From the sequence record PP047754: a DNA stretch of 64,000 bases, one strand, 5' to 3'. This DNA comes from Escherichia phage KEP4. A program made the translations under genes and the position numbers. Under the pieces are notes generated by a model that searched no databases, was not told where the DNA came from, and saw nothing but the letters and a program-made list of their open reading frames with translations. How positions within the stretch are numbered: the first letter of the stretch is position 1; each line of letters starts with the position of its first letter. This document shows positions 1 to 64,000 of the stretch, piece by piece.

Positions 1-101
1 TGCGCCGAAGTGGGCAACTGTTTACCGGACTGATCGGGTAGACCCAGGAGAGAGCAGGTAATCCCGATCAGGAGGATGAGGAGTAACATCATGTAAAACA
101 T
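1..101 (-). CDS. hypothetical protein, N-terminal fragment (hydrophobic N-terminus MFYMMLLLILLIG); gene runs off the window start
   Basis: minus-strand ATG at 101 with GAGGG 6 nt upstream; open frame to position 1; too short to judge. Confidence 0.3.
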   Translation of the reverse strand, partial: MFYMMLLLILLIGITCSLLGLPDQSGKQLPTSA

Positions 102-158
102 AGTGTTCCCTCCCTTCCATGCAACTAACTTTACTACAATTATTTATTGAATAAAGCG

Positions 159-728
159 TTATTTTAACACTTCTAACTTCACAACACGACGCAGAAGGTA
201 AACATATTCGCCAGCAGCTTCATGCGTCATATAATGGGTAGAAGGTGTGGAATGATTGTTCTGGGTTTCTTTTAATCCAACACGTTCTGCCCAACCATTA
301 ATAGAGTTCCCATAGAAACCGATAATCGCGCCAAAATAAATGCGCTGGCTTTCTGGCTCTAAAACATAGTTGACAGTGAAGCAAATATCAGAACGAATAG
401 ACTCCAGTTTCATACCAACACGACCTTCGGAGAATTCGTTACGAACATATAAATGACGGAAACGATCGCGCCGCGCTTGTGATGATTCTTCCAATTCTTG
501 TCGGAGTGAAGAAGTTACGTCAATATTAAATGAAAATGTTGGATTCTGTAAATCGGAACGGGCCAACTCTAACGCAGATTCAACAACGCGACGGAAATTG
601 ATACTTTTACCTGTCAGGCGTTTCACTTCATCTGTGATTGTTCCAAAAGGGATTTTCGTGGCGCGTTCCCCTTCGTATTTTGCCAATAAAGGAATAATGT
701 GTTTCATGATTGCTGTGTTAATGTGCAT
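159..728 (-). CDS. hypothetical protein (189 aa)
   Basis: 569-nt minus-strand ORF; GAGG SD 9 nt upstream of ATG at 728; no recognisable motif. Confidence 0.55.
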   Translation of the reverse strand: MHINTAIMKHIIPLLAKYEGERATKIPFGTITDEVKRLTGKSINFRRVVESALELARSDLQNPTFSFNIDVTSSLRQELEESSQARRDRFRHLYVRNEFSEGRVGMKLESIRSDICFTVNYVLEPESQRIYFGAIIGFYGNSINGWAERVGLKETQNNHSTPSTHYMTHEAAGEYVYLLRRVVKLEVLK

Positions 729-1044
729 TCCGGAGCCTCACCGAATTGATTAAATGTCTCCATTATTATATTGGAGATACGTTTATTGAATATAAACACA
801 GGAATGGCCAATAAAATAATGACAGTGATTATTAATAGGTAAAAACTACTTTTCTACAACATCAAGAAACTGTATCTTAACGCGGTGCCCTTCGAGTTGT
901 GAGTGTTAACGAACAACGAGAAGCAGCCTCCATGGCTGTGGAATGGGACTGCCTGTCAAGGCGGTGTTACGAGCGAGGGCGTCAGCCCCCTCGCGAGTAT
1001 ATTCGAATAAATTAAACGCGCGCGAGCGTTTTGATTCCCGTTGG

Positions 1045-1051
1045 CTAAATA
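1045..1051 (+). promoter_or_regulatory. late-promoter-like box CTAAATA
   Basis: CTAAATA about 40 nt upstream of the baseplate gene start; analogue of the T4 late promoter TATAAATA. Confidence 0.4.
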
Positions 1052-1091
1052 TCTTCAACACCATATTCAAACTCAGGTGATGGAGATTATC

Positions 1092-2873
1092 ATGGCCACG
1101 CAAACAGTTCCTTCACTCGACGTCAGAGCATTTGAATACATTATTAAACAGCGAATGAAAGCTGATCCCACCTTTAAAGATTATGACTTTGAAGGTTCTG
1201 GTCTTAGTGCGATTATTCGTTTGTTGGCATCTGACGCGAACGCCATAGCCTTTATGCAAAACATGCTTAATGGTGAAGGCCATTTGAAGACAGCAAATCA
1301 ACGTTCAAACGTCGGTTTATCTGCTGCATTTCTTTCCTACACGCCTGACAACTATCGGGCAGCATACATGTATGTCAACATCAAAGTTACGCCTTATGAC
1401 GCCAGCACAGCCCCCAATGAGATCATCATGGATCGGCGCGTAATGTTCGTTGGGGCAAAAGACGGCAGTTCCTACAACTTTACTGTTGAGAAACCAGTGT
1501 CGGCAACGTTGACTGCAGACGGTTATTACATGTTCAACAATGTAAAGTTGATACAGGGGAATTGGTTGTACAAGACATATGATGTTGAAGGAAGCGCGAT
1601 TTCAACATATACGATTCCTTCTGGGAATGTCGATATCAATCATATGGTCGTGCAAGTACAAGAATCAGAGTCTTCCGACGTTTCGACGACATATCAACGT
1701 TACAACAGTCCATTTGATCTGAGCCAATATGCCTACCTGTATTTCGTAGAATTGGGTATTGATGGTCTGTATGTGTTTGAATTCGGAGATGGTTATCTTT
1801 CGCGTCGAGTAGAAGATGGGAACGTCATATTCCTTCAATACTTAGAAACTTCTGGTGCTGATGGGAATGATATCACAAGCCTGTCATCAGCGTCATCCAT
1901 AGGCGGGTTTAACCAGGTCGATGTAGAATTGGTTTCCGAACGTAGCGCAGGTGGAGACGATCCGGAATCTATTGAGGACACTAAACGGTTGGCTCCTTTA
2001 GCTTATCAGGCTGATGGTGCTGCGGTTACAGAAACAGATTATGGTGTATTGACTGAAAGGTTATTCTCCAACGTCTCCCGAGCTAAATCATATGGTGGTG
2101 ACACGCTGTCTCCTCCTGATTCTGGCTATGTTTACATCGCTGTTATACCTTCTGTTGGTGAGACACTTTCGGACGCTGAGAAGGCCGATATCGTTGCTGC
2201 TCTGGACAAGTATAATGTGGGATCTATTACCCCCAAAGTGGTAGACTCCGAGATCACATATATCCAAGTCTCAACGACTATATTTTGGGATCCGACTTCT
2301 ACAGTCTACGTTGAAGAACAGATGAAAGTTGTTGTTGGAAACAGTATCGTTAAATGGGGTGAAAATAATCTCGGCGGATTTGACCAATTGTTTGACAAAG
2401 AAATATTGCAGGAAGCAATTACAAAAATGGAGCGTTCTATTAACTCGAATATTACTTCGGTTGGTTATAAACGCCATTTCAAACCCGATTATGGAGTCTT
2501 AGACAGTTTTACATTCAGTTATGGAAGAAGTATCAAACCTGGTTCTGTGAAAATAACGGGGTTCAAACCGCTTCCTGCCGAGGTGGATTTCACTTACTAC
2601 ATGCGCGACAATAATGGCGATTTGAACATGTATAAAGTGAATAACAATGACACGACAAAAGAGTTTTTAGTTCAAAAAACAGGGGTTGTAGATTATGCAA
2701 ATGGGGTTGTAGACCTTCAACAGATCACAGTCTCCAACTATAACCCTGAAGGGGTGACCATAGTCGTGTTACCGGATGGACTGAACCAGAACATACAGGC
2801 TACACAAAACCAAGTATTCAAGATTGGTGATGTGGTTGTTACGCCAGAGGTGCGCTATGTCCAAAGATCTTAA
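1092..2873 (+). CDS. baseplate wedge protein (T4 gp6-like), tentative
   Basis: 593-aa ORF; track start 1041 is TTG, ATG at 1092 has GGAG 6 nt upstream; position at head of the baseplate/tailspike block; product by synteny and size only. Confidence 0.5.
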   Translation: MATQTVPSLDVRAFEYIIKQRMKADPTFKDYDFEGSGLSAIIRLLASDANAIAFMQNMLNGEGHLKTANQRSNVGLSAAFLSYTPDNYRAAYMYVNIKVTPYDASTAPNEIIMDRRVMFVGAKDGSSYNFTVEKPVSATLTADGYYMFNNVKLIQGNWLYKTYDVEGSAISTYTIPSGNVDINHMVVQVQESESSDVSTTYQRYNSPFDLSQYAYLYFVELGIDGLYVFEFGDGYLSRRVEDGNVIFLQYLETSGADGNDITSLSSASSIGGFNQVDVELVSERSAGGDDPESIEDTKRLAPLAYQADGAAVTETDYGVLTERLFSNVSRAKSYGGDTLSPPDSGYVYIAVIPSVGETLSDAEKADIVAALDKYNVGSITPKVVDSEITYIQVSTTIFWDPTSTVYVEEQMKVVVGNSIVKWGENNLGGFDQLFDKEILQEAITKMERSINSNITSVGYKRHFKPDYGVLDSFTFSYGRSIKPGSVKITGFKPLPAEVDFTYYMRDNNGDLNMYKVNNNDTTKEFLVQKTGVVDYANGVVDLQQITVSNYNPEGVTIVVLPDGLNQNIQATQNQVFKIGDVVVTPEVRYVQRS

Positions 2874-3711
2874 TAATGGACACAACGGGGTTAAGTATGA
2901 AACTCCGTTGTTCTACCAGAATGATTTCCCTCTGTTCATAGAATTTATGGACACGTTTTTCAATTGGCTGTATAGACAGCAGGGGTTCACTCAAGAAGAG
3001 ATCTTGGCATATCTGGCAGATACGTCTAGTTGGATGAATCCCGAGAGTGAAGATTCTCCGGTTAAACAGCTGATTGATTTAAAGGCTGACAAGACTCCAG
3101 GCTCAGAGGCCAAGGATTATTTGTCTGATAAATTCTTGGTTCGTACCTTTGAGAACATGATGGCTCTGGATGCCGAAGAACTTTTAGATGCCGACGGAAG
3201 GCCGCTATTGTCAATAGAAGATAAGAACAAACAGATAGATGACTGGTATAATGATTTTGGTTTCCAACGAACTGTTGATAAATCATTTCAGGAATTTGGT
3301 CATTTTATCCCAGTTGGTTCGGATTCTTTGCTGACGGCAACGGGAGACAGGTTCTCAGTTTACATTGAAGGAACGAAACGGAGAACGCTAGATCATCCAC
3401 GTTGGTTGAAACTGTTAAAACATATCTATAAAATCCGCGGAACCAAGAAAGCAATTGAATTGTTCTTTTGGATATATTTTGGTTGTCCAGTCAGTGTCTA
3501 TTTCCCAAAAGAGGAAATAGGCGGTCTGGATGGCAATTTTGAATGTGACGGTATGACAGGGATGCGTGATGACTATTATTATGATGAGTACACTTACGTG
3601 ATAAGAGTCCCAGGCGACGTATCTGATTTCGAAGGCGTATTTGAACGTGTCTTCCGTCAGCATTTCCATCCTGCTGGGTTTACTGTATTCCTAGAAAGTT
3701 CAAGGAGCTAA
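2857..3711 (+). CDS. putative baseplate/tail structural protein (284 aa)
   Basis: ATG at 2857 with GAGG 7 nt upstream, overlaps upstream gene by 17 nt; no motif recognised. Confidence 0.5.
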   Translation: MSKDLNNGHNGVKYETPLFYQNDFPLFIEFMDTFFNWLYRQQGFTQEEILAYLADTSSWMNPESEDSPVKQLIDLKADKTPGSEAKDYLSDKFLVRTFENMMALDAEELLDADGRPLLSIEDKNKQIDDWYNDFGFQRTVDKSFQEFGHFIPVGSDSLLTATGDRFSVYIEGTKRRTLDHPRWLKLLKHIYKIRGTKKAIELFFWIYFGCPVSVYFPKEEIGGLDGNFECDGMTGMRDDYYYDEYTYVIRVPGDVSDFEGVFERVFRQHFHPAGFTVFLESSRS

Positions 3712-3713
3712 AA

Positions 3714-4904
3714 ATGGCCGATTTCCTGAGTCAATATACAGGTCAGCAGATAGATCAGATATTGGGTTCTGTTGACGACAAAGTAAGTAAAAATGACGTT
3801 ATTAACGATTTTGAAGTTAACGACCCATTGTTTCCACCATCTGCTCGCCTGACATATGAGTTGAAAAGATCTGTTGACACAATCAATGATACTCTGGCCA
3901 ACAAAGTTATTCGTACAGATAGTGGTGAACAAACAATCAATGGCAAAAAGACTTTCAATGCGTTGTTGGTGACCAATGGGGGCATACAAGTCCCCGCCGG
4001 AAAATCCGTTTCAATCACAGATGAACCAACGAACTCGACAGATGGTGTTAACCTGAGCATGTTGAGAAAGCATGGCGTCAGTGAAGACACTACCCCGCCT
4101 GGTTCTGGTTTGGCTGGGGAGTTGTTGACATCCGGATATTACAAATTCAATTTGGATTTCACCAGATTGTCTGCGTATACCGGACCAACGTTGCCGACTT
4201 CAGTTCCTGTACAGACAGATTCTGGAGCGCGTTATTGGACAATGACTGCATTTTTTGATGCGTTGTTTGCAGACAACCGATTTAATGGATATGTGACAAC
4301 GACAGCGTATGACGCAGATATGCTGAGTCTAGAGTCTCAAATTAATAACATCAACACGTCGTTGAACGGGAAAGTCAACACCTCGACTTACAACACTAAG
4401 ATGGCGTCGTTGGATTTGAGTATCTCCAATATCAACACGTCTCTGGGTAATAAAGTCGAGGTCAGCACATATAATACGAAGATGACTTCCTTGGACGGCA
4501 GTATCAGTTCTCTCACGACTGGTAAGGTCGATGTATCAACGTATAATGCCAAAATGACCACAATTGATAACAGTTTAGGGAACGCAGTTTATCGCACAAA
4601 AACAAACTTGTCGTCATACACGGTTTCGGCTTCGGGAACGACGGCTCTTCCAGATTTTGATTTGGTGAACCTTTGTCAAATACTGGTAACTGCGCAATGG
4701 GGGACAGGTAACGTTGTTGACACATATCGAGTAACCATAACTCGTGACGGAACGATCAAATCAGAGTTGTTGGTTCAGAAAAGTACGAGTGGTACAGTGA
4801 CGTTCACAGGGTCTGTGGTGGGCGGTAAATTGAGAATTTCCGTTGTTAATGCGAATACAACAACTGCTTGTTCTGTCGATTATTCTATTGCAGCTTCTTT
4901 CTAA
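3714..4904 (+). CDS. tail fibre-like protein with tandem 27-aa repeats
   Basis: 396 aa; N-terminal KVIRTDSGEQTINGKKTFN fibre-type motif; central repeats NINTSLNGKV-TSTYNTKM-SLD. Confidence 0.6.
   Translation: MADFLSQYTGQQIDQILGSVDDKVSKNDVINDFEVNDPLFPPSARLTYELKRSVDTINDTLANKVIRTDSGEQTINGKKTFNALLVTNGGIQVPAGKSVSITDEPTNSTDGVNLSMLRKHGVSEDTTPPGSGLAGELLTSGYYKFNLDFTRLSAYTGPTLPTSVPVQTDSGARYWTMTAFFDALFADNRFNGYVTTTAYDADMLSLESQINNINTSLNGKVNTSTYNTKMASLDLSISNINTSLGNKVEVSTYNTKMTSLDGSISSLTTGKVDVSTYNAKMTTIDNSLGNAVYRTKTNLSSYTVSASGTTALPDFDLVNLCQILVTAQWGTGNVVDTYRVTITRDGTIKSELLVQKSTSGTVTFTGSVVGGKLRISVVNANTTTACSVDYSIAASF
4347..4580 (+). repeat. two full and one partial 81-bp in-frame tandem repeats inside the fibre gene
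   Basis: units start at 4347 and 4428 (aacatcaacacgtc / aatatcaacacgtc); third unit degenerate. Confidence 0.6.
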
Positions 4905-4909
4905 AACTA

Positions 4910-4946
4910 AATACCCCTAGATGACATGAATACATTTAGGGGTATT
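4910..4946 (+). promoter_or_regulatory. hairpin fused to late-promoter box (CTAAATACCCC at 4907-4917); 10-bp stem aataccccta/taggggtatt
   Basis: perfect inverted repeat 4910-4919 / 4937-4946; right-arm GGGG lies 8 nt before ATG 4951. Confidence 0.6.
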
Positions 4947-4950
4947 ACAA

Positions 4951-7900
4951 ATGGCCAACAAACCAACACAGCCTCTTTTCCCTTTGGGTTTAGAAACTTC
5001 TGAGTCTTCGAACATAAAAGGCTTCAACAACTCCGGCACTATTGAGCATTCCCCTGGTGCCGTAATGACATTTCCTGAAGATACTGAAGTTACAGGTCTT
5101 CCATCTTCTGTGCGTTACAATCCTGATAGTGATGAATTTGAAGGTTATTACGAAAACGGTGGTTGGTTGTCTTTGGGTGGCGGCGGAATACGCTGGGAAA
5201 CGCTCCCTTACGCTCCCTCTAGCAATTTGTTAGAAGGTCGCGGCTATCTCATTAATAATACGACAGGGACTTCTACAGTGGTTCTCCCTTCCCCTACGCG
5301 CGTTGGTGATTCAGTTACAATTTGTGATGCCTATGGGAAATTCGCGACGTATCCATTGACTGTATCTCCAGCGGGAAATAACCTGTACGGCTCCACCGAA
5401 GATATGACGATATCCACCGATAACGTGTCGGCGACTTTCACTTGGTCTGGTGCCGAGCAGGGTTGGGTTGTTACATCTGGTGTTGGCCTCGGCCAAGGTC
5501 GTGTGTACAGTCGTGAGATTTTCACTCAAATTTTAGCATCTGAAACAAGTGCTGTCACTCTCAATACTCCACCAACAATCGTGGACGTGTATGCTGACGG
5601 AAAACGTCTTGCGGAATCCAAATATTCACTAGATGGGAATGTAATCACTTTCGACCCTTCTTTACCTGCCAGCACTGAATTGCAGGTAATAGAATATACT
5701 CCGATTCAGTTGGGCACTGGCGGCGGGGGTTCGGGCGCTTCTGCAATCACCTGGATTTACAATGGCGGATCCGCTATTGGTGGCGAAACCGAAATAACGC
5801 TAGATATCGTTGTAGATGATGTTCCGGCTATTGATATAAACGGGTCTCGTCAGTACAAAAATCTTGGATTCACGTTCGACCCATTGACGAGTAAAATCAC
5901 TCTGACGCAAGAACTGGAACCAGAAGATGAAGTTGTTGTGGTTATAAATGGGACACCAAACATTTATAACCAAATCGATCGTTCTTTACAGGAAGTTGCT
6001 CGCGCCTACAATTTTACAAATGCTCAAGTTATTTTGAGCAACGATTATACTTCTGTTCTGGATAATAAAGTCGTTATTTATGATACGACATCCCAACGTT
6101 CTTGGGGGATTCCATCTGGAATCCCAGCAGGTTCTACAGTGGTTTCCGTCAATGGGGATCAACTGAAGTACAAAAATGGATCAACTGAAACCACTGTTAC
6201 ATTGGTGAGTGTACCAGGTAGTGCAGAGAAATTGAAGAACGATCTGGCTTCAAACTCTGGTTCAGGTATGTTGAAAACTTCTAGAGGTGATACCGTAGAA
6301 GAAGAATTGACTTTCATTAATCAGAATATGGTCGTTCAAATTTCAGATTTCGCGAGTCTTAGAACTTTAGTGCCAGCCACAGCGGGTATCCGAGTCAAAT
6401 TGAAAGGTTATTATTCTGGTTCTGAAATCGGTGGCGGAGAATTCATTTCTGTCGCTGGAGATGCTGTTGATGATGCTGGGATGATTGCTCGAGTGTCAAG
6501 CAGCTTCTATTGGAAGAGAATTATCGACAAACACATTACTCCTGGCATGTATGGCATCAAAGGGAATCTTCCAGAAGATCCGGCAGTGAAACTGAACGCT
6601 ATGTTTACGGCTGCGGCTGCGGCTAACGCTTATGTCTTACTGAACGATGTCGACACTCTGGTCTGTAAAAGCCCTGTCGTGATTCCAGCACATTCATTAG
6701 TGTACGGCAACAAACGAACTATACTGAAACGTGATGCATCGTTGTCATATGCTAATGATTTCTTGACAATTATGAATGATTCATATGTCAAGGGGATCTA
6801 TGTTGATGGTAGCCGTTTAGATTCTCAGACTCCTCTAGAAGCAGTTTTGGTGCGTATCGCTGGGAATGTAACTATCCATAAGAGTGAGATCCGAAACAAT
6901 GCTGGCTATGGCGTTGTTGGTAACGCAGTCCCTGGTATTCGTATCACCAAGAACATTTTTTCCAACTTCGCCAAAGGTTGTGTAGCCATGTTTGGCGACG
7001 GAACAGCGACGAGTGATGATCTGCAAATTAATGATAACAGATTCTTTAACCTGGGCGCGGGAACCATTTATGTTGGCGGTTACTCAAACTTCCTTGTCGA
7101 CAAAAACGTCGGAAGAGGCACTTACGTGGGTTCTCCAGGAAACCGTCTGTATGTTGTGACCAATACTAACGGGACTATCACCCAAAGCGCTGGGCCAGAT
7201 TTTGGGCCATTGAAAACGGGTATGTTCTTTGTATTGCCTGGTGGTTCTGAACATATGATAACGGCGGTCAACAGCCTTACCAGTGTGACAGTAACCCCAC
7301 CACCGCCGTCGAACGCCACAGTTCGTGCAATCGCAGGGACAGGGGATCTTCTGGGCATCCAATCATGCTCCTACGGCACCATCAGCCGTAACAACCTGAC
7401 CGATTGCGTGACTTACGGAACTGGTGGAGGCACGATGGAGGGGAGCACTCTGGGTTGCAATTATGTCACTTGGGAAGACAACTTCATCCGCAACACAGGT
7501 AAGAACGGAATCAACGTCGGGCAATCAGGCGCTGGGGTTGCCACGTGTTCTATCCTGAGGAACACTCTGATACAGGTTGGTAACGGCGGTCAGGGTGTTG
7601 GCCCAGCGTATCTTCTGCCTTGGTTCGATACGCTAGGTATCGCTCTGTATCAGGGAAACCCAGGTTATATGGCGAATATGGACGTCAGTGATAACAACGT
7701 CTCTACATGGTCTGGCGATCTGAATGACGGCGCTGCTTGGTTTGGTATGAGCGGTTGTACGGAAGCCACTGTGACTTGTACAGGCAACAAATCTTCTGGT
7801 TATTCCGACGGCTATGTTCGTGGAGATATATTAGAAGTCACGTTGACAGGTTATGGTACAGGGGCGGCTGCGACTTCATTCGTTAGTGATGGTGAGTCTA

Positions 7901-8124
7901 TACAGATAACCGTTCAAACAGGTACTTCACCAACAGCTTCACCTTATTTTTCAGTGCGGAAGGCGATCCGCACCCGCCATCAACCGATGATAACGGCGCA
8001 GATCGTCACCACAACTGGGAACATGTCTCATTGTTGGGGTATGCAATCTAGTACAGCAGGAAACTGGATGGTGGGTCAGAATACAACTCCTTCGGGGCTT
8101 ACGACATATTACGCAAAAGGGTAA
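4951..8124 (+). CDS. tailspike protein, long form (1057 aa) with N-terminal attachment domains and a C-terminal beta-helix-like region
   Basis: shares an internal module with ORF 10771 (SLQEVARAYNF...VVIYDTTSQRSWGIPSGIP vs SIQEIARSANV...VVYDVAAQTSYGLPTIP); Gly/Asn-rich periodic C-terminus. Confidence 0.7.
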   Translation: MANKPTQPLFPLGLETSESSNIKGFNNSGTIEHSPGAVMTFPEDTEVTGLPSSVRYNPDSDEFEGYYENGGWLSLGGGGIRWETLPYAPSSNLLEGRGYLINNTTGTSTVVLPSPTRVGDSVTICDAYGKFATYPLTVSPAGNNLYGSTEDMTISTDNVSATFTWSGAEQGWVVTSGVGLGQGRVYSREIFTQILASETSAVTLNTPPTIVDVYADGKRLAESKYSLDGNVITFDPSLPASTELQVIEYTPIQLGTGGGGSGASAITWIYNGGSAIGGETEITLDIVVDDVPAIDINGSRQYKNLGFTFDPLTSKITLTQELEPEDEVVVVINGTPNIYNQIDRSLQEVARAYNFTNAQVILSNDYTSVLDNKVVIYDTTSQRSWGIPSGIPAGSTVVSVNGDQLKYKNGSTETTVTLVSVPGSAEKLKNDLASNSGSGMLKTSRGDTVEEELTFINQNMVVQISDFASLRTLVPATAGIRVKLKGYYSGSEIGGGEFISVAGDAVDDAGMIARVSSSFYWKRIIDKHITPGMYGIKGNLPEDPAVKLNAMFTAAAAANAYVLLNDVDTLVCKSPVVIPAHSLVYGNKRTILKRDASLSYANDFLTIMNDSYVKGIYVDGSRLDSQTPLEAVLVRIAGNVTIHKSEIRNNAGYGVVGNAVPGIRITKNIFSNFAKGCVAMFGDGTATSDDLQINDNRFFNLGAGTIYVGGYSNFLVDKNVGRGTYVGSPGNRLYVVTNTNGTITQSAGPDFGPLKTGMFFVLPGGSEHMITAVNSLTSVTVTPPPPSNATVRAIAGTGDLLGIQSCSYGTISRNNLTDCVTYGTGGGTMEGSTLGCNYVTWEDNFIRNTGKNGINVGQSGAGVATCSILRNTLIQVGNGGQGVGPAYLLPWFDTLGIALYQGNPGYMANMDVSDNNVSTWSGDLNDGAAWFGMSGCTEATVTCTGNKSSGYSDGYVRGDILEVTLTGYGTGAAATSFVSDGESIQITVQTGTSPTASPYFSVRKAIRTRHQPMITAQIVTTTGNMSHCWGMQSSTAGNWMVGQNTTPSGLTTYYAKG

Positions 8125-8137
8125 TATTGAATGCCTA

Positions 8138-8171
8138 AATACCCCATATTGGTCATCCTTTATGGGGTATT
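8138..8171 (+). promoter_or_regulatory. hairpin fused to late-promoter box (CTAAATA 8135-8141); 11-bp stem aataccccata/tatggggtatt
   Basis: perfect inverted repeat 8138-8148 / 8161-8171; GGGG 7 nt before ATG 8175; near-identical copy at 10726-10765. Confidence 0.65.
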
Positions 8172-8174
8172 ATC

Positions 8175-10715
8175 ATGATTTCTCAATTCAATCAACCACG
8201 CGGTTCCACTTCCATAGAAGTTAACAAACAATCTATCGCTCGAAATTTCGGTGTCAAAGAAGACGAAGTCGTTTATTTCACTGTCGGTATTGACCTCAGT
8301 GGATTTAAAGTAATTTATGATGAGTCTACCCAACGGGCTTATTCTCTCCCTTCCGGTATTGTTTCAGGGACAACTGCAATTAGTCTGGATGAAAGAGCTA
8401 TCCTCACTCATTCTTCTGGCTCTGTTGACCTTGGGGAATTAGCAGTAAGCCGCGAAGAATATGTGACTTTACCTGGTTCTTTTAATTTCGGCCATACCAT
8501 TAATGTGAAAAATGAACTTCTTGTTCACGATGATGAAAAATATCGATGGGATGGTTCTTTGCCAAAGGTAGTTGCCGCTGGTTCTACACCCGATAACTCA
8601 GGCGGTGTTGGCACAGGCGCGTGGATACCTGTTGGCATTAATTCTTTGTCTGGCGATGGTGGTTGGTCGCGTATCGGATCAGAATTTGGTAAATCTTTGA
8701 AAGAACATATTCAAAGTCTTCCCAGCTTGTCTGCTGTCAAATATATGACATTTGTTGAATACGCAGCCCTTTTGGCAGGAAACGACACGGTCAATCATGA
8801 CGTTAAAGTTCAGCAAGTTATGGATGAAGCGCATGAATTGAAATGCTCTGTTTATTTTCCAACAGGGCGTTATGTATTTGACACTGCAGTCAACGTTTGG
8901 ACATACGTTCGCGCTGTTTGGGGAGACGGTTCGGCCATTATCACCAGACGTTACGGAAGTCAGTTTAGTTCCCCTGGGGTGATAGATCCGGCGCATGATA
9001 CGCGTAAATTATTCCGAATGATGGGCGGAGCGTTGGGACCGCAGTCTATTCATGGTCTTATTATTGATGGTAATGCGCGTTCATTTACAGTCCCAAAACA
9101 TACTGATTCGGATCAAACTTATCCCAACCAAACTTATTATGGCGATGTTGAACCAGTCGATGTTGGCCCATATGTATTTGGACCGGAAGGAAATACTTCT
9201 GTTCCTGGCGCTTCTTACTATAACCATGATAAGAAAGAATCCGGTCTGACCGTTTTCGATATGGTGTTTAAAGATCAACCTGGTGGTGGTGTCGTAGGTA
9301 ATGGCCAAAACGTCCGTGTGTTTGGAAATCACTTTATGGGTTGGTATGACCATGCTGTGTATATCGCCGGAAGTAACTTTGCCTCGGAAGGAGACGGAAT
9401 TTTGTGTAGTGATATTGTTGTCACTGGTAACGTATTCCGAAATCGTATTAACAATCGAGGCAATGGAGCAGTCAAAGCACGATTTGGTGTTAATCGTTAC
9501 GCAGTTACAGGCAACTCCTTTGATATAGTTGACTATTGCATGGCATTTGAGATGGGTAATGGACCAGCGACTCAACCATTTGGCCAAATTGTTGTGGACG
9601 GCAACGTGTGCACTTCAGATGGTATGTTTATGCAAATCGGGAATGATATTGGGACTGAGTGGTTCTCGACCAATTGGCTCAAATCAATGACTATTACGAA
9701 TAACACAGCACGGTCGTTGGATCGCATTTTCTTGTTAGGGGTTAGCGGATCTTCCAGTTATATTATGGATGGGTTTTCTGTACAAGTGGCCAATAACCGA
9801 TTTTATGCGCCGTCATTTTTGTCCGTGTACACATTCATGACGAATACGGAATGGATGTTGAATAACAATATCGTGGAGATCACAGGAACTGCTATGATCA
9901 CAGGAGTTGATCAATCGAACATCAACAATTCACGGATATATCTTAAAGATAATGTTTTAGGAGTTCTCCGGACTGATGTTCAAGGTTATGCTGCAGTCAG
10001 TAATTTTCAACAAGTTGAAATTTCTAATAATACATTGCGTAATTTGTATTTCCAAATAGGAAGTTATACCACAGATCTGTTTATTAAAGGAAATACTGTT
10101 AACTACACATCTGCATTATCCAGTAAAAACTTGGCGCTCATGTATTCAAGTGCTGGGAATGGTTTGATAACAGCCGATATCAGTGATAATAAGTTTTTCG
10201 GTGGAGTTGGTCGTTGCCAACTTAAATTCAGTAGCAGCGCTTCTCTGGATTGTATTAACAACAAATTCTTTACAACTTCGGCACCGTTTTTGGAATTGCA
10301 TCCGGCTGGTTATACTCCACGTGTCGTTCGTATAAAGGACAATTTAATGCGTGGTGCAGGCGTATTGCTGGCTCCTCTTGCTTCTGGTGTTTCTTTGTCC
10401 GGTGCTGGGAATTATATGGTAATTTCGGGAAACACGTTGATGGCTAATAACCCATCTGCGCCTGAAAATATAACTTTGTATCAGGACACAGGTGCGCAGA
10501 GTTGGGTGGCCCATTATGAAACTATCAGATGTGTTCGAAATGATTTCAAATCTGCGCTGTTGGCGATTAATGCAACAGGGACAGCACAATCTGGTTTGAG
10601 TACTACCAATAAATTCTGGTTCGGGGATAACGCGACGATTAATACCACGGTTGTTTGTACTTATCCTGCTGGCAACAAAGCCAACACCGACATCACCCAG
10701 ACAGTTTCAGTTTAA
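8175..10715 (+). CDS. tailspike protein (846 aa), parallel beta-helix type
   Basis: N-terminal ~150 aa paralogous to ORF 13591; middle region has pectate-lyase-like repeats (GNGQNVRVFGNHF, VTGNVFRN, VTGNSFD). Confidence 0.7.
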   Translation: MISQFNQPRGSTSIEVNKQSIARNFGVKEDEVVYFTVGIDLSGFKVIYDESTQRAYSLPSGIVSGTTAISLDERAILTHSSGSVDLGELAVSREEYVTLPGSFNFGHTINVKNELLVHDDEKYRWDGSLPKVVAAGSTPDNSGGVGTGAWIPVGINSLSGDGGWSRIGSEFGKSLKEHIQSLPSLSAVKYMTFVEYAALLAGNDTVNHDVKVQQVMDEAHELKCSVYFPTGRYVFDTAVNVWTYVRAVWGDGSAIITRRYGSQFSSPGVIDPAHDTRKLFRMMGGALGPQSIHGLIIDGNARSFTVPKHTDSDQTYPNQTYYGDVEPVDVGPYVFGPEGNTSVPGASYYNHDKKESGLTVFDMVFKDQPGGGVVGNGQNVRVFGNHFMGWYDHAVYIAGSNFASEGDGILCSDIVVTGNVFRNRINNRGNGAVKARFGVNRYAVTGNSFDIVDYCMAFEMGNGPATQPFGQIVVDGNVCTSDGMFMQIGNDIGTEWFSTNWLKSMTITNNTARSLDRIFLLGVSGSSSYIMDGFSVQVANNRFYAPSFLSVYTFMTNTEWMLNNNIVEITGTAMITGVDQSNINNSRIYLKDNVLGVLRTDVQGYAAVSNFQQVEISNNTLRNLYFQIGSYTTDLFIKGNTVNYTSALSSKNLALMYSSAGNGLITADISDNKFFGGVGRCQLKFSSSASLDCINNKFFTTSAPFLELHPAGYTPRVVRIKDNLMRGAGVLLAPLASGVSLSGAGNYMVISGNTLMANNPSAPENITLYQDTGAQSWVAHYETIRCVRNDFKSALLAINATGTAQSGLSTTNKFWFGDNATINTTVVCTYPAGNKANTDITQTVSV

Positions 10716-10730
10716 ATTGAATTGAGCCTA

Positions 10731-10765
10731 AATACCCCATATTGGCAAATCCTTTATGGGGTATT
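10731..10765 (+). promoter_or_regulatory. hairpin fused to late-promoter box (CTAAATA 10728-10734); copy of the 8138 element
   Basis: inverted repeat 10731-10741 / 10755-10765; the in-frame ATG at 10756 lies inside the right arm. Confidence 0.65.
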
Positions 10766-10770
10766 TTCAA

Positions 10771-13536
10771 ATGACCAGAAATGTAGAAGAATTATTCGGC
10801 GGCGTAATCACAGCTCCCCACCAGATTCCTTTCACTTATAAATCAAGTGTCGGTGGAGAAACTTTCTTTTCTCTACCTTTCTATCCTGTCACTGGCGTAG
10901 TCACAATTAACGGCGGCATGCAAGTTCCGTTAGACAACTTCGAGATAGACGGGAATACGTTGAATCTCGGGCGCGCATTGTCCAAAGGCGATGTTGTGTA
11001 TTGCTTATTCGATAAAATTCTTTCACCAGAAGACACTGCCAAAGGCATCCGCATATACAAATTTCAAGCCGTGGGTGGAGAAACTGAATTCACGCCTGAC
11101 TTTACTTCTTATGGTGTACAGTCTCTTTATATCGGTGGCGAATACAAAACTCCTGATATAGAATATTCCTATAACAGCACGACAGGGAAAGTGTCTTTGC
11201 AAACTGCATTGACTGCAGGCGTTTGGGTAGTCGCTGAAATGTCTGTTAAACAACCGAATATCAGTCCGGCGTTTGATCGCAGTATTCAAGAAATTGCCCG
11301 TTCTGCTAATGTGAAAGACTCTGAAGTCATCGTTAGTACGGACACCATATCTTTATTGGATGGGAAGAAAGTTGTTTATGACGTAGCGGCGCAAACCAGT
11401 TATGGCTTACCAACCATTCCTGATGGTTCTGTCATTTCTTCTGTTAGTAATGGGCAACTTACTTATAATCCAGGTAATGTTGTAGTGGATTTGTTACCTT
11501 TAGAAGATTCATTTATTAATGTGATAAACACTCTGGGGCGCAATGATGGTGCCAAGTATATCGGAGAATGCCATTCTGTTGCTGATCTCAGGAATACTGA
11601 ACCCACTATGGATGGACAACGCATTATTCTTAAGCAACACACTGCGGGTACTCTTCTTGGTGGAGGGGTATTCCGTGCGTTAATTGATGGTACAGGAAAG
11701 ACTGATGATAACGGCACTGTGATCAAAACTGTTGGCGGCGCAGCCTGGTTACGTGTTAATGCTGATAGAGTTAACCCATTCATGTTTGGTGCTTTGGGCG
11801 GTTCTAATGATGATACTATTCCAGTACAATCTTGTGTGGACAGTGGTAAGGCCACACAATTAACTGGTGTACATTACGTTAGCAATATCCGGTTAAAATA
11901 TAATACGTCGTCTATTTATGGGTCTGGATTACATTACTCCAGGTTGCATCAGTTGCCTTCTGCTACTGGGAATTGTATTACCATAAAAGATACATGCTCC
12001 CTTATTGTATTAGACTCCTTTGGGGTATATGGCACAGGTGCACAACAAGGCACATCATTTACTGCGGGTACAACAGGTATCTATATAGAAACTCCTTCAG
12101 GTCTCTCAGCCGATTATCCGTTCCACACTACCGCAGACCCAAGACGCGACTTGTGTATTTCTAAGGTCCATATAGCAGGTTTTGATGAATATGGGTTAAA
12201 TATTGATAGTGGTAACTTTAGTGTTACTACAGATTCTCTTTTAGTCAACCACATCAATCAGGTGGGCGTCCGTTGTGCTACTACTGATTGGACTTGGACA
12301 AATATTCAGGTTAATACCTGCGGTAAACAATGTCTGGTTCTTGATGGTTGTGGTAATGGTCGTATTATTGGTGGTAAATTCATTTGGGCTAACTGGCAAC
12401 CTTATGGTACAGTAGGACAGTTCCCAGGCATTACTATTAATAATAGCCAGAATATGGTTATTAATGGTATTGAGGTACAAGATTGTGGCGGGAATGGCAT
12501 TGAGATTAGCGATTCATATTCAATTTCCATGAACGGATTGAACACCAATCGTAACGGCATCAACGCTAACAACACTTTCTACAACATCGTATTTAACAAA
12601 AGTGATGCAGTTATCAACGGATTCGTAGGACTCAATTATGCTGCGAATAGTGGTTCAGGTGCTAACTCTAGTGCAGGCAATTTTCAGTTCCTGTCTAATG
12701 ATTGCAGCGTCACCATTAATGGTGTGGTTGAGACTGGTTATATGGGCATTAACTTTATTGGTGATAACAATATTATCAACCCCACAAATTCCGAACTGAG
12801 CATTAACGGATTGGTTAATTATTCCAAGACTGGTTTGCAAACCATGAACGAGACCCCTACATTTGATGGTGTTAGCACTACACCTGTTTATGTAAGTGTC
12901 CCATCTTCTGTAGGGCAAGTAAATGGTCTGAGACTATCACAAGCCAACAAAGATAAATTACTGTACTCAAGAACAGCAGGTCCAGAAGGTATTACCATGG
13001 CTGCTGTTGTAGTACCTACCATATCTGGAGCTGAAGTATTTAACTTCATGGCCATTGGTTCAGGGTTTAGTGATACATCCAACAGTCTTCATCTTCAATT
13101 AGTTATAGACGCTTCTGGAAAACAAACAATTGCTTTGCTATTGGGGGGCGATGGTACAACCCAAATTTTATCTGGGGATTTACCTAACGACCTTAAACTA
13201 CAAAGTGGTGTGCCATATCATATAGCTATTGGTGCTAAACCTGGATATTTCTGGTGGAGTATTCTTAATATTCAGACGGGTAAGAGAATCAGACGGTCAT
13301 TCCGAGGCGCTTATTTAGCTGTACCATTTAATTCTATATTCGGATTAACTTCTTCATTAACATTCTTCTCGGATAGCAATGCTGGTGGGGATGCCTGTTC
13401 TGGTGTAGGTGCTAAAGTGTATGTTGGTATGTTCTCTTCTGAGAATGATTATGTAGCTTCACGGTACTACAACCTGATTAATCCTGTAGACCCTAATAAG
13501 TTAATTAGTTACCGTATATTGGATTCTTCTATTTAA
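10771..13536 (+). CDS. tailspike protein (921 aa) with N-terminal attachment domains and beta-helix
   Basis: start set to ATG 10771 (hairpin-spacer-ATG as at 4951 and 8175) rather than track ATG 10756; repeats GNGRIIGG, NGIEVQDCGGNGIEISD. Confidence 0.7.
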   Translation: MTRNVEELFGGVITAPHQIPFTYKSSVGGETFFSLPFYPVTGVVTINGGMQVPLDNFEIDGNTLNLGRALSKGDVVYCLFDKILSPEDTAKGIRIYKFQAVGGETEFTPDFTSYGVQSLYIGGEYKTPDIEYSYNSTTGKVSLQTALTAGVWVVAEMSVKQPNISPAFDRSIQEIARSANVKDSEVIVSTDTISLLDGKKVVYDVAAQTSYGLPTIPDGSVISSVSNGQLTYNPGNVVVDLLPLEDSFINVINTLGRNDGAKYIGECHSVADLRNTEPTMDGQRIILKQHTAGTLLGGGVFRALIDGTGKTDDNGTVIKTVGGAAWLRVNADRVNPFMFGALGGSNDDTIPVQSCVDSGKATQLTGVHYVSNIRLKYNTSSIYGSGLHYSRLHQLPSATGNCITIKDTCSLIVLDSFGVYGTGAQQGTSFTAGTTGIYIETPSGLSADYPFHTTADPRRDLCISKVHIAGFDEYGLNIDSGNFSVTTDSLLVNHINQVGVRCATTDWTWTNIQVNTCGKQCLVLDGCGNGRIIGGKFIWANWQPYGTVGQFPGITINNSQNMVINGIEVQDCGGNGIEISDSYSISMNGLNTNRNGINANNTFYNIVFNKSDAVINGFVGLNYAANSGSGANSSAGNFQFLSNDCSVTINGVVETGYMGINFIGDNNIINPTNSELSINGLVNYSKTGLQTMNETPTFDGVSTTPVYVSVPSSVGQVNGLRLSQANKDKLLYSRTAGPEGITMAAVVVPTISGAEVFNFMAIGSGFSDTSNSLHLQLVIDASGKQTIALLLGGDGTTQILSGDLPNDLKLQSGVPYHIAIGAKPGYFWWSILNIQTGKRIRRSFRGAYLAVPFNSIFGLTSSLTFFSDSNAGGDACSGVGAKVYVGMFSSENDYVASRYYNLINPVDPNKLISYRILDSSI

Positions 13537-13540
13537 AAAT

Positions 13541-13562
13541 ATACCCCTCTTCGGAGGGTATT
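13541..13562 (+). terminator. terminator-like hairpin (tacccctc-ttcg-gagggta) followed by TTT
   Basis: GC stem with ttcg tetraloop directly after stop 13536; shares the ATACCCC motif with the promoter hairpins. Confidence 0.5.
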
Positions 13563-13590
13563 TACTAGAGAAAAACAGGAGATTCTTATT

Positions 13591-15825
13591 ATGAATCCGC
13601 AATTTGCTCAACCAAAAGGTTCTACTTCAAAAGAATCGAATAAAGATAGCATCGCCCGTAAATTTGGGTGCAAAAAGTCGGAAGTCGTTTATGCGAAATC
13701 AGGACAGTCCTTGTCTGGTTATAAGGTTATTTATGACAAGGAAACACAGAGAGCGTATTCCTTGCCTGTAGATATTCCAGCAGGAACCACGGTTATTAGC
13801 CTTAGCGCCAGTGCTCTGCTTGTACACTCTGGGGGTTCTGTAGACCTGGGCGAACTAGCTTCCCAACGCAATGAATATAATGTATTACCTGGTTCTTTTA
13901 CTACTGGTGCAATAGTATCCACAAAGAATGATGTACTTACCCACAATGGTATCCAGTATCGTTGGAATGGTTCATTACCTAAAGTTGTACCTCAGAACTC
14001 TTTACCATCCAGTGATGATAATTGGATTGGCTTGGGTGCTTCTTATCTGAAGGAACAGCTTAACAGTACCAGTGGTGCATCCATGGTAGTACTGGCTAAT
14101 GGCAAAACCATTGAAGAAGAATTTGCCGAAGAAGCTGCATGGCAGAACCAAGAGAATATGGTGAGAACCGTTATTCCTAATGTTTATCACCATATCCGTG
14201 GCGTTCAGCGTCACTCTGGTAAAAACTTAGCATGGTCTGCTCCAGACGTTGCTATTGATAAACTTAACCCTACGGATACCGTCTTCTACCGTATGCCCCA
14301 GATTGTTAAAACTGGTGATGGTACTCTGATGATTTTCTGTAATGAGTTGCATGGTAACAATACAGATATTGGTGCTACTCCAGATCAGCAATGTAATATC
14401 GTTATGAAATACTCCATTGATAATGGGTGGTCTTGGTCGGCTAAGGTAGTGGTAGCTAACTTTGGGGCTACGTATCAGAACGGTGAGATTGCTGCTGTGT
14501 ATAACCCAGCAGATGGTCGGGTATACTGTTACTTTACTTCCTGCAAAGGCCAGTTGGGTTGGGGATACTCACAGCCAGGCAATGACCCTAATACATCATC
14601 CCAGATATATGTTACCTACTGTGATGCGGAAGCTCCTACTATATGGCGTACACCAGCTAACCTTACTGCTACCCTTAAGCCAGCAACGGCAGATTTTATC
14701 TGGACTTCACCAACTAAACCAGTTGTTTTACCGGATGGTAAGATGGCAATGATTGTGTCTACCGTCACTGGTTCACGGGTTGATTCTTTCCTTACCATCA
14801 TGAAGTATGACATTAAGTACAGCATGGACTACGTACTTAGTTCCGAAGAATCTGGTGGGGAAGTCGGACTGAACCTTTTGCCGGATGGTCGTATGGTGAT
14901 GAACTCTCGTGCTTACCACACCACAGACCTTAAAGGGCTTCAGAAATTCTATATCAGTGATCATCAGTTTAAGAACTGGCAGCACTTATCTGATTTAGTT
15001 ACATCGGATAGTAAGGGTGACCTGGTTCCTATTTTTGATGGGGTTAATGGTGTTCTTACTTGGGCGTTTACTTGTGCTAATGGTGTAGGTGATAATTCTA
15101 TTGGTCGTACTAACTACCGAGTATGGATTAGTCGTGACCTAGTTACTTGGGGGTTAGCTCCTACTGGGGATATCAACACAAGTGATTCTGTTGGGTACAT
15201 CGCATCAATGCCTGGTGGTGATGATGGTTATGTAATCTCTACATCTGAATCAGGTGGTTTTGGTGGTATTTGGTTTACTCAATGGAATGCTAAGTATATC
15301 CAGAACAGAAACTACAACCGCTATCACAAAGAGTTGCGAGAATTAGAGTCAGTAGATGAAACAGCAATGCTCGCATCCGGTGCTATTCCTAACTACTCTT
15401 TTTACGTAAACAAAGACTCCAACCTAATTAACTTCAACCGCAACGGTACTCCAGTTAAGATTCAGCAGTTGGGGGTTAGTCAGAATGCTGTTGATAAGTA
15501 CACTACAACTCAGACCCTAGCATCTATTCCTGTAGATGGTGTTGATATTGTATTAGTCACTGGTTCTGGTACTACTCTTACCCTTAGTGGGTTTAGCGGT
15601 GGATATATGGGCCAGCGTGTGACAGTTATCTCTGATTCATCTGGTGGTGGGGTGGTGCTTAAACGTGCTGATACAACATTGCCTACTGTAACGGACAGAT
15701 TCCACTTTAATGTGGCAGGAGCCTTTACTGCTTTGAGGGTAGACTATGCAACTAAGATGATGGCTACTTTAGTTAAGACTCCATCTGGTTGGTTCACGGA
15801 AAGTATTGCTAACGTAACAATCTAA
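13591..15825 (+). CDS. tailspike protein (744 aa) with sialidase/BNR-like beta-propeller catalytic domain
   Basis: AGGAG SD 9 nt upstream; N-terminal anchor domain paralogous to ORF 8175; FYRMPQIV (RIP-like) motif and Asp-box SIDNGWSW. Confidence 0.65.
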   Translation: MNPQFAQPKGSTSKESNKDSIARKFGCKKSEVVYAKSGQSLSGYKVIYDKETQRAYSLPVDIPAGTTVISLSASALLVHSGGSVDLGELASQRNEYNVLPGSFTTGAIVSTKNDVLTHNGIQYRWNGSLPKVVPQNSLPSSDDNWIGLGASYLKEQLNSTSGASMVVLANGKTIEEEFAEEAAWQNQENMVRTVIPNVYHHIRGVQRHSGKNLAWSAPDVAIDKLNPTDTVFYRMPQIVKTGDGTLMIFCNELHGNNTDIGATPDQQCNIVMKYSIDNGWSWSAKVVVANFGATYQNGEIAAVYNPADGRVYCYFTSCKGQLGWGYSQPGNDPNTSSQIYVTYCDAEAPTIWRTPANLTATLKPATADFIWTSPTKPVVLPDGKMAMIVSTVTGSRVDSFLTIMKYDIKYSMDYVLSSEESGGEVGLNLLPDGRMVMNSRAYHTTDLKGLQKFYISDHQFKNWQHLSDLVTSDSKGDLVPIFDGVNGVLTWAFTCANGVGDNSIGRTNYRVWISRDLVTWGLAPTGDINTSDSVGYIASMPGGDDGYVISTSESGGFGGIWFTQWNAKYIQNRNYNRYHKELRELESVDETAMLASGAIPNYSFYVNKDSNLINFNRNGTPVKIQQLGVSQNAVDKYTTTQTLASIPVDGVDIVLVTGSGTTLTLSGFSGGYMGQRVTVISDSSGGGVVLKRADTTLPTVTDRFHFNVAGAFTALRVDYATKMMATLVKTPSGWFTESIANVTI

Positions 15826-15831
15826 AATACA

Positions 15832-15857
15832 AGCCCCCAATAAGGGGGCTTTCTTTT
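15832..15857 (+). terminator. rho-independent terminator (agccccc-aataa-gggggct + TTCTTTT)
   Basis: 7-bp GC stem plus U-tract after the tailspike block. Confidence 0.75.
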
Positions 15858-15915
15858 GCTATGTCTCGTTAACCTGACAGGAACTGGAAGTTCAAAACTA
15901 TCTATTGGCTGTATA

Positions 15916-15922
15916 CTAAATA
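15916..15922 (+). promoter_or_regulatory. late-promoter-like box CTAAATA (also TATAAAAT at 15926-15933)
   Basis: about 35 nt upstream of ATG 15956. Confidence 0.4.
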
Positions 15923-15955
15923 TCTCTATAAAATGGCACTCGATGGAGCATCAAA

Positions 15956-18900
15956 ATGCAATCTACAAATTTAAACCGTCGCCCGTATTGGGATGACTGG
16001 AATCCTGGGAAACGTTTTTCACGGATTCTTTTTCGTCCGATGCCTATCAAGGTTCAGACTCGCGAACTGAATCAGATGCAGACTATTCTTCAGGATCAAA
16101 TTGAAAAACTGGGCAACCATTTGTTCAAAGATGGTTCTATGGTTATCCCTGGCGGTTTGACGATCACTAACGCCGCAGTCTCTTTGAAATTCACTTTGGC
16201 TGGTGGTACTGAATTCACTGATCTGGAAGGTATTTCTGAACTCTACGTTTTGGGGAAAGACAATAACGCCAAAGCGCGTGTGCTGTCTCTTGAACGTGAT
16301 CTGTCTGCTCCTGATACAATGCTGGCTATCCTTGAGATGACTGAAGCGGGTAATGCTGACGGATTCCATGTTAACGATAATCTGTATTTCCAGACTTACG
16401 ACGTGAATGATAATTTCATTCGTATTGGTTATGGGATCGCGGCTGCTGTGACTGGTTCTATCGTTGCTCGTATGACGAAAGGCGTTTACTTCATTCGTGG
16501 GATGTTCCTAGACGTTGATGACGCGACTCTTATCGTTGATAAAACTTCGAACACGTCTTCCCACCGCGTCGGATTTAAAGTCACTGAAACCATCGTGACT
16601 GAATCTGAAGACGAATCCCTTTATTCAAATGCTCAGGGAACGATTAACTCCAAAGCCCCAGGCGCTCATCGTCTTCGAATAGATCTGGTCTTATCTCGAT
16701 TTGATTATGATGCTGTGGTTGAAGACTTTGTTGAACTGGCCAAAGTTCGTGATGGTAAAATCCAGTCTATGGTGACTCAGTCCACCTATAATATTCTGGA
16801 AGACACGTTGGCCCAACGGACGTATGAAACCAACGGCGATTACAACGTTTCAACGCACCAGATCGACATCCGCGAACACCTGAAAGTCAATAACAATGGT
16901 GGTGTATTCAATGCTGCTGATGGCGGCGACGAAAGTAAATTCGTGTCTGTAATGAAACCAGGTATTTCCTATGTTCGCGGTCGCCGTATCGAAAACGTCG
17001 GGGAAGAGTTGGTGATCGTTGATAAGGCGCGGGATACCGATGTCCTGAACAACACCCCTGTTGCGGTGGCCACAGGCAATTATCTGGTCACTAAGAATTC
17101 TAAAGGTGTGCCAGTGATATCCCGCACCGTTCGATACAAATTACTGAATGCTTCAGGCGTTACCCAGGCTACAGCACTTTGTATATCAGCTGAACGTAAT
17201 TCAACAGAATTTCGTCTGTATATGCGCGACCTGGTCGTTACTGGCGATGCATCCACTATCACCAAAGTGTCTTACGAAGAAAGCGGTATCACCATGTTCT
17301 CTGCTGAACTGGAATCCAATCAGTTTAACCAGAGTTCTATGATAGATCTGATCTTCTCTCTTCCGGTATTCGGTGTCAAGACTTTAGCACCAACTGGCTC
17401 CGTGGATATCAACTACACTGTTCTCAGAACGTATAAAGTGACGTTGGACAACAGCGGCGCGGGTTCTATTTCTGCTCCATTGGGATATAGTTTTTCCCCA
17501 GAATTTTCGTTGTACTCTGCAGCGAAATCTGATGGTTCTGAAGCGCAGTTCGATATCTCTGGTTCTTTGTCTTTGACTGGTTCTCCGGTCGGTTCGGCGT
17601 TGCAGATTTCTCTGGGCAGTGGTAATGCTAACCAGTCAATCAATTTGCTGGCGCTGATGATTCGTACCACGGCCACAATCAAAACGAAGACCATCACTGA
17701 AACAACTGAAACAGTGACGTTCACCTCGCAGACTAGCCACCCTTTGGCGAATCACGATGGTTGGAAATTGGTGTCGGTCAAAAACGATACTGGCGCAGAC
17801 GTGACCTCCAGCTTCGTCCTAGATGGCGGACAGCGTGATGCAGGGTATTACAAGTCTAACTTGTTATCCAGCGCTGGAGCAATCTCAGGGACGTATACAG
17901 TGGTGTATCAATACTTCGCCCACAGTTCCGGTGATTTCTTCTCTGCTGATTCGTATACTTCGATGGATTATAAAGATATCCCGAATTATACATCTTCTAC
18001 ATCAGGCGCGGTGTACGGCCTGGCAGATAGTTTGGATTTCCGTCCGAAAATCACCAACGGAACTTCTGACACAGATATGGTTCGTCCAAACACTGCAGTT
18101 ATTCTGGACACAGAATATTATCTGCCGCGTATTGACGCGATTTATCTGGCAGATAACGGTGTGTTTGGTGTGGCTCGTGGCATCAGTTCGAACAATCTGG
18201 CTTCTCCAGCAATCCCAGCGAACGCCATGCGTTTGTATGAATTGTTGATCCCACCGTATACGCCGAATATTGATGATATCCAAATTCGCACTATTGACAA
18301 TCGTCGTTATACGATGCGCGATATCGGTAAACTGGAAACCCGTATTTCCAATGTTGAATACTATACCTCTCTGTCACAGTTGGAATCTTCAGCGATGACA
18401 CAGCAAGTGTTTGACCCCATCACGGGTAATCCTCGTTTCAAAAATGGTATTGCAGCTGATCCGTTCAAAGACTTCCGGTTGATTGATGACTTGTCTGAAG
18501 ATTGGATGGGTTCTATCGATACCGAAAACGGACGTCTGCGCCCGTTTGTACAACAAAACGTTGTTGACATGACTCCGGTTGGCTGGAACAAAGTGATGGA
18601 TGGGATGGTGGTTTGTAATTACACGCCTGAAATCTCAGTGAACCAAGAATATGCGACGACGACGATCAACGTTAACCCGTATGCAGTATTCAACTGGGAA
18701 GGTTTCTTGAAGATTAACCCGACCACGGACTACTGGTTCGAAAACTATTATGTTGCCCCGCGTATTATTAATGAAACGATCAACACCCGTGGTACTGTAC
18801 AAGAAGGTTCAGTGTACGGAACATGGCGGACTGTTTCTGTTTCTGATCGTGTTTGGGAGCCGCATGGTGCTGGTGGTGTGTGGTGGGGATATCGTTACCG

Positions 18901-20794
18901 CACGACTGTTTCTGCCCGTGATGTGACCACATACACATACACAGACAAAACAACCACGACCATGACTGGTGAACAGATTGTGGAGACGCAAGTTATCCCA
19001 TACATGCGCGAGATCGATATTTCTTTCGACGCATCTGGACTGCGACCTTTCACTCGTATGTATGCGTTCTTCTCTGGTCGTGACGTCAATCTGTATTGCA
19101 AACCGAATGGCGGTAATTTCGGTGACCCAATCACCACTGATGCCAATGGTGCTGTTAAAGGTGTATTCCGCGTTCCACAGAACGATACAATCAAGTTCAA
19201 CACAGGTGACAACGTGTTCCGCTTGACAGATAGCCCTGTTGATAGTAAATCTGCGGATGATACACTGACCAATGCAGAAATTGTTCATAAATCTTTCGGC
19301 AAGAAACAAGGTATTCAAAAGACCTTTGTCAACACTCGTGTCTTGGGTTACACTGCCAGCACTCGCACCGAAACTTCTACTTCTGAAGTTGTGGTCGACC
19401 AATGGCGTGATCCGATTGCCCAATCGTTTATGGTGGCGACTAAGATTGGCGGCGAGTATATCGAAGGCGTGGAAGTATTCTTCTCTACCAAATCTCGCGA
19501 TGTACCGATCACTTTGGAAATTCGCGAGATGGAGAATGGCTTACCTTCTCACACAGTCATTACTCGTAAGACTTTGAACCCATCTGAAGTGACGATCTCT
19601 ACAGACTCTTCCGGCGGTACGAAGTTCACCTTTGATTATCCGGTGTATCTGCAAGCATCGACTGAGTTTGCTATCGTTTTGTTGGCGAATACTCAGGATT
19701 ACAACGCGTATATCGCGGAAATGGGCAAGAAAAACCTTCTGTCCAACGAATATATCGCCAAACAACCGTATACAGGGGTGTTCTTCACTTCTTCAAACGG
19801 TTCAACTTGGTCTCCGAACCAAATGGCTGATATGAAATTCCGCATATATCGTTGCAACTTTGCGGCTGGTCAGAACGTTGTAACATTTGATCCGAAGCTC
19901 GGGCCAAAACAACGTCCTCTGGGTCTGAACACTCTCAACTGTGTGAGCGGGTCTTCTGTTGTGACGGTGTTTGCACCTGGTCATGGTTTGGTTGCTGGGA
20001 ACAATGTTACTCTGTCTGAATTGACAGGTGGTTGTGGGTTCACCCCAGAACAACTCAACAAAACATTTACCGTGACAGACGCAAGCTATACTTCATTCAA
20101 GATTGATGTTGGCGCAGCAGCAGACAGCAACGGTCAGATTGGTGGTGACAACGCATCTTTCTTGGGCAATTATCTGGTTGATATGTTCTATGCCAGTGTC
20201 ACCAATTCAGCTCTGGAAGGTTCAATTCTGAAATTGGAATATCGCTATCGCGATGCTACTTCCAATTCTATGTCTGATTGGGCTGAATTTGAAACTGACA
20301 CTGACGTGGCGTTGCCGACTGAAGGGATCTATCGTCAGGTCGGGGATTTCCAGATCCGAGCCACCATGACGCGCAGTGAAAACAACGTGTACACCGCTCC
20401 AATGATTGATGGTGATGACCTGAGCGTAATCTTCAACTCATACGGCGTGGATCCATTTGAAGATGTCTTCAAATATGTGACAAAAGACATCGGATTTGAT
20501 AACCCATGTTCGACTGTGAAGTTGTTCTTTGGTGCAATGCTCCCATCTCAGTCTTCTATGAAGGTGCAGGTGAAACTTCTTAGAGCAGGTCAGGAGATGG
20601 ATAGTGTGGCTTGGGAAGATGTTACTCCAACGTCGCCTCTGGTCAACGACGGTTCTACATTCTTTGAATATGAATACGACAAGACTGTGGCGAGCAATAA
20701 CCCGTTTGTTGGCCTGAAAGTCCGAGCGCTTGTACGGGGGAACCGCGTTGCTCCTCCATCATTCAAAGACTTCCGTCTTATTGCTCTGGCATAA
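15956..20794 (+). CDS. very large virion structural protein (1612 aa), function unassigned (possibly baseplate/wedge)
   Basis: 4.8-kb uninterrupted ORF with GGAG SD 7 nt upstream; lies between tailspikes and neck genes; no catalytic motif recognised. Confidence 0.6.
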   Translation: MQSTNLNRRPYWDDWNPGKRFSRILFRPMPIKVQTRELNQMQTILQDQIEKLGNHLFKDGSMVIPGGLTITNAAVSLKFTLAGGTEFTDLEGISELYVLGKDNNAKARVLSLERDLSAPDTMLAILEMTEAGNADGFHVNDNLYFQTYDVNDNFIRIGYGIAAAVTGSIVARMTKGVYFIRGMFLDVDDATLIVDKTSNTSSHRVGFKVTETIVTESEDESLYSNAQGTINSKAPGAHRLRIDLVLSRFDYDAVVEDFVELAKVRDGKIQSMVTQSTYNILEDTLAQRTYETNGDYNVSTHQIDIREHLKVNNNGGVFNAADGGDESKFVSVMKPGISYVRGRRIENVGEELVIVDKARDTDVLNNTPVAVATGNYLVTKNSKGVPVISRTVRYKLLNASGVTQATALCISAERNSTEFRLYMRDLVVTGDASTITKVSYEESGITMFSAELESNQFNQSSMIDLIFSLPVFGVKTLAPTGSVDINYTVLRTYKVTLDNSGAGSISAPLGYSFSPEFSLYSAAKSDGSEAQFDISGSLSLTGSPVGSALQISLGSGNANQSINLLALMIRTTATIKTKTITETTETVTFTSQTSHPLANHDGWKLVSVKNDTGADVTSSFVLDGGQRDAGYYKSNLLSSAGAISGTYTVVYQYFAHSSGDFFSADSYTSMDYKDIPNYTSSTSGAVYGLADSLDFRPKITNGTSDTDMVRPNTAVILDTEYYLPRIDAIYLADNGVFGVARGISSNNLASPAIPANAMRLYELLIPPYTPNIDDIQIRTIDNRRYTMRDIGKLETRISNVEYYTSLSQLESSAMTQQVFDPITGNPRFKNGIAADPFKDFRLIDDLSEDWMGSIDTENGRLRPFVQQNVVDMTPVGWNKVMDGMVVCNYTPEISVNQEYATTTINVNPYAVFNWEGFLKINPTTDYWFENYYVAPRIINETINTRGTVQEGSVYGTWRTVSVSDRVWEPHGAGGVWWGYRYRTTVSARDVTTYTYTDKTTTTMTGEQIVETQVIPYMREIDISFDASGLRPFTRMYAFFSGRDVNLYCKPNGGNFGDPITTDANGAVKGVFRVPQNDTIKFNTGDNVFRLTDSPVDSKSADDTLTNAEIVHKSFGKKQGIQKTFVNTRVLGYTASTRTETSTSEVVVDQWRDPIAQSFMVATKIGGEYIEGVEVFFSTKSRDVPITLEIREMENGLPSHTVITRKTLNPSEVTISTDSSGGTKFTFDYPVYLQASTEFAIVLLANTQDYNAYIAEMGKKNLLSNEYIAKQPYTGVFFTSSNGSTWSPNQMADMKFRIYRCNFAAGQNVVTFDPKLGPKQRPLGLNTLNCVSGSSVVTVFAPGHGLVAGNNVTLSELTGGCGFTPEQLNKTFTVTDASYTSFKIDVGAAADSNGQIGGDNASFLGNYLVDMFYASVTNSALEGSILKLEYRYRDATSNSMSDWAEFETDTDVALPTEGIYRQVGDFQIRATMTRSENNVYTAPMIDGDDLSVIFNSYGVDPFEDVFKYVTKDIGFDNPCSTVKLFFGAMLPSQSSMKVQVKLLRAGQEMDSVAWEDVTPTSPLVNDGSTFFEYEYDKTVASNNPFVGLKVRALVRGNRVAPPSFKDFRLIALA

Positions 20795-20846
20795 ATAGTG
20801 TTGAAAGGTGGGCGTAAAGCCCACCAAACCAATAGAGGATAAAGAT

Positions 20847-21095
20847 ATGCGTGGAATGAAAGTACAGGGGCACGCATCCATGTTGAGAAGCAGTTCTTGT
20901 CCAGGCGCGATCATTTGTACTGATCATGCTGCAGGTATGGCTGCATTGCAAGCCCGTCAACGCAACGAAACCCGTGAAGCCACCATTGTTGAACAATCAA
21001 ACCAGATATCGAATCTGGAGGCGACGATCAAAATGATGGCCGAAAAGTTGGGGATAGAAATCCCCGAAGGAGGTCAGAATGGCGACGCAAGCTGA
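20847..21095 (+). CDS. hypothetical small protein (82 aa)
   Basis: ATG 20847 with GAGGA SD; track start 20808 is an alternative. Confidence 0.45.
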   Translation: MRGMKVQGHASMLRSSSCPGAIICTDHAAGMAALQARQRNETREATIVEQSNQISNLEATIKMMAEKLGIEIPEGGQNGDAS

Positions 21096-21420
21096 AAGAT
21101 CTGGGCTTGATATCCGTGGTATCTTGACTGCTGTCGTGGCTTCTGCATTGGTCTCGGCGGCGTCGTTCCTTTGGTTTATGGGTGGGATGGAAACACGCGT
21201 GAATGTATTGGAGCGAGATTCTAATAAAATGGATCAGGTCCTTCAAAAGGTGAATGACATGAGTGAGCGCATGGCGATCATGAATACAGACCTCGCATAT
21301 GTCAAACAAAATATGGCTGAGTTAAAACTCAATAGCAGCAGCCTATCAGACGATGTCCGCACATTGCGGATTACTGTATCTGATTTGCAGCAACGAGGGA
21401 ATAACAATGGCCGTCAATAA
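21079..21420 (+). CDS. hypothetical membrane-anchored coiled-coil protein (113 aa)
   Basis: GAAGGAGG SD; N-terminal TM helix ILTAVVASALVSAASFLWFMGG then coiled-coil-like region. Confidence 0.5.
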   Translation: MATQAERSGLDIRGILTAVVASALVSAASFLWFMGGMETRVNVLERDSNKMDQVLQKVNDMSERMAIMNTDLAYVKQNMAELKLNSSSLSDDVRTLRITVSDLQQRGNNNGRQ

Positions 21421-22159
21421 AATTCGCGACAAGAAATCTTTTATGAACTATGTCTTGCGTAAATTGGGCGCTCCGGTCATCCAAATTAACCTTGACAGTT
21501 CACAAGTAGAAGATGCTGTTGATGATGCTCTACAGAAGTTTTGGGAATATCATCGCGACGGTAGCCAAGATGCGTTCTTCCTGTACCAAGTTAAGCAAGA
21601 AGATATCGACAAGGGTTATATTGAATTCCCAGAAGATATTGACGATGTGATTGAAGTTATCCCTGGACCTCCTATTGAGTCAATTGGAAACTGGGCAACT
21701 CCTCAATGGCAAATGGCCCAAGCCATGCTTGTACCAAAAGCGGCGCTTGTGTCTATTCGTCTCATTGATTACGTTTCCATGCAACAGCGCCTGTCTGATA
21801 TCACAAGCGTCTTGAATGTTCGTCGTAATTTTGTGTACAAGAAGTTCCAGCGACGCCTTTACCCGCAATTTGCTGCCACCATTGATGAAACTCTGGCTTT
21901 CCGTTGTTATCAGAATATCGACCCCGAATCGGAAGAAAACGCTGAAGCATGGAATGACATGTGGTTGAAAGCGTATGCGACTGCATTGGTTAAGCGCCGT
22001 TGGGCAGAGGTGCTTAAGAAGGCAAGAGGCATCCGTCTCCCAGGTGGTATCGAACTGGATGGTGATAGTATGTTCAGTGAGGCCGAGACCGAGATAGAGC
22101 GGTTGGAGGAAGAATTGCGTACTGGTCAGCAATACCCTATCGATTTTATGATGGGATAA
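21407..22159 (+). CDS. neck protein (T4 gp13-like)
   Basis: motifs LRKLGAPVIQINL, FWEYHRDG and C-terminal YATALVKRRWAEVLKKARGIRLPGGIELDG resemble T4 gp13; synteny. Confidence 0.75.
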   Translation: MAVNKIRDKKSFMNYVLRKLGAPVIQINLDSSQVEDAVDDALQKFWEYHRDGSQDAFFLYQVKQEDIDKGYIEFPEDIDDVIEVIPGPPIESIGNWATPQWQMAQAMLVPKAALVSIRLIDYVSMQQRLSDITSVLNVRRNFVYKKFQRRLYPQFAATIDETLAFRCYQNIDPESEENAEAWNDMWLKAYATALVKRRWAEVLKKARGIRLPGGIELDGDSMFSEAETEIERLEEELRTGQQYPIDFMMG

Positions 22160-22162
22160 GAG

Positions 22163-22189
22163 AAGGCGGGATAACCCGCCTTTCTTTTT
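22163..22189. terminator. bidirectional hairpin terminator (aaggcggg-ataa-cccgcctt, T-run on + side)
   Basis: follows gp13-like stop (22159) and overlaps the stop of the convergent minus gene (22188). Confidence 0.7.
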
Positions 22190-22400
22190 ATAACTTGATG
22201 TCGCGTTCGGAAGGATTTGAATTTGCTAGAATATAACCATCAACCACGTTCTTTTCATCCCACCATTCAATAAAATCATTCCCATCTTTGCCTTTAATAA
22301 GACCCACAATGTTATAAGAATTATTTGCGACTTTAGCGTCCACACAGATAATTCTCACACGCCTTCCGTCACGAGTTTCTTTAATATCTTCAACCTTCAT
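22188..22400 (-). CDS. hypothetical small protein (70 aa) on the opposite strand inside the neck module
   Basis: minus-strand ORF with GAGGA SD 9 nt upstream of ATG 22400. Confidence 0.5.
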   Translation of the reverse strand: MKVEDIKETRDGRRVRIICVDAKVANNSYNIVGLIKGKDGNDFIEWWDEKNVVDGYILANSNPSERDIKL

Positions 22401-22431
22401 TTATCAATTCCTCAAAAGAATTAATGATTGA

Positions 22432-22456
22432 CTAAATACCTTCAAAATTGAGGGTA
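22432..22456 (+). promoter_or_regulatory. late-promoter box CTAAATA plus hairpin (taccttc/gagggta) whose 3' arm GAGGG is the SD of the next gene
   Basis: same architecture as the tailspike-upstream elements; 7-bp stem with one G-U pair. Confidence 0.5.
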
Positions 22457-22461
22457 AAGTC

Positions 22462-23103
22462 ATGGCTACTTCAAAATATTTCAACTATACAGCACACCAA
22501 GGTACTCAGAAATTAATTGACGACTTGGTGGTCGAGATGATACAACTACGTGGGATTGACGTCAAGTATATTCCACGTTCCATCGTTGAAAAATACCCAA
22601 TTTTAAACGAGGCTGAACATAAATTCGACCAGGCGTTCGATATCGAAGTATACATGCAAGATTACCAAGGCTTTAACACCCAAATGTGGGAGAAGTTTGG
22701 CGGTATTCAATTACAAGATGAAGTGACGTTCACCATTGCTCGTCGCCGTTTTTCGGAAGTGATTGGTAATGGGCCAGGACTTGAGCAGATGCCTCAAGAA
22801 GGTGATTTGATATACCTCCCAATGGCGAACAAGATATTCAAAGTGAATAACCCGAATAACGACGAAGAATTTATGCAATTCGGTAAATGGTACACATATT
22901 CCTTACCGTGCACGTTGTTCCAATATGGTAATGAAGATTTTGATACTGGTGTATCTGAAATTGACGACATCGATAAACGTTTACAAGATCTAGACGGCGA
23001 TGGTGTCTATAAAGATGCCAGTCTACAGACAGATAACCAATTTGCGGACGAAATAGAGAAAGATCTTTCGCCCAATAAAATGAAGATAGACTTCGGGGAA
23101 TAA
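22462..23103 (+). CDS. neck protein (T4 gp14-like), tentative
   Basis: 213 aa; assigned by position between gp13-like and gp15-like genes. Confidence 0.55.
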   Translation: MATSKYFNYTAHQGTQKLIDDLVVEMIQLRGIDVKYIPRSIVEKYPILNEAEHKFDQAFDIEVYMQDYQGFNTQMWEKFGGIQLQDEVTFTIARRRFSEVIGNGPGLEQMPQEGDLIYLPMANKIFKVNNPNNDEEFMQFGKWYTYSLPCTLFQYGNEDFDTGVSEIDDIDKRLQDLDGDGVYKDASLQTDNQFADEIEKDLSPNKMKIDFGE

Positions 23104-23105
23104 TC

Positions 23106-23804
23106 ATGGCCAGACCATTTGAAAAATATTTCTACCATGAATCGTTGTTGAAATACATTCATGTCTTCAACGCTATCATGTCAGATTTAAAAGTCAAAAC
23201 CGAACGTGGCTTGATGGAAATCCCGCTGCATATGGCTATTGGCCGTCGCAATGACCTCAACAGGAACGTGCCAGCCAATATGCTGCCATTTGCGACTATG
23301 TCCTTCGGTCAATTCGAAATTAATAAACAAGTGACCAAGTCGTATCATAATCAGATATCGACTGCAACTGCGCGGTCCAAACAACGAATTCCGATCATTA
23401 TAGATTTTGAATATAACATCAGAACGAAGAAACTGGTCGAAATGCTACAGGTGTTGGAACAAATTTATTCTGTGTTCACTCCTTCTATTGATTGTCAGAT
23501 AAAAGACAACGATACGTTATCTCAAGATCAAAACGTGAAGATTATGTTGACATCCCATACCATTTCCGATAACTGGGAAGGGGATGCCGCTGAATCACCC
23601 CATATAGATTGCACCTTTAATTTTCAATTACATGGGCACATTTATGGCGAAGATTATTGGGTCGATGACGGCTCTGGCGGTGGTGATCCGAACGTTATCA
23701 AAGAGATAATTATTGAAATGTCTAATGATTTGAACACGCCATGGTCGGAACTGCCTGAGTGGTTCCGAGTTGACAAAGATGGCATACATCATCCGGAGGA
23801 TTGA
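23106..23804 (+). CDS. tail sheath stabiliser / tail terminator (T4 gp15-like)
   Basis: 232 aa; synteny and loose similarity to T4 gp15. Confidence 0.6.
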   Translation: MARPFEKYFYHESLLKYIHVFNAIMSDLKVKTERGLMEIPLHMAIGRRNDLNRNVPANMLPFATMSFGQFEINKQVTKSYHNQISTATARSKQRIPIIIDFEYNIRTKKLVEMLQVLEQIYSVFTPSIDCQIKDNDTLSQDQNVKIMLTSHTISDNWEGDAAESPHIDCTFNFQLHGHIYGEDYWVDDGSGGGDPNVIKEIIIEMSNDLNTPWSELPEWFRVDKDGIHHPED

Positions 23805-23806
23805 TC

Positions 23807-24487
23807 ATGAGCAATATGTCAGAAAGGTTACTTGCGACGCTAGACGCGGTGACTGCCAGAGATGAAGTTGGTAAGGAGGCGATGGAAGCCGTCTCTCCAC
23901 GTCCAGGTATTGACTTCGATGAAAAAACGGGCGAGTGGTTTGGTGAACGCCCAGAAGGTTATCAGCCGATTCCAGAACCTCCATCATTGGAAGATATCGC
24001 GTCCAAAGAATCCAAGGTTCCGGAGTTTGCGGATACTGATGCCACAACAGATTACAAGCGGATACGCGACACAACATATGCCATGCAAGAAGCCACGATG
24101 TTCATGATGGGGCAAGCTGCTAAATTAGCTGCATCTACCGAAGCCCCAAGAGCGTTTTCCGTGTTTCGTGAATTGGGCGAACTCATGCGCGGCCTGAACA
24201 AAGACCTGATGGAAAACCAAAAAACCATCAAAGCTGTGACAGGGGATAAAGAACCGCCGACTGATGACACAACCGTGGATGTTACCACTTCACCCGACGG
24301 GACCACAACAGTATCTGTTGGGAAGAAAGCGAGATCTTCGCGCGATTTATTGAAAACGATCGAAGATGCACGCCGCCGCGCTGAAGAACGCGCCCAGGCA
24401 AAAGCCACCCAACAAACCGAAGATGAAATTATCGACGGAGAAACGGTTGACGTGAAGGAAGAAGACGATGGCGTATCAGAAGCGTGA
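23807..24487 (+). CDS. terminase small subunit (T4 gp16-like)
   Basis: GGAGGA SD 6 nt before ATG 23807 (track start 23801 is TTG); segment MQEATMFMMGQAAKLAAS...FRELGELMRG resembles T4 gp16; directly upstream of TerL and overlapping it. Confidence 0.7.
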   Translation: MSNMSERLLATLDAVTARDEVGKEAMEAVSPRPGIDFDEKTGEWFGERPEGYQPIPEPPSLEDIASKESKVPEFADTDATTDYKRIRDTTYAMQEATMFMMGQAAKLAASTEAPRAFSVFRELGELMRGLNKDLMENQKTIKAVTGDKEPPTDDTTVDVTTSPDGTTTVSVGKKARSSRDLLKTIEDARRRAEERAQAKATQQTEDEIIDGETVDVKEEDDGVSEA

Positions 24488-26678
24488 TATAGAATATGCT
24501 CCGATAAAAACGGGGTTTAAAATCGACGACGTGAAATTGCGTATGGACCAGACGTTCATGCGCAAGCCTTCTGTGCGCGCTCCACGAGTCGAGTTGATGC
24601 TAACAGATGAACAAGAAGACGAATTTGTTGAATGTTCAATGGACGCGCATTACTTCGCTGCCAATTACTATAAGATAACGACAATCGATAAAGGCTTTAT
24701 CCTTTTCGATATGCATGATTATCAGAAACAATTATTTCACGATTTTCAAGATTATCGTTTCAATGCCGTTGTCCAGGCGCGTCAGTCCGGTAAATGCGTC
24801 CGTGGTGATACTCTTGTTTATGTCTATGATACAGTCAGTCAACAAGAGTTGCATCTCACCATAGAAGAGCTTCACAAGCGCTTCGAAGGACCGAACCATG
24901 CTGTGCCACTGAATACCATTGGCAACCACAATAAGTTTGTAGACAGCCGTTTCGGGAAACGATATTTTGTTGAGTCCGACACTGGCTGGGTTCCGGTTAT
25001 TGCCGCTCATAAAACGAAAGAATACGCTGAATACGTGGTCAGGACTGAAACCGGACGCACAATTCATGTCGCAGATGAGCACATGTTCTTCAATGAATAT
25101 GGGCGCGAAGTATTTGCTAAAGACATGGAGGCCGGAGATGCCATAATGACCCAGGAGGGAATAGAATTCATCTCTGAGATCTGGGAGACTGGTGAGTACC
25201 ACCACATGTATGACTTGCAAGTCAAGTCCAGCGATCAACGTTATTACACGAATGGGTTCCTCAGCCATAATACCACGGTCGTGGCTGCGTTTCTTCTTTG
25301 GTATGCGATGTTCCACTCAGACAAAGAAATCGCGGTACTGGCAAACAAAGAGAAACAAGCGATTGAAATTCTTGACCGTATCAGGAAGGCGTATCAGGAC
25401 CTCCCATTCTTCCTTCAGCAGGGTTGTGAGAAGTTTGGTTCTACACTGATAGAGTTTGAGAACGGCTCTAAGATATATGCTTATGCAACGTCTTCGGACT
25501 CTATTCGTGGTCGTTCTGTATCTCTCTTGTACGTGGACGAAGTCGCATTCATCGAAAATGACTTTGAATTTTGGGAATCAACATTCCCAGCGATCGCATC
25601 TGCTGATACTTCACGTTGTATTCTGACCAGTACTCCGAAAGGCCAGCGAGGGTTGTTCTATGATATCGTCACCAAAGCAGACCCGCGCCATCCGCAATAC
25701 AACGACTTCCATCTTACCGAAGTCCCTTGGTACAAGGTTCCGGCGTACACCAAAGACCCTGATTGGGAAACCAAACAACGCGCTCGTCTGGGGGATGCCC
25801 GTTTTGACCAGGAATTTGGAATCAAGTTCCGTGGTTCTGTAGGTTCATTGATACCAGCCAAATGCTTGGATAAAATGACATCCAAGTTATATCGAGAGCC
25901 TAATGAATTCACCAAAATTTACAAGGAATATGACCCGCAACGCATCTACTTCGGGATTGCAGATACGGGGAAAGGTGTTGAAGGAGATTATTCGGTTCTG
26001 ACAATTCTGGATATAACGGAATACCCGCATGTCATAGCGGCCAAGTACAGGAACAATACAATACCTCCGATGATGTATGCATACACGATAGCCGATATGT
26101 GTACTGAATACGGGGAATGCCCTGTCCTTGTAGAAACCAACAACGACGTTGGTGGACAGGTTATTACGATCTTGTATCAAGAAATTGAGTATCCAGAGAT
26201 CATATTCACGTCGACGGATAACAAAGGGACAGGGAAACGGATTGGTGGTCGTAAACCAGAGCCAGGCATTAACACCAACAGGAAAGTGCGATCTATTGGT
26301 TGTGCTAACCTGAAAGCGCTTATTGAGAAAGAAATGTTGGTGATTGAAGATCAAGACACGATAGATGAACTCAGCACATTCGTGTTCCGTGGTGCGCGTT
26401 ATGAAGCAGATGATGGATGTCACGACGACTGCGTTATGCCGTTGGTATTATATTCTTGGGCAGTTAAACAAGAATGGTTCAGTGATCTGACTTCTACCAG
26501 TATTTCTCAAGACATGAGAAATAGAATGTCTTCGACTGAGTCACAACAAGTATTCCCGTTTGGTGGTTTAGTCGTGGGAGACACTCCATCTGGAACTGAG
26601 CATCTCCCTGGGTTCGGTGGTGTTCAAGTCTTCGACGAACGTTCAGGGATGACCATGGATGAGTGGTTTAAGAATTGA
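24468..26678 (+). CDS. terminase large subunit (T4 gp17-like), intein-containing
   Basis: extein reads ARQSGK/TTVVAAFLLW (T4: SRQLGKTTVVAIFLAHF), downstream YVDEVAFI Walker B-like and nuclease region; 736 aa vs ~610 for T4. Confidence 0.9.
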   Translation: MAYQKRDIEYAPIKTGFKIDDVKLRMDQTFMRKPSVRAPRVELMLTDEQEDEFVECSMDAHYFAANYYKITTIDKGFILFDMHDYQKQLFHDFQDYRFNAVVQARQSGKCVRGDTLVYVYDTVSQQELHLTIEELHKRFEGPNHAVPLNTIGNHNKFVDSRFGKRYFVESDTGWVPVIAAHKTKEYAEYVVRTETGRTIHVADEHMFFNEYGREVFAKDMEAGDAIMTQEGIEFISEIWETGEYHHMYDLQVKSSDQRYYTNGFLSHNTTVVAAFLLWYAMFHSDKEIAVLANKEKQAIEILDRIRKAYQDLPFFLQQGCEKFGSTLIEFENGSKIYAYATSSDSIRGRSVSLLYVDEVAFIENDFEFWESTFPAIASADTSRCILTSTPKGQRGLFYDIVTKADPRHPQYNDFHLTEVPWYKVPAYTKDPDWETKQRARLGDARFDQEFGIKFRGSVGSLIPAKCLDKMTSKLYREPNEFTKIYKEYDPQRIYFGIADTGKGVEGDYSVLTILDITEYPHVIAAKYRNNTIPPMMYAYTIADMCTEYGECPVLVETNNDVGGQVITILYQEIEYPEIIFTSTDNKGTGKRIGGRKPEPGINTNRKVRSIGCANLKALIEKEMLVIEDQDTIDELSTFVFRGARYEADDGCHDDCVMPLVLYSWAVKQEWFSDLTSTSISQDMRNRMSSTESQQVFPFGGLVVGDTPSGTEHLPGFGGVQVFDERSGMTMDEWFKN
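24795..25271 (+). mobile_element. mini-intein (159 aa) inserted in the TerL Walker A P-loop between GK and T
   Basis: starts Cys (CVRGDTLV, block A), contains GRTIHVADEH (block B-like), ends FLSHN followed by Thr +1; no homing-endonuclease domain. Confidence 0.75.
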
Positions 26679-26681
26679 TCA

Positions 26682-26688
26682 CTAAATA
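26682..26688 (+). promoter_or_regulatory. late-promoter-like box CTAAATA upstream of the sheath gene
   Basis: immediately after TerL stop; about 40 nt before ATG 26731. Confidence 0.4.
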
Positions 26689-26730
26689 TCTTTCAAATTG
26701 AGCGAAACTCTACCGAGAAGGAATGATATT

Positions 26731-28626
26731 ATGGCAACTCAAAGCTTCAGCGTTGCGCCGTCCGTTCAGTGGACTGAGCGTGATGCCACGCTTCAGACGT
26801 CCCCGTCCGTTGTTGTTCAGGGCGCGACCGTCGGCAAATTTCAATGGGGTGAAGTTGAACTTCCAGTGCTGGTGACTGGTGGTGAGACAGGTTTGGTGAA
26901 GAAATTCTTCAAACCCAACGACAGCACCGCGACCGATTTTCTCGTAATCGCGGACTTTTTGTCTTACAGCTCTATGGCATGGGTGACCCGTGTTGTTGGT
27001 CCTCTGGCCAAGAACTCTGTTACCAAAGGTCAGACAGCGATTGCGATCAAAAACAAACTGGATTTTGAAACAGCAAGTCCTTCGGCGTCCATCACTTGGA
27101 CTGGTCGTTATCCAGGTTCCCTGGGTAATGATATTGCTATCAATGTTTGTGATGCTGCTGGGTTCTCAACTTGGGAATTCCGTAATAACTTTGCATACGC
27201 ACCTCAGTCTGGTGAATTCCATGTAGTTGTCGTAGACAAAGTTGGTCGCATTACCGACTCTGCTGGCGCGGTCGGTCAGGTTGACCGTATCTCCGTTTCT
27301 GGTACGGCTACTGCTGCTGGCACCATCAGTGTGGCAGGTGAAGATATCGCATATCTGGATACTGATACTCCAGCCGATTTGGCAACCAAAATCGGCACAG
27401 CGCTAACTTCCCTGACAAGTGTTTATTCTTCTGTTGTCGTGAAGTCCAACACTGTCATCGTGACACATAAAGCTATCGGTCCTCAGGCCGTTACAGCTAT
27501 CGTTCCTGATGATAAAGGACTGACTGCAACAGCCGTAATCACTACTGTTGGCGCTTCTGGTTCCATCATTGAAAAATACGAACTGATGCAGAACACCCAG
27601 GGTTCTAAAAAATCCGATGGCGCGAATGCGTACTTCAAAGACGTGATCAACGATACTTCAAATTGGGTGTATACCTTCGCGAGCGAACTGGTTGCAGGTG
27701 TCGTTGAATTAGAAGGCGGCGTAGACGATTATAACATCAACCGCGTGGCAGCTATCCAAGTCTTGAACAATGCTGAAGCATATGATGCGAAGCCAGTATT
27801 TGCGTACTGTGAAGAACTGATTGAGCAACAAGCATTGATCGACTTATCTACTGAGCGAAAAGATACTGTATCTTTCGTATCCCCGCTCCGTGATACGGTT
27901 GTTGGCAACCGTGGTCGTGAAATGGATGATGTCGTTGCTTGGCGTGAAAGTCTGGTGCGCGACTCCTCCTATTTCTTCATGGACGACAACTGGGCATACG
28001 TGTACGATAAATACAACGATAAGATGCGTTGGATTCCGGCTTGTGGCGGCACCGCAGGTGTTTGGGCGCGAAGCATTGAAATCGCGGGTATCTACAAATC
28101 TCCGGCGTTCCACAACCGTGGTAAATACAACAACTATAATCGAATGGCGTGGTCTGCGTCTTCTGATGAACGTGCTGTGTTGTACCGCAATCAGATCAAC
28201 AGCATCGTAACCTTCTCCAATGAAGGCATCGTCCTGTATGGTGACAAAACTGGCCTGACCCGCCCGTCGGCGTTTGACCGCATCAACGTTCGTGGTCTGT
28301 TCATCATGGCTGAGCAGAACATCGCCGCAATCGCCAAATACTATCTTGGTGAGAACAATGACGCGTTTACACGTGGTCTGTTCAGCAATGCGGTTCGTCC
28401 ATATATTCGCCAGCTGGCGAATATGGGCGCGATTTACGATGGTAAAGTCAAGTGTGATGAAGATAACAACACTGCTGATGTCATTGCGGCAAACCAAATG
28501 GTTGCTGGTATCTGGTTGAAACCGGAATACAGCATAAATTGGGTGTATCTTGACTTTGCTGCAGTTCGACCAGATATGGAGTTCAGCGAAATCGAATCCG
28601 GTGGCGGCATCGTTGCTGCTTCATAA
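26731..28626 (+). CDS. tail sheath protein (T4 gp18-like)
   Basis: GKFQWGEVELP near the N-terminus as in T4 gp18 (GKFQWGPAFQ); 631 aa; synteny; track start 26698 is TTG. Confidence 0.85.
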   Translation: MATQSFSVAPSVQWTERDATLQTSPSVVVQGATVGKFQWGEVELPVLVTGGETGLVKKFFKPNDSTATDFLVIADFLSYSSMAWVTRVVGPLAKNSVTKGQTAIAIKNKLDFETASPSASITWTGRYPGSLGNDIAINVCDAAGFSTWEFRNNFAYAPQSGEFHVVVVDKVGRITDSAGAVGQVDRISVSGTATAAGTISVAGEDIAYLDTDTPADLATKIGTALTSLTSVYSSVVVKSNTVIVTHKAIGPQAVTAIVPDDKGLTATAVITTVGASGSIIEKYELMQNTQGSKKSDGANAYFKDVINDTSNWVYTFASELVAGVVELEGGVDDYNINRVAAIQVLNNAEAYDAKPVFAYCEELIEQQALIDLSTERKDTVSFVSPLRDTVVGNRGREMDDVVAWRESLVRDSSYFFMDDNWAYVYDKYNDKMRWIPACGGTAGVWARSIEIAGIYKSPAFHNRGKYNNYNRMAWSASSDERAVLYRNQINSIVTFSNEGIVLYGDKTGLTRPSAFDRINVRGLFIMAEQNIAAIAKYYLGENNDAFTRGLFSNAVRPYIRQLANMGAIYDGKVKCDEDNNTADVIAANQMVAGIWLKPEYSINWVYLDFAAVRPDMEFSEIESGGGIVAAS

Positions 28627-28633
28627 AATGACC

Positions 28634-28660
28634 AACCCCGCTTCGGCGGGGTTTTCCTTT
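28634..28660 (+). terminator. rho-independent terminator (aaccccgc-ttcg-gcggggtt + TTCCTTT)
   Basis: 8-bp GC stem, ttcg tetraloop, U-tract after the sheath gene. Confidence 0.85.
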
Positions 28661-28683
28661 GTCTTATTGATTTGAGTTATTGA

Positions 28684-29142
28684 ATGATATACGCATACAA
28701 AATTGAAACGATAACTAATGGAAAGGTCTACATCGGTGTGACCAATCACCCACAACGAAGATATGATCAGCATTTTGCGAATGCTTTTCATCATGGAGTC
28801 CAAAGTGAATTGTATGATGCCATGCGTAAGTATGGAACATCTGGATTTACTTTCGTTGTAATTGCTCAGACCGATGAAGTCCATAAATGGGAATTAGAGA
28901 AGCAACTCATCGCTCAATATAATTCTTATGAGATGGGTTACAACATGAATAAAGGCGGTAATGATGGAAGTCATATGCTGGGTAAAACTGCAGCAAAATT
29001 GACATCTACAGGTGAACACATTGGTCTTGTTTCTCTCATAGATCCCCGTTGGGAATTGTGTGAAATCGAACCCGTTTTAAGCAATGTTGACCACGGATTT
29101 GATTTTTCTTCCATGAAGATTAAAAGATTGACGACTAATTAG
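28684..29142 (+). CDS. GIY-YIG nuclease (free-standing, homing-endonuclease-like; 152 aa)
   Basis: IYAYK...KVYIGVT...RRYDQH...E...YNMNKGG matches GIY / YIG / Arg / Glu / Asn catalytic pattern; inserted between sheath and tube genes. Confidence 0.7.
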   Translation: MIYAYKIETITNGKVYIGVTNHPQRRYDQHFANAFHHGVQSELYDAMRKYGTSGFTFVVIAQTDEVHKWELEKQLIAQYNSYEMGYNMNKGGNDGSHMLGKTAAKLTSTGEHIGLVSLIDPRWELCEIEPVLSNVDHGFDFSSMKIKRLTTN

Positions 29143-29172
29143 AATTGTGTACTCTTATTTGGAGATATAAAA

Positions 29173-29706
29173 ATGGCGACAGTCAATGAGTTTCGCGCAG
29201 CCATGTCACGAGGGGGCGGCGTACAACGCCAACACCGCTGGCGTGTGACTGTAAACTTTCCTTCTTTTGTTGCTGGTTCCGACACAATTCGTGACGTGTC
29301 CTTGCTGGCTGTAACCACCAACACCCCAACAGGTCAGCTGGGCGAAATTCTGGTGCCCTGGGGTGGTCGTGAACTTCCGTTCCCAGGGGATCGTCGTTTC
29401 GAAGCGCTTCCTGTGACGTTCATTAACGTGGTGAACAACGCTCCATACAATGCTTTTGAAGTGTGGCAGCAATTCATCAACGGTAGTGAAAACAACCGCG
29501 CCAGCGCGAATCCAGATGATTATTTCCGTGATATCATCATGGAACTTCTGGACGCGAATGACAACGTGACTAAGACATGGACTTTGCAGGGTGGCTGGCC
29601 TCAAAACCTCGGCCAATTGGAACTCGATATGTCGGCAATGGACTCTTACACACAGTTCACTGTCGACTTGCGTTATTTCCAAGCCGTTTCTGACAAGTCA
29701 TTGTAA
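29173..29706 (+). CDS. tail tube protein (T4 gp19-like)
   Basis: 177 aa; C-terminal WTLQGGWPQNLGQLELD resembles T4 gp19 GLWPTNVGELQLD; GGAG SD. Confidence 0.8.
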   Translation: MATVNEFRAAMSRGGGVQRQHRWRVTVNFPSFVAGSDTIRDVSLLAVTTNTPTGQLGEILVPWGGRELPFPGDRRFEALPVTFINVVNNAPYNAFEVWQQFINGSENNRASANPDDYFRDIIMELLDANDNVTKTWTLQGGWPQNLGQLELDMSAMDSYTQFTVDLRYFQAVSDKSL

Positions 29707-29719
29707 TGTCCTCGGTGCT

Positions 29720-29738
29720 GGGGGAATGTTATTCCCCC
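29720..29738 (+). terminator. hairpin gggggaat-gtt-attccccc after the tube gene (weak terminator or attenuator)
   Basis: 8-bp perfect inverted repeat; no clear U-tract. Confidence 0.4.
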
Positions 29739-29773
29739 TCACTAATTACAAGAAAATGTTGAGGACTTAGATC

Positions 29774-31456
29774 ATGGCTGGATACGGCAGAGGGTTCTTC
29801 GGTTTGTTTGGCGGCGGCGGTTTAGTCAATGCCAAAGTCGACACCGATAAGTTAGCCCAAAAACAAGATGAATTGTTGCTCACCAAGGCGACAGTTGTTG
29901 CTCTGGACGATGCTCAAGACGGTTCTATAATCCTTCAGGGCGGTGCAAACACCTACAACTATGTTGGCGTTGAGAGTGAACTTCTCAGCGTTAAAACAGT
30001 TGTGGAAGAATATCAGTCCATGGCTCAACAGCCTGAAATTCGCAAAGCGGTGGACATTATTGTCAATGATGTTGTCACCTGTGAGGAAGATGAAACTCCA
30101 GTGACAGTAAACCTTGACAAAGTTGAAGGGATATCTGATACTGTTAAAGAATCTATCACCGAATGCTTCAAAGAAGTTATGCACTTGATGGACTTTGACA
30201 ATACAGCATATCAGAAGATCCGGAAATGGTATGTTGACGGTCGACAAGCATATCATGTCATCGTTGATCCCACGAATAAAAAAGGCGGGATCAAGAAATT
30301 GGTTATGCTTGATTCTCGTTGCATTCGTCCTGTCTATATCGTTGAGAAGGCGATGCGTGAAGGCGGTATTGAAGCAATAGAATCTGTAACATTGAAGTAT
30401 TATTACAACCCGAATTATAATCGAAACCAATTCACTGGCCAATCTGGTACTTCCCAGAACTTCCAGCCTTCACAGCAAGAACTCGTATTCGATGACGAAA
30501 GCATTGTTTACATCGATAGTGGTGAAGAGCCATTGGCCAATGGTATTGTCCCAGGCCTTTTAAATCCTGCTATCCGTCCGTTGAACAACCTGGTTACGAC
30601 TGAAGATGCGACTGTAATTTATGCCATCACTCGCGCCCCTGAGAAACGCGCATTCTATCTTGACGTCGGTACTCTCGGTAAGAAATCTGCTGAAGAATAC
30701 ATGACCATGATGATGGGTAAATTCAAAAACCGCAACGCATATGACCGCACCACTGGTAAGATAACAGGTAATGCCCATCTTATGGGTATTGCAGAGGATT
30801 ATTGGTTGCCGCGCCGCGAAGGTCAGAATGCTACAGAGATTGCGACTGTTGGGGGTGGGAATCAATTGGGCGAAATGGATCACGTGAACTATTTCCGTGA
30901 AAAACTCTATGATGCTCTAATGATCCCTAAGAGCCGCCTCCAAGAGGAAGGATCTATTAACATTGGGGGTTCTAACCTTGCGGAGATTACACAGGAAGAG
31001 CTGCGCTTCAGCAAGTTCTGTGCTGGGTTACGACGCCGTTACTCCCATTTCTTCATGGAATTCTTGCGCCGCCAGTTAATTTTGAAAGGCGTTACGGATG
31101 AAAAGGATTGGAATGAGAAGATCAAACCGTTTATAAAGTTTGAATTCACATCCGATAGTTACATTCGTGAACAACAAGAAAACGCTATCTTGAATGATCG
31201 TCTGGCTTCATTGAACACTGTTGAGCCATTTGTTGGTTCCATTTTCTCCATAGACTACGTCATGAGAAATGTATTGCGTATGTCTGATGAAGAAGTTAAA
31301 GAACAACAAACGAAGATCGCGGAAGAGAAAAAGAAAGGTCTCTATCCGAAGGTTCAAGCAGATGAAACTGGCAATTATAGCGGTTCAGATGTTAGTCCGT
31401 TGAAGTTTAAACCTGAGACTATCCCATTCTCCGGTTCAACAGACGATAGTATTTAA
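29774..31456 (+). CDS. portal protein (T4 gp20-like)
   Basis: 560 aa; ITRAPEKRAFYLDVGTL and EDYWLPRREGQ resemble T4 gp20 (ITRAPDRRVWYVDTGNM, EDYWLQRRDGK). Confidence 0.85.
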   Translation: MAGYGRGFFGLFGGGGLVNAKVDTDKLAQKQDELLLTKATVVALDDAQDGSIILQGGANTYNYVGVESELLSVKTVVEEYQSMAQQPEIRKAVDIIVNDVVTCEEDETPVTVNLDKVEGISDTVKESITECFKEVMHLMDFDNTAYQKIRKWYVDGRQAYHVIVDPTNKKGGIKKLVMLDSRCIRPVYIVEKAMREGGIEAIESVTLKYYYNPNYNRNQFTGQSGTSQNFQPSQQELVFDDESIVYIDSGEEPLANGIVPGLLNPAIRPLNNLVTTEDATVIYAITRAPEKRAFYLDVGTLGKKSAEEYMTMMMGKFKNRNAYDRTTGKITGNAHLMGIAEDYWLPRREGQNATEIATVGGGNQLGEMDHVNYFREKLYDALMIPKSRLQEEGSINIGGSNLAEITQEELRFSKFCAGLRRRYSHFFMEFLRRQLILKGVTDEKDWNEKIKPFIKFEFTSDSYIREQQENAILNDRLASLNTVEPFVGSIFSIDYVMRNVLRMSDEEVKEQQTKIAEEKKKGLYPKVQADETGNYSGSDVSPLKFKPETIPFSGSTDDSI

Positions 31457-31463
31457 AGTTCAA

Positions 31464-31470
31464 CTAAATA
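31464..31470 (+). promoter_or_regulatory. late-promoter-like box CTAAATA
   Basis: 28 nt upstream of ATG 31498. Confidence 0.4.
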
Positions 31471-31497
31471 TAGAAAATTAATTCGGAGATCAAAATC

Positions 31498-31668
31498 ATG
31501 AGCGCAATTGATATCGTTCGTGCAGTAATTGACGGTGACACTGAAACTGCTGTTGCAGAATGCAACATGGAACTTGATGCACGTAGTCAAGAACTATTAA
31601 ACCAAGGCACCGCATATGTTCTGGATTCTATCGCAGCTGATATGAATTCAAACAACAACGGCCAGTAA
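31498..31668 (+). CDS. small prohead core protein (T4 gp67-like position), 56 aa
   Basis: not in ORF track (<60 aa); ATG with GGAG SD, acidic 56-aa product between portal and protease genes. Confidence 0.5.
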   Translation: MSAIDIVRAVIDGDTETAVAECNMELDARSQELLNQGTAYVLDSIAADMNSNNNGQ

Positions 31669-31676
31669 GGAGATGC

Positions 31677-31994
31677 ATGATGGAAATCACAGAGATCGCC
31701 ACGTTCGCTGATTTCCTGGCCTCTCGTATGGACGAGCAGCGAGTCATCGATAAAGTGAACGCTCGTGGTAAACGCCGCCGCCGCTTGAAATGTGCCCCTG
31801 GGTTCAAATTGTCGGCTGATGGTTCACGTTGTGAAGTTATGGACGCCAGCGAACGTCGTGTTCGCAAGATCGGCAACCGCAAAGCCCTCCGCTCTAAAAA
31901 GCGTATGGGAATGGGCTATCAACGTAAAATCGAGCGCCGCAAGAAAAAGGCTATGAAGTTCCGCAAAATGATGGGACTGAGTAAGAACAAGTAA
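31677..31994 (+). CDS. highly basic prohead core / internal head protein candidate (T4 gp68-like position)
   Basis: 105 aa with Arg/Lys-rich C-terminal half (GKRRRRLK, RKALRSKKR, ERRKKKAMKFRK); AGGAG SD. Confidence 0.55.
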   Translation: MMEITEIATFADFLASRMDEQRVIDKVNARGKRRRRLKCAPGFKLSADGSRCEVMDASERRVRKIGNRKALRSKKRMGMGYQRKIERRKKKAMKFRKMMGLSKNK

Positions 31995-32001
31995 GGAGTT
32001 T

Positions 32002-32670
32002 ATGATGAAACTGTTGCGTGAGATCACAGCGATAGGGAAGGATCTTCAAATCGGTGAGGCCACAACCTCAACTGGTGGGAAGGCCATGTTCATCGAAGGT
32101 CCGTTTGTGATGTGTAACCAAGTCAACCGTAACGGGCGTAACTATGATCTGCAGAAAGTGGGTATTCCTGCTGTCGAAGCATACGACAAAGAGTATATCC
32201 AAGATCGTCGCGCAATCGGTGAAGTCACACATCCTGACTATCCTTTCCCTAATCTGGTGGAAGCTGCGCTCAAAACCGAATCCCTTCGCTGGGAAGGCAC
32301 TAATGCCATCGGTCGGGCGCGAATTTTAAATACACCAAAAGGCCAAATCATACGTGCATTGGCCGAAGCAGACTTCAATCTGGCCGTGTCTACACGTGGC
32401 CTGGGTGAGACCAAGTCAGTAAACGGTTATGATGACGTTCAGCCTGGCTTTATGCTCACCGCTGTTGATGCAGTCGACCGTCCTTCTGGACAAGTTTGTT
32501 ATGTTAAGGCTGTGAGTGAATCTGTTGAATGGCAGCTTGATGAGGCTTCGGGTATTTGGATGCCTCGTGATGTTAAAGGGAAAGTTGTAGACCAGTTGGT
32601 GAAAACCAATATCCAGGTTGAAGACGATTTCCTGCGCCGCCTTGATGCAGCATTGAATCATCTGGGCTGA
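32002..32670 (+). CDS. prohead core protease (T4 gp21-like)
   Basis: 222 aa at the gp21 position; AAGGAG SD fits ATG 32005 better than 32002. Confidence 0.75.
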   Translation: MMKLLREITAIGKDLQIGEATTSTGGKAMFIEGPFVMCNQVNRNGRNYDLQKVGIPAVEAYDKEYIQDRRAIGEVTHPDYPFPNLVEAALKTESLRWEGTNAIGRARILNTPKGQIIRALAEADFNLAVSTRGLGETKSVNGYDDVQPGFMLTAVDAVDRPSGQVCYVKAVSESVEWQLDEASGIWMPRDVKGKVVDQLVKTNIQVEDDFLRRLDAALNHLG

Positions 32671-32681
32671 ATTTCAGCTCA

Positions 32682-32688
32682 CTAAATA
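32682..32688 (+). promoter_or_regulatory. late-promoter-like box CTAAATA
   Basis: 29 nt upstream of scaffold ATG 32717. Confidence 0.4.
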
Positions 32689-32716
32689 CTGAAAAATCGT
32701 TCAGAAGGAAACTATC

Positions 32717-33556
32717 ATGAAACCTGAATTGCAAAATCTGTTTGAAGGCGTTAACGGCATCAGCCCAGATTTCCTGGATAAAGTATCCAATTTGCTGGAA
32801 TCGAAAGTTGAAGCGGCTCGTCTGAAAGCTATCCAAGAAACCGAAGCAGCTGGCAACGTCGAGCGCCTGAATTTGGTAGAATCTCACCAGAAAGAAATCG
32901 CCGACCTGAAAGAAAATTTCATTCTGCAATTGGCTGGGAAAGTTGACTCATTCCTCAACGCGGTGGTTGAAGAATGGGCTAACAAAAATGCCCCAGCTAT
33001 TGACGCTCAGATCAAAACTGAAGCTGCTGAACGCTTCCTCACTGGTTTCTCCAACGTGCTGAAAGAAGCAGGTGTGAGTTTCGCTACTGACCCAGACGGT
33101 CAGATTGCTGCCCTCACCAGTCGCCTTGCTGAAGCAGAACAACGCGCCAGCATTGCCAATACTGAATTGGCTCAGCTCAAAGAAAGTGAAACCAAACGCC
33201 AGCGCAATGATGTCATTGATCGTATTTGTGAAGGTATGGTTGACACCAAGAAAGACACTGTTGTCAACCTGCTGGAAGGTATTGAATTCCAGACCGAGTC
33301 TGAATTTGAATCCCGTGTGCGCACCTTCCGTAACCTGGTAGAAGGCAAAGATGACTTCTCTGATAAAGTCGGCAAAGACAATGAAAAAGGCAAGCCGGAT
33401 GGCGACAATTCTGAAAAAGACATCAAAGAAGGTAAAAAACCGAAGAAAGAAGGTGAAGCCGACGATGATGACGATGACGATGATGACAAAGACGAAGTTG
33501 GCAAAGAAGTCAACGAAGCCGTCCGTCGCCAGATCAGTGCTTTGATGAACGGCTAA
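32717..33556 (+). CDS. prohead scaffolding core protein (T4 gp22-like)
   Basis: 279 aa, alpha-helical, acidic C-terminal run EADDDDDDDDKDE; synteny. Confidence 0.8.
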   Translation: MKPELQNLFEGVNGISPDFLDKVSNLLESKVEAARLKAIQETEAAGNVERLNLVESHQKEIADLKENFILQLAGKVDSFLNAVVEEWANKNAPAIDAQIKTEAAERFLTGFSNVLKEAGVSFATDPDGQIAALTSRLAEAEQRASIANTELAQLKESETKRQRNDVIDRICEGMVDTKKDTVVNLLEGIEFQTESEFESRVRTFRNLVEGKDDFSDKVGKDNEKGKPDGDNSEKDIKEGKKPKKEGEADDDDDDDDDKDEVGKEVNEAVRRQISALMNG

Positions 33557-33569
33557 TTTTAGCAGCCAC

Positions 33570-33597
33570 AGCCCTCGAAAGGGGGCTTGATTTTGAA
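33570..33597 (+). terminator. terminator-like hairpin (agccctc-gaaa-gggggct + TGATTTTG)
   Basis: 7-bp stem (one G-U pair), GNRA-type loop, U-rich tail between scaffold and capsid genes. Confidence 0.55.
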
Positions 33598-33647
33598 CTA
33601 CTAAGTAATTTCAACTTAACTGAATATCAATGTAAGGAACGAGCATC

Positions 33648-34970
33648 ATGACTAAGAAACTTGTAACCGAAGAAATGCGCAAACAGTGGCTGCCAGTTCT
33701 CCAAAAAGAATCTGAAGCTATTCAACCTCTGTCTGCCGAAAACGTAACCATCCGTCTGATGCAGAACCAGGCTGAATGGAACGCAAAAAACCTGGGCGAA
33801 TCTGACGCACCTGGTTCTGTGAACAGCACTGTCGGTAAATGGCAGCCAGTTCTGATCGACATGGCAAAACGTCTGGCGCCGATCAACATCGCGATGGACT
33901 TCTTCGGTGTTCAGCCGCTGTCTGGTCCTGACGGTCAGATCTTTGCACTGCGCGCTCGCCAGGGTGTTGGTGACAGTTCCAACACCGCACAGTCTCGTAA
34001 AGAACTGTTCATGCAGGAAGCCGATTCCGGCTATTCCGGTGATGGTACTGTACAGGCTGGCGACCCGTCAGGCTTTAGTCAGGCTGAAATCGAAGGTTCT
34101 GGCTCTGGCGTGACCACTATCGGTAAAGGTATGCCGTCAACCGACGCGGAACTGCTGGGTACTACCACCAATCCGTGGGCGCGTGTTGGTATCACCGTTC
34201 AGAAAGCGACCGTTACTGCCAAGTCTCGCGGCCTGTATGCTGATTACAGCCATGAACTGCGTCAGGATATGATGGCAATTCACGGCGAAGACGTGGATAA
34301 TATCCTGTCTGACGTGATGGTAACTGAAATTCAGGCGGAAATGAACCGTGAATTCATCCGTACCATGAACTTCAGTGCTGTTCGCTTCAAAAAATTCGGA
34401 ACCAACGGTGTTGTTGATATCGCGCAGGACATCTCTGGTCGTTGGGCGCTGGAAAAATGGAAGTTCCTGACTTTCATGCTGGAAGTTGAAGCGAACGGTA
34501 TCGGTGTTGACACCCGTCGTGGTAAAGGCAACCGTGTTCTGTGTTCTCCGAACGTGGCATCCGCTCTGGCGATGTCTGGCATGCTGGACTATGCTCCAGT
34601 TCTGCAGGAAAACACTAAACTGGCTGTTGACCCGACTGGCCAGACCTTCGCTGGTGTTCTGTCCAACGGTATGCGCGTCTATGTTGACCCGTATGCTGTA
34701 GCAGAATATATCACTCTGGCATACAAAGGCGCAACTGCGCTGGATGCTGGTATCTTCTTCGCGCCGTATGTGCCGCTGGAAATGTACCGCACCCAGGGTG
34801 AAACCACCTTCGCTCCGCGTATGGCGTTCAAAACCCGTTACGGCATCTGTGCTAACCCGTTCGTACAGATTCCGGCTAACCAAGACCCGCAGGTTTACGT
34901 GACTGCTGACGGTATCGCTCAAGACAGCAACCCGTATTTCCGCAAAGGTCTGATCAAATCTCTGTTCTAA
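33648..34970 (+). CDS. major capsid protein (T4 gp23-like)
   Basis: FFGVQPLSGPDGQIFALRA, AKSRGLYADYSHELRQD, ICANPF and NPYFRKGLIK match conserved T4 gp23 segments. Confidence 0.9.
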   Translation: MTKKLVTEEMRKQWLPVLQKESEAIQPLSAENVTIRLMQNQAEWNAKNLGESDAPGSVNSTVGKWQPVLIDMAKRLAPINIAMDFFGVQPLSGPDGQIFALRARQGVGDSSNTAQSRKELFMQEADSGYSGDGTVQAGDPSGFSQAEIEGSGSGVTTIGKGMPSTDAELLGTTTNPWARVGITVQKATVTAKSRGLYADYSHELRQDMMAIHGEDVDNILSDVMVTEIQAEMNREFIRTMNFSAVRFKKFGTNGVVDIAQDISGRWALEKWKFLTFMLEVEANGIGVDTRRGKGNRVLCSPNVASALAMSGMLDYAPVLQENTKLAVDPTGQTFAGVLSNGMRVYVDPYAVAEYITLAYKGATALDAGIFFAPYVPLEMYRTQGETTFAPRMAFKTRYGICANPFVQIPANQDPQVYVTADGIAQDSNPYFRKGLIKSLF

Positions 34971-34988
34971 TCGACAGGTTTTGATAAC

Positions 34989-35016
34989 AAACCCCGCTTC
35001 GGCGGGGTTTTTCTTT
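34989..35016 (+). terminator. rho-independent terminator (aaaccccgc-ttcg-gcggggttt + TTTTCTTT)
   Basis: 9-bp stem, ttcg loop, U-tract after the capsid gene. Confidence 0.9.
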
Positions 35017-35104
35017 ATAGGGATTCACTATAAGACCGCTAATAGTTTTCAATAAATGGGCAATGAACGATCATTACCCAACTTTCACAATAGGAATACA
35101 ACTC

Positions 35105-35299
35105 ATGGCAAAAGAAACTCTTAACAATGAAAACTCCAACTTTGCAGAATGGCATACCGAATTAGAGCGCGTTGCCCGTTCTCAACATGGTTCTGCCGCT
35201 GATGCAGATGCTTGGCGTGAAGATTATGAATCTGGAAAAACTCCACGTCAGGCTTGGGAAGACGAATGGGGGTGGGATGATGCCGACTCTAATCCGTAA
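35105..35299 (+). CDS. hypothetical acidic small protein (64 aa)
   Basis: ATG 35105 with AGGA SD; Trp/Asp/Glu-rich; track start 35063 is an alternative. Confidence 0.45.
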   Translation: MAKETLNNENSNFAEWHTELERVARSQHGSAADADAWREDYESGKTPRQAWEDEWGWDDADSNP

Positions 35300-35510
35300 G
35301 ATATATCTGGATAAGAACTATTTGGAATCTAAAATCGAAGTTTTCACGGCTCAAAAAATATTTGAAGACGGTGAAACGAGATATTATCTGAATCCAGACC
35401 TTTATCTCCCAGGAAGTAATTTGAATCGCGACATATCCCAAATAGATGGCACAATCATTCGTTGGGAAATAGCGACGCAAGAAGACAACTGTCACAACAT
35501 AACACTTTGA
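35277..35510 (+). CDS. hypothetical small protein (77 aa)
   Basis: ATG 35277 after GGGGGTGGG; overlaps upstream stop. Confidence 0.4.
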   Translation: MMPTLIRKIYLDKNYLESKIEVFTAQKIFEDGETRYYLNPDLYLPGSNLNRDISQIDGTIIRWEIATQEDNCHNITL

Positions 35511-35525
35511 AGAGAGAACTACATC

Positions 35526-35972
35526 ATGTCTAAACAAAATTATATCTTTATTAGTCCAGGACGTTCCCAGTTTTTTCGTAGCGACATCGATACACCTATC
35601 GAAGGTTTTCGCATTTTCAAATGCTATAAATTGGCCAGCGGTGACATTGATTATCAAAGTCACGACAATGACCGCCAAGACTTGGTTGATAACGGTTGGG
35701 AAGAAATAGATTCTCCTCAATATCTGACCGTCAACCTTTATTATATGAAGGAAAGCGGTAAATATTATTCGACTGGGGAGTTGAAAATCCGAGTTTCAGA
35801 AGCCCAATCCAATCCAGCAAAAAGTTGGTATGACACGCAAGAGTTAGTGCGTGATCTCCTGAAGAAAGGCGAACTGCCTGGCTTGGTTAAAGGTTCCCGT
35901 TTTGATACCTTCATGTCCTGTGAACAACACCCGTGCTATGTTCCGACTTTATTTAAAATCAGCAACATATGA
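35526..35972 (+). CDS. hypothetical protein (148 aa)
   Basis: ORF only; weak SD. Confidence 0.5.
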   Translation: MSKQNYIFISPGRSQFFRSDIDTPIEGFRIFKCYKLASGDIDYQSHDNDRQDLVDNGWEEIDSPQYLTVNLYYMKESGKYYSTGELKIRVSEAQSNPAKSWYDTQELVRDLLKKGELPGLVKGSRFDTFMSCEQHPCYVPTLFKISNI

Positions 35973-35983
35973 GAGATTAATAT

Positions 35984-36358
35984 ATGAGCAATTTACCACT
36001 GCTTCAAGTCGGCGATGTGTTCGTTCTCACAGAAGAAATGACCATTGAAACTCAGGTGCCTAAACATTTCTTGTATTCTAATTGCAAGGGAGATTGGCAA
36101 ACGGACTCTGGTTATATCACCCCTGAGGGATTCTTCGGTTACATGCAAGGGCATTATGTCGTTACCAAAACAGCTCTACAAGGAGGTAGCGCTGGTCACG
36201 ACCCATACCCAGACGGTCATCATGTTTGGGCACAGCATACCGAAAATGAACGCATCAGGATCTGTTTTTATCAGACAGGCAGCTTCAGAAACATGCACCG
36301 TAACGTTCCAGTAGTCGGAAAAGCCAAGGCGCAAACATGGACTTGGGAGAAATTATGA
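35984..36358 (+). CDS. hypothetical protein (124 aa)
   Basis: GAGAGA SD 7 nt upstream. Confidence 0.5.
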   Translation: MSNLPLLQVGDVFVLTEEMTIETQVPKHFLYSNCKGDWQTDSGYITPEGFFGYMQGHYVVTKTALQGGSAGHDPYPDGHHVWAQHTENERIRICFYQTGSFRNMHRNVPVVGKAKAQTWTWEKL

Positions 36359-36591
36359 GAATCAAAAAGATTGGAGCAAGCCCGTTGACGGGCACTATCT
36401 TCCAAGGTACATTGAATACCAAAACCAGTATGTGGGTAGGTGAGAAGACCGACGTGACTAACGACTGTGTAGCGGCTACGGCTGAACACATGCGCCACAT
36501 CAAGAAAGACTACTGCTTCCCTACTAAAGACGGCAAGTTTCTGGTGCTGAGCGCTGAGGTTCACGACACTCTTCCTGATCGCTTCAAATAA
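36355..36591 (+). CDS. hypothetical protein (78 aa)
   Basis: ATGA overlap with upstream stop (translational coupling). Confidence 0.45.
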   Translation: MRIKKIGASPLTGTIFQGTLNTKTSMWVGEKTDVTNDCVAATAEHMRHIKKDYCFPTKDGKFLVLSAEVHDTLPDRFK

Positions 36592-36610
36592 ATTTAAAAT
36601 TTATTCAATA

Positions 36611-36640
36611 AACGGGGTTTACTTCTTCAATAAACCCCGT
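36611..36640 (+). promoter_or_regulatory. hairpin aacggggttta-cttcttcaa-taaaccccgt
   Basis: 10-bp stem; contains the 15-mer ggggtttacttcttc also present at 55264-55278. Confidence 0.4.
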
Positions 36641-36694
36641 ATACTTCATTCCATAAGCAGCACAACACTGACTCTGAAATGAAGGAACTACATC

Positions 36695-37159
36695 ATGACA
36701 ACCGTAAAAATCTCCGTCTGGGCATTCAACAATTTCACCAAATTTGACGCGTTTGTTAAAAACGCTCTGGGCATCACCAACATAGAATCTTTCACTTCTT
36801 ATGACCGCGAAGATCAGGTCAAAATGCTTCGTCCTGAAATCGACCTTGATGCAATGCTGAACGCCATCAAGAATCACGATGACAATCTGGCTGAATTCGA
36901 AAACCTCCGCACCTCTATCTTCAAAAAGAATGGTGGCATCCGTAAGCTGAGCAACAAAACCATCAAATATGTCACCGAAGGGTTCTTTGTGGTGTTCGAC
37001 TTCATAGAAACCAAGCCGAACGAACTTCGTAAAGATTTAGACGGCAACGTTATCACCCTGAAAATGTTTGGCGAAGCCAAGGCCGATATGATGCGTGACG
37101 GCCTGTGTGATGAGACATTCACATACGACGAATATTGCGATCAGTGCCAAGATCTGTAA
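36695..37159 (+). CDS. hypothetical protein (154 aa)
   Basis: AAGGA SD 8 nt upstream. Confidence 0.5.
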   Translation: MTTVKISVWAFNNFTKFDAFVKNALGITNIESFTSYDREDQVKMLRPEIDLDAMLNAIKNHDDNLAEFENLRTSIFKKNGGIRKLSNKTIKYVTEGFFVVFDFIETKPNELRKDLDGNVITLKMFGEAKADMMRDGLCDETFTYDEYCDQCQDL

Positions 37160-37180
37160 TTTGTTCTAAACCATTTGAAC

Positions 37181-37201
37181 GGGTATGTTAAAATCATACC
37201 C
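37181..37201 (+). promoter_or_regulatory. hairpin gggtatg-ttaaaat-cataccc in the 5' leader of ORF 37228
   Basis: 7-bp perfect inverted repeat 27 nt upstream of the start. Confidence 0.4.
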
Positions 37202-37227
37202 AACCCCTACAAATAGAGGACTATAAC

Positions 37228-37545
37228 ATGGCTTGTAAAACACCAGAAATGAAATTAGTTGTTTCGTCAAAGGGGCGTCGCAGCCGCAGTCGAAATCTCA
37301 TCACCCGTTTAGATATTCTACGTCAAAAATATCAAGGTCACAGCGTGTTCACACGCATCCGTAACGCATTAAAGGAAGGGCGAATCGAGTTGGAGCTATA
37401 TCGTCCAAACGGTTCGACTCGTGCGTATCAGACCACCGACGGTTTGCTGGAACTGATCCGCCTCTCGGGAATGAGCATAGAACCTCGTTCATCAGGGACT
37501 CCCTTGTGCAGCCTGTATGTAATCGGCAATCTTGGGGCGCTGTGA
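37228..37545 (+). CDS. hypothetical basic protein (105 aa)
   Basis: AGAGGA SD; Arg-rich N-terminus (KGRRSRSRNLITR). Confidence 0.5.
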   Translation: MACKTPEMKLVVSSKGRRSRSRNLITRLDILRQKYQGHSVFTRIRNALKEGRIELELYRPNGSTRAYQTTDGLLELIRLSGMSIEPRSSGTPLCSLYVIGNLGAL

Positions 37546-37550
37546 GTTCT

Positions 37551-37973
37551 ATGAAGAAGTATATCGTTCTTATAACGGGTTCCCGTTCTATAACTGAGCG
37601 GGATAAAATCTTCGCCAAACTGGATGAACTGTTAGATCCCCACGAGATCGAAACTTTTATAGAAGGTGAAGCGGTTGGTGTGGACTTGATATCTCGTGAT
37701 TGGTGTGAAATCAATTATGTTCATGTTACACCAATGGAGATCCCTAAGAATTATCACACGATATATGGGAAAGGCGCAGGAAACCAACGTAACAAAGATA
37801 TGTTAGACAAAGCTACAACCCTGGCCAAACAAAAAGGTCTTGAGGTCTTTGGAATTGCATTATGGGATGGTTCGTCTACTGGGACGCAAGACATGATTAC
37901 CCGCATGAAAAAAGCAGGTGTCAATGTCAATATCACTCTCATGGGCAAACCCAAAACCAAACGATTGTTATAA
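37551..37973 (+). CDS. SLOG-type (DprA/LOG-like, DUF2493-like) Rossmann-fold protein, tentative
   Basis: KKYIVLITGSRS...EGEAVGVDLISRDWC pattern; 140 aa; track start 37506 is GTG. Confidence 0.4.
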   Translation: MKKYIVLITGSRSITERDKIFAKLDELLDPHEIETFIEGEAVGVDLISRDWCEINYVHVTPMEIPKNYHTIYGKGAGNQRNKDMLDKATTLAKQKGLEVFGIALWDGSSTGTQDMITRMKKAGVNVNITLMGKPKTKRLL

Positions 37974-38007
37974 ATATGTTTGCCTTCACACCCATATGGA
38001 GTTAGCT

Positions 38008-38178
38008 ATGCTGCAATTAATTTTGATTCTTTGTGTCGCTTTTACCATGTACTTTCTGGCGCGAATCAGTTATATCACACTAAATGATCTGAAAGATACA
38101 CCACGCGAACCTAAATTTATATTTCTAAAGAAATACACCAAAAAGTTCTGCGAGAATTTTATCTATCATCTTCCGTGA
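38008..38178 (+). CDS. small membrane protein (56 aa, one TM helix)
   Basis: GGAG SD 6 nt before ATG 38008; LQLILILCVAFTMYFLARISYI hydrophobic segment. Confidence 0.4.
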   Translation: MLQLILILCVAFTMYFLARISYITLNDLKDTPREPKFIFLKKYTKKFCENFIYHLP

Positions 38179-38179
38179 T

Positions 38180-38207
38180 TATAAATACCCCCAAAATTGG
38201 GGGTATT
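38180..38207 (+). promoter_or_regulatory. exact T4-type late promoter TATAAATA (38180-38187) fused to hairpin aataccccc-aaaatt-gggggtatt
   Basis: 9-bp perfect stem 38184-38192 / 38199-38207; GGGGG 6 nt before ATG 38210. Confidence 0.65.
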
Positions 38208-38209
38208 TT

Positions 38210-38938
38210 ATGAACGCACAAATCTACGATGTCCTTTCCTCTGGTAATGCATTTAGCAACCCGCTTCCGTCCCTCTCCGGTCCCTCACAGGATTTAATCA
38301 CCAGTGGTAGTACCAATATACCATTGATAACTGCCAACGCGACTCCGGAGATGCAGGCGGCTATGGTTGCTGGTGGACTAACACCAGAAAAACTCACAGC
38401 AGCCACCACCATGTATAGCGCCGCCAACACGGGGATAACGACACTGAACACATATGGAGACCAAAGTATCAATGACGCGTATTCTCGCATCGGTACTTCC
38501 GTGTCATACAAATCAGGTCTGAAGGGTATATCACGAGAGCCAAACAATTGTGATTTGATCAACAAGGCTTTTGGTGTTGTTCAGGATTTAGGACGCCAAT
38601 GGCTGAATGCTATGGAAGGTGCTCTACAGACCGTAACAAACAAGATATCGGAATTGTATGACATGATTATGGAAGGTGCCTCAGAAGGGATGGCAAAACT
38701 ACAGCAATTGGCTGCTGAAGTAACAGGACATATCAATGAGGCAATAACCGCCGTCAATGGAGTTATAAACGATATCACCGATGGGATAGCTGCAGAACTT
38801 GCTCATATTGAAAGTATGATCAAAGAATGTCTAAACTTCTCTTTTGCGAATGTTCTTGGAGAATGGGCTAAAGATCTCTGTGCTGGAGGCGTTATTGATA
38901 AAATAGGGACTCCAGAATTAAAAGAGTCCCTGAAATAA
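38210..38938 (+). CDS. hypothetical late protein (242 aa), likely virion-associated
   Basis: driven by late-promoter/hairpin element; Ala/Thr-rich N-terminus, alpha-helical C-terminus. Confidence 0.55.
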   Translation: MNAQIYDVLSSGNAFSNPLPSLSGPSQDLITSGSTNIPLITANATPEMQAAMVAGGLTPEKLTAATTMYSAANTGITTLNTYGDQSINDAYSRIGTSVSYKSGLKGISREPNNCDLINKAFGVVQDLGRQWLNAMEGALQTVTNKISELYDMIMEGASEGMAKLQQLAAEVTGHINEAITAVNGVINDITDGIAAELAHIESMIKECLNFSFANVLGEWAKDLCAGGVIDKIGTPELKESLK

Positions 38939-39592
38939 TCAATGTCTAGCGGGGAGAACTCCCACTGGTTCGATACCTTCCATCACCAGGGAGTTCACCC
39001 CAACATCACTCATTCGAATCCATACTTTACCGCCTGGTCTTATTTCATAGATGTTCATTTCATTACCCACAGCAGATCCATTAACGAAAACACCCTGAGT
39101 GGCAATTCGGATCGGAGATTTGGTGTTATTAACTATCTGAAATGATATTGCAACGTCTCTGGTGATTTCTACGTCCCTTGCTTGAGTATTCCTTCTGAGT
39201 TTGTCAAAGAAAGAAGGGTTGAAAGTCGCTATGATGCTATTATTCTGAGAGTAATAAATACTTGCGGATAGATATGGGATCTTTCCTTCGTCACCTTTCC
39301 TCAATAGGGGAATCGTGGTTTTCCAGTATGGTCTCAGTGACTGGTTGTTATCATCAAAACAACCAACAGCTTGAAGAGTCTGGAAGTTCTGAAAATCAGA
39401 TACTACTTGATTCAGAATATTTTTATTGCATTTATCAATGTCGGCTGAGATGTTAACAGGTATGGTTCTGATTTCAGGATCCCAGAGGTCGGTTACAGAA
39501 ATGACGGACGTGACAAAGATACGGCAACTTGTGAGTGCAAGCACCATTATCATCGTCATGATCCATTTTCTGAATCCGCGTATCAGGAACAC
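38939..39592 (-). CDS. putative lipoprotein on the opposite strand (217 aa from GTG 39592; 206 aa from ATG 39559)
   Basis: GTG 39592 with GGAG 9 nt upstream; n-region RGFRKW, h-region IMTMIMVLALTS, lipobox LTSC; abuts the stop of ORF 38210. Confidence 0.5.
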   Translation of the reverse strand: MFLIRGFRKWIMTMIMVLALTSCRIFVTSVISVTDLWDPEIRTIPVNISADIDKCNKNILNQVVSDFQNFQTLQAVGCFDDNNQSLRPYWKTTIPLLRKGDEGKIPYLSASIYYSQNNSIIATFNPSFFDKLRRNTQARDVEITRDVAISFQIVNNTKSPIRIATQGVFVNGSAVGNEMNIYEIRPGGKVWIRMSDVGVNSLVMEGIEPVGVLPARH

Positions 39593-39622
39593 TAAAACGT
39601 TCTCCACAGCAAAGGTGCTAAC

Positions 39623-40117
39623 ATGACAGGTGTACAATTCAAAAACGAAAATCCTAATTTCGCGGCTTCCGATAAATGGCGCTTAACTATCGGAGACCTA
39701 ATATTGCTTACTCGTTCAATACATGACTTCAGTATTCCTGGAGTGTATTCTGAAGGTATCGAGGGACCATCCCCTGGCGATGTGCTCAACTCCATACCTT
39801 CAGAACGTCTCACGTATGACCCCATCGTATTTACGTTCGTTATCGATGAGAGTTGGTACAACTGGGAACAGATTTACAATTGGATTGCGTCCAATGCTGG
39901 ATCTGATTTAGCTGTTAGCCGTGACATCACCATCGACCTTCTTGATAACATGAATCGACCTGTTGGTCTACAATTGTTGTTGGAAGAAGCCCGTCCCACA
40001 GCTTTGGACAACGTATTGGTGGATGTGGATGCTGCGGTTCCCCAACTGGTCACGACTGTCACGTTCAAATATTTGAAACTGACTCCGACTCGCGTCACCC
40101 GCGAAATTGATAAATAA
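39623..40117 (+). CDS. hypothetical protein (164 aa)
   Basis: ORF only. Confidence 0.5.
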   Translation: MTGVQFKNENPNFAASDKWRLTIGDLILLTRSIHDFSIPGVYSEGIEGPSPGDVLNSIPSERLTYDPIVFTFVIDESWYNWEQIYNWIASNAGSDLAVSRDITIDLLDNMNRPVGLQLLLEEARPTALDNVLVDVDAAVPQLVTTVTFKYLKLTPTRVTREIDK

Positions 40118-40158
40118 TAAGTTATAATACAGAGAGTTGAAACAGCAGGGAATAAATC

Positions 40159-40614
40159 ATGAGCGAAACAAAACTTGAAACGATGAAAACCGAAGATATA
40201 ATGGCAGAATTGGAGCCTCTTATTTCGGTAAATCCTGAAGACATGAACTTAGACCAAATGTCATTGAAAATTGGTCGTTCGTGGATGACTGTGCAACGCC
40301 ATTATATTCGTGAAGGAAGATATCTGGAGTATCTAACTGGCAAATTCCGCCAAATAGATCTCTATTTACGCCGATTTTATGCAGGGGAATTGCCGCCCAA
40401 CGTTTATGTTGAACGCCCATTAAAAGTTCGACCCCTGAAATCTGATATAGATGTTTGGGTAAAAGCAGATGATGATTATATCGAATTGTCTAGCATGCTT
40501 CAAGAGCAGAAAGCCAAAGTCAAGTTTATCGAAAGTTGCTTAGATCGTTTGAACAAACTCGGATATGAAGTGAAGAATGCTATTGATTGGCGAAAATATT
40601 TGGATGGGATGTAA
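40159..40614 (+). CDS. uvsY: recombination mediator UvsY-like protein, tentative
   Basis: 151 aa; C-terminal CLDRLNKLGYEVKNAIDWRKY resembles T4 UvsY ALDAIKSRGFAIKHIQDMRAF; sits upstream of uvsW. Confidence 0.4.
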   Translation: MSETKLETMKTEDIMAELEPLISVNPEDMNLDQMSLKIGRSWMTVQRHYIREGRYLEYLTGKFRQIDLYLRRFYAGELPPNVYVERPLKVRPLKSDIDVWVKADDDYIELSSMLQEQKAKVKFIESCLDRLNKLGYEVKNAIDWRKYLDGM

Positions 40615-41360
40615 TGGTTTCTCTACAGGCTTTGCGCAAACTTAATGACTTTGAAAATCGTCATCATACATTTCAGCAATATTCCTTGCCGTTTAAGGAA
40701 CTGACTTGCGTAACTACCGAAAATGGTCGTCACTATGTTTCCCCCACTGGAGTCAAACTAACTTCAGTGACGACCATGTTAGGGCGTACTGGTGACCACA
40801 CATGGTTAGAAGCCTGGCGGGACAAGTTGGGGCATGAAGCTGCTGATATAGAAACACATCGTTGCGCAGACCGTGGGGAAAAACTTCATTTGGCTTGTGA
40901 GTTGTATCTCAAAAACAGACCAATGAAGGAAGTTCTGGAAGCTGCAGGGGAATACGTGTTTATGTTCAAACAGGTTTTCCCCTACCTTAACAAAATGAGC
41001 AAGATATATGCACAAGAGATTCCATTATATAGCGAAGTCCTGGGTCTTGCTGGTCGTGTTGACCTCATCGGGGTTTACGAAGGAATTCCAAGCATAATCG
41101 ATTTCAAAACATCTAACACCCTAAAAACTCGAAGCATGATAGAAGATTATAGTATTCAATTGTGTCTATACTCAGTCATGTTTCAACAAATGTTTAATGT
41201 CAAGATAGAGCGTTTAATCAATATTATATCCAACGAAAATGCCCTTGTTCCCACCATAATCGAATTCGATCGCAAAGACGTTATTTCTAAAATGTTTGAC
41301 CGTGTCCGTCTGTATCACAAAATGGACAAAGAACAGAAAGGAATCTGGGCGGATCGCTAA
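40614..41360 (+). CDS. PD-(D/E)XK-family nuclease (Cas4/RecB-like fold), tentative
   Basis: GRVDLIGVYEGIPSIIDFKTS fits the D...(I/V)DxK motif; TAATG overlap with the upstream gene. Confidence 0.45.
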   Translation: MVSLQALRKLNDFENRHHTFQQYSLPFKELTCVTTENGRHYVSPTGVKLTSVTTMLGRTGDHTWLEAWRDKLGHEAADIETHRCADRGEKLHLACELYLKNRPMKEVLEAAGEYVFMFKQVFPYLNKMSKIYAQEIPLYSEVLGLAGRVDLIGVYEGIPSIIDFKTSNTLKTRSMIEDYSIQLCLYSVMFQQMFNVKIERLINIISNENALVPTIIEFDRKDVISKMFDRVRLYHKMDKEQKGIWADR

Positions 41361-41363
41361 ATA
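41357..41363 (+). promoter_or_regulatory. late-promoter-like box CTAAATA overlapping the upstream stop codon
   Basis: 27 nt upstream of uvsW ATG 41390; GGGGG 9 nt before the ATG. Confidence 0.35.
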
Positions 41364-41389
41364 CTCCATAATATTGGGGGAAATTAGTG

Positions 41390-42889
41390 ATGTCTGAGAT
41401 CCAAATAGTCAAAGTGAACGAAGTTAGAATGCGGATCCTCGCCGAGGATTATATCCGTGAAGAACTCAACGATTACTTCAAATTTGAAGATCCTAATTTC
41501 CAACCGAATCCGTTCAGTAAATGGGACGGCGTAGTGCGGCTGTTCACAAAGAGTTCTGGGCTTATCGACATCGGCCTGTTATTTGAGGTGTTCAAATTCT
41601 GTAAGATGAACGGTTACACCATCAAATTAGATCCGACCTTAAAATATATTCAAGATATTCCGGATGAAGAAATTCATGCGTTCATCGATACATTGAATGC
41701 GGTGTACCGAGACGAAAACAAACAATATCAAAAAGCGATTGTCCGTGATTATCAATTTGATTCTGTTGCCACAGCAATACGCCAAAGCAGATGTGTCCTC
41801 GAAGCTGCCACGAGTGCTGGCAAATCCTTTATTTTGTACATCATGGCGCGTTACTACAGGCAACGCAGAGATGCCCTCGAAAGTAATCTGAGGACGTTAA
41901 TTGTTGTACCATCCATTCATTTGGTGACTCAGTTGTATGACAACTTCGAAGAATATAGCCACGGGACAGAATGGAAGCCATTGATGAACGTCCAGACAAT
42001 ATACGAAGGGGCAACGAAAGAGATTTTCAAACCCATAGTTATTTCAACTTGGCAAGGTATCCAGAACCAACCCAAAGAGTGGTTCCATCAATTTGGAGAT
42101 ATCGTCGTTGACGAAGTACATACATCAAAATCAGATAAATTGTCTTACATCTTGAACAACTGTATTAACGCTGATCAACGTTTGGGAGTAACCGGAACCC
42201 TGGCGAATACAAAGGTCGCAGGGTTACAAGTCGTTGCTCACTTTGGCGCATATCATAAAATTATTACAGCGCGCGATTTAATCGATCTAGGATATGCGGC
42301 AGACATCAATGTTAATATGATTGAAGTCATACATCCTATGGCAGACTGTATTGAAATGCACGGTGCTGAGTATCAAAAGGAAATAGAATTCCTCATTGCT
42401 AACGAACGCCGAAATGAATTGATAGCTCGAATGGCTCTATCTTTGAAAGGGAACGTGGCAGTCATGTTCGAACGTATCGATGCACACATGATGTTGGTTT
42501 ATGAAATGCTATCGGCAGTCAAGAAAAACGTATTCGTCATCAACGGGGAAGTCAAGACAGAAGTTCGTAAACAGATTCAGGCTGCTATGGAAGAAGGGGA
42601 AGATATAACACTGTTGGCATCATATGGTACTATGCAACAGGGCGTATCTATCAAAAAACTCCATCATCTGATATTGGCCCATCCCAGCAAATCTTATATC
42701 CGTGTTATACAGACATTGGGGCGTTTGATGCGTCAGCATTCCTCTAAGGATGTTGCGCGAATCTGGGACCTGGTAGACAACCTGCGTTACAACGGTTCCT
42801 ACAACCATGCTCTCAGGCATTCTCATGAGAGATATAAATTTTATCTTATGGAGCGCCACCCTGTTAAAATGAAAAAAGTGGCGCTCTAA
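41390..42889 (+). CDS. uvsW: UvsW-type SF2 DNA helicase
   Basis: WDGVVRLF, ATSAGKS (Walker A), VDEVH (DExH), STWQGIQNQPKEWFHQFG, KKLHHLILAHP, IQTLGRLMRQHSSK, IWDLVDN parallel T4 UvsW motifs; track start 41387 is GTG. Confidence 0.9.
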   Translation: MSEIQIVKVNEVRMRILAEDYIREELNDYFKFEDPNFQPNPFSKWDGVVRLFTKSSGLIDIGLLFEVFKFCKMNGYTIKLDPTLKYIQDIPDEEIHAFIDTLNAVYRDENKQYQKAIVRDYQFDSVATAIRQSRCVLEAATSAGKSFILYIMARYYRQRRDALESNLRTLIVVPSIHLVTQLYDNFEEYSHGTEWKPLMNVQTIYEGATKEIFKPIVISTWQGIQNQPKEWFHQFGDIVVDEVHTSKSDKLSYILNNCINADQRLGVTGTLANTKVAGLQVVAHFGAYHKIITARDLIDLGYAADINVNMIEVIHPMADCIEMHGAEYQKEIEFLIANERRNELIARMALSLKGNVAVMFERIDAHMMLVYEMLSAVKKNVFVINGEVKTEVRKQIQAAMEEGEDITLLASYGTMQQGVSIKKLHHLILAHPSKSYIRVIQTLGRLMRQHSSKDVARIWDLVDNLRYNGSYNHALRHSHERYKFYLMERHPVKMKKVAL

Positions 42890-42894
42890 CCATT

Positions 42895-43260
42895 TCAAAT
42901 ATCTTGATTCACATAGGCGGGGGTTGCCTCGCCTTCTTTGTTGGAACCAAATAAACAGTCGATCGTGCCAATACATTGTTGTAGCACTTTCGGCTCAAGA
43001 ATCTGAGAAAACAATTCTTCATTAGATGCCAGCAGTGGAACAACTTTCACTTCCCGCGCCTGGCCTTGTTGAATAATGCCAACATACAGACCTTTGTTAT
43101 TTGGGAGTAATGGTATCACCAACATCGGTGACACAATAAACCCCGATGTACAGAAAAGGCTTTGTAAATAAACGCCTTTTAATGACGAACGTTGTTCTGA
43201 TATGGAAAGAATTGCTTCTTGGTCTTCCCCTACTGCGTATAAACCAACAAATTGCTTCAT
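42895..43260 (-). CDS. hypothetical protein (121 aa), convergent with uvsW
   Basis: minus-strand ORF with ATG at 43260; no motif recognised. Confidence 0.45.
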   Translation of the reverse strand: MKQFVGLYAVGEDQEAILSISEQRSSLKGVYLQSLFCTSGFIVSPMLVIPLLPNNKGLYVGIIQQGQAREVKVVPLLASNEELFSQILEPKVLQQCIGTIDCLFGSNKEGEATPAYVNQDI

Positions 43261-43599
43261 ATATTATTTCTCACGTGTTAGCAAACTTGGCTACATAATA
43301 ATGTCATGCTCTGTTTAGACCAAATAAAATATTTTACTTGTTGAATAAAAATCGCTTTCTTGTTGAACAATCCGTGCGTAATATACGAGTTGTGAGCTTT
43401 GCGAGCAACGAGTATTATCACGAGCGAAGCGAGTAGACTGATAAAGAAAGGTTTTATTAAAACAGAATATTATAAATGCCGTCAGGCATTTATTTATCGC
43501 GCGTAGGGCAATTTATCACTTGTTCTATAACTACAAACACGCGATACTAATTTGCGTCAAATATGACTTGAACCCCACTATATTTTGAGGATACAACTA

Positions 43600-44268
43600 A
43601 TGCAAGAGATCACTCTCTCCGAACGCACTTTACAACTGCTGGCTAACTTTGAAACCATCTGCCCCTCTATCGTTCTGGCACCTGGTAAAAAGTTGCGCAC
43701 TGTTAACGATTCCAGTACAGTTATCGCTATTGCCGACATTGACGAAGACTTCCCGTTCGAATTCCCGATTCTGGATCTGACCAAATTGCTGGCAATCCAG
43801 CGTCTGCCGAGTTTTAAAGGCGGTAAAATTGAAATGTCGGAAGACCACATTTTGCTGAAAGGTGAAAACTCCCAACTGCAATTCTGGCGTTCCGCTAAAG
43901 AACTGACTGTCGTTCCGGCAGACAGCATCGATCTCCCGTCTGTAGAATTTGAAGCAACAGTCACTCCTGAAAAAATGAAAGAGCTGACCCGCGCATGTTC
44001 TACTCTGGGCCACAAAACTGTACGCCTGGTTGCCAGCGGCGGTAAAACTCGTCTGGTGGGCACGACCACTACTATCGACAATTCCAACGATTACACTGTT
44101 GAGTTGGGTGAAACAACTCTGGGTGATTTTGCTATGCCTGTTGATGTGGTCAACCTGAAAATGATCGAAGGCAACTACGTGATCCGCGCCTGTGCCGAAA
44201 TGCAACTGGTTAACTTCCAATCCGCAGACGGCACCATCAACTATTACGTCGGCATGCAGCTGGATTAA
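43600..44268 (+). CDS. sliding clamp (T4 gp45-like)
   Basis: 222 aa; N-terminus TLQLLANFETICPSIVLAPG parallels T4 gp45 TTALLKNFATINSGIMLKSG; GAGGA SD; precedes clamp-loader genes. Confidence 0.8.
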   Translation: MQEITLSERTLQLLANFETICPSIVLAPGKKLRTVNDSSTVIAIADIDEDFPFEFPILDLTKLLAIQRLPSFKGGKIEMSEDHILLKGENSQLQFWRSAKELTVVPADSIDLPSVEFEATVTPEKMKELTRACSTLGHKTVRLVASGGKTRLVGTTTTIDNSNDYTVELGETTLGDFAMPVDVVNLKMIEGNYVIRACAEMQLVNFQSADGTINYYVGMQLD

Positions 44269-44298
44269 TCAATAACGATTCGGCGCTTTATTATCGGT

Positions 44299-44320
44299 GG
44301 CGGGGGTTTCCCCGCCCTTT
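44299..44320 (+). terminator. terminator-like hairpin (ggcgggg-gttt-ccccgcc + CTTT)
   Basis: 7-bp GC stem after the clamp gene. Confidence 0.6.
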
Positions 44321-44346
44321 GAAACGTTTTATCTAAAGAGGCTGCA

Positions 44347-45336
44347 ATGTCTAACATCACTATCGTCACAGATCAATACGCGTGGGAAAACAAATATCGT
44401 CCTGACAATCTGGATGAGATCGTCCTCCCTTCAGACGTCCGTGCAAAAATCCATGGCTATGTTACATCAGGTAATGGAAACATCCCCTCAATGCTGTTCT
44501 ATTCCCCTCAGCCTGGTACGGGCAAGACTACTTCTGCTCTGGCTGTGTGCAACGAAATCGGTTGTATCAAACCGTTGACGATCAATGCGTCACTGGATAA
44601 CAGCATTGATGTCATCCGTGACCGTGTTATTCAATACGCAACTGGCGTCAGTGTTTTCGGTGGCCGCAAAGTCGTTATCCTCGATGAAGTTGAGCGACTT
44701 TCCATGGCGGCGCAGGAATCCCTGAAAGGCATCGTAGAGAAAGTCTCAAAAAACTGCTCCTTCATCCTGACGACTAATGCGAAACAGCGCGTTAACGAAC
44801 CTCTGCGTTCCCGCTGTCGTGAAATTGATTTTATCTGGTCTGAAAAGGAAGCAGATGAAGTTAAACTTCAATTCATGCGTCGTTGCGCAACTATCCTGAC
44901 AGAGGAAGGCATTCCGTATGAAGCTGGTGTAATTGCTTCCATTGTGAAATCATATTTCCCAGATAATCGCAAAATTATGGGAACTCTTCAGGATAATGCC
45001 ACCACGTTTGGTAAAATCGATGAACGCGCTCTGGCACAGGTTAAAGCAGGGGAATTCCAAGCGTTGGTGGATTTCCTAAAAACCAATGATTGGGCTGGGA
45101 TGAAGCAGTGGGTGACCGACAACCAAAACTACATCACTGAAGATTTTTATTCCCGTTTCTTCCATTTCTGCGTTCCCCAGAACAAGGAAAAGACTCCTTT
45201 GATTCAAAACGAGTCAATCCCTGATCTGGTATGTGTCTGTGGTCAGTCTCAGATTGAACATCGTTCCGTCGGCGACGTCTGGTTACACGGCGTTTACTTC
45301 TTGACTAACGTCATGCTCAACATCAAATGGAAGTAA
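44347..45336 (+). CDS. clamp loader large subunit (T4 gp44-like AAA+ ATPase)
   Basis: Walker A PQPGTGKTT, Walker B ILDEVE, sensor SRC motif (RSRCREI). Confidence 0.85.
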   Translation: MSNITIVTDQYAWENKYRPDNLDEIVLPSDVRAKIHGYVTSGNGNIPSMLFYSPQPGTGKTTSALAVCNEIGCIKPLTINASLDNSIDVIRDRVIQYATGVSVFGGRKVVILDEVERLSMAAQESLKGIVEKVSKNCSFILTTNAKQRVNEPLRSRCREIDFIWSEKEADEVKLQFMRRCATILTEEGIPYEAGVIASIVKSYFPDNRKIMGTLQDNATTFGKIDERALAQVKAGEFQALVDFLKTNDWAGMKQWVTDNQNYITEDFYSRFFHFCVPQNKEKTPLIQNESIPDLVCVCGQSQIEHRSVGDVWLHGVYFLTNVMLNIKWK

Positions 45337-45340
45337 TATT

Positions 45341-45763
45341 ATGGCCGCTCCGTCACTGTTCGATTACCTCGGTGCGTTGAATAGCACCAAAGAGAATCTG
45401 TTGATGACCGAAGACCCCGAAATCAGAAAGGCTTTTGATCCTTTCATGACTCGGCGCGGCCTTGCTCAGAGTAAAGACACGCTTGTGGTTGCTGAACAAA
45501 TGAACCGCTTCCATGCCATTACTCCTTGGATGCAATGGAACCTGGCGTTTCATAGCATTCCGGCAAAACGTCGCTATGGCAAGTGGTCTAAGAAGGGAGC
45601 TATGGATCCTGATGTGAAATTGATTTCTGAGTATTATTACATCAGTCCTGAAAAGGCTTCAGAATATGTTCGATTCCTGCCGAAAGAAGTCCTGGCTGAA
45701 ATCAAGGCGAAGGTCGAACGTTCCAACAGCAACGAAAAAGCCAAACCGCGCAAGGCTAAGTAA
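45341..45763 (+). CDS. clamp loader small subunit (T4 gp62-like)
   Basis: 140 aa; AKRRYGKWSK matches T4 gp62 GKRYGKWAK; synteny. Confidence 0.7.
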   Translation: MAAPSLFDYLGALNSTKENLLMTEDPEIRKAFDPFMTRRGLAQSKDTLVVAEQMNRFHAITPWMQWNLAFHSIPAKRRYGKWSKKGAMDPDVKLISEYYYISPEKASEYVRFLPKEVLAEIKAKVERSNSNEKAKPRKAK

Positions 45764-45792
45764 TTCAAATAATTGTTAAAGGGGTATGAGTC

Positions 45793-46257
45793 ATGGCGCG
45801 TAATACGCTGGACATCTTAAAACTTTCAGCTGTCAACGATGAGGCCAGCATTGTTGACTGTATGGTTGAAGTTCAATTGAACCAAGACAAACCAGGGATT
45901 TTCCTGGGTATCAAGGAAACGCTGAGTCGGATAGGGGTTAACACTCGTCAAGAGCCTAACACCTTGTATCAAACGTGCCATATCCTGCATAAATTTGGCA
46001 GATATCACATCGTGCATTTCAAGCATTTGTTCATGCTAGATGGGCACTACAACGGCTTTACGCGTGAAGATGTCCTGCGTATGAATCGGATTATACGGCT
46101 TCTGGAGCAATGGAATATGGTTAAGATCTTGCATCCGGAACAAATAACCGAAGTGGCTGACATGTCTCGGATCAAAGTTGTAAAACATGACCAAGTTTCT
46201 GAGTGGAAATTGGTTCCAAAATACACTATTCGCCCAAGTCGGGCAAAAAGCGAATAA
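45793..46257 (+). CDS. regA: translational repressor RegA
   Basis: LYQTCHILHKFGRYHIVHFKHLFMLDG and EWKLVPKYTI match T4 RegA (LYQSCHILQKKGLYYIVHFKEM...EWKLVPKYTIG); about 25-30 aa longer at the N-terminus if ATG 45793 is used. Confidence 0.85.
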   Translation: MARNTLDILKLSAVNDEASIVDCMVEVQLNQDKPGIFLGIKETLSRIGVNTRQEPNTLYQTCHILHKFGRYHIVHFKHLFMLDGHYNGFTREDVLRMNRIIRLLEQWNMVKILHPEQITEVADMSRIKVVKHDQVSEWKLVPKYTIRPSRAKSE

Positions 46258-46273
46258 CTGGAGTCGCTATATT

Positions 46274-47137
46274 ATGACAACTACATTTAATAAAAACGTG
46301 AGATTGAATTTGGCTTTTGGTAATGCGGCTGGAGATATTACAGCCCCTGACTTCGGTAAAATTCGCAATCAGGCCAAACTGGTTCTGGAAGAGACCCGCG
46401 AATTACTGGAAGCGGCTTATTTCGATCATGACATCAAACTTGAGCTGGTGGCAACTCCAAAAGAAGACACCGATGATGTTGATATGGATAAAATCCTGAA
46501 AGCCATCATGGACGCTCAGGGTGATATCACAACTGTTAATGACGGCGTGGCCCATATCGCTGGTTTTAATGGTGATGAATGTTTACAACGTGTGTTTGCC
46601 TCTAACATGAGCAAATTTATTCGCTCAGAAGATGAAGTCGGTCCGGCACTGGAATATTATTATTCACGCGGTTTCCCAGATGGCCAGTTACGCGTTGAAG
46701 GTGAATTCCCTCAGGCATGCATCAAAGTGAATGAGACTGTGATGTGGAATGGAAAAGAATATCCGAAAGGAAAATTCCTGAAAAACATGGCTGTGTTCAA
46801 AGAGCCTGATTTCTCTGATATGCTGACGAATACCCCTTCCCGTCAGATCAATGACATCGTTGCCAGCATGGCAATTGAAGAAGGTCAGGTATTTGTTGAT
46901 GATCTGAACGGCGTGGCGTTGGTATCTCCAAAAACGTTGGAAGTAATTCTTTCTATGGCAGTTGAAAAATCTTCTCGACCCGTAGATGTTAACGGCCAAA
47001 TTGAAAGTTATGTGCCAGCGTATATCATTAACGATACCAATATGCCTAAGCTGTGTGGGGTGTGGGGTGCTAATGTTCGTGTATACGCGTGCGCACCTGT
47101 TCAAAACACTGTGACACACCTCTCTCGCTTCGATTAA
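46274..47137 (+). CDS. hypothetical protein (288 aa); N-terminal EExxELLEA segment is MazG/all-alpha NTP-pyrophosphatase-like (weak)
   Basis: ATG 46274 (track start 46187 overlaps regA); LVLEETRELLEAAYFDHD. Confidence 0.5.
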   Translation: MTTTFNKNVRLNLAFGNAAGDITAPDFGKIRNQAKLVLEETRELLEAAYFDHDIKLELVATPKEDTDDVDMDKILKAIMDAQGDITTVNDGVAHIAGFNGDECLQRVFASNMSKFIRSEDEVGPALEYYYSRGFPDGQLRVEGEFPQACIKVNETVMWNGKEYPKGKFLKNMAVFKEPDFSDMLTNTPSRQINDIVASMAIEEGQVFVDDLNGVALVSPKTLEVILSMAVEKSSRPVDVNGQIESYVPAYIINDTNMPKLCGVWGANVRVYACAPVQNTVTHLSRFD

Positions 47138-47160
47138 TATAATCCGTTATTCACTAAACA

Positions 47161-47188
47161 ACAGAGGCTATAATGGCCTCTGTTTTTG
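47161..47188 (+). terminator. rho-independent terminator (acagaggc-tataat-ggcctctgt + TTTTTG)
   Basis: 8-9-bp stem, U-tract. Confidence 0.8.
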
Positions 47189-47206
47189 TATTCTAGAGAG
47201 GATACC

Positions 47207-48433
47207 ATGAAAGATAAACCGTGTGACATTCCTTATTGCGGTGTTCGGGAAGCTAAAATTAAATCTGCACATCCCATGTTAAGCCCATTCCATAAACAAC
47301 TCGCATACGAATGGATGAGCGAGCGCTATAAGATCCACGTGAGAAAGGACGTCCAGCGTCTTCCTGCTCCTTGGACGGATAATCCCATACTACGGCAGGT
47401 CAAGTTCTGTAACGTCCGGAGAGAGCACGACAGGCAGTCTCTTAACCTGATCAATAATATCGTCAAGAACGACGCTCTGAGCATGGCCGACAAAATGTTC
47501 AACTGTGTTCTGTTCCGCATGTTCAATCTCTGGGATCCGATCAAGGTGGCGCTCGAGGGCGCTATGACGATTTCAGACTTTGCTAAAATCAACCTGGACG
47601 AGACCCGCGCCCGTCTTCAGAAGTTTGAATCTGAAGGTGGTAAGATCTTCACCAACGCATTCAACACAGGCGGTCTAAAACAATGTCTGGCGTTCCCCGA
47701 ACTTGTTGTCAACCACAAGGAGCAGCGCTTCGGTGGCATGATGGTTAAGGTACACCGTGTTGGCCAGGGTGTCGTGGATGAATTGGATTACAAGGTCGCC
47801 AAGAAGCTGGTTGAAGAGAATCCTGGGGAGTACACCATTGAGGGTTGGGAGCCGTACATGCCAATGCGTGTCATCCGCTCTTTGAAGGCATTCGTCAACA
47901 AGTACCCCGATTACTTCAATGATCTTTTACGTCTTGACTCTCCGCTGAAAGTTTACCAGCGCATGTATGATGACATTGAAGGGCTTGGGCCATTCCTGGC
48001 ATATCAGATCTGGGTGGACTTCACATACATCCCTGAGTATCCATTCAGTGAGAATCATTTCACTATTGCTGGTCCAGGTTGCCGTGCGGGTATTGACCTG
48101 ATGTTCCTGGATAAGGACGGCATGACTCATGAAGAATGCATATTCTGGGTTCGTGATCATCAGTATCAATTGTTTGCTCAGTATGGTTATGTCCAAGAGC
48201 AGTTCTGGTCAGCCGAAGCGCCGGAAGATCAGTGCATGAACGTCATGCAGCTGGAGAACATGTTCTGTGAATTGAGCAAGTACACCCGCTGTGTTGAGGC
48301 TATCGAGAGAGGGGAAAAGCCACGCGGCAAGGTCGGTTATGATGGAGGCGGGAGATACAAAAATCGATGCGATGAAATTGTCCTCAATCGCGGATCGGTC
48401 AATTTATTAGATCGTTTGAAGAAACCTGAATAA
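47207..48433 (+). CDS. hypothetical protein (408 aa); speculative DNA/nucleotide-modification enzyme
   Basis: GAGAGG SD; Cys/His-rich N-terminus (CDIPYCG, KFCNVRREHD); no Walker motif; function not assignable by eye. Confidence 0.55.
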   Translation: MKDKPCDIPYCGVREAKIKSAHPMLSPFHKQLAYEWMSERYKIHVRKDVQRLPAPWTDNPILRQVKFCNVRREHDRQSLNLINNIVKNDALSMADKMFNCVLFRMFNLWDPIKVALEGAMTISDFAKINLDETRARLQKFESEGGKIFTNAFNTGGLKQCLAFPELVVNHKEQRFGGMMVKVHRVGQGVVDELDYKVAKKLVEENPGEYTIEGWEPYMPMRVIRSLKAFVNKYPDYFNDLLRLDSPLKVYQRMYDDIEGLGPFLAYQIWVDFTYIPEYPFSENHFTIAGPGCRAGIDLMFLDKDGMTHEECIFWVRDHQYQLFAQYGYVQEQFWSAEAPEDQCMNVMQLENMFCELSKYTRCVEAIERGEKPRGKVGYDGGGRYKNRCDEIVLNRGSVNLLDRLKKPE

Positions 48434-48546
48434 AGAATCGCGTTACTTCGTTCTTCAATAACTTTTTCAACGTATATATTGACCTCACTTTAACGACGCG
48501 CCCCGATAAGGGCGCTCACTTTGAACTGAAACAGGAAGACTATACC

Positions 48547-50562
48547 ATGGCAGAATTCAAACCCTTCGCAACGGCAGTTAATAACAACGTGCTGGCGATG
48601 TCCGCAACTGGTCTGTTCATGACCAATATCGATAAAGATGCTCTTTGGGATCTGTATCTGGCATCTTTCCCTGCTGGTACCAACCCGCTCTACCGTGAGC
48701 GTACTGAGCACGACTGCACCTGCTGTAAACAATTCATCCGTAACATCGGCGGTGTGGTCACCATCGACTCCGACCTGAACGTAATTTCTATCTGGGACAA
48801 CATTGATCTGGGTAATGAATATGACGTGGTGGCTGCGGCTCTTTCCGCGTATGTCAAACAACACGCAATCGTCGATGTTTATTTTAACGATTCTGCCAAA
48901 GTCGGCCTGTCTCACAATCACGAAATGAAAGACGGCAATGTCCGCACCTACAACCACTTCCACACCGACCTGCTGGGTAGCTATGTTCTGCGTCCGGACG
49001 CAATCGCTTCGAAAAAAGGTGAAATCCGCCAGGCTATTGAATTGTTTGAACGCGGTCTGCGTGAAATTACTCTGGAATCAGCTGAAATCGTTCTGGAACT
49101 GATTGACCAGAATTCTCTGTATCGCGGCGCAGAACACAAAGCAGCAGTGAAGGGATTTGTTGAAACCAAAAAGGCATATGAACAAATCCCCGAATCAGCC
49201 CGTTCTCTGTGGGCATGGCATACTGGATACCGTTCAAACAATCATGTTCCACACGGCATCCGTAACACAGTTATCGGCACTCTGCTGACAGATATCAGCG
49301 AAGGCGTGGAACTGGAAAAGGCTGTTAAATCGTTTGAATCCAAAGTTGCTCCGGCGAACTACAAACGTCCGACAGCGCTGGTTTCAAAATCCATGATCGA
49401 AAACGCTCAGAAAGAAGTTATTGCTCTGGGTTTGGAAGACTCACTGGCGCGTCGTTATGCGGTTTATGATGATCTGACAATCAACAACGTTCTGTTCGCA
49501 GATCTGGCTGCTCAGAAAGCGATGGATCCGTTTGCTCAGCTGGCTGCCGAAGTGAAAACTCCGACCAAGTCCCTGGAAAAAGTTGAAGAGATCAGCGTTG
49601 ATGATTTCCTGAGCAATGTTCTGCCAAAAGCGCATTCAATGGAAGTGCTTGTAGAGAATTCTCATACTAGCAACCTGATGTCCCTGGTTGCTCCGGCGAA
49701 CCCAGATGCGCCTAACCTGTTCAAGTGGAACAACGGTTTCTCCTGGTCTTACAACGGTGAAGTGACCGATTCCATTAAAGAACGTGTAAAGGCTGCTGGC
49801 GGTAAAGTTGACGGGTATCTGCGCGTTTCCTTGGCGTGGCACAATAACGACGACCTCGATCTGCATATGTTCAACAACATGGAGCACGTTTACTTCCGCG
49901 ATCGCCGCTCTATGACAGGTGCCCATCTGGATATCGATATGAACGGTATGGATGGTATTGATCCAAACCGCGCTCCGGTGGAAAATATCATCTTTACAGA
50001 TGAAAGCAAGCTGCGCGATGGTGAATACCGTTTCGAAATCCACAACTACAATCAACGTGAAAAAATCGACGAAGGGTTTGAAGTCGAAGTAGAATACAAA
50101 GGCGCAACGCATCGTTTCAGCCATCCTGGCCTGAAAGATCAGGGACGTATCACCGCAGTCATCTTGACTGTTAAAGACAAACAAGTTGTTGGCATTAAGT
50201 CCGAACTGGCTAATGTTGATAAGTCTAAAGAAGTTTGGGGTATCAAGACAGCGACCTTCCAGAAAGTACAGCTGGTCCTGAACTCACCAAACCATTGGGA
50301 TGGCGAGCAGACAGGCAACAAGCACGTGTTCTTCATCCTGGAAGGTTGTGCTAATCCTGAAGGTACTCGTGGTTTCTACAACGAATATCTGAAGCCAGAA
50401 CTGGATAAACATCGTAAGGTTTTTGAAATGTTGGGTAGTAAAATGAAAGTCCAGCCGAATGAAAACCAACTGTCCGGTCTGGGATTCTCGACGACGCAAC
50501 GCAACCATGTGTTCGTCAAAGTGTCCGGCGCGTTTAACCGTACTGTAAAAGTCATTTTCTAA
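48547..50562 (+). CDS. hypothetical large protein (671 aa)
   Basis: AGGAAG SD 8 nt upstream; TEHDCTCCKQF motif; no recognisable catalytic signature. Confidence 0.6.
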   Translation: MAEFKPFATAVNNNVLAMSATGLFMTNIDKDALWDLYLASFPAGTNPLYRERTEHDCTCCKQFIRNIGGVVTIDSDLNVISIWDNIDLGNEYDVVAAALSAYVKQHAIVDVYFNDSAKVGLSHNHEMKDGNVRTYNHFHTDLLGSYVLRPDAIASKKGEIRQAIELFERGLREITLESAEIVLELIDQNSLYRGAEHKAAVKGFVETKKAYEQIPESARSLWAWHTGYRSNNHVPHGIRNTVIGTLLTDISEGVELEKAVKSFESKVAPANYKRPTALVSKSMIENAQKEVIALGLEDSLARRYAVYDDLTINNVLFADLAAQKAMDPFAQLAAEVKTPTKSLEKVEEISVDDFLSNVLPKAHSMEVLVENSHTSNLMSLVAPANPDAPNLFKWNNGFSWSYNGEVTDSIKERVKAAGGKVDGYLRVSLAWHNNDDLDLHMFNNMEHVYFRDRRSMTGAHLDIDMNGMDGIDPNRAPVENIIFTDESKLRDGEYRFEIHNYNQREKIDEGFEVEVEYKGATHRFSHPGLKDQGRITAVILTVKDKQVVGIKSELANVDKSKEVWGIKTATFQKVQLVLNSPNHWDGEQTGNKHVFFILEGCANPEGTRGFYNEYLKPELDKHRKVFEMLGSKMKVQPNENQLSGLGFSTTQRNHVFVKVSGAFNRTVKVIF

Positions 50563-50600
50563 TTGATTTTGACCACAAATTCGTAATAAGGAACAATGAA

Positions 50601-50972
50601 ATGTTTGATCAAGCAACCCGTTTAAAACTGCGTTTCAACTCTAACAAAGGTCTGCTATCTGTTGAGCAGGTTTGGGATCTGAATCTGAACGCACTGAACG
50701 AGCTGGCGAAAGATCTGAGCCGTCAGGTGAAAGAAGCAGCCAGCGATGAAGAAGACTTCATCGGTGTGAAAAGCGCGGTCGATTCTCAGTTACAACTGCG
50801 GTTCGATATCGTGAAAGCGATCATCGGTGTTAAACTGAAAGAACGCGATGAAAGCGCGACCGCAGCAGAGCGTAAAGCGAACAACCAGGCGATCATGGAA
50901 CTGATCCAGCGTAAGAAACAACAGGAACTGGAAGGTCTGTCTGTTGAAGAACTGGAAAAACTCCTGAAATAA
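50601..50972 (+). CDS. hypothetical helical protein (123 aa)
   Basis: AAGGA SD; predicted coiled-coil C-terminus. Confidence 0.5.
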   Translation: MFDQATRLKLRFNSNKGLLSVEQVWDLNLNALNELAKDLSRQVKEAASDEEDFIGVKSAVDSQLQLRFDIVKAIIGVKLKERDESATAAERKANNQAIMELIQRKKQQELEGLSVEELEKLLK

Positions 50973-50992
50973 TCTGACGGCTCCGGCCTGAG

Positions 50993-51020
50993 AAACCCCG
51001 CCGTGTGCGGGGTTTCTTTT
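50993..51020 (+). terminator. rho-independent terminator (aaaccccgc-cgtgt-gcggggttt + CTTTT)
   Basis: 9-bp stem plus U-tract closing the 47207-50972 unit. Confidence 0.85.
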
Positions 51021-51031
51021 GGACAAAAATC

Positions 51032-51442
51032 ATGAAATCTATTACGTGTGATTACTGCGGTCAACCTGCCCAATACGTCGGGTGTGATGTTGTATACCCC
51101 CACCGCCCCGACCTCCGCAATCTGAAGTTCTGGGTATGCTCGCCATGCGACGCTCGTGTGGGTTGCCATACCCATGGGGATGGTAGACAACCTCTGGGAA
51201 GGATGGCGAATGCCGCTCTCCGTGCTGCTAAGCAGGAAGCTCATAGATCGTTTGACCCTATCTGGAAAGGTGGGCAGAGGAGCAGGAGTGATGCTTACAG
51301 CTGGCTGGCTCATAATCTGGGGATCAAGAAGCGCGATTGCCATATCGGCTTGTTCGATATCGATATGTGCCGTAAAGTAGTCGCTGTGTGTAATCAACTA
51401 AAGGCACAAGATAATGTCAAAGGAAATACAAGAAGCATTTGA
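51032..51442 (+). CDS. zinc-ribbon protein (136 aa)
   Basis: CDYCG...C(x)VGC and CSPCDARVGCH Cys clusters; ATG 51032 (track start 51005 is GTG inside the terminator). Confidence 0.5.
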   Translation: MKSITCDYCGQPAQYVGCDVVYPHRPDLRNLKFWVCSPCDARVGCHTHGDGRQPLGRMANAALRAAKQEAHRSFDPIWKGGQRSRSDAYSWLAHNLGIKKRDCHIGLFDIDMCRKVVAVCNQLKAQDNVKGNTRSI

Positions 51443-51665
51443 AAATTTATCTCAGGTAATGACCGACTGTAACCGCCGGAATTATTGTGATGAAGCGTAT
51501 ACCAAATTGAAAACTACTGTTGAAACCGAGCTGGCAGGTCTTTCCGTTTTCAAAGATATTCAGACCGAAGCGCTATATCTGTCGGATGAAGATTTAAGGC
51601 GTTGCCCCCGCAAGATTTACCAATTACTGGATCGTTTGGTGAAAGTGGGGGTGAATAATGGGTAA
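51414..51665 (+). CDS. hypothetical protein (83 aa)
   Basis: AAGG SD 9 nt upstream. Confidence 0.45.
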   Translation: MSKEIQEAFENLSQVMTDCNRRNYCDEAYTKLKTTVETELAGLSVFKDIQTEALYLSDEDLRRCPRKIYQLLDRLVKVGVNNG

Positions 51666-52383
51666 TCGTGAAGGGATTAAACTCACACCAGAACTTCTGA
51701 AGTCACATATTGCTGAAGTGATTTATGAAGACCGTGAAGTTGGTGGTCACCGCGTCATTACATGCCATTTCAAGATGGACAATGGGTTCGTTGTGTGGGG
51801 TAAGAATAGTTCCACATCGGTAGACCCTGCCAACTTCGATGAAGAAATGGGCAAGCAGCTGGCCTATGAAAAGACCTTTTCTCAACTGTGGGAACTGGAA
51901 GCATATCGCGCGATGGTAGAAAAGCAGATCATCGATGTGTCTGCCGAAGATGCTAAGATCAACATTGATGAATATGTGTCAGAAAGGGAAGCGATACATG
52001 AGATGGGTGGTTCTGAATTTCTTAAGGGTAAAGGACAATCCATCGTGTTTCGTCATCCCAAAGATCCAAGTCGGGGATTTCGCGTTGAATTTGTTCGCAC
52101 CGATAATGAACGTTATAACGAACGACGCAATGGTGAGGCACGATCTTTGGTGGAAGCGTATCTTCGCTCGTTCATGACTTCTGAAGAACTAAATTCTGAA
52201 CTTGTCTTGCGTTTGGCGAAAACGTGTAATGCTGCTTCAGGGGATTATCCGTGGTGTGACCTGTCAGAAGACAAACGCCAAGCAGCCTGTGATCGTGTTA
52301 AGAAATTCTTGTTAGATCCGAAAGCCCAACCTGGTGATTCCGTAGGGGCACTGTATAGAGCCATTGTGGTGTCCTACTTGTAA
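51658..52383 (+). CDS. phage protein with N-terminal N4 gp49 / Sf6 gp66-like domain, tentative
   Basis: HRVITCHFKMDNGFVVWGKNSSTSVDPANFDEEMGKQLAYEKTFSQLWELEAY fits the family pattern as I recall it. Confidence 0.45.
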   Translation: MGNREGIKLTPELLKSHIAEVIYEDREVGGHRVITCHFKMDNGFVVWGKNSSTSVDPANFDEEMGKQLAYEKTFSQLWELEAYRAMVEKQIIDVSAEDAKINIDEYVSEREAIHEMGGSEFLKGKGQSIVFRHPKDPSRGFRVEFVRTDNERYNERRNGEARSLVEAYLRSFMTSEELNSELVLRLAKTCNAASGDYPWCDLSEDKRQAACDRVKKFLLDPKAQPGDSVGALYRAIVVSYL

Positions 52384-52650
52384 TTCTTCAAAAGTCTTTC
52401 AAAATCAATAACGTCCGGCAAAATGCTGGGCGTTTCAATTAATAAGCCAAGGTATAATGGCCCAACTGAAAACGCGGGGGAATTTCTTTGTCCAAGCCAT
52501 TCATTCGTTCCGGAGTTGATTCTCTAGACTCCCAATTTAAGCCGAGCGAAGTTTTAATCCAACAAATTGAAACCAATCGTGAATTCATAGAACACATGTT
52601 GGCAAAGCCGGAAGGTGAAGCCGCTCAAACCACCAAAGAAGGTAATAACG

Positions 52651-54867
52651 ATGATTGAATCATTAACATTTAAAAATGCGGTAGCAACCGTCGCGCCGTC
52701 TAACCATGTAATCGTTGTGGATATCTCCGGTTCCATGTACCGTTCACTTCCTGAAGTTCGCAAGCATCTGAAGGAAAATCTCCCGTCTCTGGTTAAACCA
52801 GAAGATACCGTCAGCATTCTTTACTTTTCATCCCGTGGTGATTTCGGTACGGTATTCGCTGGCCGTCAGATCAATAGCGCGACCGATCTCAGTGAAATCA
52901 ATAAACTGATTGACCGCTTCCTGCAACCGTCCGGTTGTACGGGATTTGTAGAACCTCTGAAGTTGGCTGCTGAAACCGCGTTGAGCCTGAACAAACCTGG
53001 TTATGTCAATAACCTGGCGTTCATGACCGACGGCTATGACAACTGCTGGCGCTCTAATGAAATTCTGGCAGCAGCTGAAGTACTGCCCAAGGCGTTCGAT
53101 AATATTACATTCATCGAATATGGCTGGTATTGTAACCGCGAACTTCTGGCTCTGATGTCCGAGCGTTCTGGCGCGACTCACGTGTTTGCCGAAGGTCAGA
53201 CTGAATATCAGACCGAACTGGAAAACGTACTGAAATCATCTACGCCGAAAGTGGTTGTTGATGTTCCCCTGGTTTACACTCATGCCATCTACGTTGAAAA
53301 CGGCGTGGCAACTGTGCTAGCCGTACAACCCGATGAAGAACACCCGATTGGCCACGTCAGCATCCCTGAAAGCGTTTCTCAGCTGTGGGTTGTAAACCCT
53401 AACATGATCGACCAGCTGGATAATCTGGCAGACACCCAGGCGGCATACGTGCTGGCATTCTATGGCGTGTACACCATGGACGCCGATCTGGTCTGGGCCG
53501 CGCTGAAGAAGACGGGTGACGTCCGCTTCATCAAACAATACAGCAACTGTTTCACCAAGCAGGACTATTCCAACATCAAAGTCGATCTGACCCAGGCTAT
53601 CGTGGATGAAACTCTACGCGGCGTAGATGGCATCGATTACAATATGGTTCCAGCTGAAGATGCAACGACCATTGTTGATGTCTTGACCTACCTGGCCGAA
53701 GCCGATGTCTCTGTTGTCACTAAGCATCCATTGTTCTCTTACAACAGCATCGGTCGCGGCACTGTGCAGAAAGTTGATGACACTGAAGACAAGCTGGCTG
53801 AACAAATCGCCGAAGCCAAAACCAAAGCAGAGCGTAAAGCGCTGGCTCTCAAACTGGCTGAGCACGAAGATTGGACACCGGAATTTACTCCGGTTGATGA
53901 CAAAGGGATTGTCCCAATTAGCAATCTGGTCTACAATTCAGAGCGCCCTAACATCAGCATTCAGACCGTTCAGCATGGGACGGTTGTTGTGCCGGAGTTC
54001 GTACAGAAGAAATATGAACTCCCTGAAGAACTGGGAACCTGGCGTTATCGTAATTACACCATCGTCAAAGATGGAATCATCAACCTGAAGACGATGCCGA
54101 TTACTGCCGAATCTCCGATTGTCCGAGCTAAGGTTGTCCAAGATTTGATCGCCATGGGCGTTAATGTATTTGGTGGACCGGAAATCTTCATCGTTAATTT
54201 AGAAAGCGTTCCGATGGTCAACCGCGCCATGACCAAGAACATCAGTGCTGCCGAATTCTTCGCTGACAACGTTCGTCGCGAAGCGCTGAAGGCAAAACAG
54301 AAAGTTCTGAAATTCTATCGTGATGAACTGGTTGGCAAAGGCAATGCAACTGGTCTGGCTTCTAAATATGGTAAAGAAGCCGCCGATTTCTTGTCGGCAA
54401 ATGGCATTCGCGACTACGGGTTCTCGCCGAAAACTACTTCTGTGGAATCAACCGATGTCTACATGAGCCGTGAGCTGAATGTGAAAATCAAAGGTGCTTC
54501 GTCGCTGCCGAGCATTGCGTCAGTTATCAAAAAGCAAGCAGATGGTAAAAAACTGAATGTCGCTGATCAGTTGATTGCCAATGCTTTGGCCGAATACGAC
54601 GCTTTTGTTAAATCGCCAATGATCACCAGCGTACCTGAAGAGACTCAGAAAAAGCTGATTGAAAGCTGGATCGGGGACGCAGCAAAAGCGGCCATTAACG
54701 AAGTCCGCGCCCTGAACAAAACTCTGTCTAAAGTAGTTTACGGCATCGTCGCTGGTCATGGTTGGTTCACTGATTTGGATCTGGAAGAGTCTACGATGGA
54801 TGTAGAAGTTGATGGGGTGAAATACACCGTCACTGCCGAACTGGCCGAAAAAGAAATCAAAATCTAA
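52651..54867 (+). CDS. von Willebrand factor A (vWA) domain protein, 738 aa
   Basis: N-terminal MIDAS-type motif VVDISGSM with downstream TDGYDN; track start 52615 is GTG; 267-bp untranslated region upstream. Confidence 0.65.
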   Translation: MIESLTFKNAVATVAPSNHVIVVDISGSMYRSLPEVRKHLKENLPSLVKPEDTVSILYFSSRGDFGTVFAGRQINSATDLSEINKLIDRFLQPSGCTGFVEPLKLAAETALSLNKPGYVNNLAFMTDGYDNCWRSNEILAAAEVLPKAFDNITFIEYGWYCNRELLALMSERSGATHVFAEGQTEYQTELENVLKSSTPKVVVDVPLVYTHAIYVENGVATVLAVQPDEEHPIGHVSIPESVSQLWVVNPNMIDQLDNLADTQAAYVLAFYGVYTMDADLVWAALKKTGDVRFIKQYSNCFTKQDYSNIKVDLTQAIVDETLRGVDGIDYNMVPAEDATTIVDVLTYLAEADVSVVTKHPLFSYNSIGRGTVQKVDDTEDKLAEQIAEAKTKAERKALALKLAEHEDWTPEFTPVDDKGIVPISNLVYNSERPNISIQTVQHGTVVVPEFVQKKYELPEELGTWRYRNYTIVKDGIINLKTMPITAESPIVRAKVVQDLIAMGVNVFGGPEIFIVNLESVPMVNRAMTKNISAAEFFADNVRREALKAKQKVLKFYRDELVGKGNATGLASKYGKEAADFLSANGIRDYGFSPKTTSVESTDVYMSRELNVKIKGASSLPSIASVIKKQADGKKLNVADQLIANALAEYDAFVKSPMITSVPEETQKKLIESWIGDAAKAAINEVRALNKTLSKVVYGIVAGHGWFTDLDLEESTMDVEVDGVKYTVTAELAEKEIKI

Positions 54868-54875
54868 ATCTAATT

Positions 54876-54899
54876 GGCGGGGAAACCCGCCTTTACTTT
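54876..54899 (+). terminator. terminator-like hairpin (ggcggg-gaaa-cccgcc + TTTACTTT)
   Basis: 6-bp GC stem after the vWA gene. Confidence 0.55.
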
Positions 54900-54911
54900 C
54901 AGGAAATGAAT

Positions 54912-55223
54912 ATGAGCAACAAACCGACTTATGTTGATGTCATGCGCGATTTGGCCCAATACGCATGTGACAACCTGAACATGGAAACTTGGCGCGACGG
55001 CGATCATAAAGAAAAGTTCGATAATATCGACGACAACATCGATGCGTTGGCTCCTCTTCGGGCCAAGAGCGATCTCGGCGGTGATGATCTTGACATGATT
55101 GAACTCATCATGGAAGTTGAAGAACAATATGATGTTGAAATCAGTGATGACTGGGTAGGCAAACATGGTGATGATCCCACGCTCGGCGAATTAGCTGAAT
55201 TGGTAGTTGCCCTCAGCAAGTAA
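54912..55223 (+). CDS. acyl carrier protein-like protein with Asp at the phosphopantetheine-attachment position
   Basis: SDLGGDDLDMIELIMEVEEQYDVEI aligns with ACP helix II ([24 protein letters not shown]) but has D where the conserved Ser lies (codon 55086-55088 gat). Confidence 0.6.
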   Translation: MSNKPTYVDVMRDLAQYACDNLNMETWRDGDHKEKFDNIDDNIDALAPLRAKSDLGGDDLDMIELIMEVEEQYDVEISDDWVGKHGDDPTLGELAELVVALSK

Positions 55224-55231
55224 ACCAAAAG

Positions 55232-55259
55232 AATCCCCAATATTTATTGGGGATTTTTA
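55232..55259 (+). terminator. rho-independent terminator (aatcccca-atatttat-tggggatt + TTTAC)
   Basis: 8-bp stem plus U-tract. Confidence 0.7.
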
Positions 55260-55343
55260 CTTTTAGGGGTTTACTTCTTCTAAAGAATATCCTATTATTC
55301 AATAACTGGCTAACGTGGGGTTGGCTAGAAAAGGAGATACAAA

Positions 55344-55583
55344 ATGAAACTACCAGGTCATATTGAAGTTTATATGCGGTTATACAAAGAAGGTAACGCC
55401 GCTGCTAAAGAACTACACGAACTGATTTTGTCATACGGCGTTAAGTCTGTTACAGAAGTAAAGAACAACAAAATAGACGGCGAATATGTGTCAATCAATG
55501 GGCGTGGTCTGAAAACCAACCCAACATATTTTGTGGGTGTCCATTTAGACACAGGGAAAGAAGTCGTGGAGATCGTGGCATAA
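55344..55583 (+). CDS. hypothetical protein (79 aa)
   Basis: AAGGAG SD 7 nt upstream. Confidence 0.5.
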   Translation: MKLPGHIEVYMRLYKEGNAAAKELHELILSYGVKSVTEVKNNKIDGEYVSINGRGLKTNPTYFVGVHLDTGKEVVEIVA

Positions 55584-55822
55584 TGTCTAATAAGAAAGTT
55601 GAAACGACGGTAGAAATTGATCGTAATTGGGGATTACTCCGCGCTAAAGGTTTTCGTCGTGTTTATATGACCAAGGAAGTTTATGTTCAGCGTCGCGACG
55701 TTATTATCAGCAAGAAAGGTAAAGAGTGGGTTGCTGAAGAAGTTGACATTGAAACAGGTGTCGTGGGCAAAGTAAAAGCGAAGGCGGCTATTTTGTTTTC
55801 TCTTCTGAAGCATATCAATTAA
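55583..55822 (+). CDS. hypothetical basic protein (79 aa)
   Basis: TAATG overlap with upstream gene. Confidence 0.5.
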   Translation: MSNKKVETTVEIDRNWGLLRAKGFRRVYMTKEVYVQRRDVIISKKGKEWVAEEVDIETGVVGKVKAKAAILFSLLKHIN

Positions 55823-55835
55823 TTCTATAAACTCC

Positions 55836-55863
55836 GGCGGGGTATGATTACCCCGCCTATTTG
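55836..55863 (+). terminator. terminator-like hairpin (ggcggggta-tgat-taccccgcc + TATTTG)
   Basis: 9-bp stem. Confidence 0.6.
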
Positions 55864-55906
55864 AAATTGCAGGAACTTATATCATGATCTCTGTCGAGGG
55901 TATAAT

Positions 55907-56194
55907 ATGACAAAGGAACAAGAACTCGCTTTGTTCTCTATGGTTCGCAGTAATGTTAAATTGAGTTTTAGACAAGTGGACTCCATTATTGATCTTATGA
56001 AAATTAAGAATTCCATAGATAACGATCATTTGCGCACCGCTCTTTTGGGATTGTTGGAATTCGTTTTGCGCGGATCTGATCTTGGACCAGTGAATGATAT
56101 TGACGACCTGACCAAATTGTTAAACACTGGCGGTGATGGTTTCGATACCGCTCGTATTCTGATTAACTGTGGTCCTAACAAAGAAGAGGTATGA
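55907..56194 (+). CDS. hypothetical protein (95 aa)
   Basis: GAGGG SD 6 nt upstream. Confidence 0.5.
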   Translation: MTKEQELALFSMVRSNVKLSFRQVDSIIDLMKIKNSIDNDHLRTALLGLLEFVLRGSDLGPVNDIDDLTKLLNTGGDGFDTARILINCGPNKEEV

Positions 56195-56195
56195 T

Positions 56196-56354
56196 GTGGA
56201 CAAAGATTTGGTTTGGGAAATCGTGAAAGGTATCCTGGTAATAATTGCTGTGGTCTTTATCCTAGGAGGAAACTTCTTCTATTGGTTATTGCGGTATGAA
56301 GAGAAGCGTCGAGAGCGGAAAGAACAGAAGAGAAAAGATCGATGGATGAACTAA
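56196..56354 (+). CDS. small single-TM membrane protein (52 aa), tentative
   Basis: GTG start with GAGG SD; ILVIIAVVFILGGNFFYWLL then KRRERKEQKRK tail. Confidence 0.3.
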   Translation: MDKDLVWEIVKGILVIIAVVFILGGNFFYWLLRYEEKRRERKEQKRKDRWMN

Positions 56355-56386
56355 CTAAGGGATAACCCTATATCCCGAGGTGTGTC

Positions 56387-56836
56387 ATGTTTCTTACATC
56401 CTTTATTGACTGGATGAATATCATAAATGGCCTGAGGATTCCTGTTGGGAATCTTGGGCTTTCTCGTTCTTCTATGCCGCAAATCGATACCGACAAACAA
56501 GAAGATTTTCACAAATATCTTGAAGACAACGGCGTGTCCATAGATGCTGCGCAAGTGCCCATCAAAATGCTTCGTCTTACCCAGAACGAAATCAATAAAA
56601 TGAAGGTCTGGAAGATCATGAAGCAAATCAGAAATAAGAAACCTATGGGTAGAGTTTGGGTGTCTTCTGACAATTACGTTGTTGACGGTTCTCACCGATT
56701 TGTCGCTGCGTTGAACATGGATGGTAAACAGCGCATGAAGGTCTACAAAGTTGATTTGCCTGCGATGGAATTCGTAAAACTCGCCAAACAATTTCATGGT
56801 GTGCGGTACAGAACGGTCAGCGATACCCGTTTCTGA
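56387..56836 (+). CDS. ParB-like nuclease domain protein, tentative
   Basis: VVDGSHRFVAA matches the ParB/sulfiredoxin-type DGxHR motif; GAGG SD. Confidence 0.45.
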   Translation: MFLTSFIDWMNIINGLRIPVGNLGLSRSSMPQIDTDKQEDFHKYLEDNGVSIDAAQVPIKMLRLTQNEINKMKVWKIMKQIRNKKPMGRVWVSSDNYVVDGSHRFVAALNMDGKQRMKVYKVDLPAMEFVKLAKQFHGVRYRTVSDTRF

Positions 56837-56915
56837 ATACGATAGTTTATTGAAACCCTTTACTCAACATGGTGAGTCGACTATCATTTTATCCAATGAA
56901 ATAAGGAGAATCACC

Positions 56916-57605
56916 ATGAAACGTTTAATCCTCGGGGTTGTGCTGGCAGGTCTGGCATTACCCGCCGCCGCCAAGCTGAACTCCACAGGTGACAAACTGT
57001 GGTCTGATCTTTCCTACTGTGCTGGGTTCTCCCAGGCGGTCGCTATCGACAAGTCCGGTTCCATAGAGAATTTCGCTGAACTTTGGAACACGGGTAACGT
57101 CTCCACTGCTGTTGTTAATGCTGGGATTGAGTTCAACCGTTACAAACAGGGAGCCTACAACTTGAAAGGCTACCTGAATGACGATGAATTTAACCGAGGA
57201 GGCATGGAGGCTGGCGATCTCATCATGACTGGCCGTATGGGCACACAAGGCCGTATGACTGTAAGGCAATGCCGTTCTCTCCCCTCTCCGGCATTACAGA
57301 AGGGTGTGCAAATCGGGCGTCGACATTTGGATCTGATCAATGATGGCAACCAATGCATCAAGGTGTTTGAATATAGTGCCGACCAAGAATCAGATCGACG
57401 TTTGAAAAAGGAATGGCGGACACGTGCCCTTGGATTGAGAGCATGGCTCGTAGAAAACGATTATTACTACGAGGATCGTGTTCAGAACGGATTGAAAGAT
57501 CTTTCTACTAATTTGTCTGTCAATCTAGACGACCCAAGGCTTTCGCGTGAACTCAAGCAAACACGGATTGACTGCGACAATATGATGAAGGAGAACGAAA
57601 GATGA
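56916..57605 (+). CDS. exported protein with signal peptide (229 aa)
   Basis: AAGGAG SD; MKRLILGVVLAGLALPAAAK signal peptide; track start 56796 overlaps the upstream gene. Confidence 0.55.
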   Translation: MKRLILGVVLAGLALPAAAKLNSTGDKLWSDLSYCAGFSQAVAIDKSGSIENFAELWNTGNVSTAVVNAGIEFNRYKQGAYNLKGYLNDDEFNRGGMEAGDLIMTGRMGTQGRMTVRQCRSLPSPALQKGVQIGRRHLDLINDGNQCIKVFEYSADQESDRRLKKEWRTRALGLRAWLVENDYYYEDRVQNGLKDLSTNLSVNLDDPRLSRELKQTRIDCDNMMKENER

Positions 57606-57922
57606 GAAACATAATATTCTTGTTATTCTTTTCTATGTTGGCATCATTCCAAGTTGTGGCAACTCCGGCTAGCAAATTGAATATCTGTGCGGCCTGGTTG
57701 TCTACTTATCAACAATTTCACCCTGATGATAAAGATACATCCATCCTTTTATCAGATTATGAAGGTGAGTTGAAACGCCTTGATCTCTACAGCGTGGATC
57801 AAATAGAGAATGCTTTGGATTTGCCAATGATGGAGTCCGCTGCCGACAATAGCAAACAGACGATCAAAGATCTGACTATGTGTCGGGAAATAGCGACTAA
57901 TTTCGTTGGAAATCAAAGATAA
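57602..57922 (+). CDS. small exported protein with signal peptide (106 aa)
   Basis: AGGAG SD; MRNIIFLLFFSMLASFQVVA signal-like N-terminus; ATGA overlap with upstream gene. Confidence 0.5.
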   Translation: MRNIIFLLFFSMLASFQVVATPASKLNICAAWLSTYQQFHPDDKDTSILLSDYEGELKRLDLYSVDQIENALDLPMMESAADNSKQTIKDLTMCREIATNFVGNQR

Positions 57923-57972
57923 TTTTCAGGTTAAAATTTAACTTCCATTGAACTGAAAGGAAATACTTCGTG

Positions 57973-58935
57973 ATGATTATTACTAAAAAGATCGCCGAAT
58001 CGATCGTTGAAAAGAATAAGATGTTCGCGCCCAACAAAGCAAAGGTCATTCTGATTCACGAAGACGGGCGCGTCATCTTCGCTGAGAAGTTTGAGCAGGG
58101 TTGTGCTTTCTGGTTCGCAGATACTATGCGCGAAAGCAAGCTGCAGGGCATCATCTATAAATTGACTCTGGTTGCCAAGCGCAATGATCAGGGTGATTGG
58201 GTTACGGTCTGCGATTTCAGCTCTAAAGTTGAAACTAAACCCAAAACCCGCCAAGAAAGGATTTTAGAGGCTCAGGAAAAACTTCGAGTCGCTCGCACAT
58301 CATCCGCGGAGAAGCCGGAAATCAAACCAGCCGTTATGCCTGTCACCAAACTGCCTCCAGTGAGTGAAAAATCTGTTGAGCAGTACGCCGAGAAGCGCAA
58401 GGGTGACGGCATGTCTGTTTCTAAGATGTGTAAGATTGTTGAGCCTTTTAAGGGCGATTCTCCACATGAGCCGAATCCAGTATCTGAATCCCAGCGTTTG
58501 GTGAAACTGGAAGACGGCCATGTTGTGGAGAAGTCTGTTTTGACAGTAGAACCGTTCTTTCCAGATACAGCAAAAGTCAAATCGCTGGCTGAAAAAGTTC
58601 ACGGTTCAGAATTCATCTCCCTGCGCGAACTCGAACCACCTACCCGCCGCCGGATCGCAAATGAGTTATTTGTGTCTTTCAGACCTGACGGGAAGATCAT
58701 CCTGTGTAAAGCCCTGCGGGATTCTCTACCTTGGACAACCTTGAACATGGTAGTGACACGCGACTTCAATAGATTCGGTATCATGCAAGGCAAGGATTAC
58801 AACGTTAACCAGAGCGGCACTTACGTCAATCGTGCCATGTGTTCCAAGTTGGTCTTCCCTGAAGATACCGGAACCATACGTGTTCGTTTAGAATGGGATG
58901 AAACCCTGAACATGTATGTTGGTGATATAAAATAA
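57973..58935 (+). CDS. hypothetical protein (321 aa)
   Basis: ORF only; GTG 57970 is an alternative start. Confidence 0.55.
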   Translation: MIITKKIAESIVEKNKMFAPNKAKVILIHEDGRVIFAEKFEQGCAFWFADTMRESKLQGIIYKLTLVAKRNDQGDWVTVCDFSSKVETKPKTRQERILEAQEKLRVARTSSAEKPEIKPAVMPVTKLPPVSEKSVEQYAEKRKGDGMSVSKMCKIVEPFKGDSPHEPNPVSESQRLVKLEDGHVVEKSVLTVEPFFPDTAKVKSLAEKVHGSEFISLRELEPPTRRRIANELFVSFRPDGKIILCKALRDSLPWTTLNMVVTRDFNRFGIMQGKDYNVNQSGTYVNRAMCSKLVFPEDTGTIRVRLEWDETLNMYVGDIK

Positions 58936-58947
58936 TTCAATAACATT

Positions 58948-58978
58948 AAGGCGGTTATTATTAAACCGCCTTTTATTT
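58948..58978 (+). terminator. rho-independent terminator (aaggcggtt-attatt-aaccgcctt + TTATTTG)
   Basis: 9-bp stem plus U-rich tail. Confidence 0.75.
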
Positions 58979-58992
58979 GAGAGATCTATATT

Positions 58993-59661
58993 ATGAATAA
59001 GAAGAGTCGTATCATCATCGGCGCGGATCAGGGAAATCTGTATTTTGATACAACTGGTGCTATCGCCCACGCCATCCTTCCAACAGGTATTTCTGTTTAT
59101 TGCGTCGAACATCCAGATCCAGCGATCAAACGACTTTGTTACATCCATCGTGAAAAGGGATTGATCGTATTACCAGAAGGCGCAATTATGCGCGCTCGTT
59201 TTTGGCCGATTGATTTTAATTCCATGAGCAATAGGGAGATCGACGCCCGTTTCTTCGCATATAATATGAACCGGACTCTAAAAAATGAAACTCAGAGAGT
59301 TGTTCATTTCGACAATGAAACTCATGGAGTGACGTTAGAATTCAGAATTCGTGGTGAAGCTATTCAGGTGAAGAAATCAAGCTGGAAAACTGAAGGGACG
59401 TTCACATATGATTATGCGTTAATCGACAAATTGTGCAATCAGTTTCGCATTAGTCTGACTGCCAACGACGATTTAGGTCAGTATGTTGTATGGACAGCCC
59501 GTTCACCACATATGAACGGTATCATGATGGAGAGTGAAACTCGTAATCGCGCTGTGCTCCAACTGCTGCTGTTAGACGCGTATTCTCGCAACCCGTTGGA
59601 ATATCTGTCTCGGGAACAGATTGATAACGCGCTTTCTCATTGTAACCGTCTGGAGGTGTAA
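58993..59661 (+). CDS. hypothetical protein (222 aa)
   Basis: ORF only. Confidence 0.5.
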   Translation: MNKKSRIIIGADQGNLYFDTTGAIAHAILPTGISVYCVEHPDPAIKRLCYIHREKGLIVLPEGAIMRARFWPIDFNSMSNREIDARFFAYNMNRTLKNETQRVVHFDNETHGVTLEFRIRGEAIQVKKSSWKTEGTFTYDYALIDKLCNQFRISLTANDDLGQYVVWTARSPHMNGIMMESETRNRAVLQLLLLDAYSRNPLEYLSREQIDNALSHCNRLEV

Positions 59662-59662
59662 T

Positions 59663-59950
59663 ATGTCCGGCGTATGGTGTGATGTATTATTAGTGAGATT
59701 TTCAAATGGGATGGATAACCAGATTATTTCATTCTTTTATCCTGTTCCCTTTTCTTCTATGGGTCTGACTGTCAAGCGCGTTCTTGACATAGAAGAAAAC
59801 CTCAACGCTATGCCGTATATGGCGCGACCACACGTGCTGGGTTGTGAACTGTTAAACGAAATGATGATTGATGAGAATCTTGTTGAAACAATTATCACGC
59901 GTGAACAGATGAAAACCATACTGGCTCAGGGAGAACCCCATGTCGAATAA
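59663..59950 (+). CDS. hypothetical protein (95 aa)
   Basis: GGAGG SD 6 nt before ATG 59663. Confidence 0.5.
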   Translation: MSGVWCDVLLVRFSNGMDNQIISFFYPVPFSSMGLTVKRVLDIEENLNAMPYMARPHVLGCELLNEMMIDENLVETIITREQMKTILAQGEPHVE

Positions 59951-60260
59951 ACCGTTTGAACTTAAATTTCGCGTTTGGCATATTCCCCAGGTTCCTGGGA
60001 TCGCTTTTCATGTTGAGGTTCCAACATTTGAAGAAGCGCAGCGCCTGAAGAATGCTCTGGGTGATTATGATTTGTTCCAGTTCAACAACAATATCAAGCC
60101 GGATTATTGCAATGCTTCGGGCATTCAGATTTATCAACATGATCTGACCGATGATGATCTTAATGATATGGGTCTGGATGATCGTTGGGTTGATATGGAA
60201 GATGTTGACGAACTCAACGATTATTTCGAGCATCTGCGCAGTACAGGGTGGGAAATATGA
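59940..60260 (+). CDS. hypothetical acidic protein (106 aa)
   Basis: GGGAGA SD; Asp-rich C-terminal half. Confidence 0.5.
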   Translation: MSNKPFELKFRVWHIPQVPGIAFHVEVPTFEEAQRLKNALGDYDLFQFNNNIKPDYCNASGIQIYQHDLTDDDLNDMGLDDRWVDMEDVDELNDYFEHLRSTGWEI

Positions 60261-60565
60261 TTTCAAAATATATTGTAAAGCCTGGGGATACTCTGTCCAG
60301 GATCGCTCTAAAATTATATGGTGATGCCCAACAGTATATCAAATTAGCCAGATTCAACAATATCCAAAACCCAGGCCATATCACGGTTGGTCAGATTATT
60401 TGTTTACCCACACCTGTCGAAGACAAAGAACACATTATGATTCCGGTTCAACCGACTCAGAAGTGTTTGGATGCGATAGCTGGTTTATTTCGGCCAGGTT
60501 TTTGTGATGGAACTATTGAACGTCACATTTATCAAGCGATTGTGGAAAACGCAGGTGTAAAATGA
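60257..60565 (+). CDS. LysM-domain (peptidoglycan-binding) protein
   Basis: YIVKPGDTLSRIALKLYGDAQQYIKLARFNNIQNPGHITVGQIICLP is a canonical LysM motif; ATGA overlap with upstream gene. Confidence 0.65.
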   Translation: MISKYIVKPGDTLSRIALKLYGDAQQYIKLARFNNIQNPGHITVGQIICLPTPVEDKEHIMIPVQPTQKCLDAIAGLFRPGFCDGTIERHIYQAIVENAGVK

Positions 60566-60771
60566 TCGGATTAATTCGTTACCTGTTCATATTCGTAATT
60601 TCAACATTCATTTTATTTTTCTTTTTCAAATACTTGAAAGAGACTAAAATCTACCGAAGTAAACGTTGGCGCAAACGGGTGAGGGTAACTTTCCTGCTGC
60701 TGATTTCTTCGGTTACAATAACCGCACTCACATTGGGTGCATATATCTACATTTTTGAAGGGGTACATTGA
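60562..60771 (+). CDS. small membrane protein with two TM helices (69 aa); holin-like topology
   Basis: two hydrophobic segments separated by KETKIYRSKRWRKRVR; ATGA overlap. Confidence 0.45.
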   Translation: MIGLIRYLFIFVISTFILFFFFKYLKETKIYRSKRWRKRVRVTFLLLISSVTITALTLGAYIYIFEGVH

Positions 60772-61562
60772 TGTTCAAGAAATTGGTGTTCGGTGCAATT
60801 ATGGTTCTGGCTGCAAGTCTACTTTCTGGTTGTGGCGGCGTTATCGATGAAGGTAATGTCGGCGTTCGCACCCAATGGGGTGAAGTAGACATGAACCCTG
60901 TAACAGCGGGGATCTACACCAGCTTTGTTTCAAGCGTGGATGTTTACACGACCAAAGAAGCCGTTGTGAGTCTGACTAAAATGACGCCAAAGGCCAAAGA
61001 CAACCTGACTCTGGAAGACTTGGATGTGGATGTTTATTACACACCCAATGTCGCAAAGGTTCCGTGGTTCCATACCAAATTTGCTGGCCAGAGCGCCGAA
61101 CTCGATGATGGCACGATAGCGGTGGGTTTCAATCTAGTTAAAACTGCTGCAGCATCTTCTTCGATGGACGCCGTTTCTTCTCTTGATTCTATGACAATTC
61201 ACACCCAACGTGCTGAATTAGAGAAGATGATTAAAGACCGCACTCAGCAACAATTAGAGACTGCTGCGCCTGGCATGTTCACAATCACACGCGTGTTGGT
61301 CAAAAAGGCGCTGACGGATCCTTCTATTGAGCAGTCTATCCGTGATAATGTTATGGCGGACAAACGATTGGATACGGCAAGAAAGAACGTTGAAATTCGC
61401 GAGCAAGAAGCCCAAGCGAACCAGAAACTGACCACTTCGCTGACGCCTGAATATCTTCAACATGAATATAACATGGTATTACAATCATGTGCCAATAGTG
61501 GAAAATGTACTCTGATCGTTGACGGATCCGGCTCAGGTAAAATGCTGAACGTCGGCAAATAA
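60771..61562 (+). CDS. lipoprotein with SPFH/band-7-like domain, tentative
   Basis: signal plus lipobox MVLAASLLSGC; GNVGVRTQWGEV resembles the SPFH domain start; GAAGGGG SD. Confidence 0.5.
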   Translation: MFKKLVFGAIMVLAASLLSGCGGVIDEGNVGVRTQWGEVDMNPVTAGIYTSFVSSVDVYTTKEAVVSLTKMTPKAKDNLTLEDLDVDVYYTPNVAKVPWFHTKFAGQSAELDDGTIAVGFNLVKTAAASSSMDAVSSLDSMTIHTQRAELEKMIKDRTQQQLETAAPGMFTITRVLVKKALTDPSIEQSIRDNVMADKRLDTARKNVEIREQEAQANQKLTTSLTPEYLQHEYNMVLQSCANSGKCTLIVDGSGSGKMLNVGK

Positions 61563-61645
61563 ACGCTTTATTCAATAATATTTGTTAGGTAAGCTGTAGT
61601 CCTCTTGTAGTGAAACATTGTAAACAACTAACTGGAGTAATCCGA

Positions 61646-61924
61646 ATGAACCGTACTGATTTTATCGCTCACATCGCCCAGACTCAGGGTATGACCAAAG
61701 GCGAAGCAGAGAAGATCGTGGCATCCTTTATCAACGGCGTAAAAACTGCAGTCGCAGCTGGCCAATCTGTCCAATTCGTCGGCTTTGGCGCGTTTGAAGT
61801 TAAACATCAGGAAGCGCGCACTGGCCGCAACCCGCTGAACGGGCAAGCGATTCAGATCGAAGCGAAAAATGTTGTTAAATTCAAAGTCGGTGAAGGTCTG
61901 AAAGCTGCTGCCAACGGCCAGTAA
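61646..61924 (+). CDS. HU/IHF-family histone-like DNA-binding protein
   Basis: MNRTDFIAHIAQTQGMTKGEAEKIV...FGAFEVKHQEARTGRNPLNGQAIQIEAKNVVKFKVG is a canonical HU fold signature; GGAG SD. Confidence 0.8.
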   Translation: MNRTDFIAHIAQTQGMTKGEAEKIVASFINGVKTAVAAGQSVQFVGFGAFEVKHQEARTGRNPLNGQAIQIEAKNVVKFKVGEGLKAAANGQ

Positions 61925-61973
61925 TCACATCCAGAGCGGTCGTGCCTAGCACAGCGTGTTAGGCTAAAAGAGA

Positions 61974-62002
61974 AAGCCGAGGTTAATGCCTCGGCTTTTT
62001 CG
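61974..62002 (+). terminator. rho-independent terminator (aagccgagg-ttaatg-cctcggctt + TTTTCG)
   Basis: 9-bp stem plus U-tract after the HU gene. Confidence 0.85.
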
Positions 62003-62049
62003 TTGTTGGAATTCGGGTAAACTATAACAGAACCCAAAGGAGGAACAAC

Positions 62050-63771
62050 GTGACAGCATTTAATCAATACCGAAAGGCGATTGACGCCATAGGCCGTAAG
62101 GTTCCTATAGAAGAAATACAAAGCCTTGCCAAAAACGAATTTCCATATGACAAGGCGAACCAAGGCCAGATGGAATGTATCGTCGAAGCCGTTGATGCCT
62201 TGGTCAACAAAAAGGTCAAACACGTGATCATTGAAGCCCCAACTGGCGTGGGGAAATCTTTGATTGGGACAACAATTCATAAAGTGATTCGCCATTTGGT
62301 TTTACAGGCCGATCCTTATGGGCAATTCCGCACGTCTATCAGTACGCCTACCAAAGGTCTACAAGATCAGTATGCTGCTGAAAAGGCGGTAGCGATAGAC
62401 ATCCTGAAAGGCAAGAAGAACTATCGTTGCCACGTACACCCAGATGTGTATTACAACGCTGTGCAATGCCGTATAGCATGCCGCGACGGGCATTGTAGCA
62501 AACGCCGTTGTCCTTATGTACAGGCGCGTAATTTGTGGACGGATATTTCATCATTGCGTTGTACTAATGCTGCCATGATGATCGAAATGTGTACAACCAT
62601 CTGCATGAAGCCCGAAAACCGTTCCGATATGCTGATCCTTGACGAGTGCCATAAAATGCCCTCTACGCTCCTAGAGCACACGATCATGGAATACAATACA
62701 AAGGCCGTGGAGGGGCTGCGTTCTATCCCTGAGGGCAAGGAGATCGTCTCTACCATTGGTGATATCGTAGAACGTACCAAGGACTATGTCCTGGGCAAGT
62801 TATATTCTTTGTCTGGTGAACTACATTCAATGTTTGAAGACCTCCATCTCAAAGTAGAAAATTTGTTGGAAGTTCTTGAAGAATTGGTCGAAGATGATCG
62901 CTTGAGTGAAAGCCAAGTGATGAAACTCGCCGACATTATAGATGTCTTGCATAACTTGAGTGATTATTGTGGTATTATGTCACAAACCCAAGCAAGTACA
63001 TTTATTGTGCAAGATAAGGGGGAAGATTTTATCCGGTTTAAACCTGTTATGCCTTCTGATGTAAGCGAATTCGGGTTATTCCGAAAAGCCGATTATCACG
63101 TTCATATGTCAGCAACGATCTGTGGTATAGATTCGTATGCTCGTTCATTGGGTATTCGACAGGGGGATTATCATTCCATTCAGATCGGCAATCCTATCCC
63201 AATTGAAAACAGAAAAGTCAACTATATGCCCATAGTGAAGATGACTAACAATATGGGCGACTATGAAATGAAAAGGTTGACGGAATATATTGATGAAATA
63301 ATCGCGTTCCACCCAGGTCAGTCCGGCATTATCCATACAGTGAGTTATGATCGCGCCTTGGCAATACAAAAATTCAGCAAATATCAGAATTTTATCCATG
63401 TTCCGCGTACCCGAAAGGCGTTGATGGATATTATGGAAAATGCTTTTAGAACAAAGTCCCCATGCGTCATTGCCAGTCCGGCTATGGAAGAAGGTTATGA
63501 TTTCAAAGGGGATTACAGCCGTTTCCAAATACTGATCAAAGTCCCTTATGATTATCTGGGCGATCCACTGATAGCACATATCAATTCAGTGGATCCGTCG
63601 GCATATTTCCGCAATGCAGTACTGCGCATTGTTCAAATGTGTGGACGTTCGGTCAGGGGTGTTGATGACTGGGCTGCGACATACATCATTGATTCATCCT
63701 TTGAATCTCTTATGATGCGCAACCCAGAATTCTTCCCAACCTGGTTCACCGATGCAGTGTTTGAGGTTTAA
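62050..63771 (+). CDS. DinG/Rad3(XPD)-family Fe-S helicase
   Basis: GTG start with AAAGGAGG SD; Walker A APTGVGKS, DEAH-type LDECH, Cys cluster (CHVHPD...CRIACRDGHCSKRRC), motif VI QMCGRSVRG. Confidence 0.75.
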   Translation: MTAFNQYRKAIDAIGRKVPIEEIQSLAKNEFPYDKANQGQMECIVEAVDALVNKKVKHVIIEAPTGVGKSLIGTTIHKVIRHLVLQADPYGQFRTSISTPTKGLQDQYAAEKAVAIDILKGKKNYRCHVHPDVYYNAVQCRIACRDGHCSKRRCPYVQARNLWTDISSLRCTNAAMMIEMCTTICMKPENRSDMLILDECHKMPSTLLEHTIMEYNTKAVEGLRSIPEGKEIVSTIGDIVERTKDYVLGKLYSLSGELHSMFEDLHLKVENLLEVLEELVEDDRLSESQVMKLADIIDVLHNLSDYCGIMSQTQASTFIVQDKGEDFIRFKPVMPSDVSEFGLFRKADYHVHMSATICGIDSYARSLGIRQGDYHSIQIGNPIPIENRKVNYMPIVKMTNNMGDYEMKRLTEYIDEIIAFHPGQSGIIHTVSYDRALAIQKFSKYQNFIHVPRTRKALMDIMENAFRTKSPCVIASPAMEEGYDFKGDYSRFQILIKVPYDYLGDPLIAHINSVDPSAYFRNAVLRIVQMCGRSVRGVDDWAATYIIDSSFESLMMRNPEFFPTWFTDAVFEV

Positions 63772-63998
63772 TAACCCGCAATAAACGATAAATGGCACTT
63801 GATATTTGGTTCAAGTGTCGTTATCGTGATAATCATATTGTCCACATCTTGGCTGAAAGATATATTTGCGATCGGTTTGGTTTGAACATGATTATACAGG
63901 CTATAAATCAGATCTTCACCACGATAACCGATTTTGCCATCAGTGTCCTGCCAATGACCGAGGGTAGACTCTCGAGCGTGTACTCGGAATTCGACCAT
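63768..63998 (-). CDS. hypothetical protein (76 aa or longer), convergent with the helicase; may extend beyond the window
   Basis: minus-strand ORF with ATG at 63998, 2 nt from the window end. Confidence 0.35.
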   Translation of the reverse strand: MVEFRVHARESTLGHWQDTDGKIGYRGEDLIYSLYNHVQTKPIANISFSQDVDNMIITITTLEPNIKCHLSFIAGY

Positions 63999-64000
63999 AT

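Follow-up and report, generated by a model that had tools for sequence, protein, structure and literature searches.

A Kuttervirus tailspike, TSP1, that probably carries a GH33-type sialidase propeller as its receptor-binding module

[quoted passage not shown] An N-terminal anchor docks each spike into the branched TSP complex, and in phage CBA120 TSP1 sits on the XD3 domain of TSP4 (PMC11721090). This CBA120 TSP1 (ORF210, 4oj5) possesses a β-helix receptor-binding domain for Salmonella O21. Tail spikes constructed around a sialidase-like six-bladed β-propeller occur as well; phi92 (4hiz) and K1F endoNF, which are GH58 endosialidases, degrade sialic acid polymer. A GH33-like propeller is also found in tail spikes of Aglimvirinae RPN242 (TSP4 gp163), Gamaleyavirus nithesis (CDS0004), Sashavirus BDX09P1, and PC3/PH4. 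In this study, we analysed a 64,000-nucleotide stretch of Escherichia phage KEP4 (PP047754), hereafter called the window, and examined the spike encoded by the following region, in which the domain boundaries are predicted ones.

13577..13581, plus strand: Shine-Dalgarno-like AGGAG, seen in the sequence 9 nt 5' of the ATG
13591..15825, plus strand: TSP1 gene, from the ORF list; the genes of ECML-4, FEC14, Guerrero, and Sajous1 are 99.3% identical
13591..14040, plus strand: tandem anchor domains, aa 1-150, from Pfam Tail_spike_N, the CBA120 structures, and the identity with TSP3
14041..14202, plus strand: neck/linker, aa 151-204, partly helical and of low confidence, from the 9d84 alignment to aa 194 and the model
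14203..15288, plus strand: GH33-type six-bladed β-propeller, aa ~205-566, with R234, D259, E424, R440, R506, Y536, and E553
14284..14307, plus strand: FYRMPQIV, aa 232-239, a RIP-type motif with the first triad arginine R234, in ungapped alignment to PG0352 R194
14413..14436, plus strand: Asp-box SIDNGWSW of canonical form, aa 275-282, matching S-x-D-x-G-x-T-W in alignments with solved sialidases
15289..15390, plus strand: helical connector, aa 567-600, with helices at model residues 387-398 and 407-416
15391..15822, plus strand: β-rich C-terminal domain, aa ~601-744 (~145 residues), with about 14 strands in the model

The ORF at 13591-15825 on the plus strand starts with ATG and encodes 744 amino acids followed by a stop codon. 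It is the fourth and last gene of a TSP4-TSP3-TSP2-TSP1 cluster, with a 1612-aa VriC-like gene downstream. The cluster lies in the order tsp4-tsp3-tsp2-tsp1 between the baseplate wedge genes and vriC, and the annotated phage Guerrero is identical in this order. The ORF is TSP1 of a four-spike branched tailspike cluster of the Kuttervirus type (Ackermannviridae, CBA120/Vi01-like). The gene is present at 99.3% identity in 15 deposited phages, including the four listed above, and its subtype is named TSP1-20 in a published scheme. In Sajous1, the nearly identical product gp139 is abundant in virions, with 113 spectra obtained by mass spectrometry (PMC10892097). Several deposited phage records label TSP1 as 'exo-alpha-sialidase'. 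The TSP1 finding is correct and not new, having been deposited many times, annotated under that label, and mentioned in PMC10892097. In our literature search, receptor or biochemical work on this subtype was confined to one sentence and table entries in the same paper, and the subtype was absent from the published TSP-receptor tables that we reviewed.

An earlier note, made from the sequence alone, had regarded the N-terminal ~150 residues as paralogous to the anchor of the spike encoded at 8175, which is TSP3 of the window. Indeed, the two proteins showed 54% identity over 181 aa (E 6e-49), and both were matched by Tail_spike_N (PF18668), at aa 91-141 in TSP1. Residues 1-150 matched the crystal structures of CBA120 TSP1, TSP3, and TSP4 (4oj5, 5w6f, and 5w6h) with E values of 1e-39 to 1e-48; the anchor matched PDB 4oj5, 5w6f, and 6nw9 with E values of 1e-47 to 1e-48. 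The N-terminus also aligned with 9d84 Gp48 (E 3e-53) up to aa 194, that is, into the neck, where pLDDT fell below 50 at aa 181-203 in the AlphaFold2 model described below. By analogy with CBA120, TSP1 presumably docks to TSP4. The CBA120 TSP1 occupies the same gene position and has a homologous anchor (E 1e-47 over aa 1-163); however, it continues into a β-helix, whereas the window TSP1 is predicted to continue into a propeller and a C-terminal β domain. At the DNA level, the window TSP1 and other Kuttervirus TSP1 subtypes have no more than the first 151 nt in common.

Subsequently, the region following the neck was compared with known sialidases. The single TSP1 sequence matched PDB sialidases with an E value of 1e-9, and the family profile matched the GH33 enzyme 4fj6 with 1e-20. 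The single full-length sequence gave an unusable AlphaFold2 model (pLDDT 32.6), and a 12-sequence alignment was needed, from which a monomer model with a mean pLDDT of 75.6 was obtained. The earlier note had suggested examining the fold with AlphaFold and Foldseek against GH33. When this was carried out, the top 50 Foldseek matches consisted entirely of GH33 sialidases and KDNases, the best having an E value of 2.6e-17 and a probability of 1.0, and modelled aa ~205-566 superposed on solved exo-sialidases. In the model and by Foldseek, a β-helix receptor-binding domain of the TSP1 type was absent and the propeller was found there instead. When the last two blades were used as a profile by themselves, no sialidases were detected in PDB; these blades were detectable only via the full-length profile and the model. 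Taken together, the model, the Foldseek matches, and the family profile support a GH33-type propeller in place of the β-helix as the receptor-binding module of TSP1, and bear out the proposal of the earlier note that a sialidase/BNR-like propeller replaces the β-helix. Among the neighbouring spikes, only TSP4 was matched by Pfam Beta_helix.

Two other assignments were considered and rejected. A chance match to short motifs was ruled out by the profile and fold statistics. Membership in the GH58 endosialidases was also discarded, as TSP1 showed no sequence or closest-fold tie to endoNF or phi92, with their stalk and C-terminal chaperone domain.

The closest bacterial GH33 exo-sialidases were Porphyromonas gingivalis PG0352 (8feb/8t26), Hz136 and Sialidase26 from gut metagenome, P. 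distasonis BDI_2946 (4fj6), and T. forsythia NanH. TSP1 is only 15-20% identical to them. It is without their N-terminal CBM and has the phage TSP anchor and neck in its place; it also differs in having an extra C-terminal β domain and just one canonical Asp-box. This C-terminal domain accompanies the propeller throughout the family and ends with a conserved ANVTI-like tail. Neither its single sequence nor its profile matched any PDB sequence, and no Pfam match was obtained.

We then examined the catalytic residues. Both motifs pointed out in the earlier note, FYRMPQIV and SIDNGWSW, are present, the latter being the sole canonical Asp-box of TSP1. By alignment, all seven GH33 catalytic positions were found: the triad R234/R440/R506, D259 as the acid/base, Y536 and E424 as the nucleophile pair, and E553 as the residue bracing the first arginine. 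R234, D259, E424, and R440 aligned to R194, D219, E382, and R398 of PG0352, the roles of which have been reported (PMC10553830). D259 was aligned to D219 without a gap and is kept in every close relative covering the position. In full-length profile alignments, R506, Y536, and E553 corresponded to the Arg, the Tyr of AYS, and the Glu of LYE of full-length classical sialidases. Furthermore, the seven positions are kept wherever covered in TSP1 and its 14 closest relatives (P0002-P0015; 34-79% identity). Judging from these alignments, the catalytic set of TSP1 looks complete and forms a predicted active site. Besides the canonical Asp-box, TSP1 has two degenerate versions, namely SRDLVTW (aa 514-520) and ISDHQFKNW (near aa 455-463), which lie at positions where the relatives P0011 and P0012 have canonical boxes. 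The curated Pfam thresholds for BNR_2 and BNR_3 were not reached by TSP1, the sole Pfam match of which was Tail_spike_N, and the NCBIfam neuraminidase model gave 38 bits against a cut-off of 900; at a lenient E value, BNR_2 was matched in 4 of 7 relatives.

The propeller might instead be a non-catalytic, lectin-like module that grips the receptor without cleaving it. The fold is common to propeller lectins and the non-enzymatic attachment proteins of paramyxoviruses, and the first arginine is replaced by Tyr in more distant spike-like relatives (P0017-20, P0024, and P0027-29), indicating that the scaffold can drift from the canonical site. However, the seven residues are retained wherever covered at identities down to 34%, which would hardly be expected unless catalysis were under selection. 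We regard a lectin-like role as very unlikely. To our knowledge, the characterised Ackermannviridae spikes are enzymes, which also counts against it.

The reading that we favour, and consider likely, is that TSP1 is a spike of the Kuttervirus branched complex with a GH33-type retaining sialidase propeller as its receptor-binding module. As we read it from the sequence, TSP1 would be a virion-borne enzyme that both binds and cleaves its receptor, a sialic acid or related ulosonic acid of an O-antigen or capsule. On contact with the host, the arginine triad would hold the carboxylate of the sialic acid or related 2-keto-3-deoxy acid, and attack of Tyr536 on C2 would cut the ketosidic bond. This cleavage would trim or depolymerise the O-antigen or capsule so that the phage reaches the outer membrane, and TSP1 would thereby widen the host range by one serotype. 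The target proposed in the earlier note, an acidic sugar of sialic, nonulosonic, or other type in a capsule or O-antigen, is plausible; it agrees with the complete conserved catalytic set and with the recurrence of the module in the prophage spikes of Enterobacter, Salmonella, and E. coli described below.

Some of the substrate contacts differ from those of PG0352. In an ungapped stretch, R213 of PG0352, which contacts O4 of sialic acid, corresponds to Leu253 of TSP1; this residue is Leu or Met across the close family and Arg in classical sialidases. Asp381 of PG0352, a glycerol contact, corresponds to Gly423. Without the O4-contact arginine, TSP1 may prefer a sugar other than Neu5Ac. Legionaminic acid, pseudaminic acid, KDN, or Kdo in an O-antigen or a group-2-type capsule could be the target instead, cleaved by the same GH33-type mechanism. 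The triad reads only the carboxylate, which is common to all these sugars, and KDNases ranked near the top of the structural matches. In CAZy, GH33 includes both KDNase and Kdo hydrolase activities. In addition, most prophage copies of the module reside in the Enterobacter cloacae complex, and the pathway legend to the E. cloacae O-antigen clusters names synthesis enzymes for pseudaminic acid as well as Neu5Ac (PMC7198725). On the other hand, an acidic residue is retained at the position of PG0352 D256, the N-acetyl contact (E299 in TSP1 and Asp in some relatives), this being the one feature that distinguished among the candidate sugars. We consider one of these other acids a possible target, albeit a tentative one.

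The favoured reading, in which TSP1 cleaves a bacterial sialic or related acid, was further considered in the light of its relatives. The TSP1 module family comprised only 12 clusters among 5.8 billion proteins, with 24 representatives at E <1e-30. These were mostly spike-like proteins of 580-930 aa with diverse N-termini, together with a few fragments, and when the family profile was used in another, word-indexed protein search, the membership stayed at the first 12. Prophage tail spikes contain the same module behind N-terminal adaptors that are unrelated, mostly in the Enterobacter hormaechei/cloacae complex, and also in Salmonella enterica, including diarizonae, and a few E. coli. There the module forms the sole tail spike of podovirus-like prophages, encoded between the tail genes and the lysis cassette. 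An Acyl_transf_3 gene adjoined the spike gene in all four prophage loci, and an NCBIfam search gave no name for these acyltransferases. Acyl_transf_3 is a Pfam family that includes phage-encoded O-antigen acetylases. One prophage-like locus was obtained from IMG/VR; no relative turned up in a scan of species-representative genomes, and blastn of complete E. coli genomes gave no matches with the window gene or with either type of Enterobacter prophage as the query.

These loci bear on another explanation, namely that TSP1 is an exo-sialidase whose substrates are animal glycans, for example those of mucus or sialic acid on cell surfaces, and which aids persistence or movement in the gut and is not used for recognition of a bacterial receptor. 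The nearest sequence and structure matches are indeed exo-sialidases of gut and oral Bacteroidota, and a sialylated bacterial host is undocumented for phages with TSP1. However, the module holds the receptor-binding place in a spike of the adsorption apparatus (PMC11721090). It is also the only tail spike of the podovirus-like prophages and is paired there with a membrane acyltransferase, and the O4-contact arginine typical of exo-sialidases is missing. We regard a role on animal glycans as highly improbable.

Within the favoured reading, the TSP1 enzyme may act on internal, substituted sialic residues and not just on terminal ones, because the O4-contact arginine is Leu253 and enterobacterial sialic O-antigens hold the sialic acid in the chain. 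Main-chain Neu5Ac has been reported in the O-antigens of Salmonella O48, E. coli O24/O56/O104/O171, C. braakii O37, and H. alvei (PMC9631793). We also raise a more speculative extension, which is rather unlikely as a whole: members of the family would form an endo-acting branch within GH33, as tail-spike depolymerases that cut an internal O4-substituted sialic or nonulosonic acid in the O-antigen backbone. Leu253 would open the pocket to the polymer, and the neighbouring acyltransferase would O-acetylate the same sugar and thereby block superinfection by phages with this spike. Salmonella O48, E. coli O104, and H. alvei provide examples of such backbones. If this were true, Kutterviruses would gain sialylated, host-mimicking serotypes, and the spike would be a specific reagent for them. 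Against the favoured reading, other spikes of the cluster account for the isolation hosts of phages with TSP1, E. coli O157 and S. Typhimurium, neither of which is known to have sialic acid on its surface.

The β-helix rule of Ackermannviridae does not hold for this TSP1 subtype, which is widely distributed. Its apparently complete sialidase-type site narrows the candidate hosts to a small, testable set, namely enterobacteria whose O-antigen or capsule contains a sialic or nonulosonic acid, and many of these mimic host glycans. If no cleavage at all occurred, TSP1 would be merely an already annotated curiosity. If the target were confirmed, it would become easier to predict host range and to engineer chimeric spikes for Kuttervirus biocontrol phages, and TSP1 might provide an enzyme that cuts bacterial sialo-polysaccharides.

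The other phage tail spikes with a GH33-like propeller, from RPN242 to PC3/PH4, are likewise uncharacterised. They were 25-30% identical to TSP1 and have other adaptors and other spike positions. In BFVD, the best structural match to TSP1 had an E value of 1e-29, and this match is probably the RPN242-type protein, as suggested by their equal length of 1053 aa.

The window is a genome segment of a Kuttervirus (Ackermannviridae; CBA120/Vi01-like), and its ORF list contains a tailspike cluster of four large ORFs on the plus strand:
4951-8124, plus strand, TSP4, 1057 aa
8175-10715, plus strand, TSP3, 846 aa
10756-13536, plus strand, TSP2, 926 aa
13591-15825, plus strand, TSP1 (gene under study), 744 aa
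A VriC-like gene (1612 aa) comes after TSP1, and the annotated phage Guerrero has the identical spike-gene order, downstream of baseplate wedge genes. AGGAG, located 9 nt before the start codon of TSP1, forms a good ribosome-binding site. Between this site and the TSP2 stop, a short hairpin was observed (13544-13558) that is rich in GC, has a UUCG loop, and precedes ATTT; within the spike operon, it may act as a weak terminator or stabilise the RNA. The cluster (4951-13536) is a mosaic; TSP4 and TSP3 were approximately 96% identical to Vi01, and TSP2 (and TSP1) matched ECML-4 at approximately 97-99%. Because none of 50,697 phage genomes covered at least 80% of this 8.6-kb stretch, the four-spike combination appears to be undeposited.

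The TSP1 gene itself is not a discovery, since public records already contain it and annotate it in part. It occurs at 99.3% identity in 15 phages with deposited genomes, including ECML-4, FEC14, 3HA11, FSL SP-029/063, Guerrero, Sajous1, FrontPhageNews, and AR2819, under the labels 'tail fiber', 'tailspike', 'hypothetical', or '(putative) exo-alpha-sialidase', and shares only its first 151 nt with other Kuttervirus TSP1 genes. Harris et al. classified it as subtype TSP1-20 (type ECML-4 gp189); their mass spectrometry placed Sajous1 gp139 among the most abundant proteins of the virion, and they guessed that it serves in 'cell wall degradation' (PMC10892097). Our literature search found no other paper treating TSP1-20, and no receptor is given for it in the Sorensen subtype paper or in the Ackermannviridae review of 2024.

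The N-terminal region of TSP1 matched Pfam Tail_spike_N and, in a PDB search, the crystal structures of CBA120 TSP1, TSP3, and TSP4 (E 1e-39 to 1e-48). The earlier note had claimed N-terminal paralogy with the spike starting at 8175, and indeed the two share 54% identity over 181 residues (E 6e-49). In the same PDB search, aa ~229-463 matched GH33 sialidases (P. gingivalis enzyme, E 1e-9). AlphaFold2 with the single sequence gave no usable model (pLDDT 32.6), and a search of 5.8 billion proteins for relatives of aa 181-744 yielded only 12 clusters. When a 12-sequence alignment (A2) of the collected relatives was used as the input, the mean pLDDT was 75.6, and the model showed beta-strands arranged 6 x 4 at aa ~205-566, followed by a helical connector and a beta-rich C-terminal domain of ~145 residues. 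The top 50 Foldseek hits in the PDB were all GH33 sialidases or KDNases (best E 2.6e-17, probability 1.0), and the family profile matched the solved GH33 structure 4fj6 with an E of 1e-20; accordingly, the receptor-binding domain is modelled as a GH33-type propeller. The model, Foldseek, and the profile matches ruled out both a beta-helix and an endosialidase-type domain. The FYRMPQIV motif and the Asp-box SIDNGWSW, on which the earlier note had partly based its proposal of a propeller instead of a beta-helix, were found at aa 232-239 and 275-282. Taken together, its observation is confirmed and its interpretation supported.

In the P. gingivalis sialidase PG0352, R194, R398, and R460 form the arginine triad, D219 is the acid/base, E382 and Y488 are the base and the nucleophile, and E504 braces R194; R213, D256, and D381 contact O4, the N-acetyl group, and the glycerol chain of sialic acid, respectively (PMC10553830). 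In HMMER alignments, R234, D259, E424, and R440 of TSP1 fell on R194, D219, E382, and R398. A profile built only from the last two blades lacked the power to detect sialidases in the PDB; hence, four full-length classical sialidases from the exhaustive HMM search were aligned to the family profile. The entire propeller was aligned, and R506, Y536, and E553 corresponded to the third arginine, the 'AYS' tyrosine, and the 'LYE' glutamate. The spacing of the seven residues was 25/165/16/66/30/17 in TSP1 and 25/163/16/62/28/16 in PG0352, and all seven were conserved wherever covered in TSP1 and in the 14 proteins closest to it, the lowest identity among these being 34%. This alignment and conservation suggest an apparently intact GH33 active site in a family of spikes usually described as beta-helical.

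TSP1 is expected to dock on TSP4 through tandem N-terminal domains, as described previously (PMC11721090). R234, R440, and R506 would grip a sialic or nonulosonic acid by its carboxylate, and Y536, activated by E424, would attack C2 with D259 as the acid/base; cleavage of the ketosidic bond, possibly with endo-action, would then trim or depolymerise the polysaccharide. That the propeller is instead a non-catalytic lectin would agree with the loss of the first arginine in some more distant relatives, but conservation of the catalytic residues makes this unlikely. In eight more distant spike-like relatives (P0017-P0020, P0024, P0027-P0029), the RIP-motif arginine is replaced by Tyr (Phe in P0028) and the nucleophile Tyr is often absent; two arginines remain, as do the Asp and the Glu. 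This branch may have another activity or serve for binding only.

The substrate contacts differed in part. The O4-contact arginine of PG0352 is replaced by Leu253 within an ungapped stretch; this position is Leu or Met throughout the close family and Arg in classical sialidases, and the conserved His254 follows directly (aa 253-254 lie at 14347-14352). Gly423 replaces the glycerol-contacting Asp, whereas the acidic N-acetyl contact is retained as E299. Several enterobacterial O-antigens have Neu5Ac inside the repeat unit. Its substituent is on C4 in Salmonella O48, E. coli O104, and H. alvei, and on C7 in C. braakii O37 and in E. coli O24 and O56 (PMC9631793); a spike depolymerising such chains must accept substituted, internal sialic acid. 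Judged from sequence, the absent arginine fits such a residue, and equally another ulosonic acid cleaved by a variant of the same mechanism, a target we consider possible but somewhat short of probable. The pathway legend of an E. cloacae O-antigen gene cluster paper includes nnaABC (Neu5Ac) and pse enzymes (PMC7198725).

The exhaustive search gave 1830 representatives at E < 1e-3, corresponding to the GH33 superfamily, only 24 of which were at E < 1e-30. Apart from a few fragments, most of these 24 resembled spikes, were 580-930 aa long, and had N-terminal adaptors unrelated to one another. Family members with a named source came from prophages of the Enterobacter hormaechei/cloacae complex (two clusters), of Salmonella enterica (diarizonae among them), and of a few E. 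coli. An exo-sialidase for animal glycans is unlikely, as both the adsorption-apparatus context and the prophage spike context argue against it. The C-terminal beta-rich domain (aa 601-744, 15391-15822), ending in an ANVTI-like conserved tail, is kept across the family, had no sequence relatives in PDB or Pfam, and may contribute binding or oligomerisation. Since the propeller and this domain recur with unrelated adaptors and in prophages, they behave as a mobile receptor-binding cassette. The S. diarizonae copy (P0010, 377 aa, L002:8419-11134) is truncated, the first third of its propeller being absent; an IS-type transposase gene lies directly upstream, and the locus looks like a prophage remnant. 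Sialidase-like domains at 25-30% identity were also found in three other phages:
L004:4369-7530, TSP4 of Aglimvirinae phage RPN242
L007:1444-4530, 1028-aa tail protein of Gamaleyavirus nithesis
L008:2501-4021, tail protein of a Sashavirus
Several lineages of enterobacterial phages have thus acquired GH33-like propellers.

In all four readable prophage loci (S. diarizonae, E. hormaechei, a Logan contig, and an IMG/VR contig), an Acyl_transf_3 gene encoding a membrane protein of 342-350 aa lay directly beside the spike gene:
L002:11433-12461, Acyl_transf_3
L003:12475-13503, Acyl_transf_3
L006:10445-11476, minus strand, Acyl_transf_3
L005:6662-7714, minus strand, Acyl_transf_3
This pairing suggests receptor O-acetylation and lysogenic conversion, although accessory genes of this kind are often found here; the pairing and Leu253 are two concrete, testable leads. 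The adjoining acyltransferases were of two unrelated types (23% identity) in opposite orientations.

Follow-up and report, generated by a model that had tools for sequence, protein, structure and literature searches.

The largest gene in the window, by which we mean the whole 64,000-nucleotide stretch of Escherichia phage KEP4 DNA (PP047754) that was analysed, is an ATG-initiated open reading frame (ORF) of 4.8 kb at 15956..20794 on the + strand, encoding 1612 amino acids plus the stop codon; the next-largest ORF is TSP4 with 1057 aa. The tailspike genes, in the order TSP4-TSP3-TSP2-TSP1 (4951-15825), are followed by this gene, vriC, then by two small ORFs (20847-21095 and 21079-21420) and the gp13/gp14 neck genes. 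The gene order is colinear with CBA120 orf213..orf203, the KEP4 genome being of the Kuttervirus type, and the KEP4 protein is 99.8% identical to CBA120 orf209 ("VriC/VrlC"). The coding gene is real: its differences from CBA120 comprise 154 synonymous and 5 nonsynonymous ones. The ORF, its size, its rank in the window and its placement between tailspikes and neck genes are exactly as an earlier note on this DNA had described them. The features at the locus are as follows.

15831..15851, + strand: intrinsic-terminator-like hairpin AAGCCCCC-aataa-GGGGGCTT, then TCTTTT; closes the TSP1 transcript
15916..15924, + strand: CTAAATATC, a late-type promoter box 32 nt before the vriC ATG
15945..15948, + strand: good Shine-Dalgarno, GGAG, 7 nt before the vriC ATG, from direct reading of the sequence
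15956..20794, + strand: VriC/VrlC coding sequence (1612 aa plus stop), long-form tripod-protein homologue (DUF4815)
20847..21095, + strand: orf208-like 82-aa protein, candidate small virion partner of VriC

vriC is a late-expressed gene with its own upstream terminator, late box and Shine-Dalgarno sequence. CTAAATAYC occurs seven times in the window against 1.0 expected, a count attained in none of 100 shuffles, and all seven sites lie on the + strand directly upstream of the late structural genes gp6, TSP4, TSP3, TSP2, VriC, gp14, and gp18. ACTAAATAY gave six matches (0.8 expected), and the late-promoter consensus of the T4-like phage Aeh1 is CTAAATA (PMC1524935). A T4-type late promoter, TATAAATA, was also considered, but none was found upstream of vriC at one mismatch or fewer, and the CTAAATAYC box takes its place. 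The late-promoter-like boxes of the earlier note thus survive as the box at 15916-15924, although not as the T4 consensus.

The orf208-like protein has a nearly invariant N-terminus (26 aa) and a coiled-coil-like C-terminal half. In RSP15 a homologue immediately follows the VrlC gene. Cyanophage P-SSM7, where the orf208 profile hits P-SSM7_096 ("virion structural protein") at E=5.5e-4, probably has one in this position too. No significant homology to Herelleviridae gp107 or to a 56-aa ORF was found (E=0.04; hhalign probability 1.7%), and the likeness to these is positional only. The orf208 protein may be a virion partner of the VriC complex.

Conservation and virion abundance of VriC

Purified virions of related phages contain large amounts of the protein. 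AG3 orf206, which is 84% identical to VriC with no gaps and is syntenic, was among the six most intense bands of CsCl-purified virions, with 36 peptides (PMC3121705). Sajous1 gp140, taken as an orthologue because it is annotated as VriC and lies among tailspike and neck genes rather than from an alignment, gave 311 spectra in CsCl-purified virions, second only to the capsid protein (PMC10892097). The earlier note had proposed a virion protein, and the presence of these two orthologues in virions bears this out.

The gene adjoins the tsp cluster in all Ackermannviridae and has already been catalogued as a marker flanking it; the protein is present in 1689 phage records. The orthologues CBA120 orf209, AG3 orf206, and RSP15 ORF044 (99.8%, 84%, and 37% identical) have the same length and synteny, and no difference of substance separates KEP4 VriC from those of CBA120, AG3, Sajous1, and RSP15. 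In the wider VriC/VrlC family, the gene always lies within the baseplate/receptor-binding module, as in RSP15, P-SSM7 (directly after gp8), A511, and Silviavirus.

The dN/dS ratio of vriC against CBA120 is 0.009, which resembles that of portal or sheath and is unlike that of a host-range determinant. The full-length architecture of ~1600 aa is kept down to 31% identity without swapped modules. Module swapping or a hypervariable receptor-binding tip was considered and rejected: homologues with an apparent "58% coverage" are full-length proteins in which the BLAST alignment merely breaks, and conservation extends to the last residue. Host range is not determined by VriC, given how little it varies among phages that differ in O-antigen specificity. 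VriC is shown here to be a late-expressed, strongly conserved, and abundant virion protein.

Colinearity of VriC with phage tripod proteins

VriC matches Pfam PF16075 (DUF4815) with 207.5 bits against a gathering cut-off of 30 (E=3.8e-61), as well as PHROGs 358 and 877; no NCBIfam model matched. Searched against PDB sequences, VriC matched the DUF4815 chain found in the baseplate entries of phi812 (9euf_0, E=1.2e-51). The VriC-family HMM aligned in four colinear blocks with residues 2-1146 of the 1152 in the Silviavirus tripod (E=1e-132) and residues 1-1145 of the 1151 in A511 gp106 (E=1.2e-141), the identity of VriC to tripod proteins in the aligned blocks being ~26%. Its C-terminal region resembles tripod residues 955-1146 at the profile level only (i-E 2e-8). 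The "unassigned function" of the earlier note was therefore an overstatement: vriC/vrlC is a conserved marker of Ackermannviridae, and the homologues A511 gp106 and phage 812 gp119 are structurally characterised.

The AF2 models point to the same proteins. The top Foldseek matches in the PDB were phage 812 tripod chains for both halves of VriC, namely 9eui_Q (1.6e-23) and 9euj_G (3e-15) for the N-terminal half (pLDDT 80.7) and 9euf_0 (E=1e-19) for the C-terminal half (pLDDT 88.9); neither half had a non-tripod match in the PDB with E<1e-4. VriC is thus colinear with tripod proteins over its whole length, and the tripod fold is its only structural match. The models contain exactly three long helices (aa 35-56, 280-293, and 787-815) in an otherwise all-beta protein, and these are candidates for the tripod spine helices, with which alignment position equates them. 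[quoted passage not shown] Pfam detected neither a named carbohydrate-binding domain nor LysM (E<=0.1) in VriC; a LysM-like C-terminal "hook" belongs to phage 812 and its relatives only and does not define the family.

VriC is not a tailspike, and it lacks a repetitive beta-helix signature, as the earlier note had remarked. It has no Beta_helix or Tail_spike_N Pfam match, unlike the four neighbouring TSPs, no TSP N-terminal modules and no internal or tandem repeats, and its AF2 models consist of beta-sandwich domains plus the three long helices. An identity as tailspike or depolymerase is accordingly not supported.

Alignment and models divide VriC into the following segments, apart from a disordered linker at aa 1126-1147.

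15956..16132, + strand: aa 1-59, conserved N-terminus with predicted helix 35-56 (candidate spine helix 1), matching tripod residues 2-58
16133..16459, + strand: aa 60-168, INS1, long-form-specific beta segment and the least conserved segment; found in cyanophage VrlC but in neither A511 gp106 nor the Silviavirus tripod
16460..17074, + strand: aa 169-373, shared beta region with helix 280-293 (candidate spine helix 2), matching tripod residues 72-254
17075..18103, + strand: aa 374-716, INS2, confidently predicted as all-beta, ~210 aa longer than tripod residues 255-385
18104..18445, + strand: aa 717-830, most conserved DUF4815 core (EYYLPRID...RYTMRDIGKLE) with helix 787-815 (candidate spine helix 3)
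18446..18955, + strand: aa 831-1000, conserved motifs (TINVNPYAVFNWEG), low monomer pLDDT of ~50; putative "fiber" domain that would fold only in the trimer
18956..19330, + strand: aa 1001-1125, beta-sandwich in the AF2 model, pLDDT >90
19397..19891, + strand: aa 1148-1312, beta-sandwich beginning DPIAQSF (phrog_5986), among the best conserved in every lineage
19892..20179, + strand: aa 1313-1408, INS3, long-form-specific small beta domain
20180..20791, + strand: aa 1409-1612, beta-sandwich region at the C-terminus, homologue of tripod residues 955-1146 (anchor/hook)

The beta-sandwich at aa 1148-1312 corresponds approximately, by position, to the lectin-like "leg" region of Herelleviridae tripods (PMC11406892, PMC13433997). 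A weak Pfam match to Phage_spike_2 at aa 1351-1421 is below threshold, and the extreme C-terminus, ...DFRLIALA, is highly conserved.

The closest solved relative is the phage 812 tripod gp119 (PDB 9EUF/9EUI/9EUJ/9EUK, 9TIC and others; PMC13433997), a DUF4815 protein with which VriC is colinear over essentially the whole tripod chain. The three spine helices of gp119 have candidate counterparts in VriC, and its C-terminal beta-sandwiches, which are lectin/CBM-like, would correspond to those predicted for VriC. Both proteins are abundant in the virion, and both genes lie in a baseplate/receptor-binding module with a small ORF behind them. VriC is, however, 460 aa longer, with extra residues at aa 60-168, in much of 374-716 and at 1313-1408; ~550 residues in three segments are without a counterpart in the solved tripod. 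The receptor-binding genes are upstream of vriC in KEP4, whereas they are downstream of the tripod gene in phage 812. In phage 812, tripods and receptor-binding proteins both hang, independently, on a separate arm scaffold (PMC13433997); unlike there, no homologue of the arm scaffold (gp117) or arm segment (gp118) was detectable beside vriC, phmmer giving only E>0.01 among the tail proteins of the window, a tiny database. PDB sequence searches with the adjacent baseplate genes orf216 and orf215 returned only noise. That orf215 might be a diverged T4 gp8, an idea taken from the adjacency of gp8 and VrlC in P-SSM7 and a WOR-3 metagenome-assembled genome, found nothing in BLASTP.

A511 gp106, which forms the pyramids of a double-layered baseplate, aligns colinearly in those four blocks as well. 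Immunolocalisation placed it at the baseplate (PMC4621102), and it turns toward the cell wall when the phage attaches. Its gene is followed by that of the small gp107; unlike VriC, gp106 is a short form of 1151 aa without INS1-3. P-SSM7_094, a VrlC of 2534 aa from a T4-like cyanomyophage, has all segments of VriC, the three long-form insertions among them; its gene comes right after gp8 in the cluster of baseplate wedge genes and is followed by small ORFs. It is ~31-34% identical to VriC but far longer, with further insertions, and its phage has a T4-type gp8/gp9/gp10 periphery. The long form is thus defined by three extra segments common to the one cyanophage VrlC on which the mapping rests and missing in two Herelleviridae tripods.

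Proposed role at the baseplate

The PDB and literature searches found no structure of an Ackermannviridae baseplate, so the location, stoichiometry, and conformational change of VriC are extrapolated from phages infecting Gram-positive bacteria at ~26% identity. VriC is probably the Ackermannviridae orthologue of the baseplate "tripod" (pyramid) protein, and would be a generic module for the second step of attachment and for triggering. The tripod mechanism has been set out (PMC13433997), and VriC was previously proposed to form prong-like structures (PMC11721090). By analogy with phage 812, three VriC chains would form a trimer around the spine helices, the apex of which would dock on a peripheral baseplate protein, and these trimers would probably be the "prong-like" projections beneath the Ackermannviridae baseplate. 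The tailspikes would bind and cut the O-antigen or capsule until the baseplate nears the outer membrane, after which the tripods might change orientation so that their C-terminal domains, beta-sandwiches of lectin/CBM-like type, unfold in the direction of the cell. These domains might then attach to some conserved structure on the cell surface, the LPS core region being a plausible one, and this binding could lock the baseplate in its post-attachment conformation and add to the signal for sheath contraction. Since the host of KEP4 is Gram-negative, any ligand of VriC must differ from teichoic acid or peptidoglycan. According to a review, purified LPS alone sets off DNA release in Det7, which is compatible with an LPS-core ligand but also with no separate role for VriC.

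A narrower proposal is more tentative, and we give it rather less than even odds. Phages of Gram-negative and cyanobacterial hosts might have a distinct "long-form" tripod, composed of the core, three conserved additional beta modules and a dedicated small partner of the orf208 family from the virion, which would dock on another baseplate protein. As a conserved sensor, this assembly would detect a secondary receptor such as the LPS core, convert the digestion of O-antigen by the tailspikes into irreversible attachment and triggering of the sheath, and constitute the Ackermannviridae prongs.

The earlier note had suggested a baseplate or scaffold component anchoring the multi-spike complex. 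Association with the baseplate holds by homology, whereas nothing was found that indicates anchoring of the tailspike complex. A scaffold or adaptor joining the branched TSP1-4 complex to the baseplate, in a role like that of T4 gp7/gp10, would suit the invariable position of vriC beside the tsp cluster, the lack of a known baseplate partner for the TSP4 N-terminal anchor domain and the missing arm-scaffold homologue in the window, in place of which something else must carry the spikes. In addition, the tripod fiber domain touches RBP2 in contracted phage 812 (PMC13433997), and A511 immunolocalisation, as cited in PMC4621102, suggested that the receptor-binding protein gp108 bound directly to the VrlC homologue. 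We nevertheless regard this role as unlikely, given that VriC shows no similarity to T4 gp7, gp10 or any other wedge protein in Pfam, PDB sequence or Foldseek PDB searches, and the comparison with gp7 suggested in the earlier note came out negative. VriC has in common with gp7 and gp10 that they are large, late-expressed baseplate proteins of contractile tails, but the gp10-like XD adaptor domains of these phages reside in TSP2 and TSP4 themselves. Also, tripods and receptor-binding proteins join the arm scaffold independently in the sole atomic structure available (PMC13433997). The long form, with all its segments, occurs in P-SSM7 VrlC as well as in full-length homologues from phages that infect other hosts, Ralstonia RSP15 among them, which would count against the role if those phages lack a TSP4-type complex.

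Slightly less probable still is a purely structural decoration or stabiliser, for example one holding the pre-contraction baseplate together, which would neither bind the cell surface nor trigger. Constraint is extreme and even along VriC, which has no variable tip and no recognisable ligand-binding Pfam domain, and the Det7 observation in the review, LPS alone being enough for DNA release, would agree with such a passive part. Yet the homologous tripods of phage 812 and A511 shift conformation and contact the cell wall, the C-terminal domains of VriC have predicted lectin/CBM-like beta-sandwich folds, and the Ackermannviridae prongs face downward, toward the cell. A phage-carried bacterial virulence factor, as the label "virulence-associated protein VriC/VrlC" would have it and as some safety screens in biocontrol took for granted, is effectively refuted. 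Inherited annotation is all that speaks for it, against an abundant virion protein with late structural-gene signals, encoded within the tail/baseplate module, fully homologous to a solved baseplate component and found in all those phage records. Bacterial chromosomal homologues that might justify the name were sought, but all 59 genome-collection matches came from metagenome-assembled genomes and none from the chromosome of a cultured isolate. VriC is therefore a tripod homologue, probably of the baseplate periphery, rather than a virulence factor, a tailspike or a scaffold of the T4 gp7 kind.

Implications for Ackermannviridae phages

The resemblance of VriC to baseplate proteins of A511 and phi812 has already been published, and our analysis adds nothing new in kind. 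As a well-known, mislabelled Ackermannviridae protein with homology to tripods, VriC is ordinary and largely already explained. The new details are the long form with its three extra segments and the conserved small virion ORF (orf208) directly downstream of vriC.

Many phage genome records that match VriC carry the "virulence-associated" label, and at least one biocontrol study listed VriC as a putative virulence factor (PMC6783827). Because the evidence indicates a structural baseplate protein, the label should not count against the use of these phages in therapy or biocontrol. VriC is nearly invariant across Kuttervirus phages of differing host ranges and could thus serve as a stable target for antibodies, engineering anchors, and detection reagents. 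For the biology of the family, VriC is the best candidate for the prongs, as well as for the step that comes after the four tailspikes digest the O-antigen and before the tail contracts.

The VriC gene, its neighbours and its late box

The gene for VriC (or VrlC) occupies exactly the coordinates that the earlier note had assigned to it and is indeed the largest in the window, the runner-up ORF having 1057 aa. The gene is already catalogued as CBA120 orf209, from which it hardly differs (99.8% protein identity), and the window is colinear with CBA120. Megablast matched it to 242 phage records, with ≥80% coverage in 241; the closest, from Kuttervirus phages infecting Salmonella and E. coli (~97% nucleotide identity), are labelled 'virulence-associated VriC protein', 'VrlC protein' or 'hypothetical protein'. 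Published work uses the VriC gene as a conserved marker beside the tsp cluster (PMC8432352).

Features at and around the VriC gene
Upstream block, in order: gp6 wedge, orf216 (Pfam Baseplate_wedge), orf215
4951-15825: tailspikes TSP4 to TSP1, between orf215 and the VriC gene
15831-15851, +: hairpin and T-run directly after the TSP1 end (15825)
15916-15924, +: late-type box CTAAATATC
7 nt 5' of the VriC ATG: Shine-Dalgarno GGAG
15956-20794, +: VriC ORF, ATG start, 1612 codons and stop
20847-21095, +: orf208, 82 aa, directly 3' of the VriC gene
21079-21420, +: 113-aa ORF, overlapping the orf208 end
Next: gp13, gp14 and gp15 neck/completion genes, then terminase, sheath, tube, portal and capsid
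1045, 4907, 8135, 10728, 15916, 22432 and 26682, +: CTAAATAYC boxes

In the lineages compared (Kuttervirus, RSP15, P-SSM7, A511 and Silviavirus), the VriC-family gene always lies within the baseplate/receptor-binding module, and at least one small ORF follows it in every lineage. RSP15 has the Kuttervirus order around its VrlC homologue; A511 and Silviavirus have the order baseplate J, arm scaffold, arm segment, tripod, small ORF and RBPs; in cyanophage P-SSM7 the VrlC gene is directly 3' of that for the gp8 wedge subunit. The same gp8-VrlC adjacency occurs in a closed 2.3-Mb WOR-3 MAG chromosome (L053, CP070705.1, 5368-11855), where a gp8-like gene (Pfam Phage-Gp8, 7e-12) is immediately followed by one for a DUF4815 protein of 1286 aa. 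The flanks (±8 kb) are cellular, with a two-component system, an M48 peptidase and PorV-like and T9SS-sorted proteins, and hold no other phage genes; the two genes may have been left behind by a prophage or domesticated, or may stem from a misassembly. In the window, orf215 was considered as the gp8 equivalent and rejected, BLASTP showing no similarity to gp8. Conflicting labels attach to orf216 (2857-3711, +): it is a 'Phage baseplate wedge subunit' in Pfam (PF23786, 5e-154) and 'head closure Hc2' in PHROG 3465, the label propagated into the RSP15 annotation. The sheath (gp18) and tube (gp19) genes are separated by a 152-aa ORF (28684-29142, +) that corresponds to CBA120 'putative homing endonuclease SegD', a mobile-element insertion inside the tail gene block.

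The N-terminal 26 residues of orf208 are nearly invariant (MRGxKVQGHASMxRSSSCPGAIICTD) and its tail is coiled-coil-like. Some records, as well as PHROGs 4322 and 473, name it 'virion structural protein', and its iterated profile reached RSP15 ORF043 (E=8e-8) and, more weakly, P-SSM7_096 (E=5.5e-4; best background ORF 0.16), both 'virion structural proteins' encoded just 3' of a VrlC homologue. It is thus a plausible candidate for a small partner of long-form tripods; a profile comparison of orf208 with A511 gp107 gave no significant link. The 113-aa ORF corresponds to CBA120 orf206 and AG3 orf203, has a hydrophobic N-terminal segment (one TM in the AG3 annotation) and a long coiled-coil-like region, and may be the 'gp142 putative virion structural protein' of Sajous1, for which the count was low.

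The earlier note had placed late-promoter-like boxes before the gene. The T4 late consensus TATAAATA was not found upstream of it, but a CTAAATAYC-type box is present, and the claim therefore holds in a variant form. The window contains seven copies of CTAAATAYC where 1.0 would be expected by chance (0/100 shuffles reach seven), each on the plus strand and a short gap 5' of a late structural gene, namely gp6, TSP4, TSP3, TSP2, VriC, gp14 and gp18. In the T4-like Aeromonas phage Aeh1, CTAAATA is the reported late-promoter consensus (PMC1524935). CTAAATAYC thus appears to be the late-gene promoter box of this phage, and from these signals the VriC gene appears to have a late transcription start of its own. 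The TSP4 and TSP3 leaders also carry an inverted repeat, AATACCCC...GGGGTATT (4910-4946 and 8138-8171, +; 14 nt with 93% and 11 nt with 100% complementarity), which the VriC leader lacks. The late box CTAAATACC overlaps with the 5' arm of the repeat, and the sole SD-like purines lie in the 3' arm, which stops 4 nt short of the ATG; the repeat could control translation of the tailspike mRNAs or stabilise them at the 5' end.

Tripod homology and predicted fold

DUF4815 (207.5 bits, cut-off 30) was the only Pfam domain above threshold in VriC, no named carbohydrate-binding domain was detected, and PHROGs places the protein in families 358 and 877 without an assigned function. A PDB sequence search matched one family (E=1.2e-51), a 1152-aa 'DUF4815 domain-containing protein/ORF65' with 81 chains in 15 entries, including 9EUF, 9EUI, 9EUJ, 9EUK and 9TIC, which are cryo-EM structures of the Staphylococcus phage phi812/812 baseplate (PMC13433997, data-availability list). 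The matched chain is the phage 812 tripod protein gp119. Twelve tripod trimers per baseplate dock on arm scaffold protein loops, and they rotate, unfolding toward the cell wall, when the phage attaches; the tripod domains are spine, flap, fiber, base (CBM16-like), fin (CBM61-like), leg (lectin-like), anchor and hook (PMC13433997). Another member of this family is A511 gp106, the 'pyramid' of a double-layered baseplate.

An HMM built from 91 VriC-family sequences aligned colinearly with Herelleviridae tripods in four blocks (Silviavirus tripod, E=1e-132; A511 gp106, E=1e-141). Since these blocks cover the tripod chain, VriC is, at the level of sequence alignment, a complete tripod protein with three extra segments.

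Segments of VriC relative to the tripod
HMM 3-59: block 1, tripod 2-58
aa 60-168: INS1, extra
HMM 169-373: block 2, tripod 72-254
most of aa 374-716: INS2, extra
HMM 717-1312: block 3, tripod 386-948
aa 1313-1408: INS3, extra
HMM 1409-1611: block 4, tripod 955-1146
aa 35-56, 280-293 and 787-815: long helices in the predicted model

The P-SSM7 VrlC (2534 aa) contains every VriC segment, INS1-INS3 included. As these three are without counterpart in the Herelleviridae tripods aligned, the family appears to exist in two forms, a short one of ~1150 aa, seen in the two Herelleviridae tripods compared, and a long one of ≥1600 aa, seen in Ackermannviridae and in the single cyanomyophage VrlC mapped.

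VriC was folded as two overlapping halves (1-1135 and 1001-1612) with 81-sequence alignments. The C-terminal half (mean pLDDT 88.9) is predicted to be all beta; a disordered linker (1126-1147) separates the first of its sandwich domains (about 1001-1125) from the other three (about 1148-1312, 1313-1408 and 1409-1612). The N-terminal half (mean pLDDT 80.7) is mainly beta with exactly three long helices, all inside tripod-aligned blocks, which is consistent with the three spine helices of the tripod. Residues ~830-1000 carry invariant motifs (TINVNPYAVFNWEG), yet reach a pLDDT of only about 50 as a monomer; we infer that they would fold only in the trimer, and they are probably the 'fiber' domain. 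In Foldseek searches of the PDB, the top match of both halves was phi812 tripod chains (E=1e-19; 1.6e-23 and 3e-15), with nothing else at E<1e-4 for either half; weak matches included CBM22 tandem modules, endosialidase accessory domains and adhesin-type sandwiches. A BFVD search returned chiefly other DUF4815/VrlC-type proteins from many phage groups.

Virion presence and sequence constraint

The proposal that this is a virion protein is borne out by proteomics on orthologues in AG3 and Sajous1. ORF206 of phiSboM-AG3 (177.2 kDa), which we confirmed as the syntenic, 84%-identical orthologue of VriC, gave one of the six strongest bands from CsCl-purified virions, with 36 peptides covering 39.6% of it (PMC3121705). 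Sajous1, a Vi01-like phage, yielded 311 spectra of gp140 'VriC', a count exceeded only by that of the major capsid protein (PMC10892097). In the PhiM12 proteome, too, VrlC ranks with the most abundant proteins, and immunolocalisation placed the A511 homologue at the baseplate (PMC4621102).

VriC is a real gene under strong constraint: 154 synonymous and 5 nonsynonymous differences separate it from CBA120 (dN/dS 0.009), in line with portal (0.013), sheath (0.024) and capsid (0.034). The AG3 (Agtrevirus) orthologue aligns with zero gaps across 1612 residues. A search of 5.8 billion proteins yielded >1000 relatives; most of the 120 best listed have 1570-1720 aa and align over their full length at identities as low as 31%, those of Vibrio phage VP-1 and Ralstonia phage RSP15 included. 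Conservation extends over the entire chain, up to the terminal ...DFRLIALA motif. The few relatives with '58% coverage' turned out to be full-length homologues. Neither a hypervariable tip nor module exchange was found in VriC, in sharp contrast to the neighbouring tailspikes. The extra segments diverge somewhat faster than the core (66% vs 75% identity in close relatives, 28% vs 38% in distant ones), yet are not hypervariable. Separately, the large terminase gene (24468-26678, +; 24513-26723 in comparison sequence L001) has 84.7% nucleotide identity to CBA120 (dS 1.13). Because its neighbours are far closer (VriC 96.7%, gp18 96.4%, gp23 99.2%), mosaic recombination inside the late region is suggested.

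Possible roles at the baseplate

VriC is a late-expressed, abundant, highly constrained virion protein with the homology and fold of a tripod. The virulence factor implied by its name, a reading adopted in one safety screen (PMC6783827), is contradicted by the virion, homology, fold, context and expression findings together, and 59/59 homologues in a species-representative genome collection lie in metagenome-assembled genomes. The earlier note had pictured a scaffold anchoring the multi-spike complex. Older A511 immunolabelling suggested an RBP-VrlC contact (as cited in PMC4621102); our analysis gave the scaffold no positive support, and the comparison with T4 gp7 proposed alongside it was negative, neither gp7 nor another wedge protein appearing in the Foldseek PDB search. 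We consider this role unlikely. Passive decoration is possible.

The likeness of VriC to A511/phi812 baseplate proteins is already published, and the finding is real but ordinary. The present work adds a residue-level map of VriC onto the now-solved tripod, the split into long and short forms, with the long form common to the cyanophage VrlC examined, the CTAAATAYC late box, and the conserved orf208 family 3' of VriC.

A 2024 family review speculated that downward-facing 'prong-like structures' are VriC (PMC11721090); we found no Ackermannviridae baseplate structure in the PDB or the papers searched. A phmmer search detected no arm-scaffold homologue among the window's tail proteins as a docking partner, and PDB sequence searches with orf215 and orf216 gave no solved homologues. 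By analogy with phage 812 and A511, a tripod-like VriC trimer held by its spine helices would dock at the baseplate periphery. The tailspikes would first engage and cut the O-antigen; then, on the same analogy, the C-terminal sandwich domains would reorient and unfold toward the cell, and VriC would bind a conserved surface structure and might contribute to baseplate locking and the triggering of contraction. VriC is near-invariant across phages with different tailspike sets, which argues that its ligand, if any, would be conserved, such as the LPS core, rather than a determinant of host range.

Follow-up and report, generated by a model that had tools for sequence, protein, structure and literature searches.

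The gp13-like and gp14-like neck genes of Escherichia phage KEP4 are separated by a small protein-coding gene which lies on the opposite strand and is maintained by purifying selection. The locus as a whole is likely to represent a transcription-unit boundary occupied by an antisense accessory gene, which would share a terminator with gp13, would be expressed outside the late programme, and would encode a non-structural protein. The stretch of DNA analysed (64,000 nucleotides of record PP047754, hereafter the window) belongs, judging from its sequence, to a ViI-like Kuttervirus (Ackermannviridae), the region sharing 99.9% identity with Escherichia phage Sa157lw and 99.5% with Salmonella phage Vi01, both members of Kuttervirus in the Ackermannviridae. 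The features of the locus are the following:

21407 to 22159, plus strand: gp13-like neck gene (head-tail adaptor Ad2; PHROG 211, E 6.5e-43), convergent with the small ORF
22150 to 22162, minus strand: weaker pyrimidine tract in the direction of the small ORF, reading CUCUUAUCCCAUC 3' of the stem (sequence and folds)
22162 to 22183, both strands: GC-rich hairpin with stem GAAGGCGGG/CCCGCCTTT and loop ATAA at 22171-22174 (terminator scan)
22181 to 22189, plus strand: T-tract TTTCTTTTT in the direction of gp13, overlapping the stop codon of the small ORF (sequence and scan)
22188 to 22400, minus strand: small ORF of 70 aa with an ATG start, PHROG 4466, predicted all-beta, corresponding to Sa157lw_00109, Marshall_46 and Sajous1 gp144
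22409 to 22413, minus strand: Shine-Dalgarno sequence GAGGA of the small ORF, 9 nt 5' of its ATG
22432 to 22439, plus strand: late-promoter-type motif CTAAATAC, 23 nt 5' of the gp14 ATG
22450 to 22454, plus strand: Shine-Dalgarno sequence GAGGG of gp14 (sequence; kept in the alignment of relatives)
22462 to 23103, plus strand: gp14-like neck gene (head closure Hc2; PHROG 679, E 4.3e-75), divergent from the small ORF
22537 to 22565, minus strand: alternative sigma-70-like candidate TTGACG-N17-TATCAT, antisense in gp14 (scan, 10/12 matches)
22565 to 22590, minus strand: candidate promoter TTCAAC-N14-TATACT, antisense in gp14 codons 35-43, with a predicted start near 22558

The gap between both neck genes (22160-22461) measures 302 bp, as had been originally predicted, and no ORF of at least 30 aa is found in it on the plus strand. 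The 70-aa minus-strand ORF with a Shine-Dalgarno sequence of its own, claimed in the same prediction, is likewise confirmed, and it constitutes a genuine protein-coding gene. The gp13-like gene, which is labelled 'neck protein, T4 gp13-like' in the records of phages Marshall, Sa157lw, and Vi01, ends in a TAA codon at 22157-22159 (plus strand), while the stop codon of the small ORF occupies 22188-22190 (minus strand), inside the T-run of the hairpin. These two convergent stop codons are thus 28 nt apart, with the hairpin filling the spacer between them. On the other side, the small ORF and gp14, whose product matches the Pfam family PF11649 T4_neck-protein (E 1.2e-26), are divergent and separated by a highly conserved spacer of 61 bp. 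The GAGGA sequence of the small ORF is invariant across an alignment of 24 distinct relatives.

This antisense arrangement is an ordinary one, already annotated and described, and it is not peculiar to one genome. The small ORF is deposited in GenBank as a hypothetical protein (Sa157lw_00109, Sajous1 gp144) and in the Vi01 record as a 'putative uncharacterised protein', and the record of phage Marshall annotates both the ribosome-binding site of the small ORF and a 'terminator' at the hairpin. The arrangement between the gp14 and gp13 homologues was also mentioned in 2012 in the paper on LIMEstone1 (PMC3296691). What is added here is the family-wide synteny, a boundary that is independent of the ORF, the covariation of the hairpin, a candidate for the antisense promoter, and a wider domain family.

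The small ORF aligns with PHROG 4466, a family of unknown function, along its entire length (residues 1-70 on profile positions 1-70 of 70; E 5e-43). Homologues were identified by tblastn in 280 phage records, 278 of them with at least 80% query coverage, and each record holds one copy. Identity amounts to 87-100% within Kuttervirus, to 66% in Limestonevirus (tblastn), and to 40% in Erwinia phage Bue1. Among 27 homologues, with identities down to 59%, 30 residues are invariant, and they are concentrated in residues 3-47. The dN/dS ratio between genera is 0.08-0.25, with synonymous sites near saturation and a low dN. The encoded protein (8.0 kDa, pI 5.3) is modelled by AlphaFold as an all-beta structure with a pLDDT of 92 and a pTM of 0.78. 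The small ORF is therefore not incidental, since its protein is under purifying selection, shows 30 invariant residues, and is predicted to adopt a confident fold.

A comparison of related genomes, which had been proposed along with the original prediction, shows that five genera hold the small ORF in the same antisense slot between gp13 and gp14, namely Kuttervirus, Taipeivirus, Agtrevirus, Limestonevirus, and Nezavisimistyvirus (Erwinia phage Bue1). The ORF is missing from the gp13/gp14 gaps of Serratia phage 3M (86 bp) and Vibrio phage K485 (59 bp), in which no gene lies between both neck genes; in 3M, the family was not found anywhere when the complete genome was searched in six frames with an HMM. 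With gp14 identities of 56-59%, roughly similar distances separate the core group, 3M, and Bue1 from one another, and these distances fit either a gain of the small ORF in an enterobacterial ancestor followed by its loss in 3M, or a later gain. A homologue of 94 aa (PHROG 4466, E 3e-13) is also encoded by Vibrio phage 1.255.O at an unrelated locus (L006 2465-3195). There, it lies on the strand opposite to its neighbours, beside gp25-like/PAAR baseplate genes, and the ORF that follows it (155 aa) matches no PHROG.

Some members of Kuttervirus, Agtrevirus, and Limestonevirus hold in this slot an additional gene of 235-238 aa, which encodes a T5orf172/MUG113 plus CapR endonuclease-like protein (PHROG 681). 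This gene is situated between gp14 and the small ORF, immediately upstream of the latter and on the same strand (positions 1725-2435 in the compared loci L004, L009, L012, and L026, and approximately 1753-2469 in L013, L015, and L019). Its insertion leaves duplicated first codons of gp14, together with the late promoter, beside the small ORF, with at least two junction variants, and it moves gp14 and the small ORF 0.7 kb apart, with both retained. LIMEstone1 and Limestonevirus share with the window the same slot and the same small ORF, but they carry in addition the endonuclease-like gene upstream, while the window has the small ORF only.

Two readings would deny the small ORF a role in the phage. 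With only 70 aa and no match in Pfam or NCBIfam, it might be taken for a chance open frame in a non-coding spacer, a reading that deserves practically no credence in view of the PHROG match, the low dN across genera whose synonymous sites are saturated, the conserved Shine-Dalgarno sequence and start codon, and the pLDDT-92 fold; the conservation pattern already rules it out. The second reading, in which the ORF is either a mobile cassette of recent origin or what remains of a homing-endonuclease cassette, draws on the gap being a hot spot for insertions, as illustrated by the PHROG 681 gene and the duplicated 5' remnant of gp14 in several genomes, and on the gaps of 3M and Vibrio phage K485, which are devoid of the ORF. 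Nevertheless, the small ORF occurs both in genomes that have the endonuclease gene and in those that lack it, 278 records contain it as a single, nearly full-length copy, its divergence parallels that of the adjacent genes (down to 40% identity in Bue1), and it is under purifying selection, all of which makes a dispensable cassette very improbable. The idea that the small ORF is itself a free-standing homing endonuclease was also discarded, as neither PHROG nor Pfam reveals a nuclease domain in it, in contrast to the neighbouring PHROG 681 gene, which has such domains.

The structure placed exactly between the two convergent stop codons has, as predicted from its sequence, the form of an intrinsic terminator, and it is conserved. 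The hairpin consists of a stem of nine pairs, six of them G-C, and a loop of 4 nt, followed on the plus strand by CTTTTTATAA. Its folding energy is -18.9 kcal/mol on the plus strand (z -4.3) and -17.7 kcal/mol on the minus strand (z -5.6), and none of 200 shuffled sequences folds as well. Covariation was analysed in an ungapped arm-loop-arm alignment, while the MAFFT alignment was left unused as it introduces gaps inside the stem. In ten distinct hairpins, drawn from five genera, standard pairs account for 95.6% of cells, and four of the nine pairs have changed on both sides among genera (pair 5, for example, changes from G-C to C-G). The stem of Bue1 is almost entirely different in sequence from the hairpins of the other genera. 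None of 500 shuffles reaches these covariation values, and control positions slid along the alignment show 40-75% pairing. In Rfam, no family matches the locus, and the only sub-threshold matches are to the terminator hairpin itself. Among close Kuttervirus genomes (22171-22174 in the window; loci L011, L015, L017, and L018), identical stems are closed by loops ATAA, TTAT, or TTAA, so that both orientations of the loop appear.

Bidirectional intrinsic terminators between convergent bacterial genes are well established in Rho-independent termination. The hairpin resembles them in that a single GC-rich structure lies between two convergent stops, flanked by an A-rich and a T-rich tract that allow a hairpin with a U-tract to be read from either strand, but it departs from symmetric bidirectional terminators in that, as read from the sequence of the window, C residues break up the tract on the ORF side and the symmetry is imperfect. 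The U-tract on the gp13 side (UUUCUUUUU) is canonical here and in every genus compared. That on the ORF side (UUCUCUUAUCCC) contains seven U residues out of 12 and is C-interrupted in Kuttervirus, including the window; it is canonical in Taipeivirus (UUUUUGUUAU; the counterpart of the tract CUCUUAUCCCAUC reads UUUUUGUUAUCCC) and acceptable in Bue1 (CAGUUUUAUCC). The terminator scan called the site on the plus strand only. Termination should consequently be efficient for gp13, and it is probably weaker for the small gene in this genome, because the UUCUCUUAUCCC tract is interrupted. The original prediction, according to which the hairpin can end both transcripts, is supported on the gp13 side, where a canonical U-tract follows a conserved structure. 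Bidirectionality is plausible from the geometry and from the comparison within the family, and is only partly supported in this genome given the interrupted tract on the ORF side.

On the opposite side of the small gene, gp14 most likely has a gp55-type late promoter of its own, with the sequence CTAAATAcc at 22432. This assignment is based on the strand specificity and invariance of the motif, together with the existence of gp55, gp33, and gp45 homologues in the family, reported for CBA120, ViI, and AG3 (PMC3184105). Exact matches to CTAAATAC occur six times in the window, all of them on the plus strand, against 1.6 expected, and 10 of the 11 CTAAATA sites on this strand are located shortly upstream (within a few tens of bases) of plus-strand gene starts. 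Upstream of gp14, ACTAAATA is invariant in 24 of 24 distinct relatives, even where its flanks diverge. Two regulatory motifs, CTAAATAcCcc and TTCAAT[N14]TATAAT, have been cited for the family (PMC7283392). The early and late signals of Ackermannviridae have been reported as still largely undefined (PMC3184105), and no definition of a late motif was found in the papers on CBA120 and AG3. The gp55-dependent late promoter of T4 is TATAAATA, which differs from the CTAAATA motif of the window, although both are of an 8-nt type located near the start codon.

The neck module of T4 and T2 has the same gene order as that of the window (gp13, gp14, gp15, TerS, TerL). In T2, genes 13 and 14 are separated by 1 nt, with nothing between them, whereas in the window the antisense gene is interposed together with a predicted terminator and a distinct late promoter. 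The original prediction attributed the break of the T4-like neck module to the antisense gene and the hairpin. With respect to T2 the module is interrupted, but the same break exists without the ORF in 3M and K485, whose gaps contain a GC-rich hairpin after gp13 and then CTAAGTA or CTAAATA before gp14. The terminator/late-promoter boundary would therefore be independent of the small ORF, since both phages have the boundary without it, and the notion that the hairpin terminator arrived together with the ORF is not supported by their sequences either. Beyond annotation, the significance of a conserved transcription-unit boundary in the neck-packaging module of Ackermannviridae is small, although it is useful for transcription mapping and for the engineering of Kuttervirus phages for biocontrol against Salmonella and E. 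coli O157, and the strand-specific CTAAATA sites and the TTCAAT-N14-TATAAT-like antisense candidate provide concrete positions that can be tested.

The 400 nt that precede the small ORF on the minus strand contain no late motif, with up to one mismatch allowed. The gene is thus most likely early or at least non-late, as no late-promoter motif precedes it. The preferred candidate for its promoter, TTCAAC-N14-TATACT, shows two mismatches to the family motif TTCAAT-N14-TATAAT; matches at this two-mismatch level number 19 in the window against 11.6 expected, a modest enrichment. The candidate lies within the part of gp14 that is most conserved at synonymous sites: in codons 30-49 (22549-22608), the identity of synonymous codons among nine representative genes peaks at 0.78, compared with 0.56 overall, and the permutation p value of the best 20-codon window is 0.0016. 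Bue1 keeps GTCAAT-N14-TATACC at this site despite amino-acid replacements, and the -35-like element reads TTCATA in Taipeivirus. The coincidence of the motif and the synonymous peak is suggestive of a promoter embedded antisense in gp14, while the peak could also reflect some other constraint on the gp14 mRNA. No transcriptome of Ackermannviridae or Kuttervirus was found in the searched literature.

Other promoters considered fit less well. The sigma-70-like TTGACG-N17-TATCAT was ranked below TTCAAC-N14-TATACT, given that its -35 and -10 have decayed to TTGATG and AATCAT, respectively, in Agtrevirus. Candidates within the 61-bp spacer, for example TTGAAG-N16/17-(T)AATTC(T), were rejected as poor matches whose transcription start would overlie the Shine-Dalgarno sequence. 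Elsewhere in the window, a perfect TTCAAT-N14-TATAAT is located at 765-790 (minus strand), directly upstream of the minus-strand gene 159..728, where it is a likely early-type promoter.

The small protein belongs to a wide family for which searches of Pfam, NCBIfam, PDB, and BFVD have provided no functional annotation. Neither its single profile nor a broad profile gave a usable match in Pfam, NCBIfam, or the PDB sequences. Foldseek found no solved structure matching at an E value better than 1 (the top ones are Sm proteins, with a TM score of 0.31), and it matched only uncharacterised phage proteins in BFVD. An assignment to the SH3-like/Sm-like small beta-barrels was discarded, as the model does not superpose significantly on any solved member. 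A profile search of 1.84 billion representatives retrieved 88 relatives, in which a module of approximately 65 residues, with the consensus TRDGRxVRI(I/L)CxDxK...YxIVGL...DGxE...DG...DL, appears either singly or two to three times in tandem.

A second search with the broad alignment extended the family to approximately 195 proteins, many of them metagenomic, of around 120 aa and with precomputed tags for PF26890 'Phage_HP1_YO09'. These tagged homologues share with the small protein the N-terminal pattern 'FxLExAxxGxPVxTRxGxxxRI...YPxVxL'. Unlike many of these distant homologues, all Ackermannviridae members have '-' in the precomputed Pfam field and thus no tag for PF26890, the family of orf9 from Haemophilus phage HP1. 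The similarity of HP1 orf9 to the domain profile is weak (hhalign probability 43%, E 2.5e-4, 38 columns). HP1 orf9 is located in the early operon of that phage, directly upstream of rep, and the two homologues whose context was inspected are encoded on large metagenome contigs, within arrays of small genes of unknown function. Since this domain family is widespread and uncharacterised, and may be related to PF26890, any function found for one of its members would transfer to many phage proteins.

According to these data, the following model is proposed. The genes gp13 and gp14 would not be co-transcribed as a tight pair; instead, the gp13 transcript would end at the terminator and transcription would restart at the late promoter of gp14. 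The boundary would be occupied on the opposite strand by a small accessory gene, encoding the slightly acidic, 70-aa, all-beta protein, and a single hairpin would end both convergent transcripts. The small gene would be read from the TTCAAT-N14-TATAAT-type promoter placed antisense in gp14 codons 35-43, giving an mRNA with a leader of approximately 160 nt whose sequence would be complementary to the gp14 promoter and 5'UTR as well as to the first ~30 codons of that gene. The protein may act in the infected cell by binding a host- or phage-encoded partner through its beta module, and it is probably a non-structural, non-late accessory. In the mass-spectrometry table of LIMEstone1 virions (PMC3296691), ORF152/153 were not found, and gp144 was not found in the virion proteome of Sajous1, in which gp142, gp143, gp145, and gp146 were detected. 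This absence is a weak indication for a protein of 8 kDa, as small proteins are easily missed by mass spectrometry.

The location of the gene might be taken to mean that its product is a late morphogenetic factor, either a chaperone of neck or collar assembly or a minor structural protein working with the neck gene products. The slot between gp13 and gp14 is kept in five genera, position within a phage structural module often reflects function, and so small a protein can escape detection in virions. Nonetheless, the ORF is on the strand opposite to every neighbouring late gene and has no CTAAATA-type motif upstream, its product went undetected in LIMEstone1 and Sajous1 virions while those of flanking genes were detected, the family is entirely absent from 3M, whose neck genes are the same, and homologues are found at an unrelated locus in 1.255.O and, in the case of distant ones, among runs of uncharacterised small genes and in the early operon of HP1. 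A morphogenetic role is accordingly held to be unlikely. A somewhat different proposal is that the key product is the RNA, with the minus-strand transcript exerting cis-antisense regulation or transcriptional interference on gp14 and the ORF being secondary. Such a transcript would be complementary to the late promoter, Shine-Dalgarno sequence, and start codon of gp14, the candidate promoters inside gp14 coincide with the synonymous-site peak, and the 61-bp spacer is highly conserved. Yet the protein itself is clearly selected, with its 30 invariant residues and confident fold, the conservation of the spacer is explained by the late promoter and Shine-Dalgarno sequence of gp14 together with the Shine-Dalgarno sequence of the small ORF, the endonuclease insertion separates gp14 and the small ORF by 0.7 kb with neither being lost, and there is no match to an Rfam family. 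An RNA acting as the main product is hence quite improbable. A device combining both functions, in which an early antisense timer of gp14 (by cis-antisense or interference) would also encode the founding member of a small beta-domain family, distantly related to HP1 orf9/PF26890 and directed to a host or phage target, is regarded as doubtful. The preferred explanation is thus a boundary between transcription units that houses a selected antisense gene for a non-structural protein.

Several other features of the window deserve mention. Upstream of three tailspike genes (4907-4950, 8135-8174, and 10728-10770, plus strand), CTAAATAcccc forms the 5' arm of an inverted repeat of 10-11 bp. This repeat, AATACCCC(A)TA ... 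TA(T)GGGGTATT, stops just before the ATG, and would form a hairpin in the 5'UTR that overlaps the promoter. The tailspike region (1-15900) is not collinear with that of Sa157lw, differing in the sizes and positions of its ORFs, while the coordinates of both phages match exactly from 15956, an indication that the tailspike module of the source genome is mosaic. The large terminase gene (24468-26678, plus strand) encodes 736 aa, and the TerL of phage Marshall, with local coordinates identical to those of the TerL in the window, is annotated with an intein at Cys110-Asn268. Finally, a gene for a GIY-YIG endonuclease (28684-29142, plus strand) separates the genes of the tail sheath and the tail tube; the Sa157lw record annotates it, and 3M has a similar one.

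Follow-up and report, generated by a model that had tools for sequence, protein, structure and literature searches.

A class 1 mini-intein in the Walker A motif of a Kuttervirus large terminase, and its alleles among Ackermannviridae phages

How can the large terminase subunit (TerL) of a phage function when its gene interrupts the Walker A motif between the lysine and the threonine? This question is raised by a gene in the window, the whole 64-kb stretch of DNA that we analysed, whose source phage is a Kuttervirus (a phage of Salmonella and E. coli). The TerL open reading frame carries, in frame at GK|T, an insert that begins with CVRGDTLVYVYD, ends with YYTNGFLSHN and is followed by Thr269 (TTVVAAFLLWYAMF), so that TTVVAAF stands directly after it. 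A preliminary description of this DNA had placed a 159-residue insertion from Cys110 to Asn268 after ARQSGK and taken it for a mini-intein that splits the TerL P-loop. The ORF sequence confirms the extent of the insertion (Table 1), and the mini-intein reading is supported by profiles, fold, conservation, empty sites and selection. We consider it very probable that the element is a contiguous, endonuclease-less class 1 intein at GK|T that is spliced out of TerL as protein.

A T4-type terminase with an interrupted P-loop

The host protein is a large terminase of the T4 type (gp17, Terminase_6) by its domains, its colinearity with gp17 and its Walker A motif. Relatives of the ORF are annotated as terminase large subunit, its start overlaps the 3′ end of terS (23801..24487) by 20 nt, and the locus has the T4-like gene order gp14-15-16-17-18. 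Pfam places Terminase_6N at residues 269-460 (E 3e-16), beginning only at residue 269, and Terminase_6C at residues 498-629.

Removing the insert in silico yields a TerL of 577 aa (66.2 kDa) with a whole ARQSGKTT P-loop; only then is the G-K-T of the Walker A motif complete. This protein is colinear with T4 gp17 (chains 3ezk and 3cpe, E 5e-76), a similarity well outside the range of chance, and the alignment crosses the junction without a break (arqsGKTTVVAaFL against sRQlGKTTVVAiFLahf), which bears out the earlier claim that excision restores a gp17-like GKT P-loop.

Table 1. Features of the TerL gene and its intein, with positions in the window
Feature	Position	Strand	Details
TerL precursor ORF (terminase large subunit)	24468..26678, including stop	+	736 aa, 84.7 kDa
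N-extein	24468..24794	+	TerL aa 1-109; ends with the first Walker A half, ARQSGK
Walker A first half, ARQSGK	24777-24794	+	TerL residues 104-109
Class 1 mini-intein, Cys110-Asn268	24795..25271	+	159 aa, 18.6 kDa
Cys1 (TerL Cys110), N-terminal nucleophile	24795..24797	+	block A is CVRGDTLV
Short helical loop, intein residues ~32-46	24888..24932	+	no insertion in the window
Block B, Ala-Asp-Glu-His, intein 93-96 (TerL 202-205)	25071..25082	+	A, D and H invariant, 59/59
Block F, MYDLQV, intein 138-143	25206..25223	+	M138 and D140 59/59, V143 56/59
Block G end, His158-Asn159 (TerL His267-Asn268)	25266..25271	+	invariant, 59/59
Thr+1 (TerL Thr269)	25272..25274	+	C-extein nucleophile and Walker A Thr of GKT
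C-extein	25272..26675	+	TerL aa 269-736; remaining ATPase domain and RNaseH-like nuclease domain

A single Hint domain with class 1 residues

Compared with Hint-domain and intein collections, as the preliminary description had proposed, the insert alone passes the cut-off of TIGR01445 (intein_Nterm), scoring 26.8 bits against 24.5. Its score for PF14890 is slightly below the cut-off (33.7 bits, E 4e-8, against 35.8), and TIGR01443 (intein_Cterm) matches weakly, with 11.9-13.4 bits for a cut-off of 15.6. Sequence matches of the insert in the PDB are the inteins gp41-1, CDC21, CatC (6dsl_B, E 0.003) and VidaL (E 0.013), while a PDB search with the N-terminal 52 intein residues returned chance matches only (TPR and Arf-like proteins).

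An AlphaFold (AF2) model of the insert (pLDDT 96.8, pTM 0.89) consists of one Hint domain with two short helices, at residues 23-29 and 36-43, on which the description of residues ~32-46 as a short helical loop is based. The top 50 Foldseek matches in the PDB are all inteins or BIL domains, the latter among the lower ones; VidaL ranks first (E 1.1e-10, TM 0.76/0.83), and NpuDnaB gives TM 0.71/0.79. The 159-aa insert matches no endonuclease family in Pfam or NCBIfam, LAGLIDADG and HNH included. Given these profiles and the single compact Hint domain of the model the element is a mini-intein, as had been proposed from its want of LAGLIDADG and HNH domains. No second intein of the same family was found within the window.

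Apart from a single fragment, a protein search with the insert alone recovered just the mature peptide that GenBank labels “intein”, and full-length TerL was needed as the query to recover relatives at the same site. Conservation was scored over 59 inserts at this TerL site, 30 of which include the N-terminal part. Position 1 is cysteine in all of those 30, and the +1 residue is threonine in nearly all same-site relatives and serine in two; the block A cysteine, terminal His-Asn and Thr+1 named in the preliminary description are invariant or nearly so. Among the three possible +1 nucleophiles threonine is the rarest, occurring in 12% of Cys1 inteins (PMC11766414). The insert is not a class 3 intein: Cys1 is present and, because it is the only cysteine, there is no block F cysteine, the class 3 nucleophile.

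The earlier assignment of block B has to be corrected. It had been placed at “TIH”, whose histidine (intein His91, TerL His200) is not conserved among the 59 relatives (K in 13, H in 11, I in 9). The true block B, ADEH, lies five residues away, and its histidine (intein His96, TerL His205) aligns with the block B histidines of the gp41-1 and CDC21 inteins. The threonine usual three residues before this histidine, which as a rule helps the first splicing step, is alanine throughout the family, a variation rather than a disqualifier. The intein is under purifying selection, with omega values of 0.03-0.07 compared to ~0.04 for the exteins.

The standard class 1 mechanism can be mapped onto these residues. 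After translation of terL into an 84.7-kDa precursor, the Hint domain would fold and Cys110, with help from block B His205, would attack the Lys109-Cys110 peptide bond (N-S acyl shift). Thr269 would then receive the N-extein by transesterification, and Asn268 would cyclise with the help of His267 and block F Asp249, freeing the 18.6-kDa intein. An O-N shift would restore a normal peptide bond and leave the 66.2-kDa TerL with its ARQSGKTT P-loop, whose ligated junction should be visible as a chymotryptic peptide such as NAVVQARQSGKTTVVAAF. The precursor would be inactive, and ATP binding and DNA packaging would be carried out by spliced TerL only; we infer on sound grounds that packaging depends on TerL splicing.

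Empty sites, exchanged alleles and competing readings

Intein-less alleles of the site exist. Five of them (P0015-P0019) have the same flanks, RQSGK|TTVVAAFLLWY, joined without a gap, and one (P0016) sits on a syntenic 118-kb contig. The TerL of Erwinia phage phiEa2809 also lacks the intein, has the same uninterrupted RQSGK|TTVVAAFLLWY junction and is 78.4% identical over 574 aa, with one gap elsewhere; further intein-less relatives occur among Vibrio phages. Among enterobacterial Ackermannviridae the intein is retained in ~278 of 282 close TerL records. These ~278 GenBank phage records, which carry the TerL intein at an identity of at least 60%, represent viable isolates. In Klebsiella phage TTM-TASP117 the intein seems to contain an “insertion” of 203 bp, which was discarded as a scaffold gap because it consists of a run of N and a 70-nt duplication.

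Intein alleles have been exchanged between lineages of the Ackermannviridae, across subfamilies. The PC3/A221/AV101 group of the Aglimvirinae has the intein allele of the CBA120-type kuttervirus, with 92%, not 100%, identity between the PC3-type allele and the Kuttervirus alleles. A chimeric assembly of PC3 was rejected as the source of this pattern both on account of that incomplete identity and since nine records share the allele at 95% identity or more. When the window is compared to CBA120, pS is higher in the intein, at 0.78 against 0.53 (a two-proportion estimate, z about 4.4). Relaxed constraint was rejected as the sole cause of the intein divergence between these two, because synonymous differences are raised too. 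We propose that the intein, which has no homing endonuclease of its own, persists in terL because imprecise loss would wreck an essential motif; differing alleles have spread through the Ackermannviridae by recombination. The endonuclease-less mini-intein may still move within this family rather than being a frozen relic.

In metagenomic relatives, intein residues ~32-46 are the position of an endonuclease gene, which is either nested or free-standing. In one of them, L013, which has the same GK|T site, the protein is split at that loop into an IntN of 31 aa and an IntC of 124 aa, and an endonuclease-like ORF lies between the two genes. L015 and similar proteins instead have ~290 aa extra at the same position. 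One TerL site is found in three architectures: with a nested out-of-frame endonuclease, as a split gene and as a mini-intein. A GIY-YIG domain of VP-1-like TerL ORFs, suspected of being inside related inteins, was rejected as an intein component; it lies past the ATPase domain, at aa ~500-590, which is a second interruption site of the TerL ORF.

There is a modest chance that free-standing genes for homing endonucleases drive this intein exchange in trans, amounting to “collaborative homing” of the intein. Candidate drivers are the NUMOD3 gene F-LimIX, which in Limestonevirus and Agtrevirus separates terS from terL, and relatives of the metagenomic endonuclease ORF nested in or adjoining the intein. 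No homologues of F-LimIX or of the intein-associated endonuclease ORFs were found within the window.

The near-universal retention of the intein in close relatives, and purifying selection equal to that on the exteins, could also mean that it is kept for a benefit, as a post-translational switch in which temperature, redox state or a late-infection cue times the appearance of active terminase. Regulatory roles have indeed been proposed for P-loop inteins (PMC5050341). However, strong constraint is just as expected of a parasite in an essential motif, and the intein has a single cysteine and no obvious sensor feature. Moreover, the intein-less alleles of phiEa2809, the Vibrio phages and P0015-P0019 indicate that TerL needs no intein, and we regard conditional splicing as improbable. 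The opposite view, that the insert does not splice, could draw on the block B without its usual threonine, the PF14890 score slightly below cut-off and the BIL domains among the lower fold matches. The insert would then be a degenerate Hint-like element, either a tolerated surface domain or one that undergoes BIL-like cleavage, and TerL would work unspliced or as two fragments. Against this, every catalytic residue for full splicing is invariant, with Thr+1 counted among them (the two serines apart), the best fold and sequence matches are true splicing inteins and omega is low. The insert also parts the Walker A lysine from its threonine, whereas gp17 has an unbroken phosphate-binding loop. 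A non-splicing insert is very unlikely.

The insert might instead be removed at the RNA level, as a group I or group II intron, and group I introns do occur in T4-like phages; alternatively the region might belong to an unrelated antisense gene, given a 194-aa ORF on the minus strand (24732..25316) that overlaps it. The insert, however, is in frame, is free of stop codons and has a Hint fold. No Rfam family is matched anywhere in the window, in which no tRNA genes were found either, and the antisense ORF is interrupted by one to four stops in seven relatives; it was rejected as a gene because it is not conserved. Both of these readings are scarcely credible, and protein splicing of a class 1 mini-intein remains the explanation that we prefer.

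Earlier descriptions and related inteins

The TerL intein was already known, and finding it here is a correct rediscovery of an element annotated in near-identical phages and published in 2013. Salmonella phage Marshall (KF669653) matches the window at 99.4% identity, and its GenBank record states “intein from Cys110 to Asn268”; the records of Marshall, Mooltan and Magnus annotate the matching coordinates as a mat_peptide “intein”. Descriptions appear in the Marshall and Maynard papers of 2013 (PMC3853055, PMC3868846) and also in PMC6763660. Marshall, Maynard and Mooltan (Salmonella phages of the genus Kuttervirus) have the same element within the same boundaries, with identities to the window of 99.4% for the DNA of the gene and 100% for the intein protein, and the intein of Magnus (a Klebsiella phage, Taipeivirus) is 84% identical to that of the window. 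The reports on these four phages, which do not differ substantively from the window, took InterPro matches as the sole basis for the intein; block mapping, a structure model and an analysis of its distribution are added here. No published splicing assay for the window-type TerL intein was found in the literature searched.

As a discovery the element carries little weight, since the intein, its boundaries and its host gene have been in GenBank and genome announcements since 2013. The K|T position in the P-loop of terminases is a textbook hot spot for intein insertion. A practical use lies in annotation: most of the ~280 records give the gene no more specific label than terminase or hypothetical protein, and the record of one Dickeya phage calls it a “pretoxin HINT domain protein”, so that the TerL annotations in those records are incomplete or wrong. 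Allele exchange and three architectures at one site also form a compact natural series on endonuclease gain and loss in inteins.

The closest solved relatives, in sequence and in fold, are AceL-TerL, GOS-TerL, the consensus intein Cat (PDB 6DSL) and VidaL (6VGV); CatC and the window intein share the C-terminal end YYTNG-x-x-SHN. Atypical split inteins of the AceL-TerL/Cat type are employed in protein labelling. While those are encoded by two genes (an IntN of 25-37 aa and an IntC of ~104 aa or more), the window intein is contiguous in one uninterrupted ORF and is predicted to splice in cis. It is a cis relative of the AceL-TerL/Cat family that falls outside the split group, the split architecture being confined to metagenomic relatives such as L013, and it offers a predicted cis-splicing relative from a culturable phage at 37 °C. 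The metagenomic TerL of L013 is split in the atypical, AceL-TerL-like way at a point that is bridged by the helical loop in the window, which maps the natural split and endonuclease position of the family to residues ~32-46.

Homologous inteins occur in the T4-type TerL proteins of Campylobacter phages IBB_35 and CP21, Vibrio phage VP-1 and Salicola phage SCTP-2, with 33-40% identity over residues ~45-159 and a divergent N-terminal third. The Campylobacter TerL intein was published in 2012 (PMC3322345); the same Campylobacter gene contains an intron in which an HNH gene lies. VP-1-like TerL ORFs differ by the GIY-YIG domain mentioned above. Mycobacteriophage TerL inteins at and near the P-loop, such as TerL1-a and TerL1-b, splice efficiently in reporter assays; K|T has been called the classic P-loop site, and splicing of mycobacteriophage TerL has been argued to be a requirement of both the active site and the assembly of the pentamer (Kelley et al. 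2016, PMC5050341). Several mycobacteriophage TerL inteins have active endonucleases, and the sole Terminase_6 intein in that survey is located in the C-motif (PMC5050341). The host of TerL1-a/b is a Terminase_1 protein whereas that of the window intein is Terminase_6, and the intein lineages differ. The best PDB sequence match, gp41-1 (6QAZ, E 8e-4), likewise comes from a phage and is a small class 1 Hint domain whose blocks stand in the same order, but it has a natural split at the canonical site, resides in a gp41 helicase and is only ~19% identical to the window intein.

The TerL insert and its identity

The open reading frame for the T4-type large terminase (TerL) overlaps terS by 20 nt and is interrupted within its Walker A motif, where residues 104-109 (ARQSGK) immediately precede a 159-residue insert and Thr269 directly follows its last residue, Asn268 (TTVVAAFLLWYAMF). 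The coordinates and sequence strings in the preliminary description are all correct on the window sequence. Pfam matches to Terminase_6N begin only at residue 269 (E = 3e-16), and Terminase_6C occupies residues 498-629. As had also been claimed, removing the insert restores a gp17-like GKT P-loop: the 577-aa protein spliced in silico matches T4 gp17 chains 3ezk and 3cpe at E = 5e-76 and is colinear with them through the junction, with an unbroken alignment (arqsGKTTVVAaFL versus sRQlGKTTVVAiFL).

Natural alleles with an empty site are present in TerL clusters P0015-P0019 (575-581 aa, 74-85% identity by BLAST), which read ...RQSGK/TTVVAAFLLWY, the slash marking the site; P0016 lies on a contig of ~118 kb with matching gene order (gp13-14-15-16-17-18-19-20). 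The cultured Erwinia phage phiEa2809 (Ackermannviridae, genus Nezavisimistyvirus) likewise has an intein-less TerL of 580 aa, 78.4% identical over 574 aa with one gap, and its DNA at the empty site reads ...CAGTCAGGTAAG directly joined to ACGACTGTG....

Comparison with intein collections supports the proposed mini-intein. With the insert alone as query, the NCBIfam model for the intein N-terminal splicing region (TIGR01445) passes its cut-off (26.8 versus 24.5 bits), and PF14890 scores 33.7 bits (E = 4e-8), slightly below its 35.8 cut-off; no endonuclease family was matched in the Pfam and NCBIfam profile search. Among PDB sequences, phmmer matched the insert to gp41-1 (E = 8e-4), a CDC21 intein, an engineered CatC fragment and VidaL. 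Structure prediction with AlphaFold2 from 59 homologues at the same TerL site gave a model (mean pLDDT 96.8, pTM 0.89) whose best 50 Foldseek matches in the PDB are without exception inteins or BIL domains, led by VidaL (E = 1.1e-10, TM 0.76/0.83).

Across those 59 same-site inserts, Ala93-Asp94-x-His96, Met138, Asp140, His158 and Asn159 (numbered from TerL Cys110 as residue 1) are invariant, Cys1 is kept in all 30 that have the N-terminal part, and the +1 residue is nearly always Thr. These positions are the class 1 intein residues of blocks A, B, F and G. Block B had originally been placed at a TIH motif, but its His (intein His91) varies in relatives (K13/H11/I9), and block B is therefore reassigned to ADEH, in which the usual Thr is Ala throughout this same-site family. 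The observation is thus confirmed and its interpretation as an intein supported, with block B corrected.

Coordinates of features in the window and in related loci
Feature	Sequence	Position (nt)	Strand	Remarks
TerL ORF	window	24468..26678	+	736 aa
Insert	window	24795-25271	+	Cys110 to Asn268; 159 aa, CVRGDTLVYVYD...YYTNGFLSHN
Block B (ADEH)	window	25071-25082	+	TerL 202-205; A, D and H invariant in same-site relatives, unlike the His of TIH
Antisense ORF	window	24732..25316	-	194 aa
GIY-YIG-like ORF	window	28684-29142	+	152 aa
F-LimIX	Dickeya phage XF4 (L007)	509-1387
F-LimIX	SKML-39 (L009)	509-1387
F-LimIX	Klebsiella phage TTM-TASP117 (L012)	506-1387
TerL break	TTM-TASP117 (L012, PV588649)	~1880-1990		scaffold gap
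Split terL	metagenomic contig L013	2405-5752
Nested ORF	ENA metagenome contig L015	1865-2749	+	294 aa

Predicted splicing and alternative readings

By the established class 1 pathway, Cys110 would form a thioester, the N-extein would pass to Thr269, cyclisation of Asn268 would free the intein and an O-N shift would make the final peptide bond, converting a precursor of 84.7 kDa into TerL (66.2 kDa) and intein (18.6 kDa). Because the insert parts the Walker A Lys from Thr, the precursor should not bind ATP, an argument likewise made for mycobacteriophage TerL inteins, which splice in a reporter, by Kelley et al., who term K/T the classic P-loop insertion site (PMC5050341). A literature search found no splicing experiment on the window's own intein.

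An RNA intron is unlikely, since no Rfam family reaches the gathering threshold anywhere in window 1-64000; the same interval holds no tRNA genes. The antisense ORF covering the intein is very likely spurious, as it carries 1-4 stops in seven relatives. Nei-Gojobori estimates from unsaturated pairs give an omega of 0.027-0.073 for the intein, similar to that of the exteins (about 0.04), and the insert's coding sequence is therefore being maintained, as expected if splicing failure kills an essential enzyme.

Distribution, exchange and earlier annotation

A tblastn search detects the intein in 320 phage records, with identity of >=60% in 278; for comparison, 282 records have a TerL ATPase region at >=80% identity. 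By these counts, almost all sequenced enterobacterial Ackermannviridae carry it, phiEa2809 being an exception.

The phylogeny of the intein alleles conflicts with that of their exteins. Between KEP4 and CBA120, both Kuttervirus, exteins are 99% identical in protein and ~88% in DNA (pS 0.53), while inteins are 79% and 72% identical (pS 0.78); the KEP4 intein resembles its counterpart in Taipeivirus Magnus (84% aa) more than the one in CBA120, from the other Kuttervirus clade. Escherichia phage PC3 (Aglimvirinae) shares 96% of extein residues with XF4 and SKML-39 but 74-75% of intein residues, and its group has the CBA120-type Kuttervirus intein (96% aa, dS 0.34, versus extein dS 2.6). DNA identity between PC3 and CBA120 is 95-98% over alignment nt ~271-700 and 78-85% in the flanks (PC3 L011 1630-2080). 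An assembly artefact is ruled out, as the PC3 allele recurs at >=95% in nine records. The exchanged tract begins ~70 nt before the intein and stops ~100 nt short of its 3′ end, limits that fit homologous recombination between conserved flanking sequences, not precise homing. Recombination has exchanged an intein that has no endonuclease.

The intein of KEP4 was already known, and our finding is a correct rediscovery, given earlier annotation and publications. The terL gene matches 218 records in a DNA search and is 99.4% identical to those of Escherichia phage Sa157lw, Salmonella phages Marshall, Maynard and Mooltan, and others (genus Kuttervirus, family Ackermannviridae). In GenBank KF669653, Marshall_50 is described as 'intein-containing terminase large subunit; intein from Cys110 to Asn268' and a mat_peptide feature marks the matching interval; the Mooltan and Klebsiella phage Magnus records are annotated likewise. 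The 2013 Marshall and Maynard announcements reported the interruption from InterPro Hint and splice-site signatures (PMC3853055, PMC3868846), as did the 2019 Magnus paper state a TerL intein (PMC6763660); one in Campylobacter phage IBB_35 was published in 2012 (PMC3322345). Most GenBank records with the gene call it simply terminase or hypothetical protein and mark no intein, and Dickeya phages phiDP23.1 and phiDP10.3 have TerL misannotated as 'pretoxin HINT domain protein'.

Neighbouring endonucleases and same-site architectures

In Limestonevirus, Agtrevirus and one Klebsiella phage, terS and terL are separated by F-LimIX, a free-standing gene for a homing endonuclease (292 aa, NUMOD3 motif) that the window lacks. 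In this Klebsiella phage, TTM-TASP117, the TerL break within the intein is a scaffold gap (a run of N and a 70-nt duplication), and the record's CDS annotation at this point is artefactual. KEP4 has an ORF with a GIY-YIG-like N-terminus (IYAYK...GKVYIGVT) between its tail sheath and tail tube genes; the equivalent in the related phage vB_Hercules_SET is annotated 'endonuclease', and that phage has an additional 263-aa minus-strand ORF missing from the window. The intergenic cargo at this locus is variable. In some T4-type TerL ORFs, the ATPase domain is immediately followed by a GIY-YIG domain (P0084 of Vibrio phage VP-1, aa 506-589; P0053, P0111, P0099). This suggests that terL has a second interruption site, distinct from that of the P-loop intein, at which an endonuclease gene or intron ORF is fused in frame.

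Among the best 120 TerL clusters, 63 have at least 100 aa inserted at GK/T. About 30 are contiguous mini-inteins of 150-183 aa, and in ~29 the protein starts within the intein (M..LSD..ERKF...) and continues to SHN/TT; the latter look like C-terminal halves of split-intein genes. Four clusters (including P0056, P0087 and P0110) have inserts of 443-451 aa whose in-frame translation looks like junk. The KEP4 intein is the endonuclease-free form of this family, and the site corresponding to the relatives' inserted ORF falls at its residues ~32-46, a short helical loop in the AlphaFold2 model.

In L015, the sole oversized insert with DNA examined, an ORF in another frame lies inside the intein. 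It is homologous to the free-standing ORF of L013 (E = 6e-30), has a faint restriction-endonuclease-like match (REase_MTES_1575, E = 0.005) and apparently encodes a homing endonuclease nested out of frame. Inteins of actinobacteriophages were recently reported with a matching layout, an 'endonuclease in a separate reading frame' (bioRxiv 10.1101/2025.01.02.630785). In L013, the source of one of the ~29 proteins that start within the intein, terL is a true split gene with an atypically split intein at GK/T: the first ORF ends in ...SRQAGK plus a 31-aa IntN, the last comprises a 124-aa IntC and the C-extein, and between them lies an endonuclease-like ORF of 417 aa with no Pfam match. This atypical split architecture is that known from AceL-TerL, GOS-TerL and Cat (PMC11766414), a group whose CatC fragment, along with the related VidaL, ranks high among the PDB matches of the KEP4 intein.
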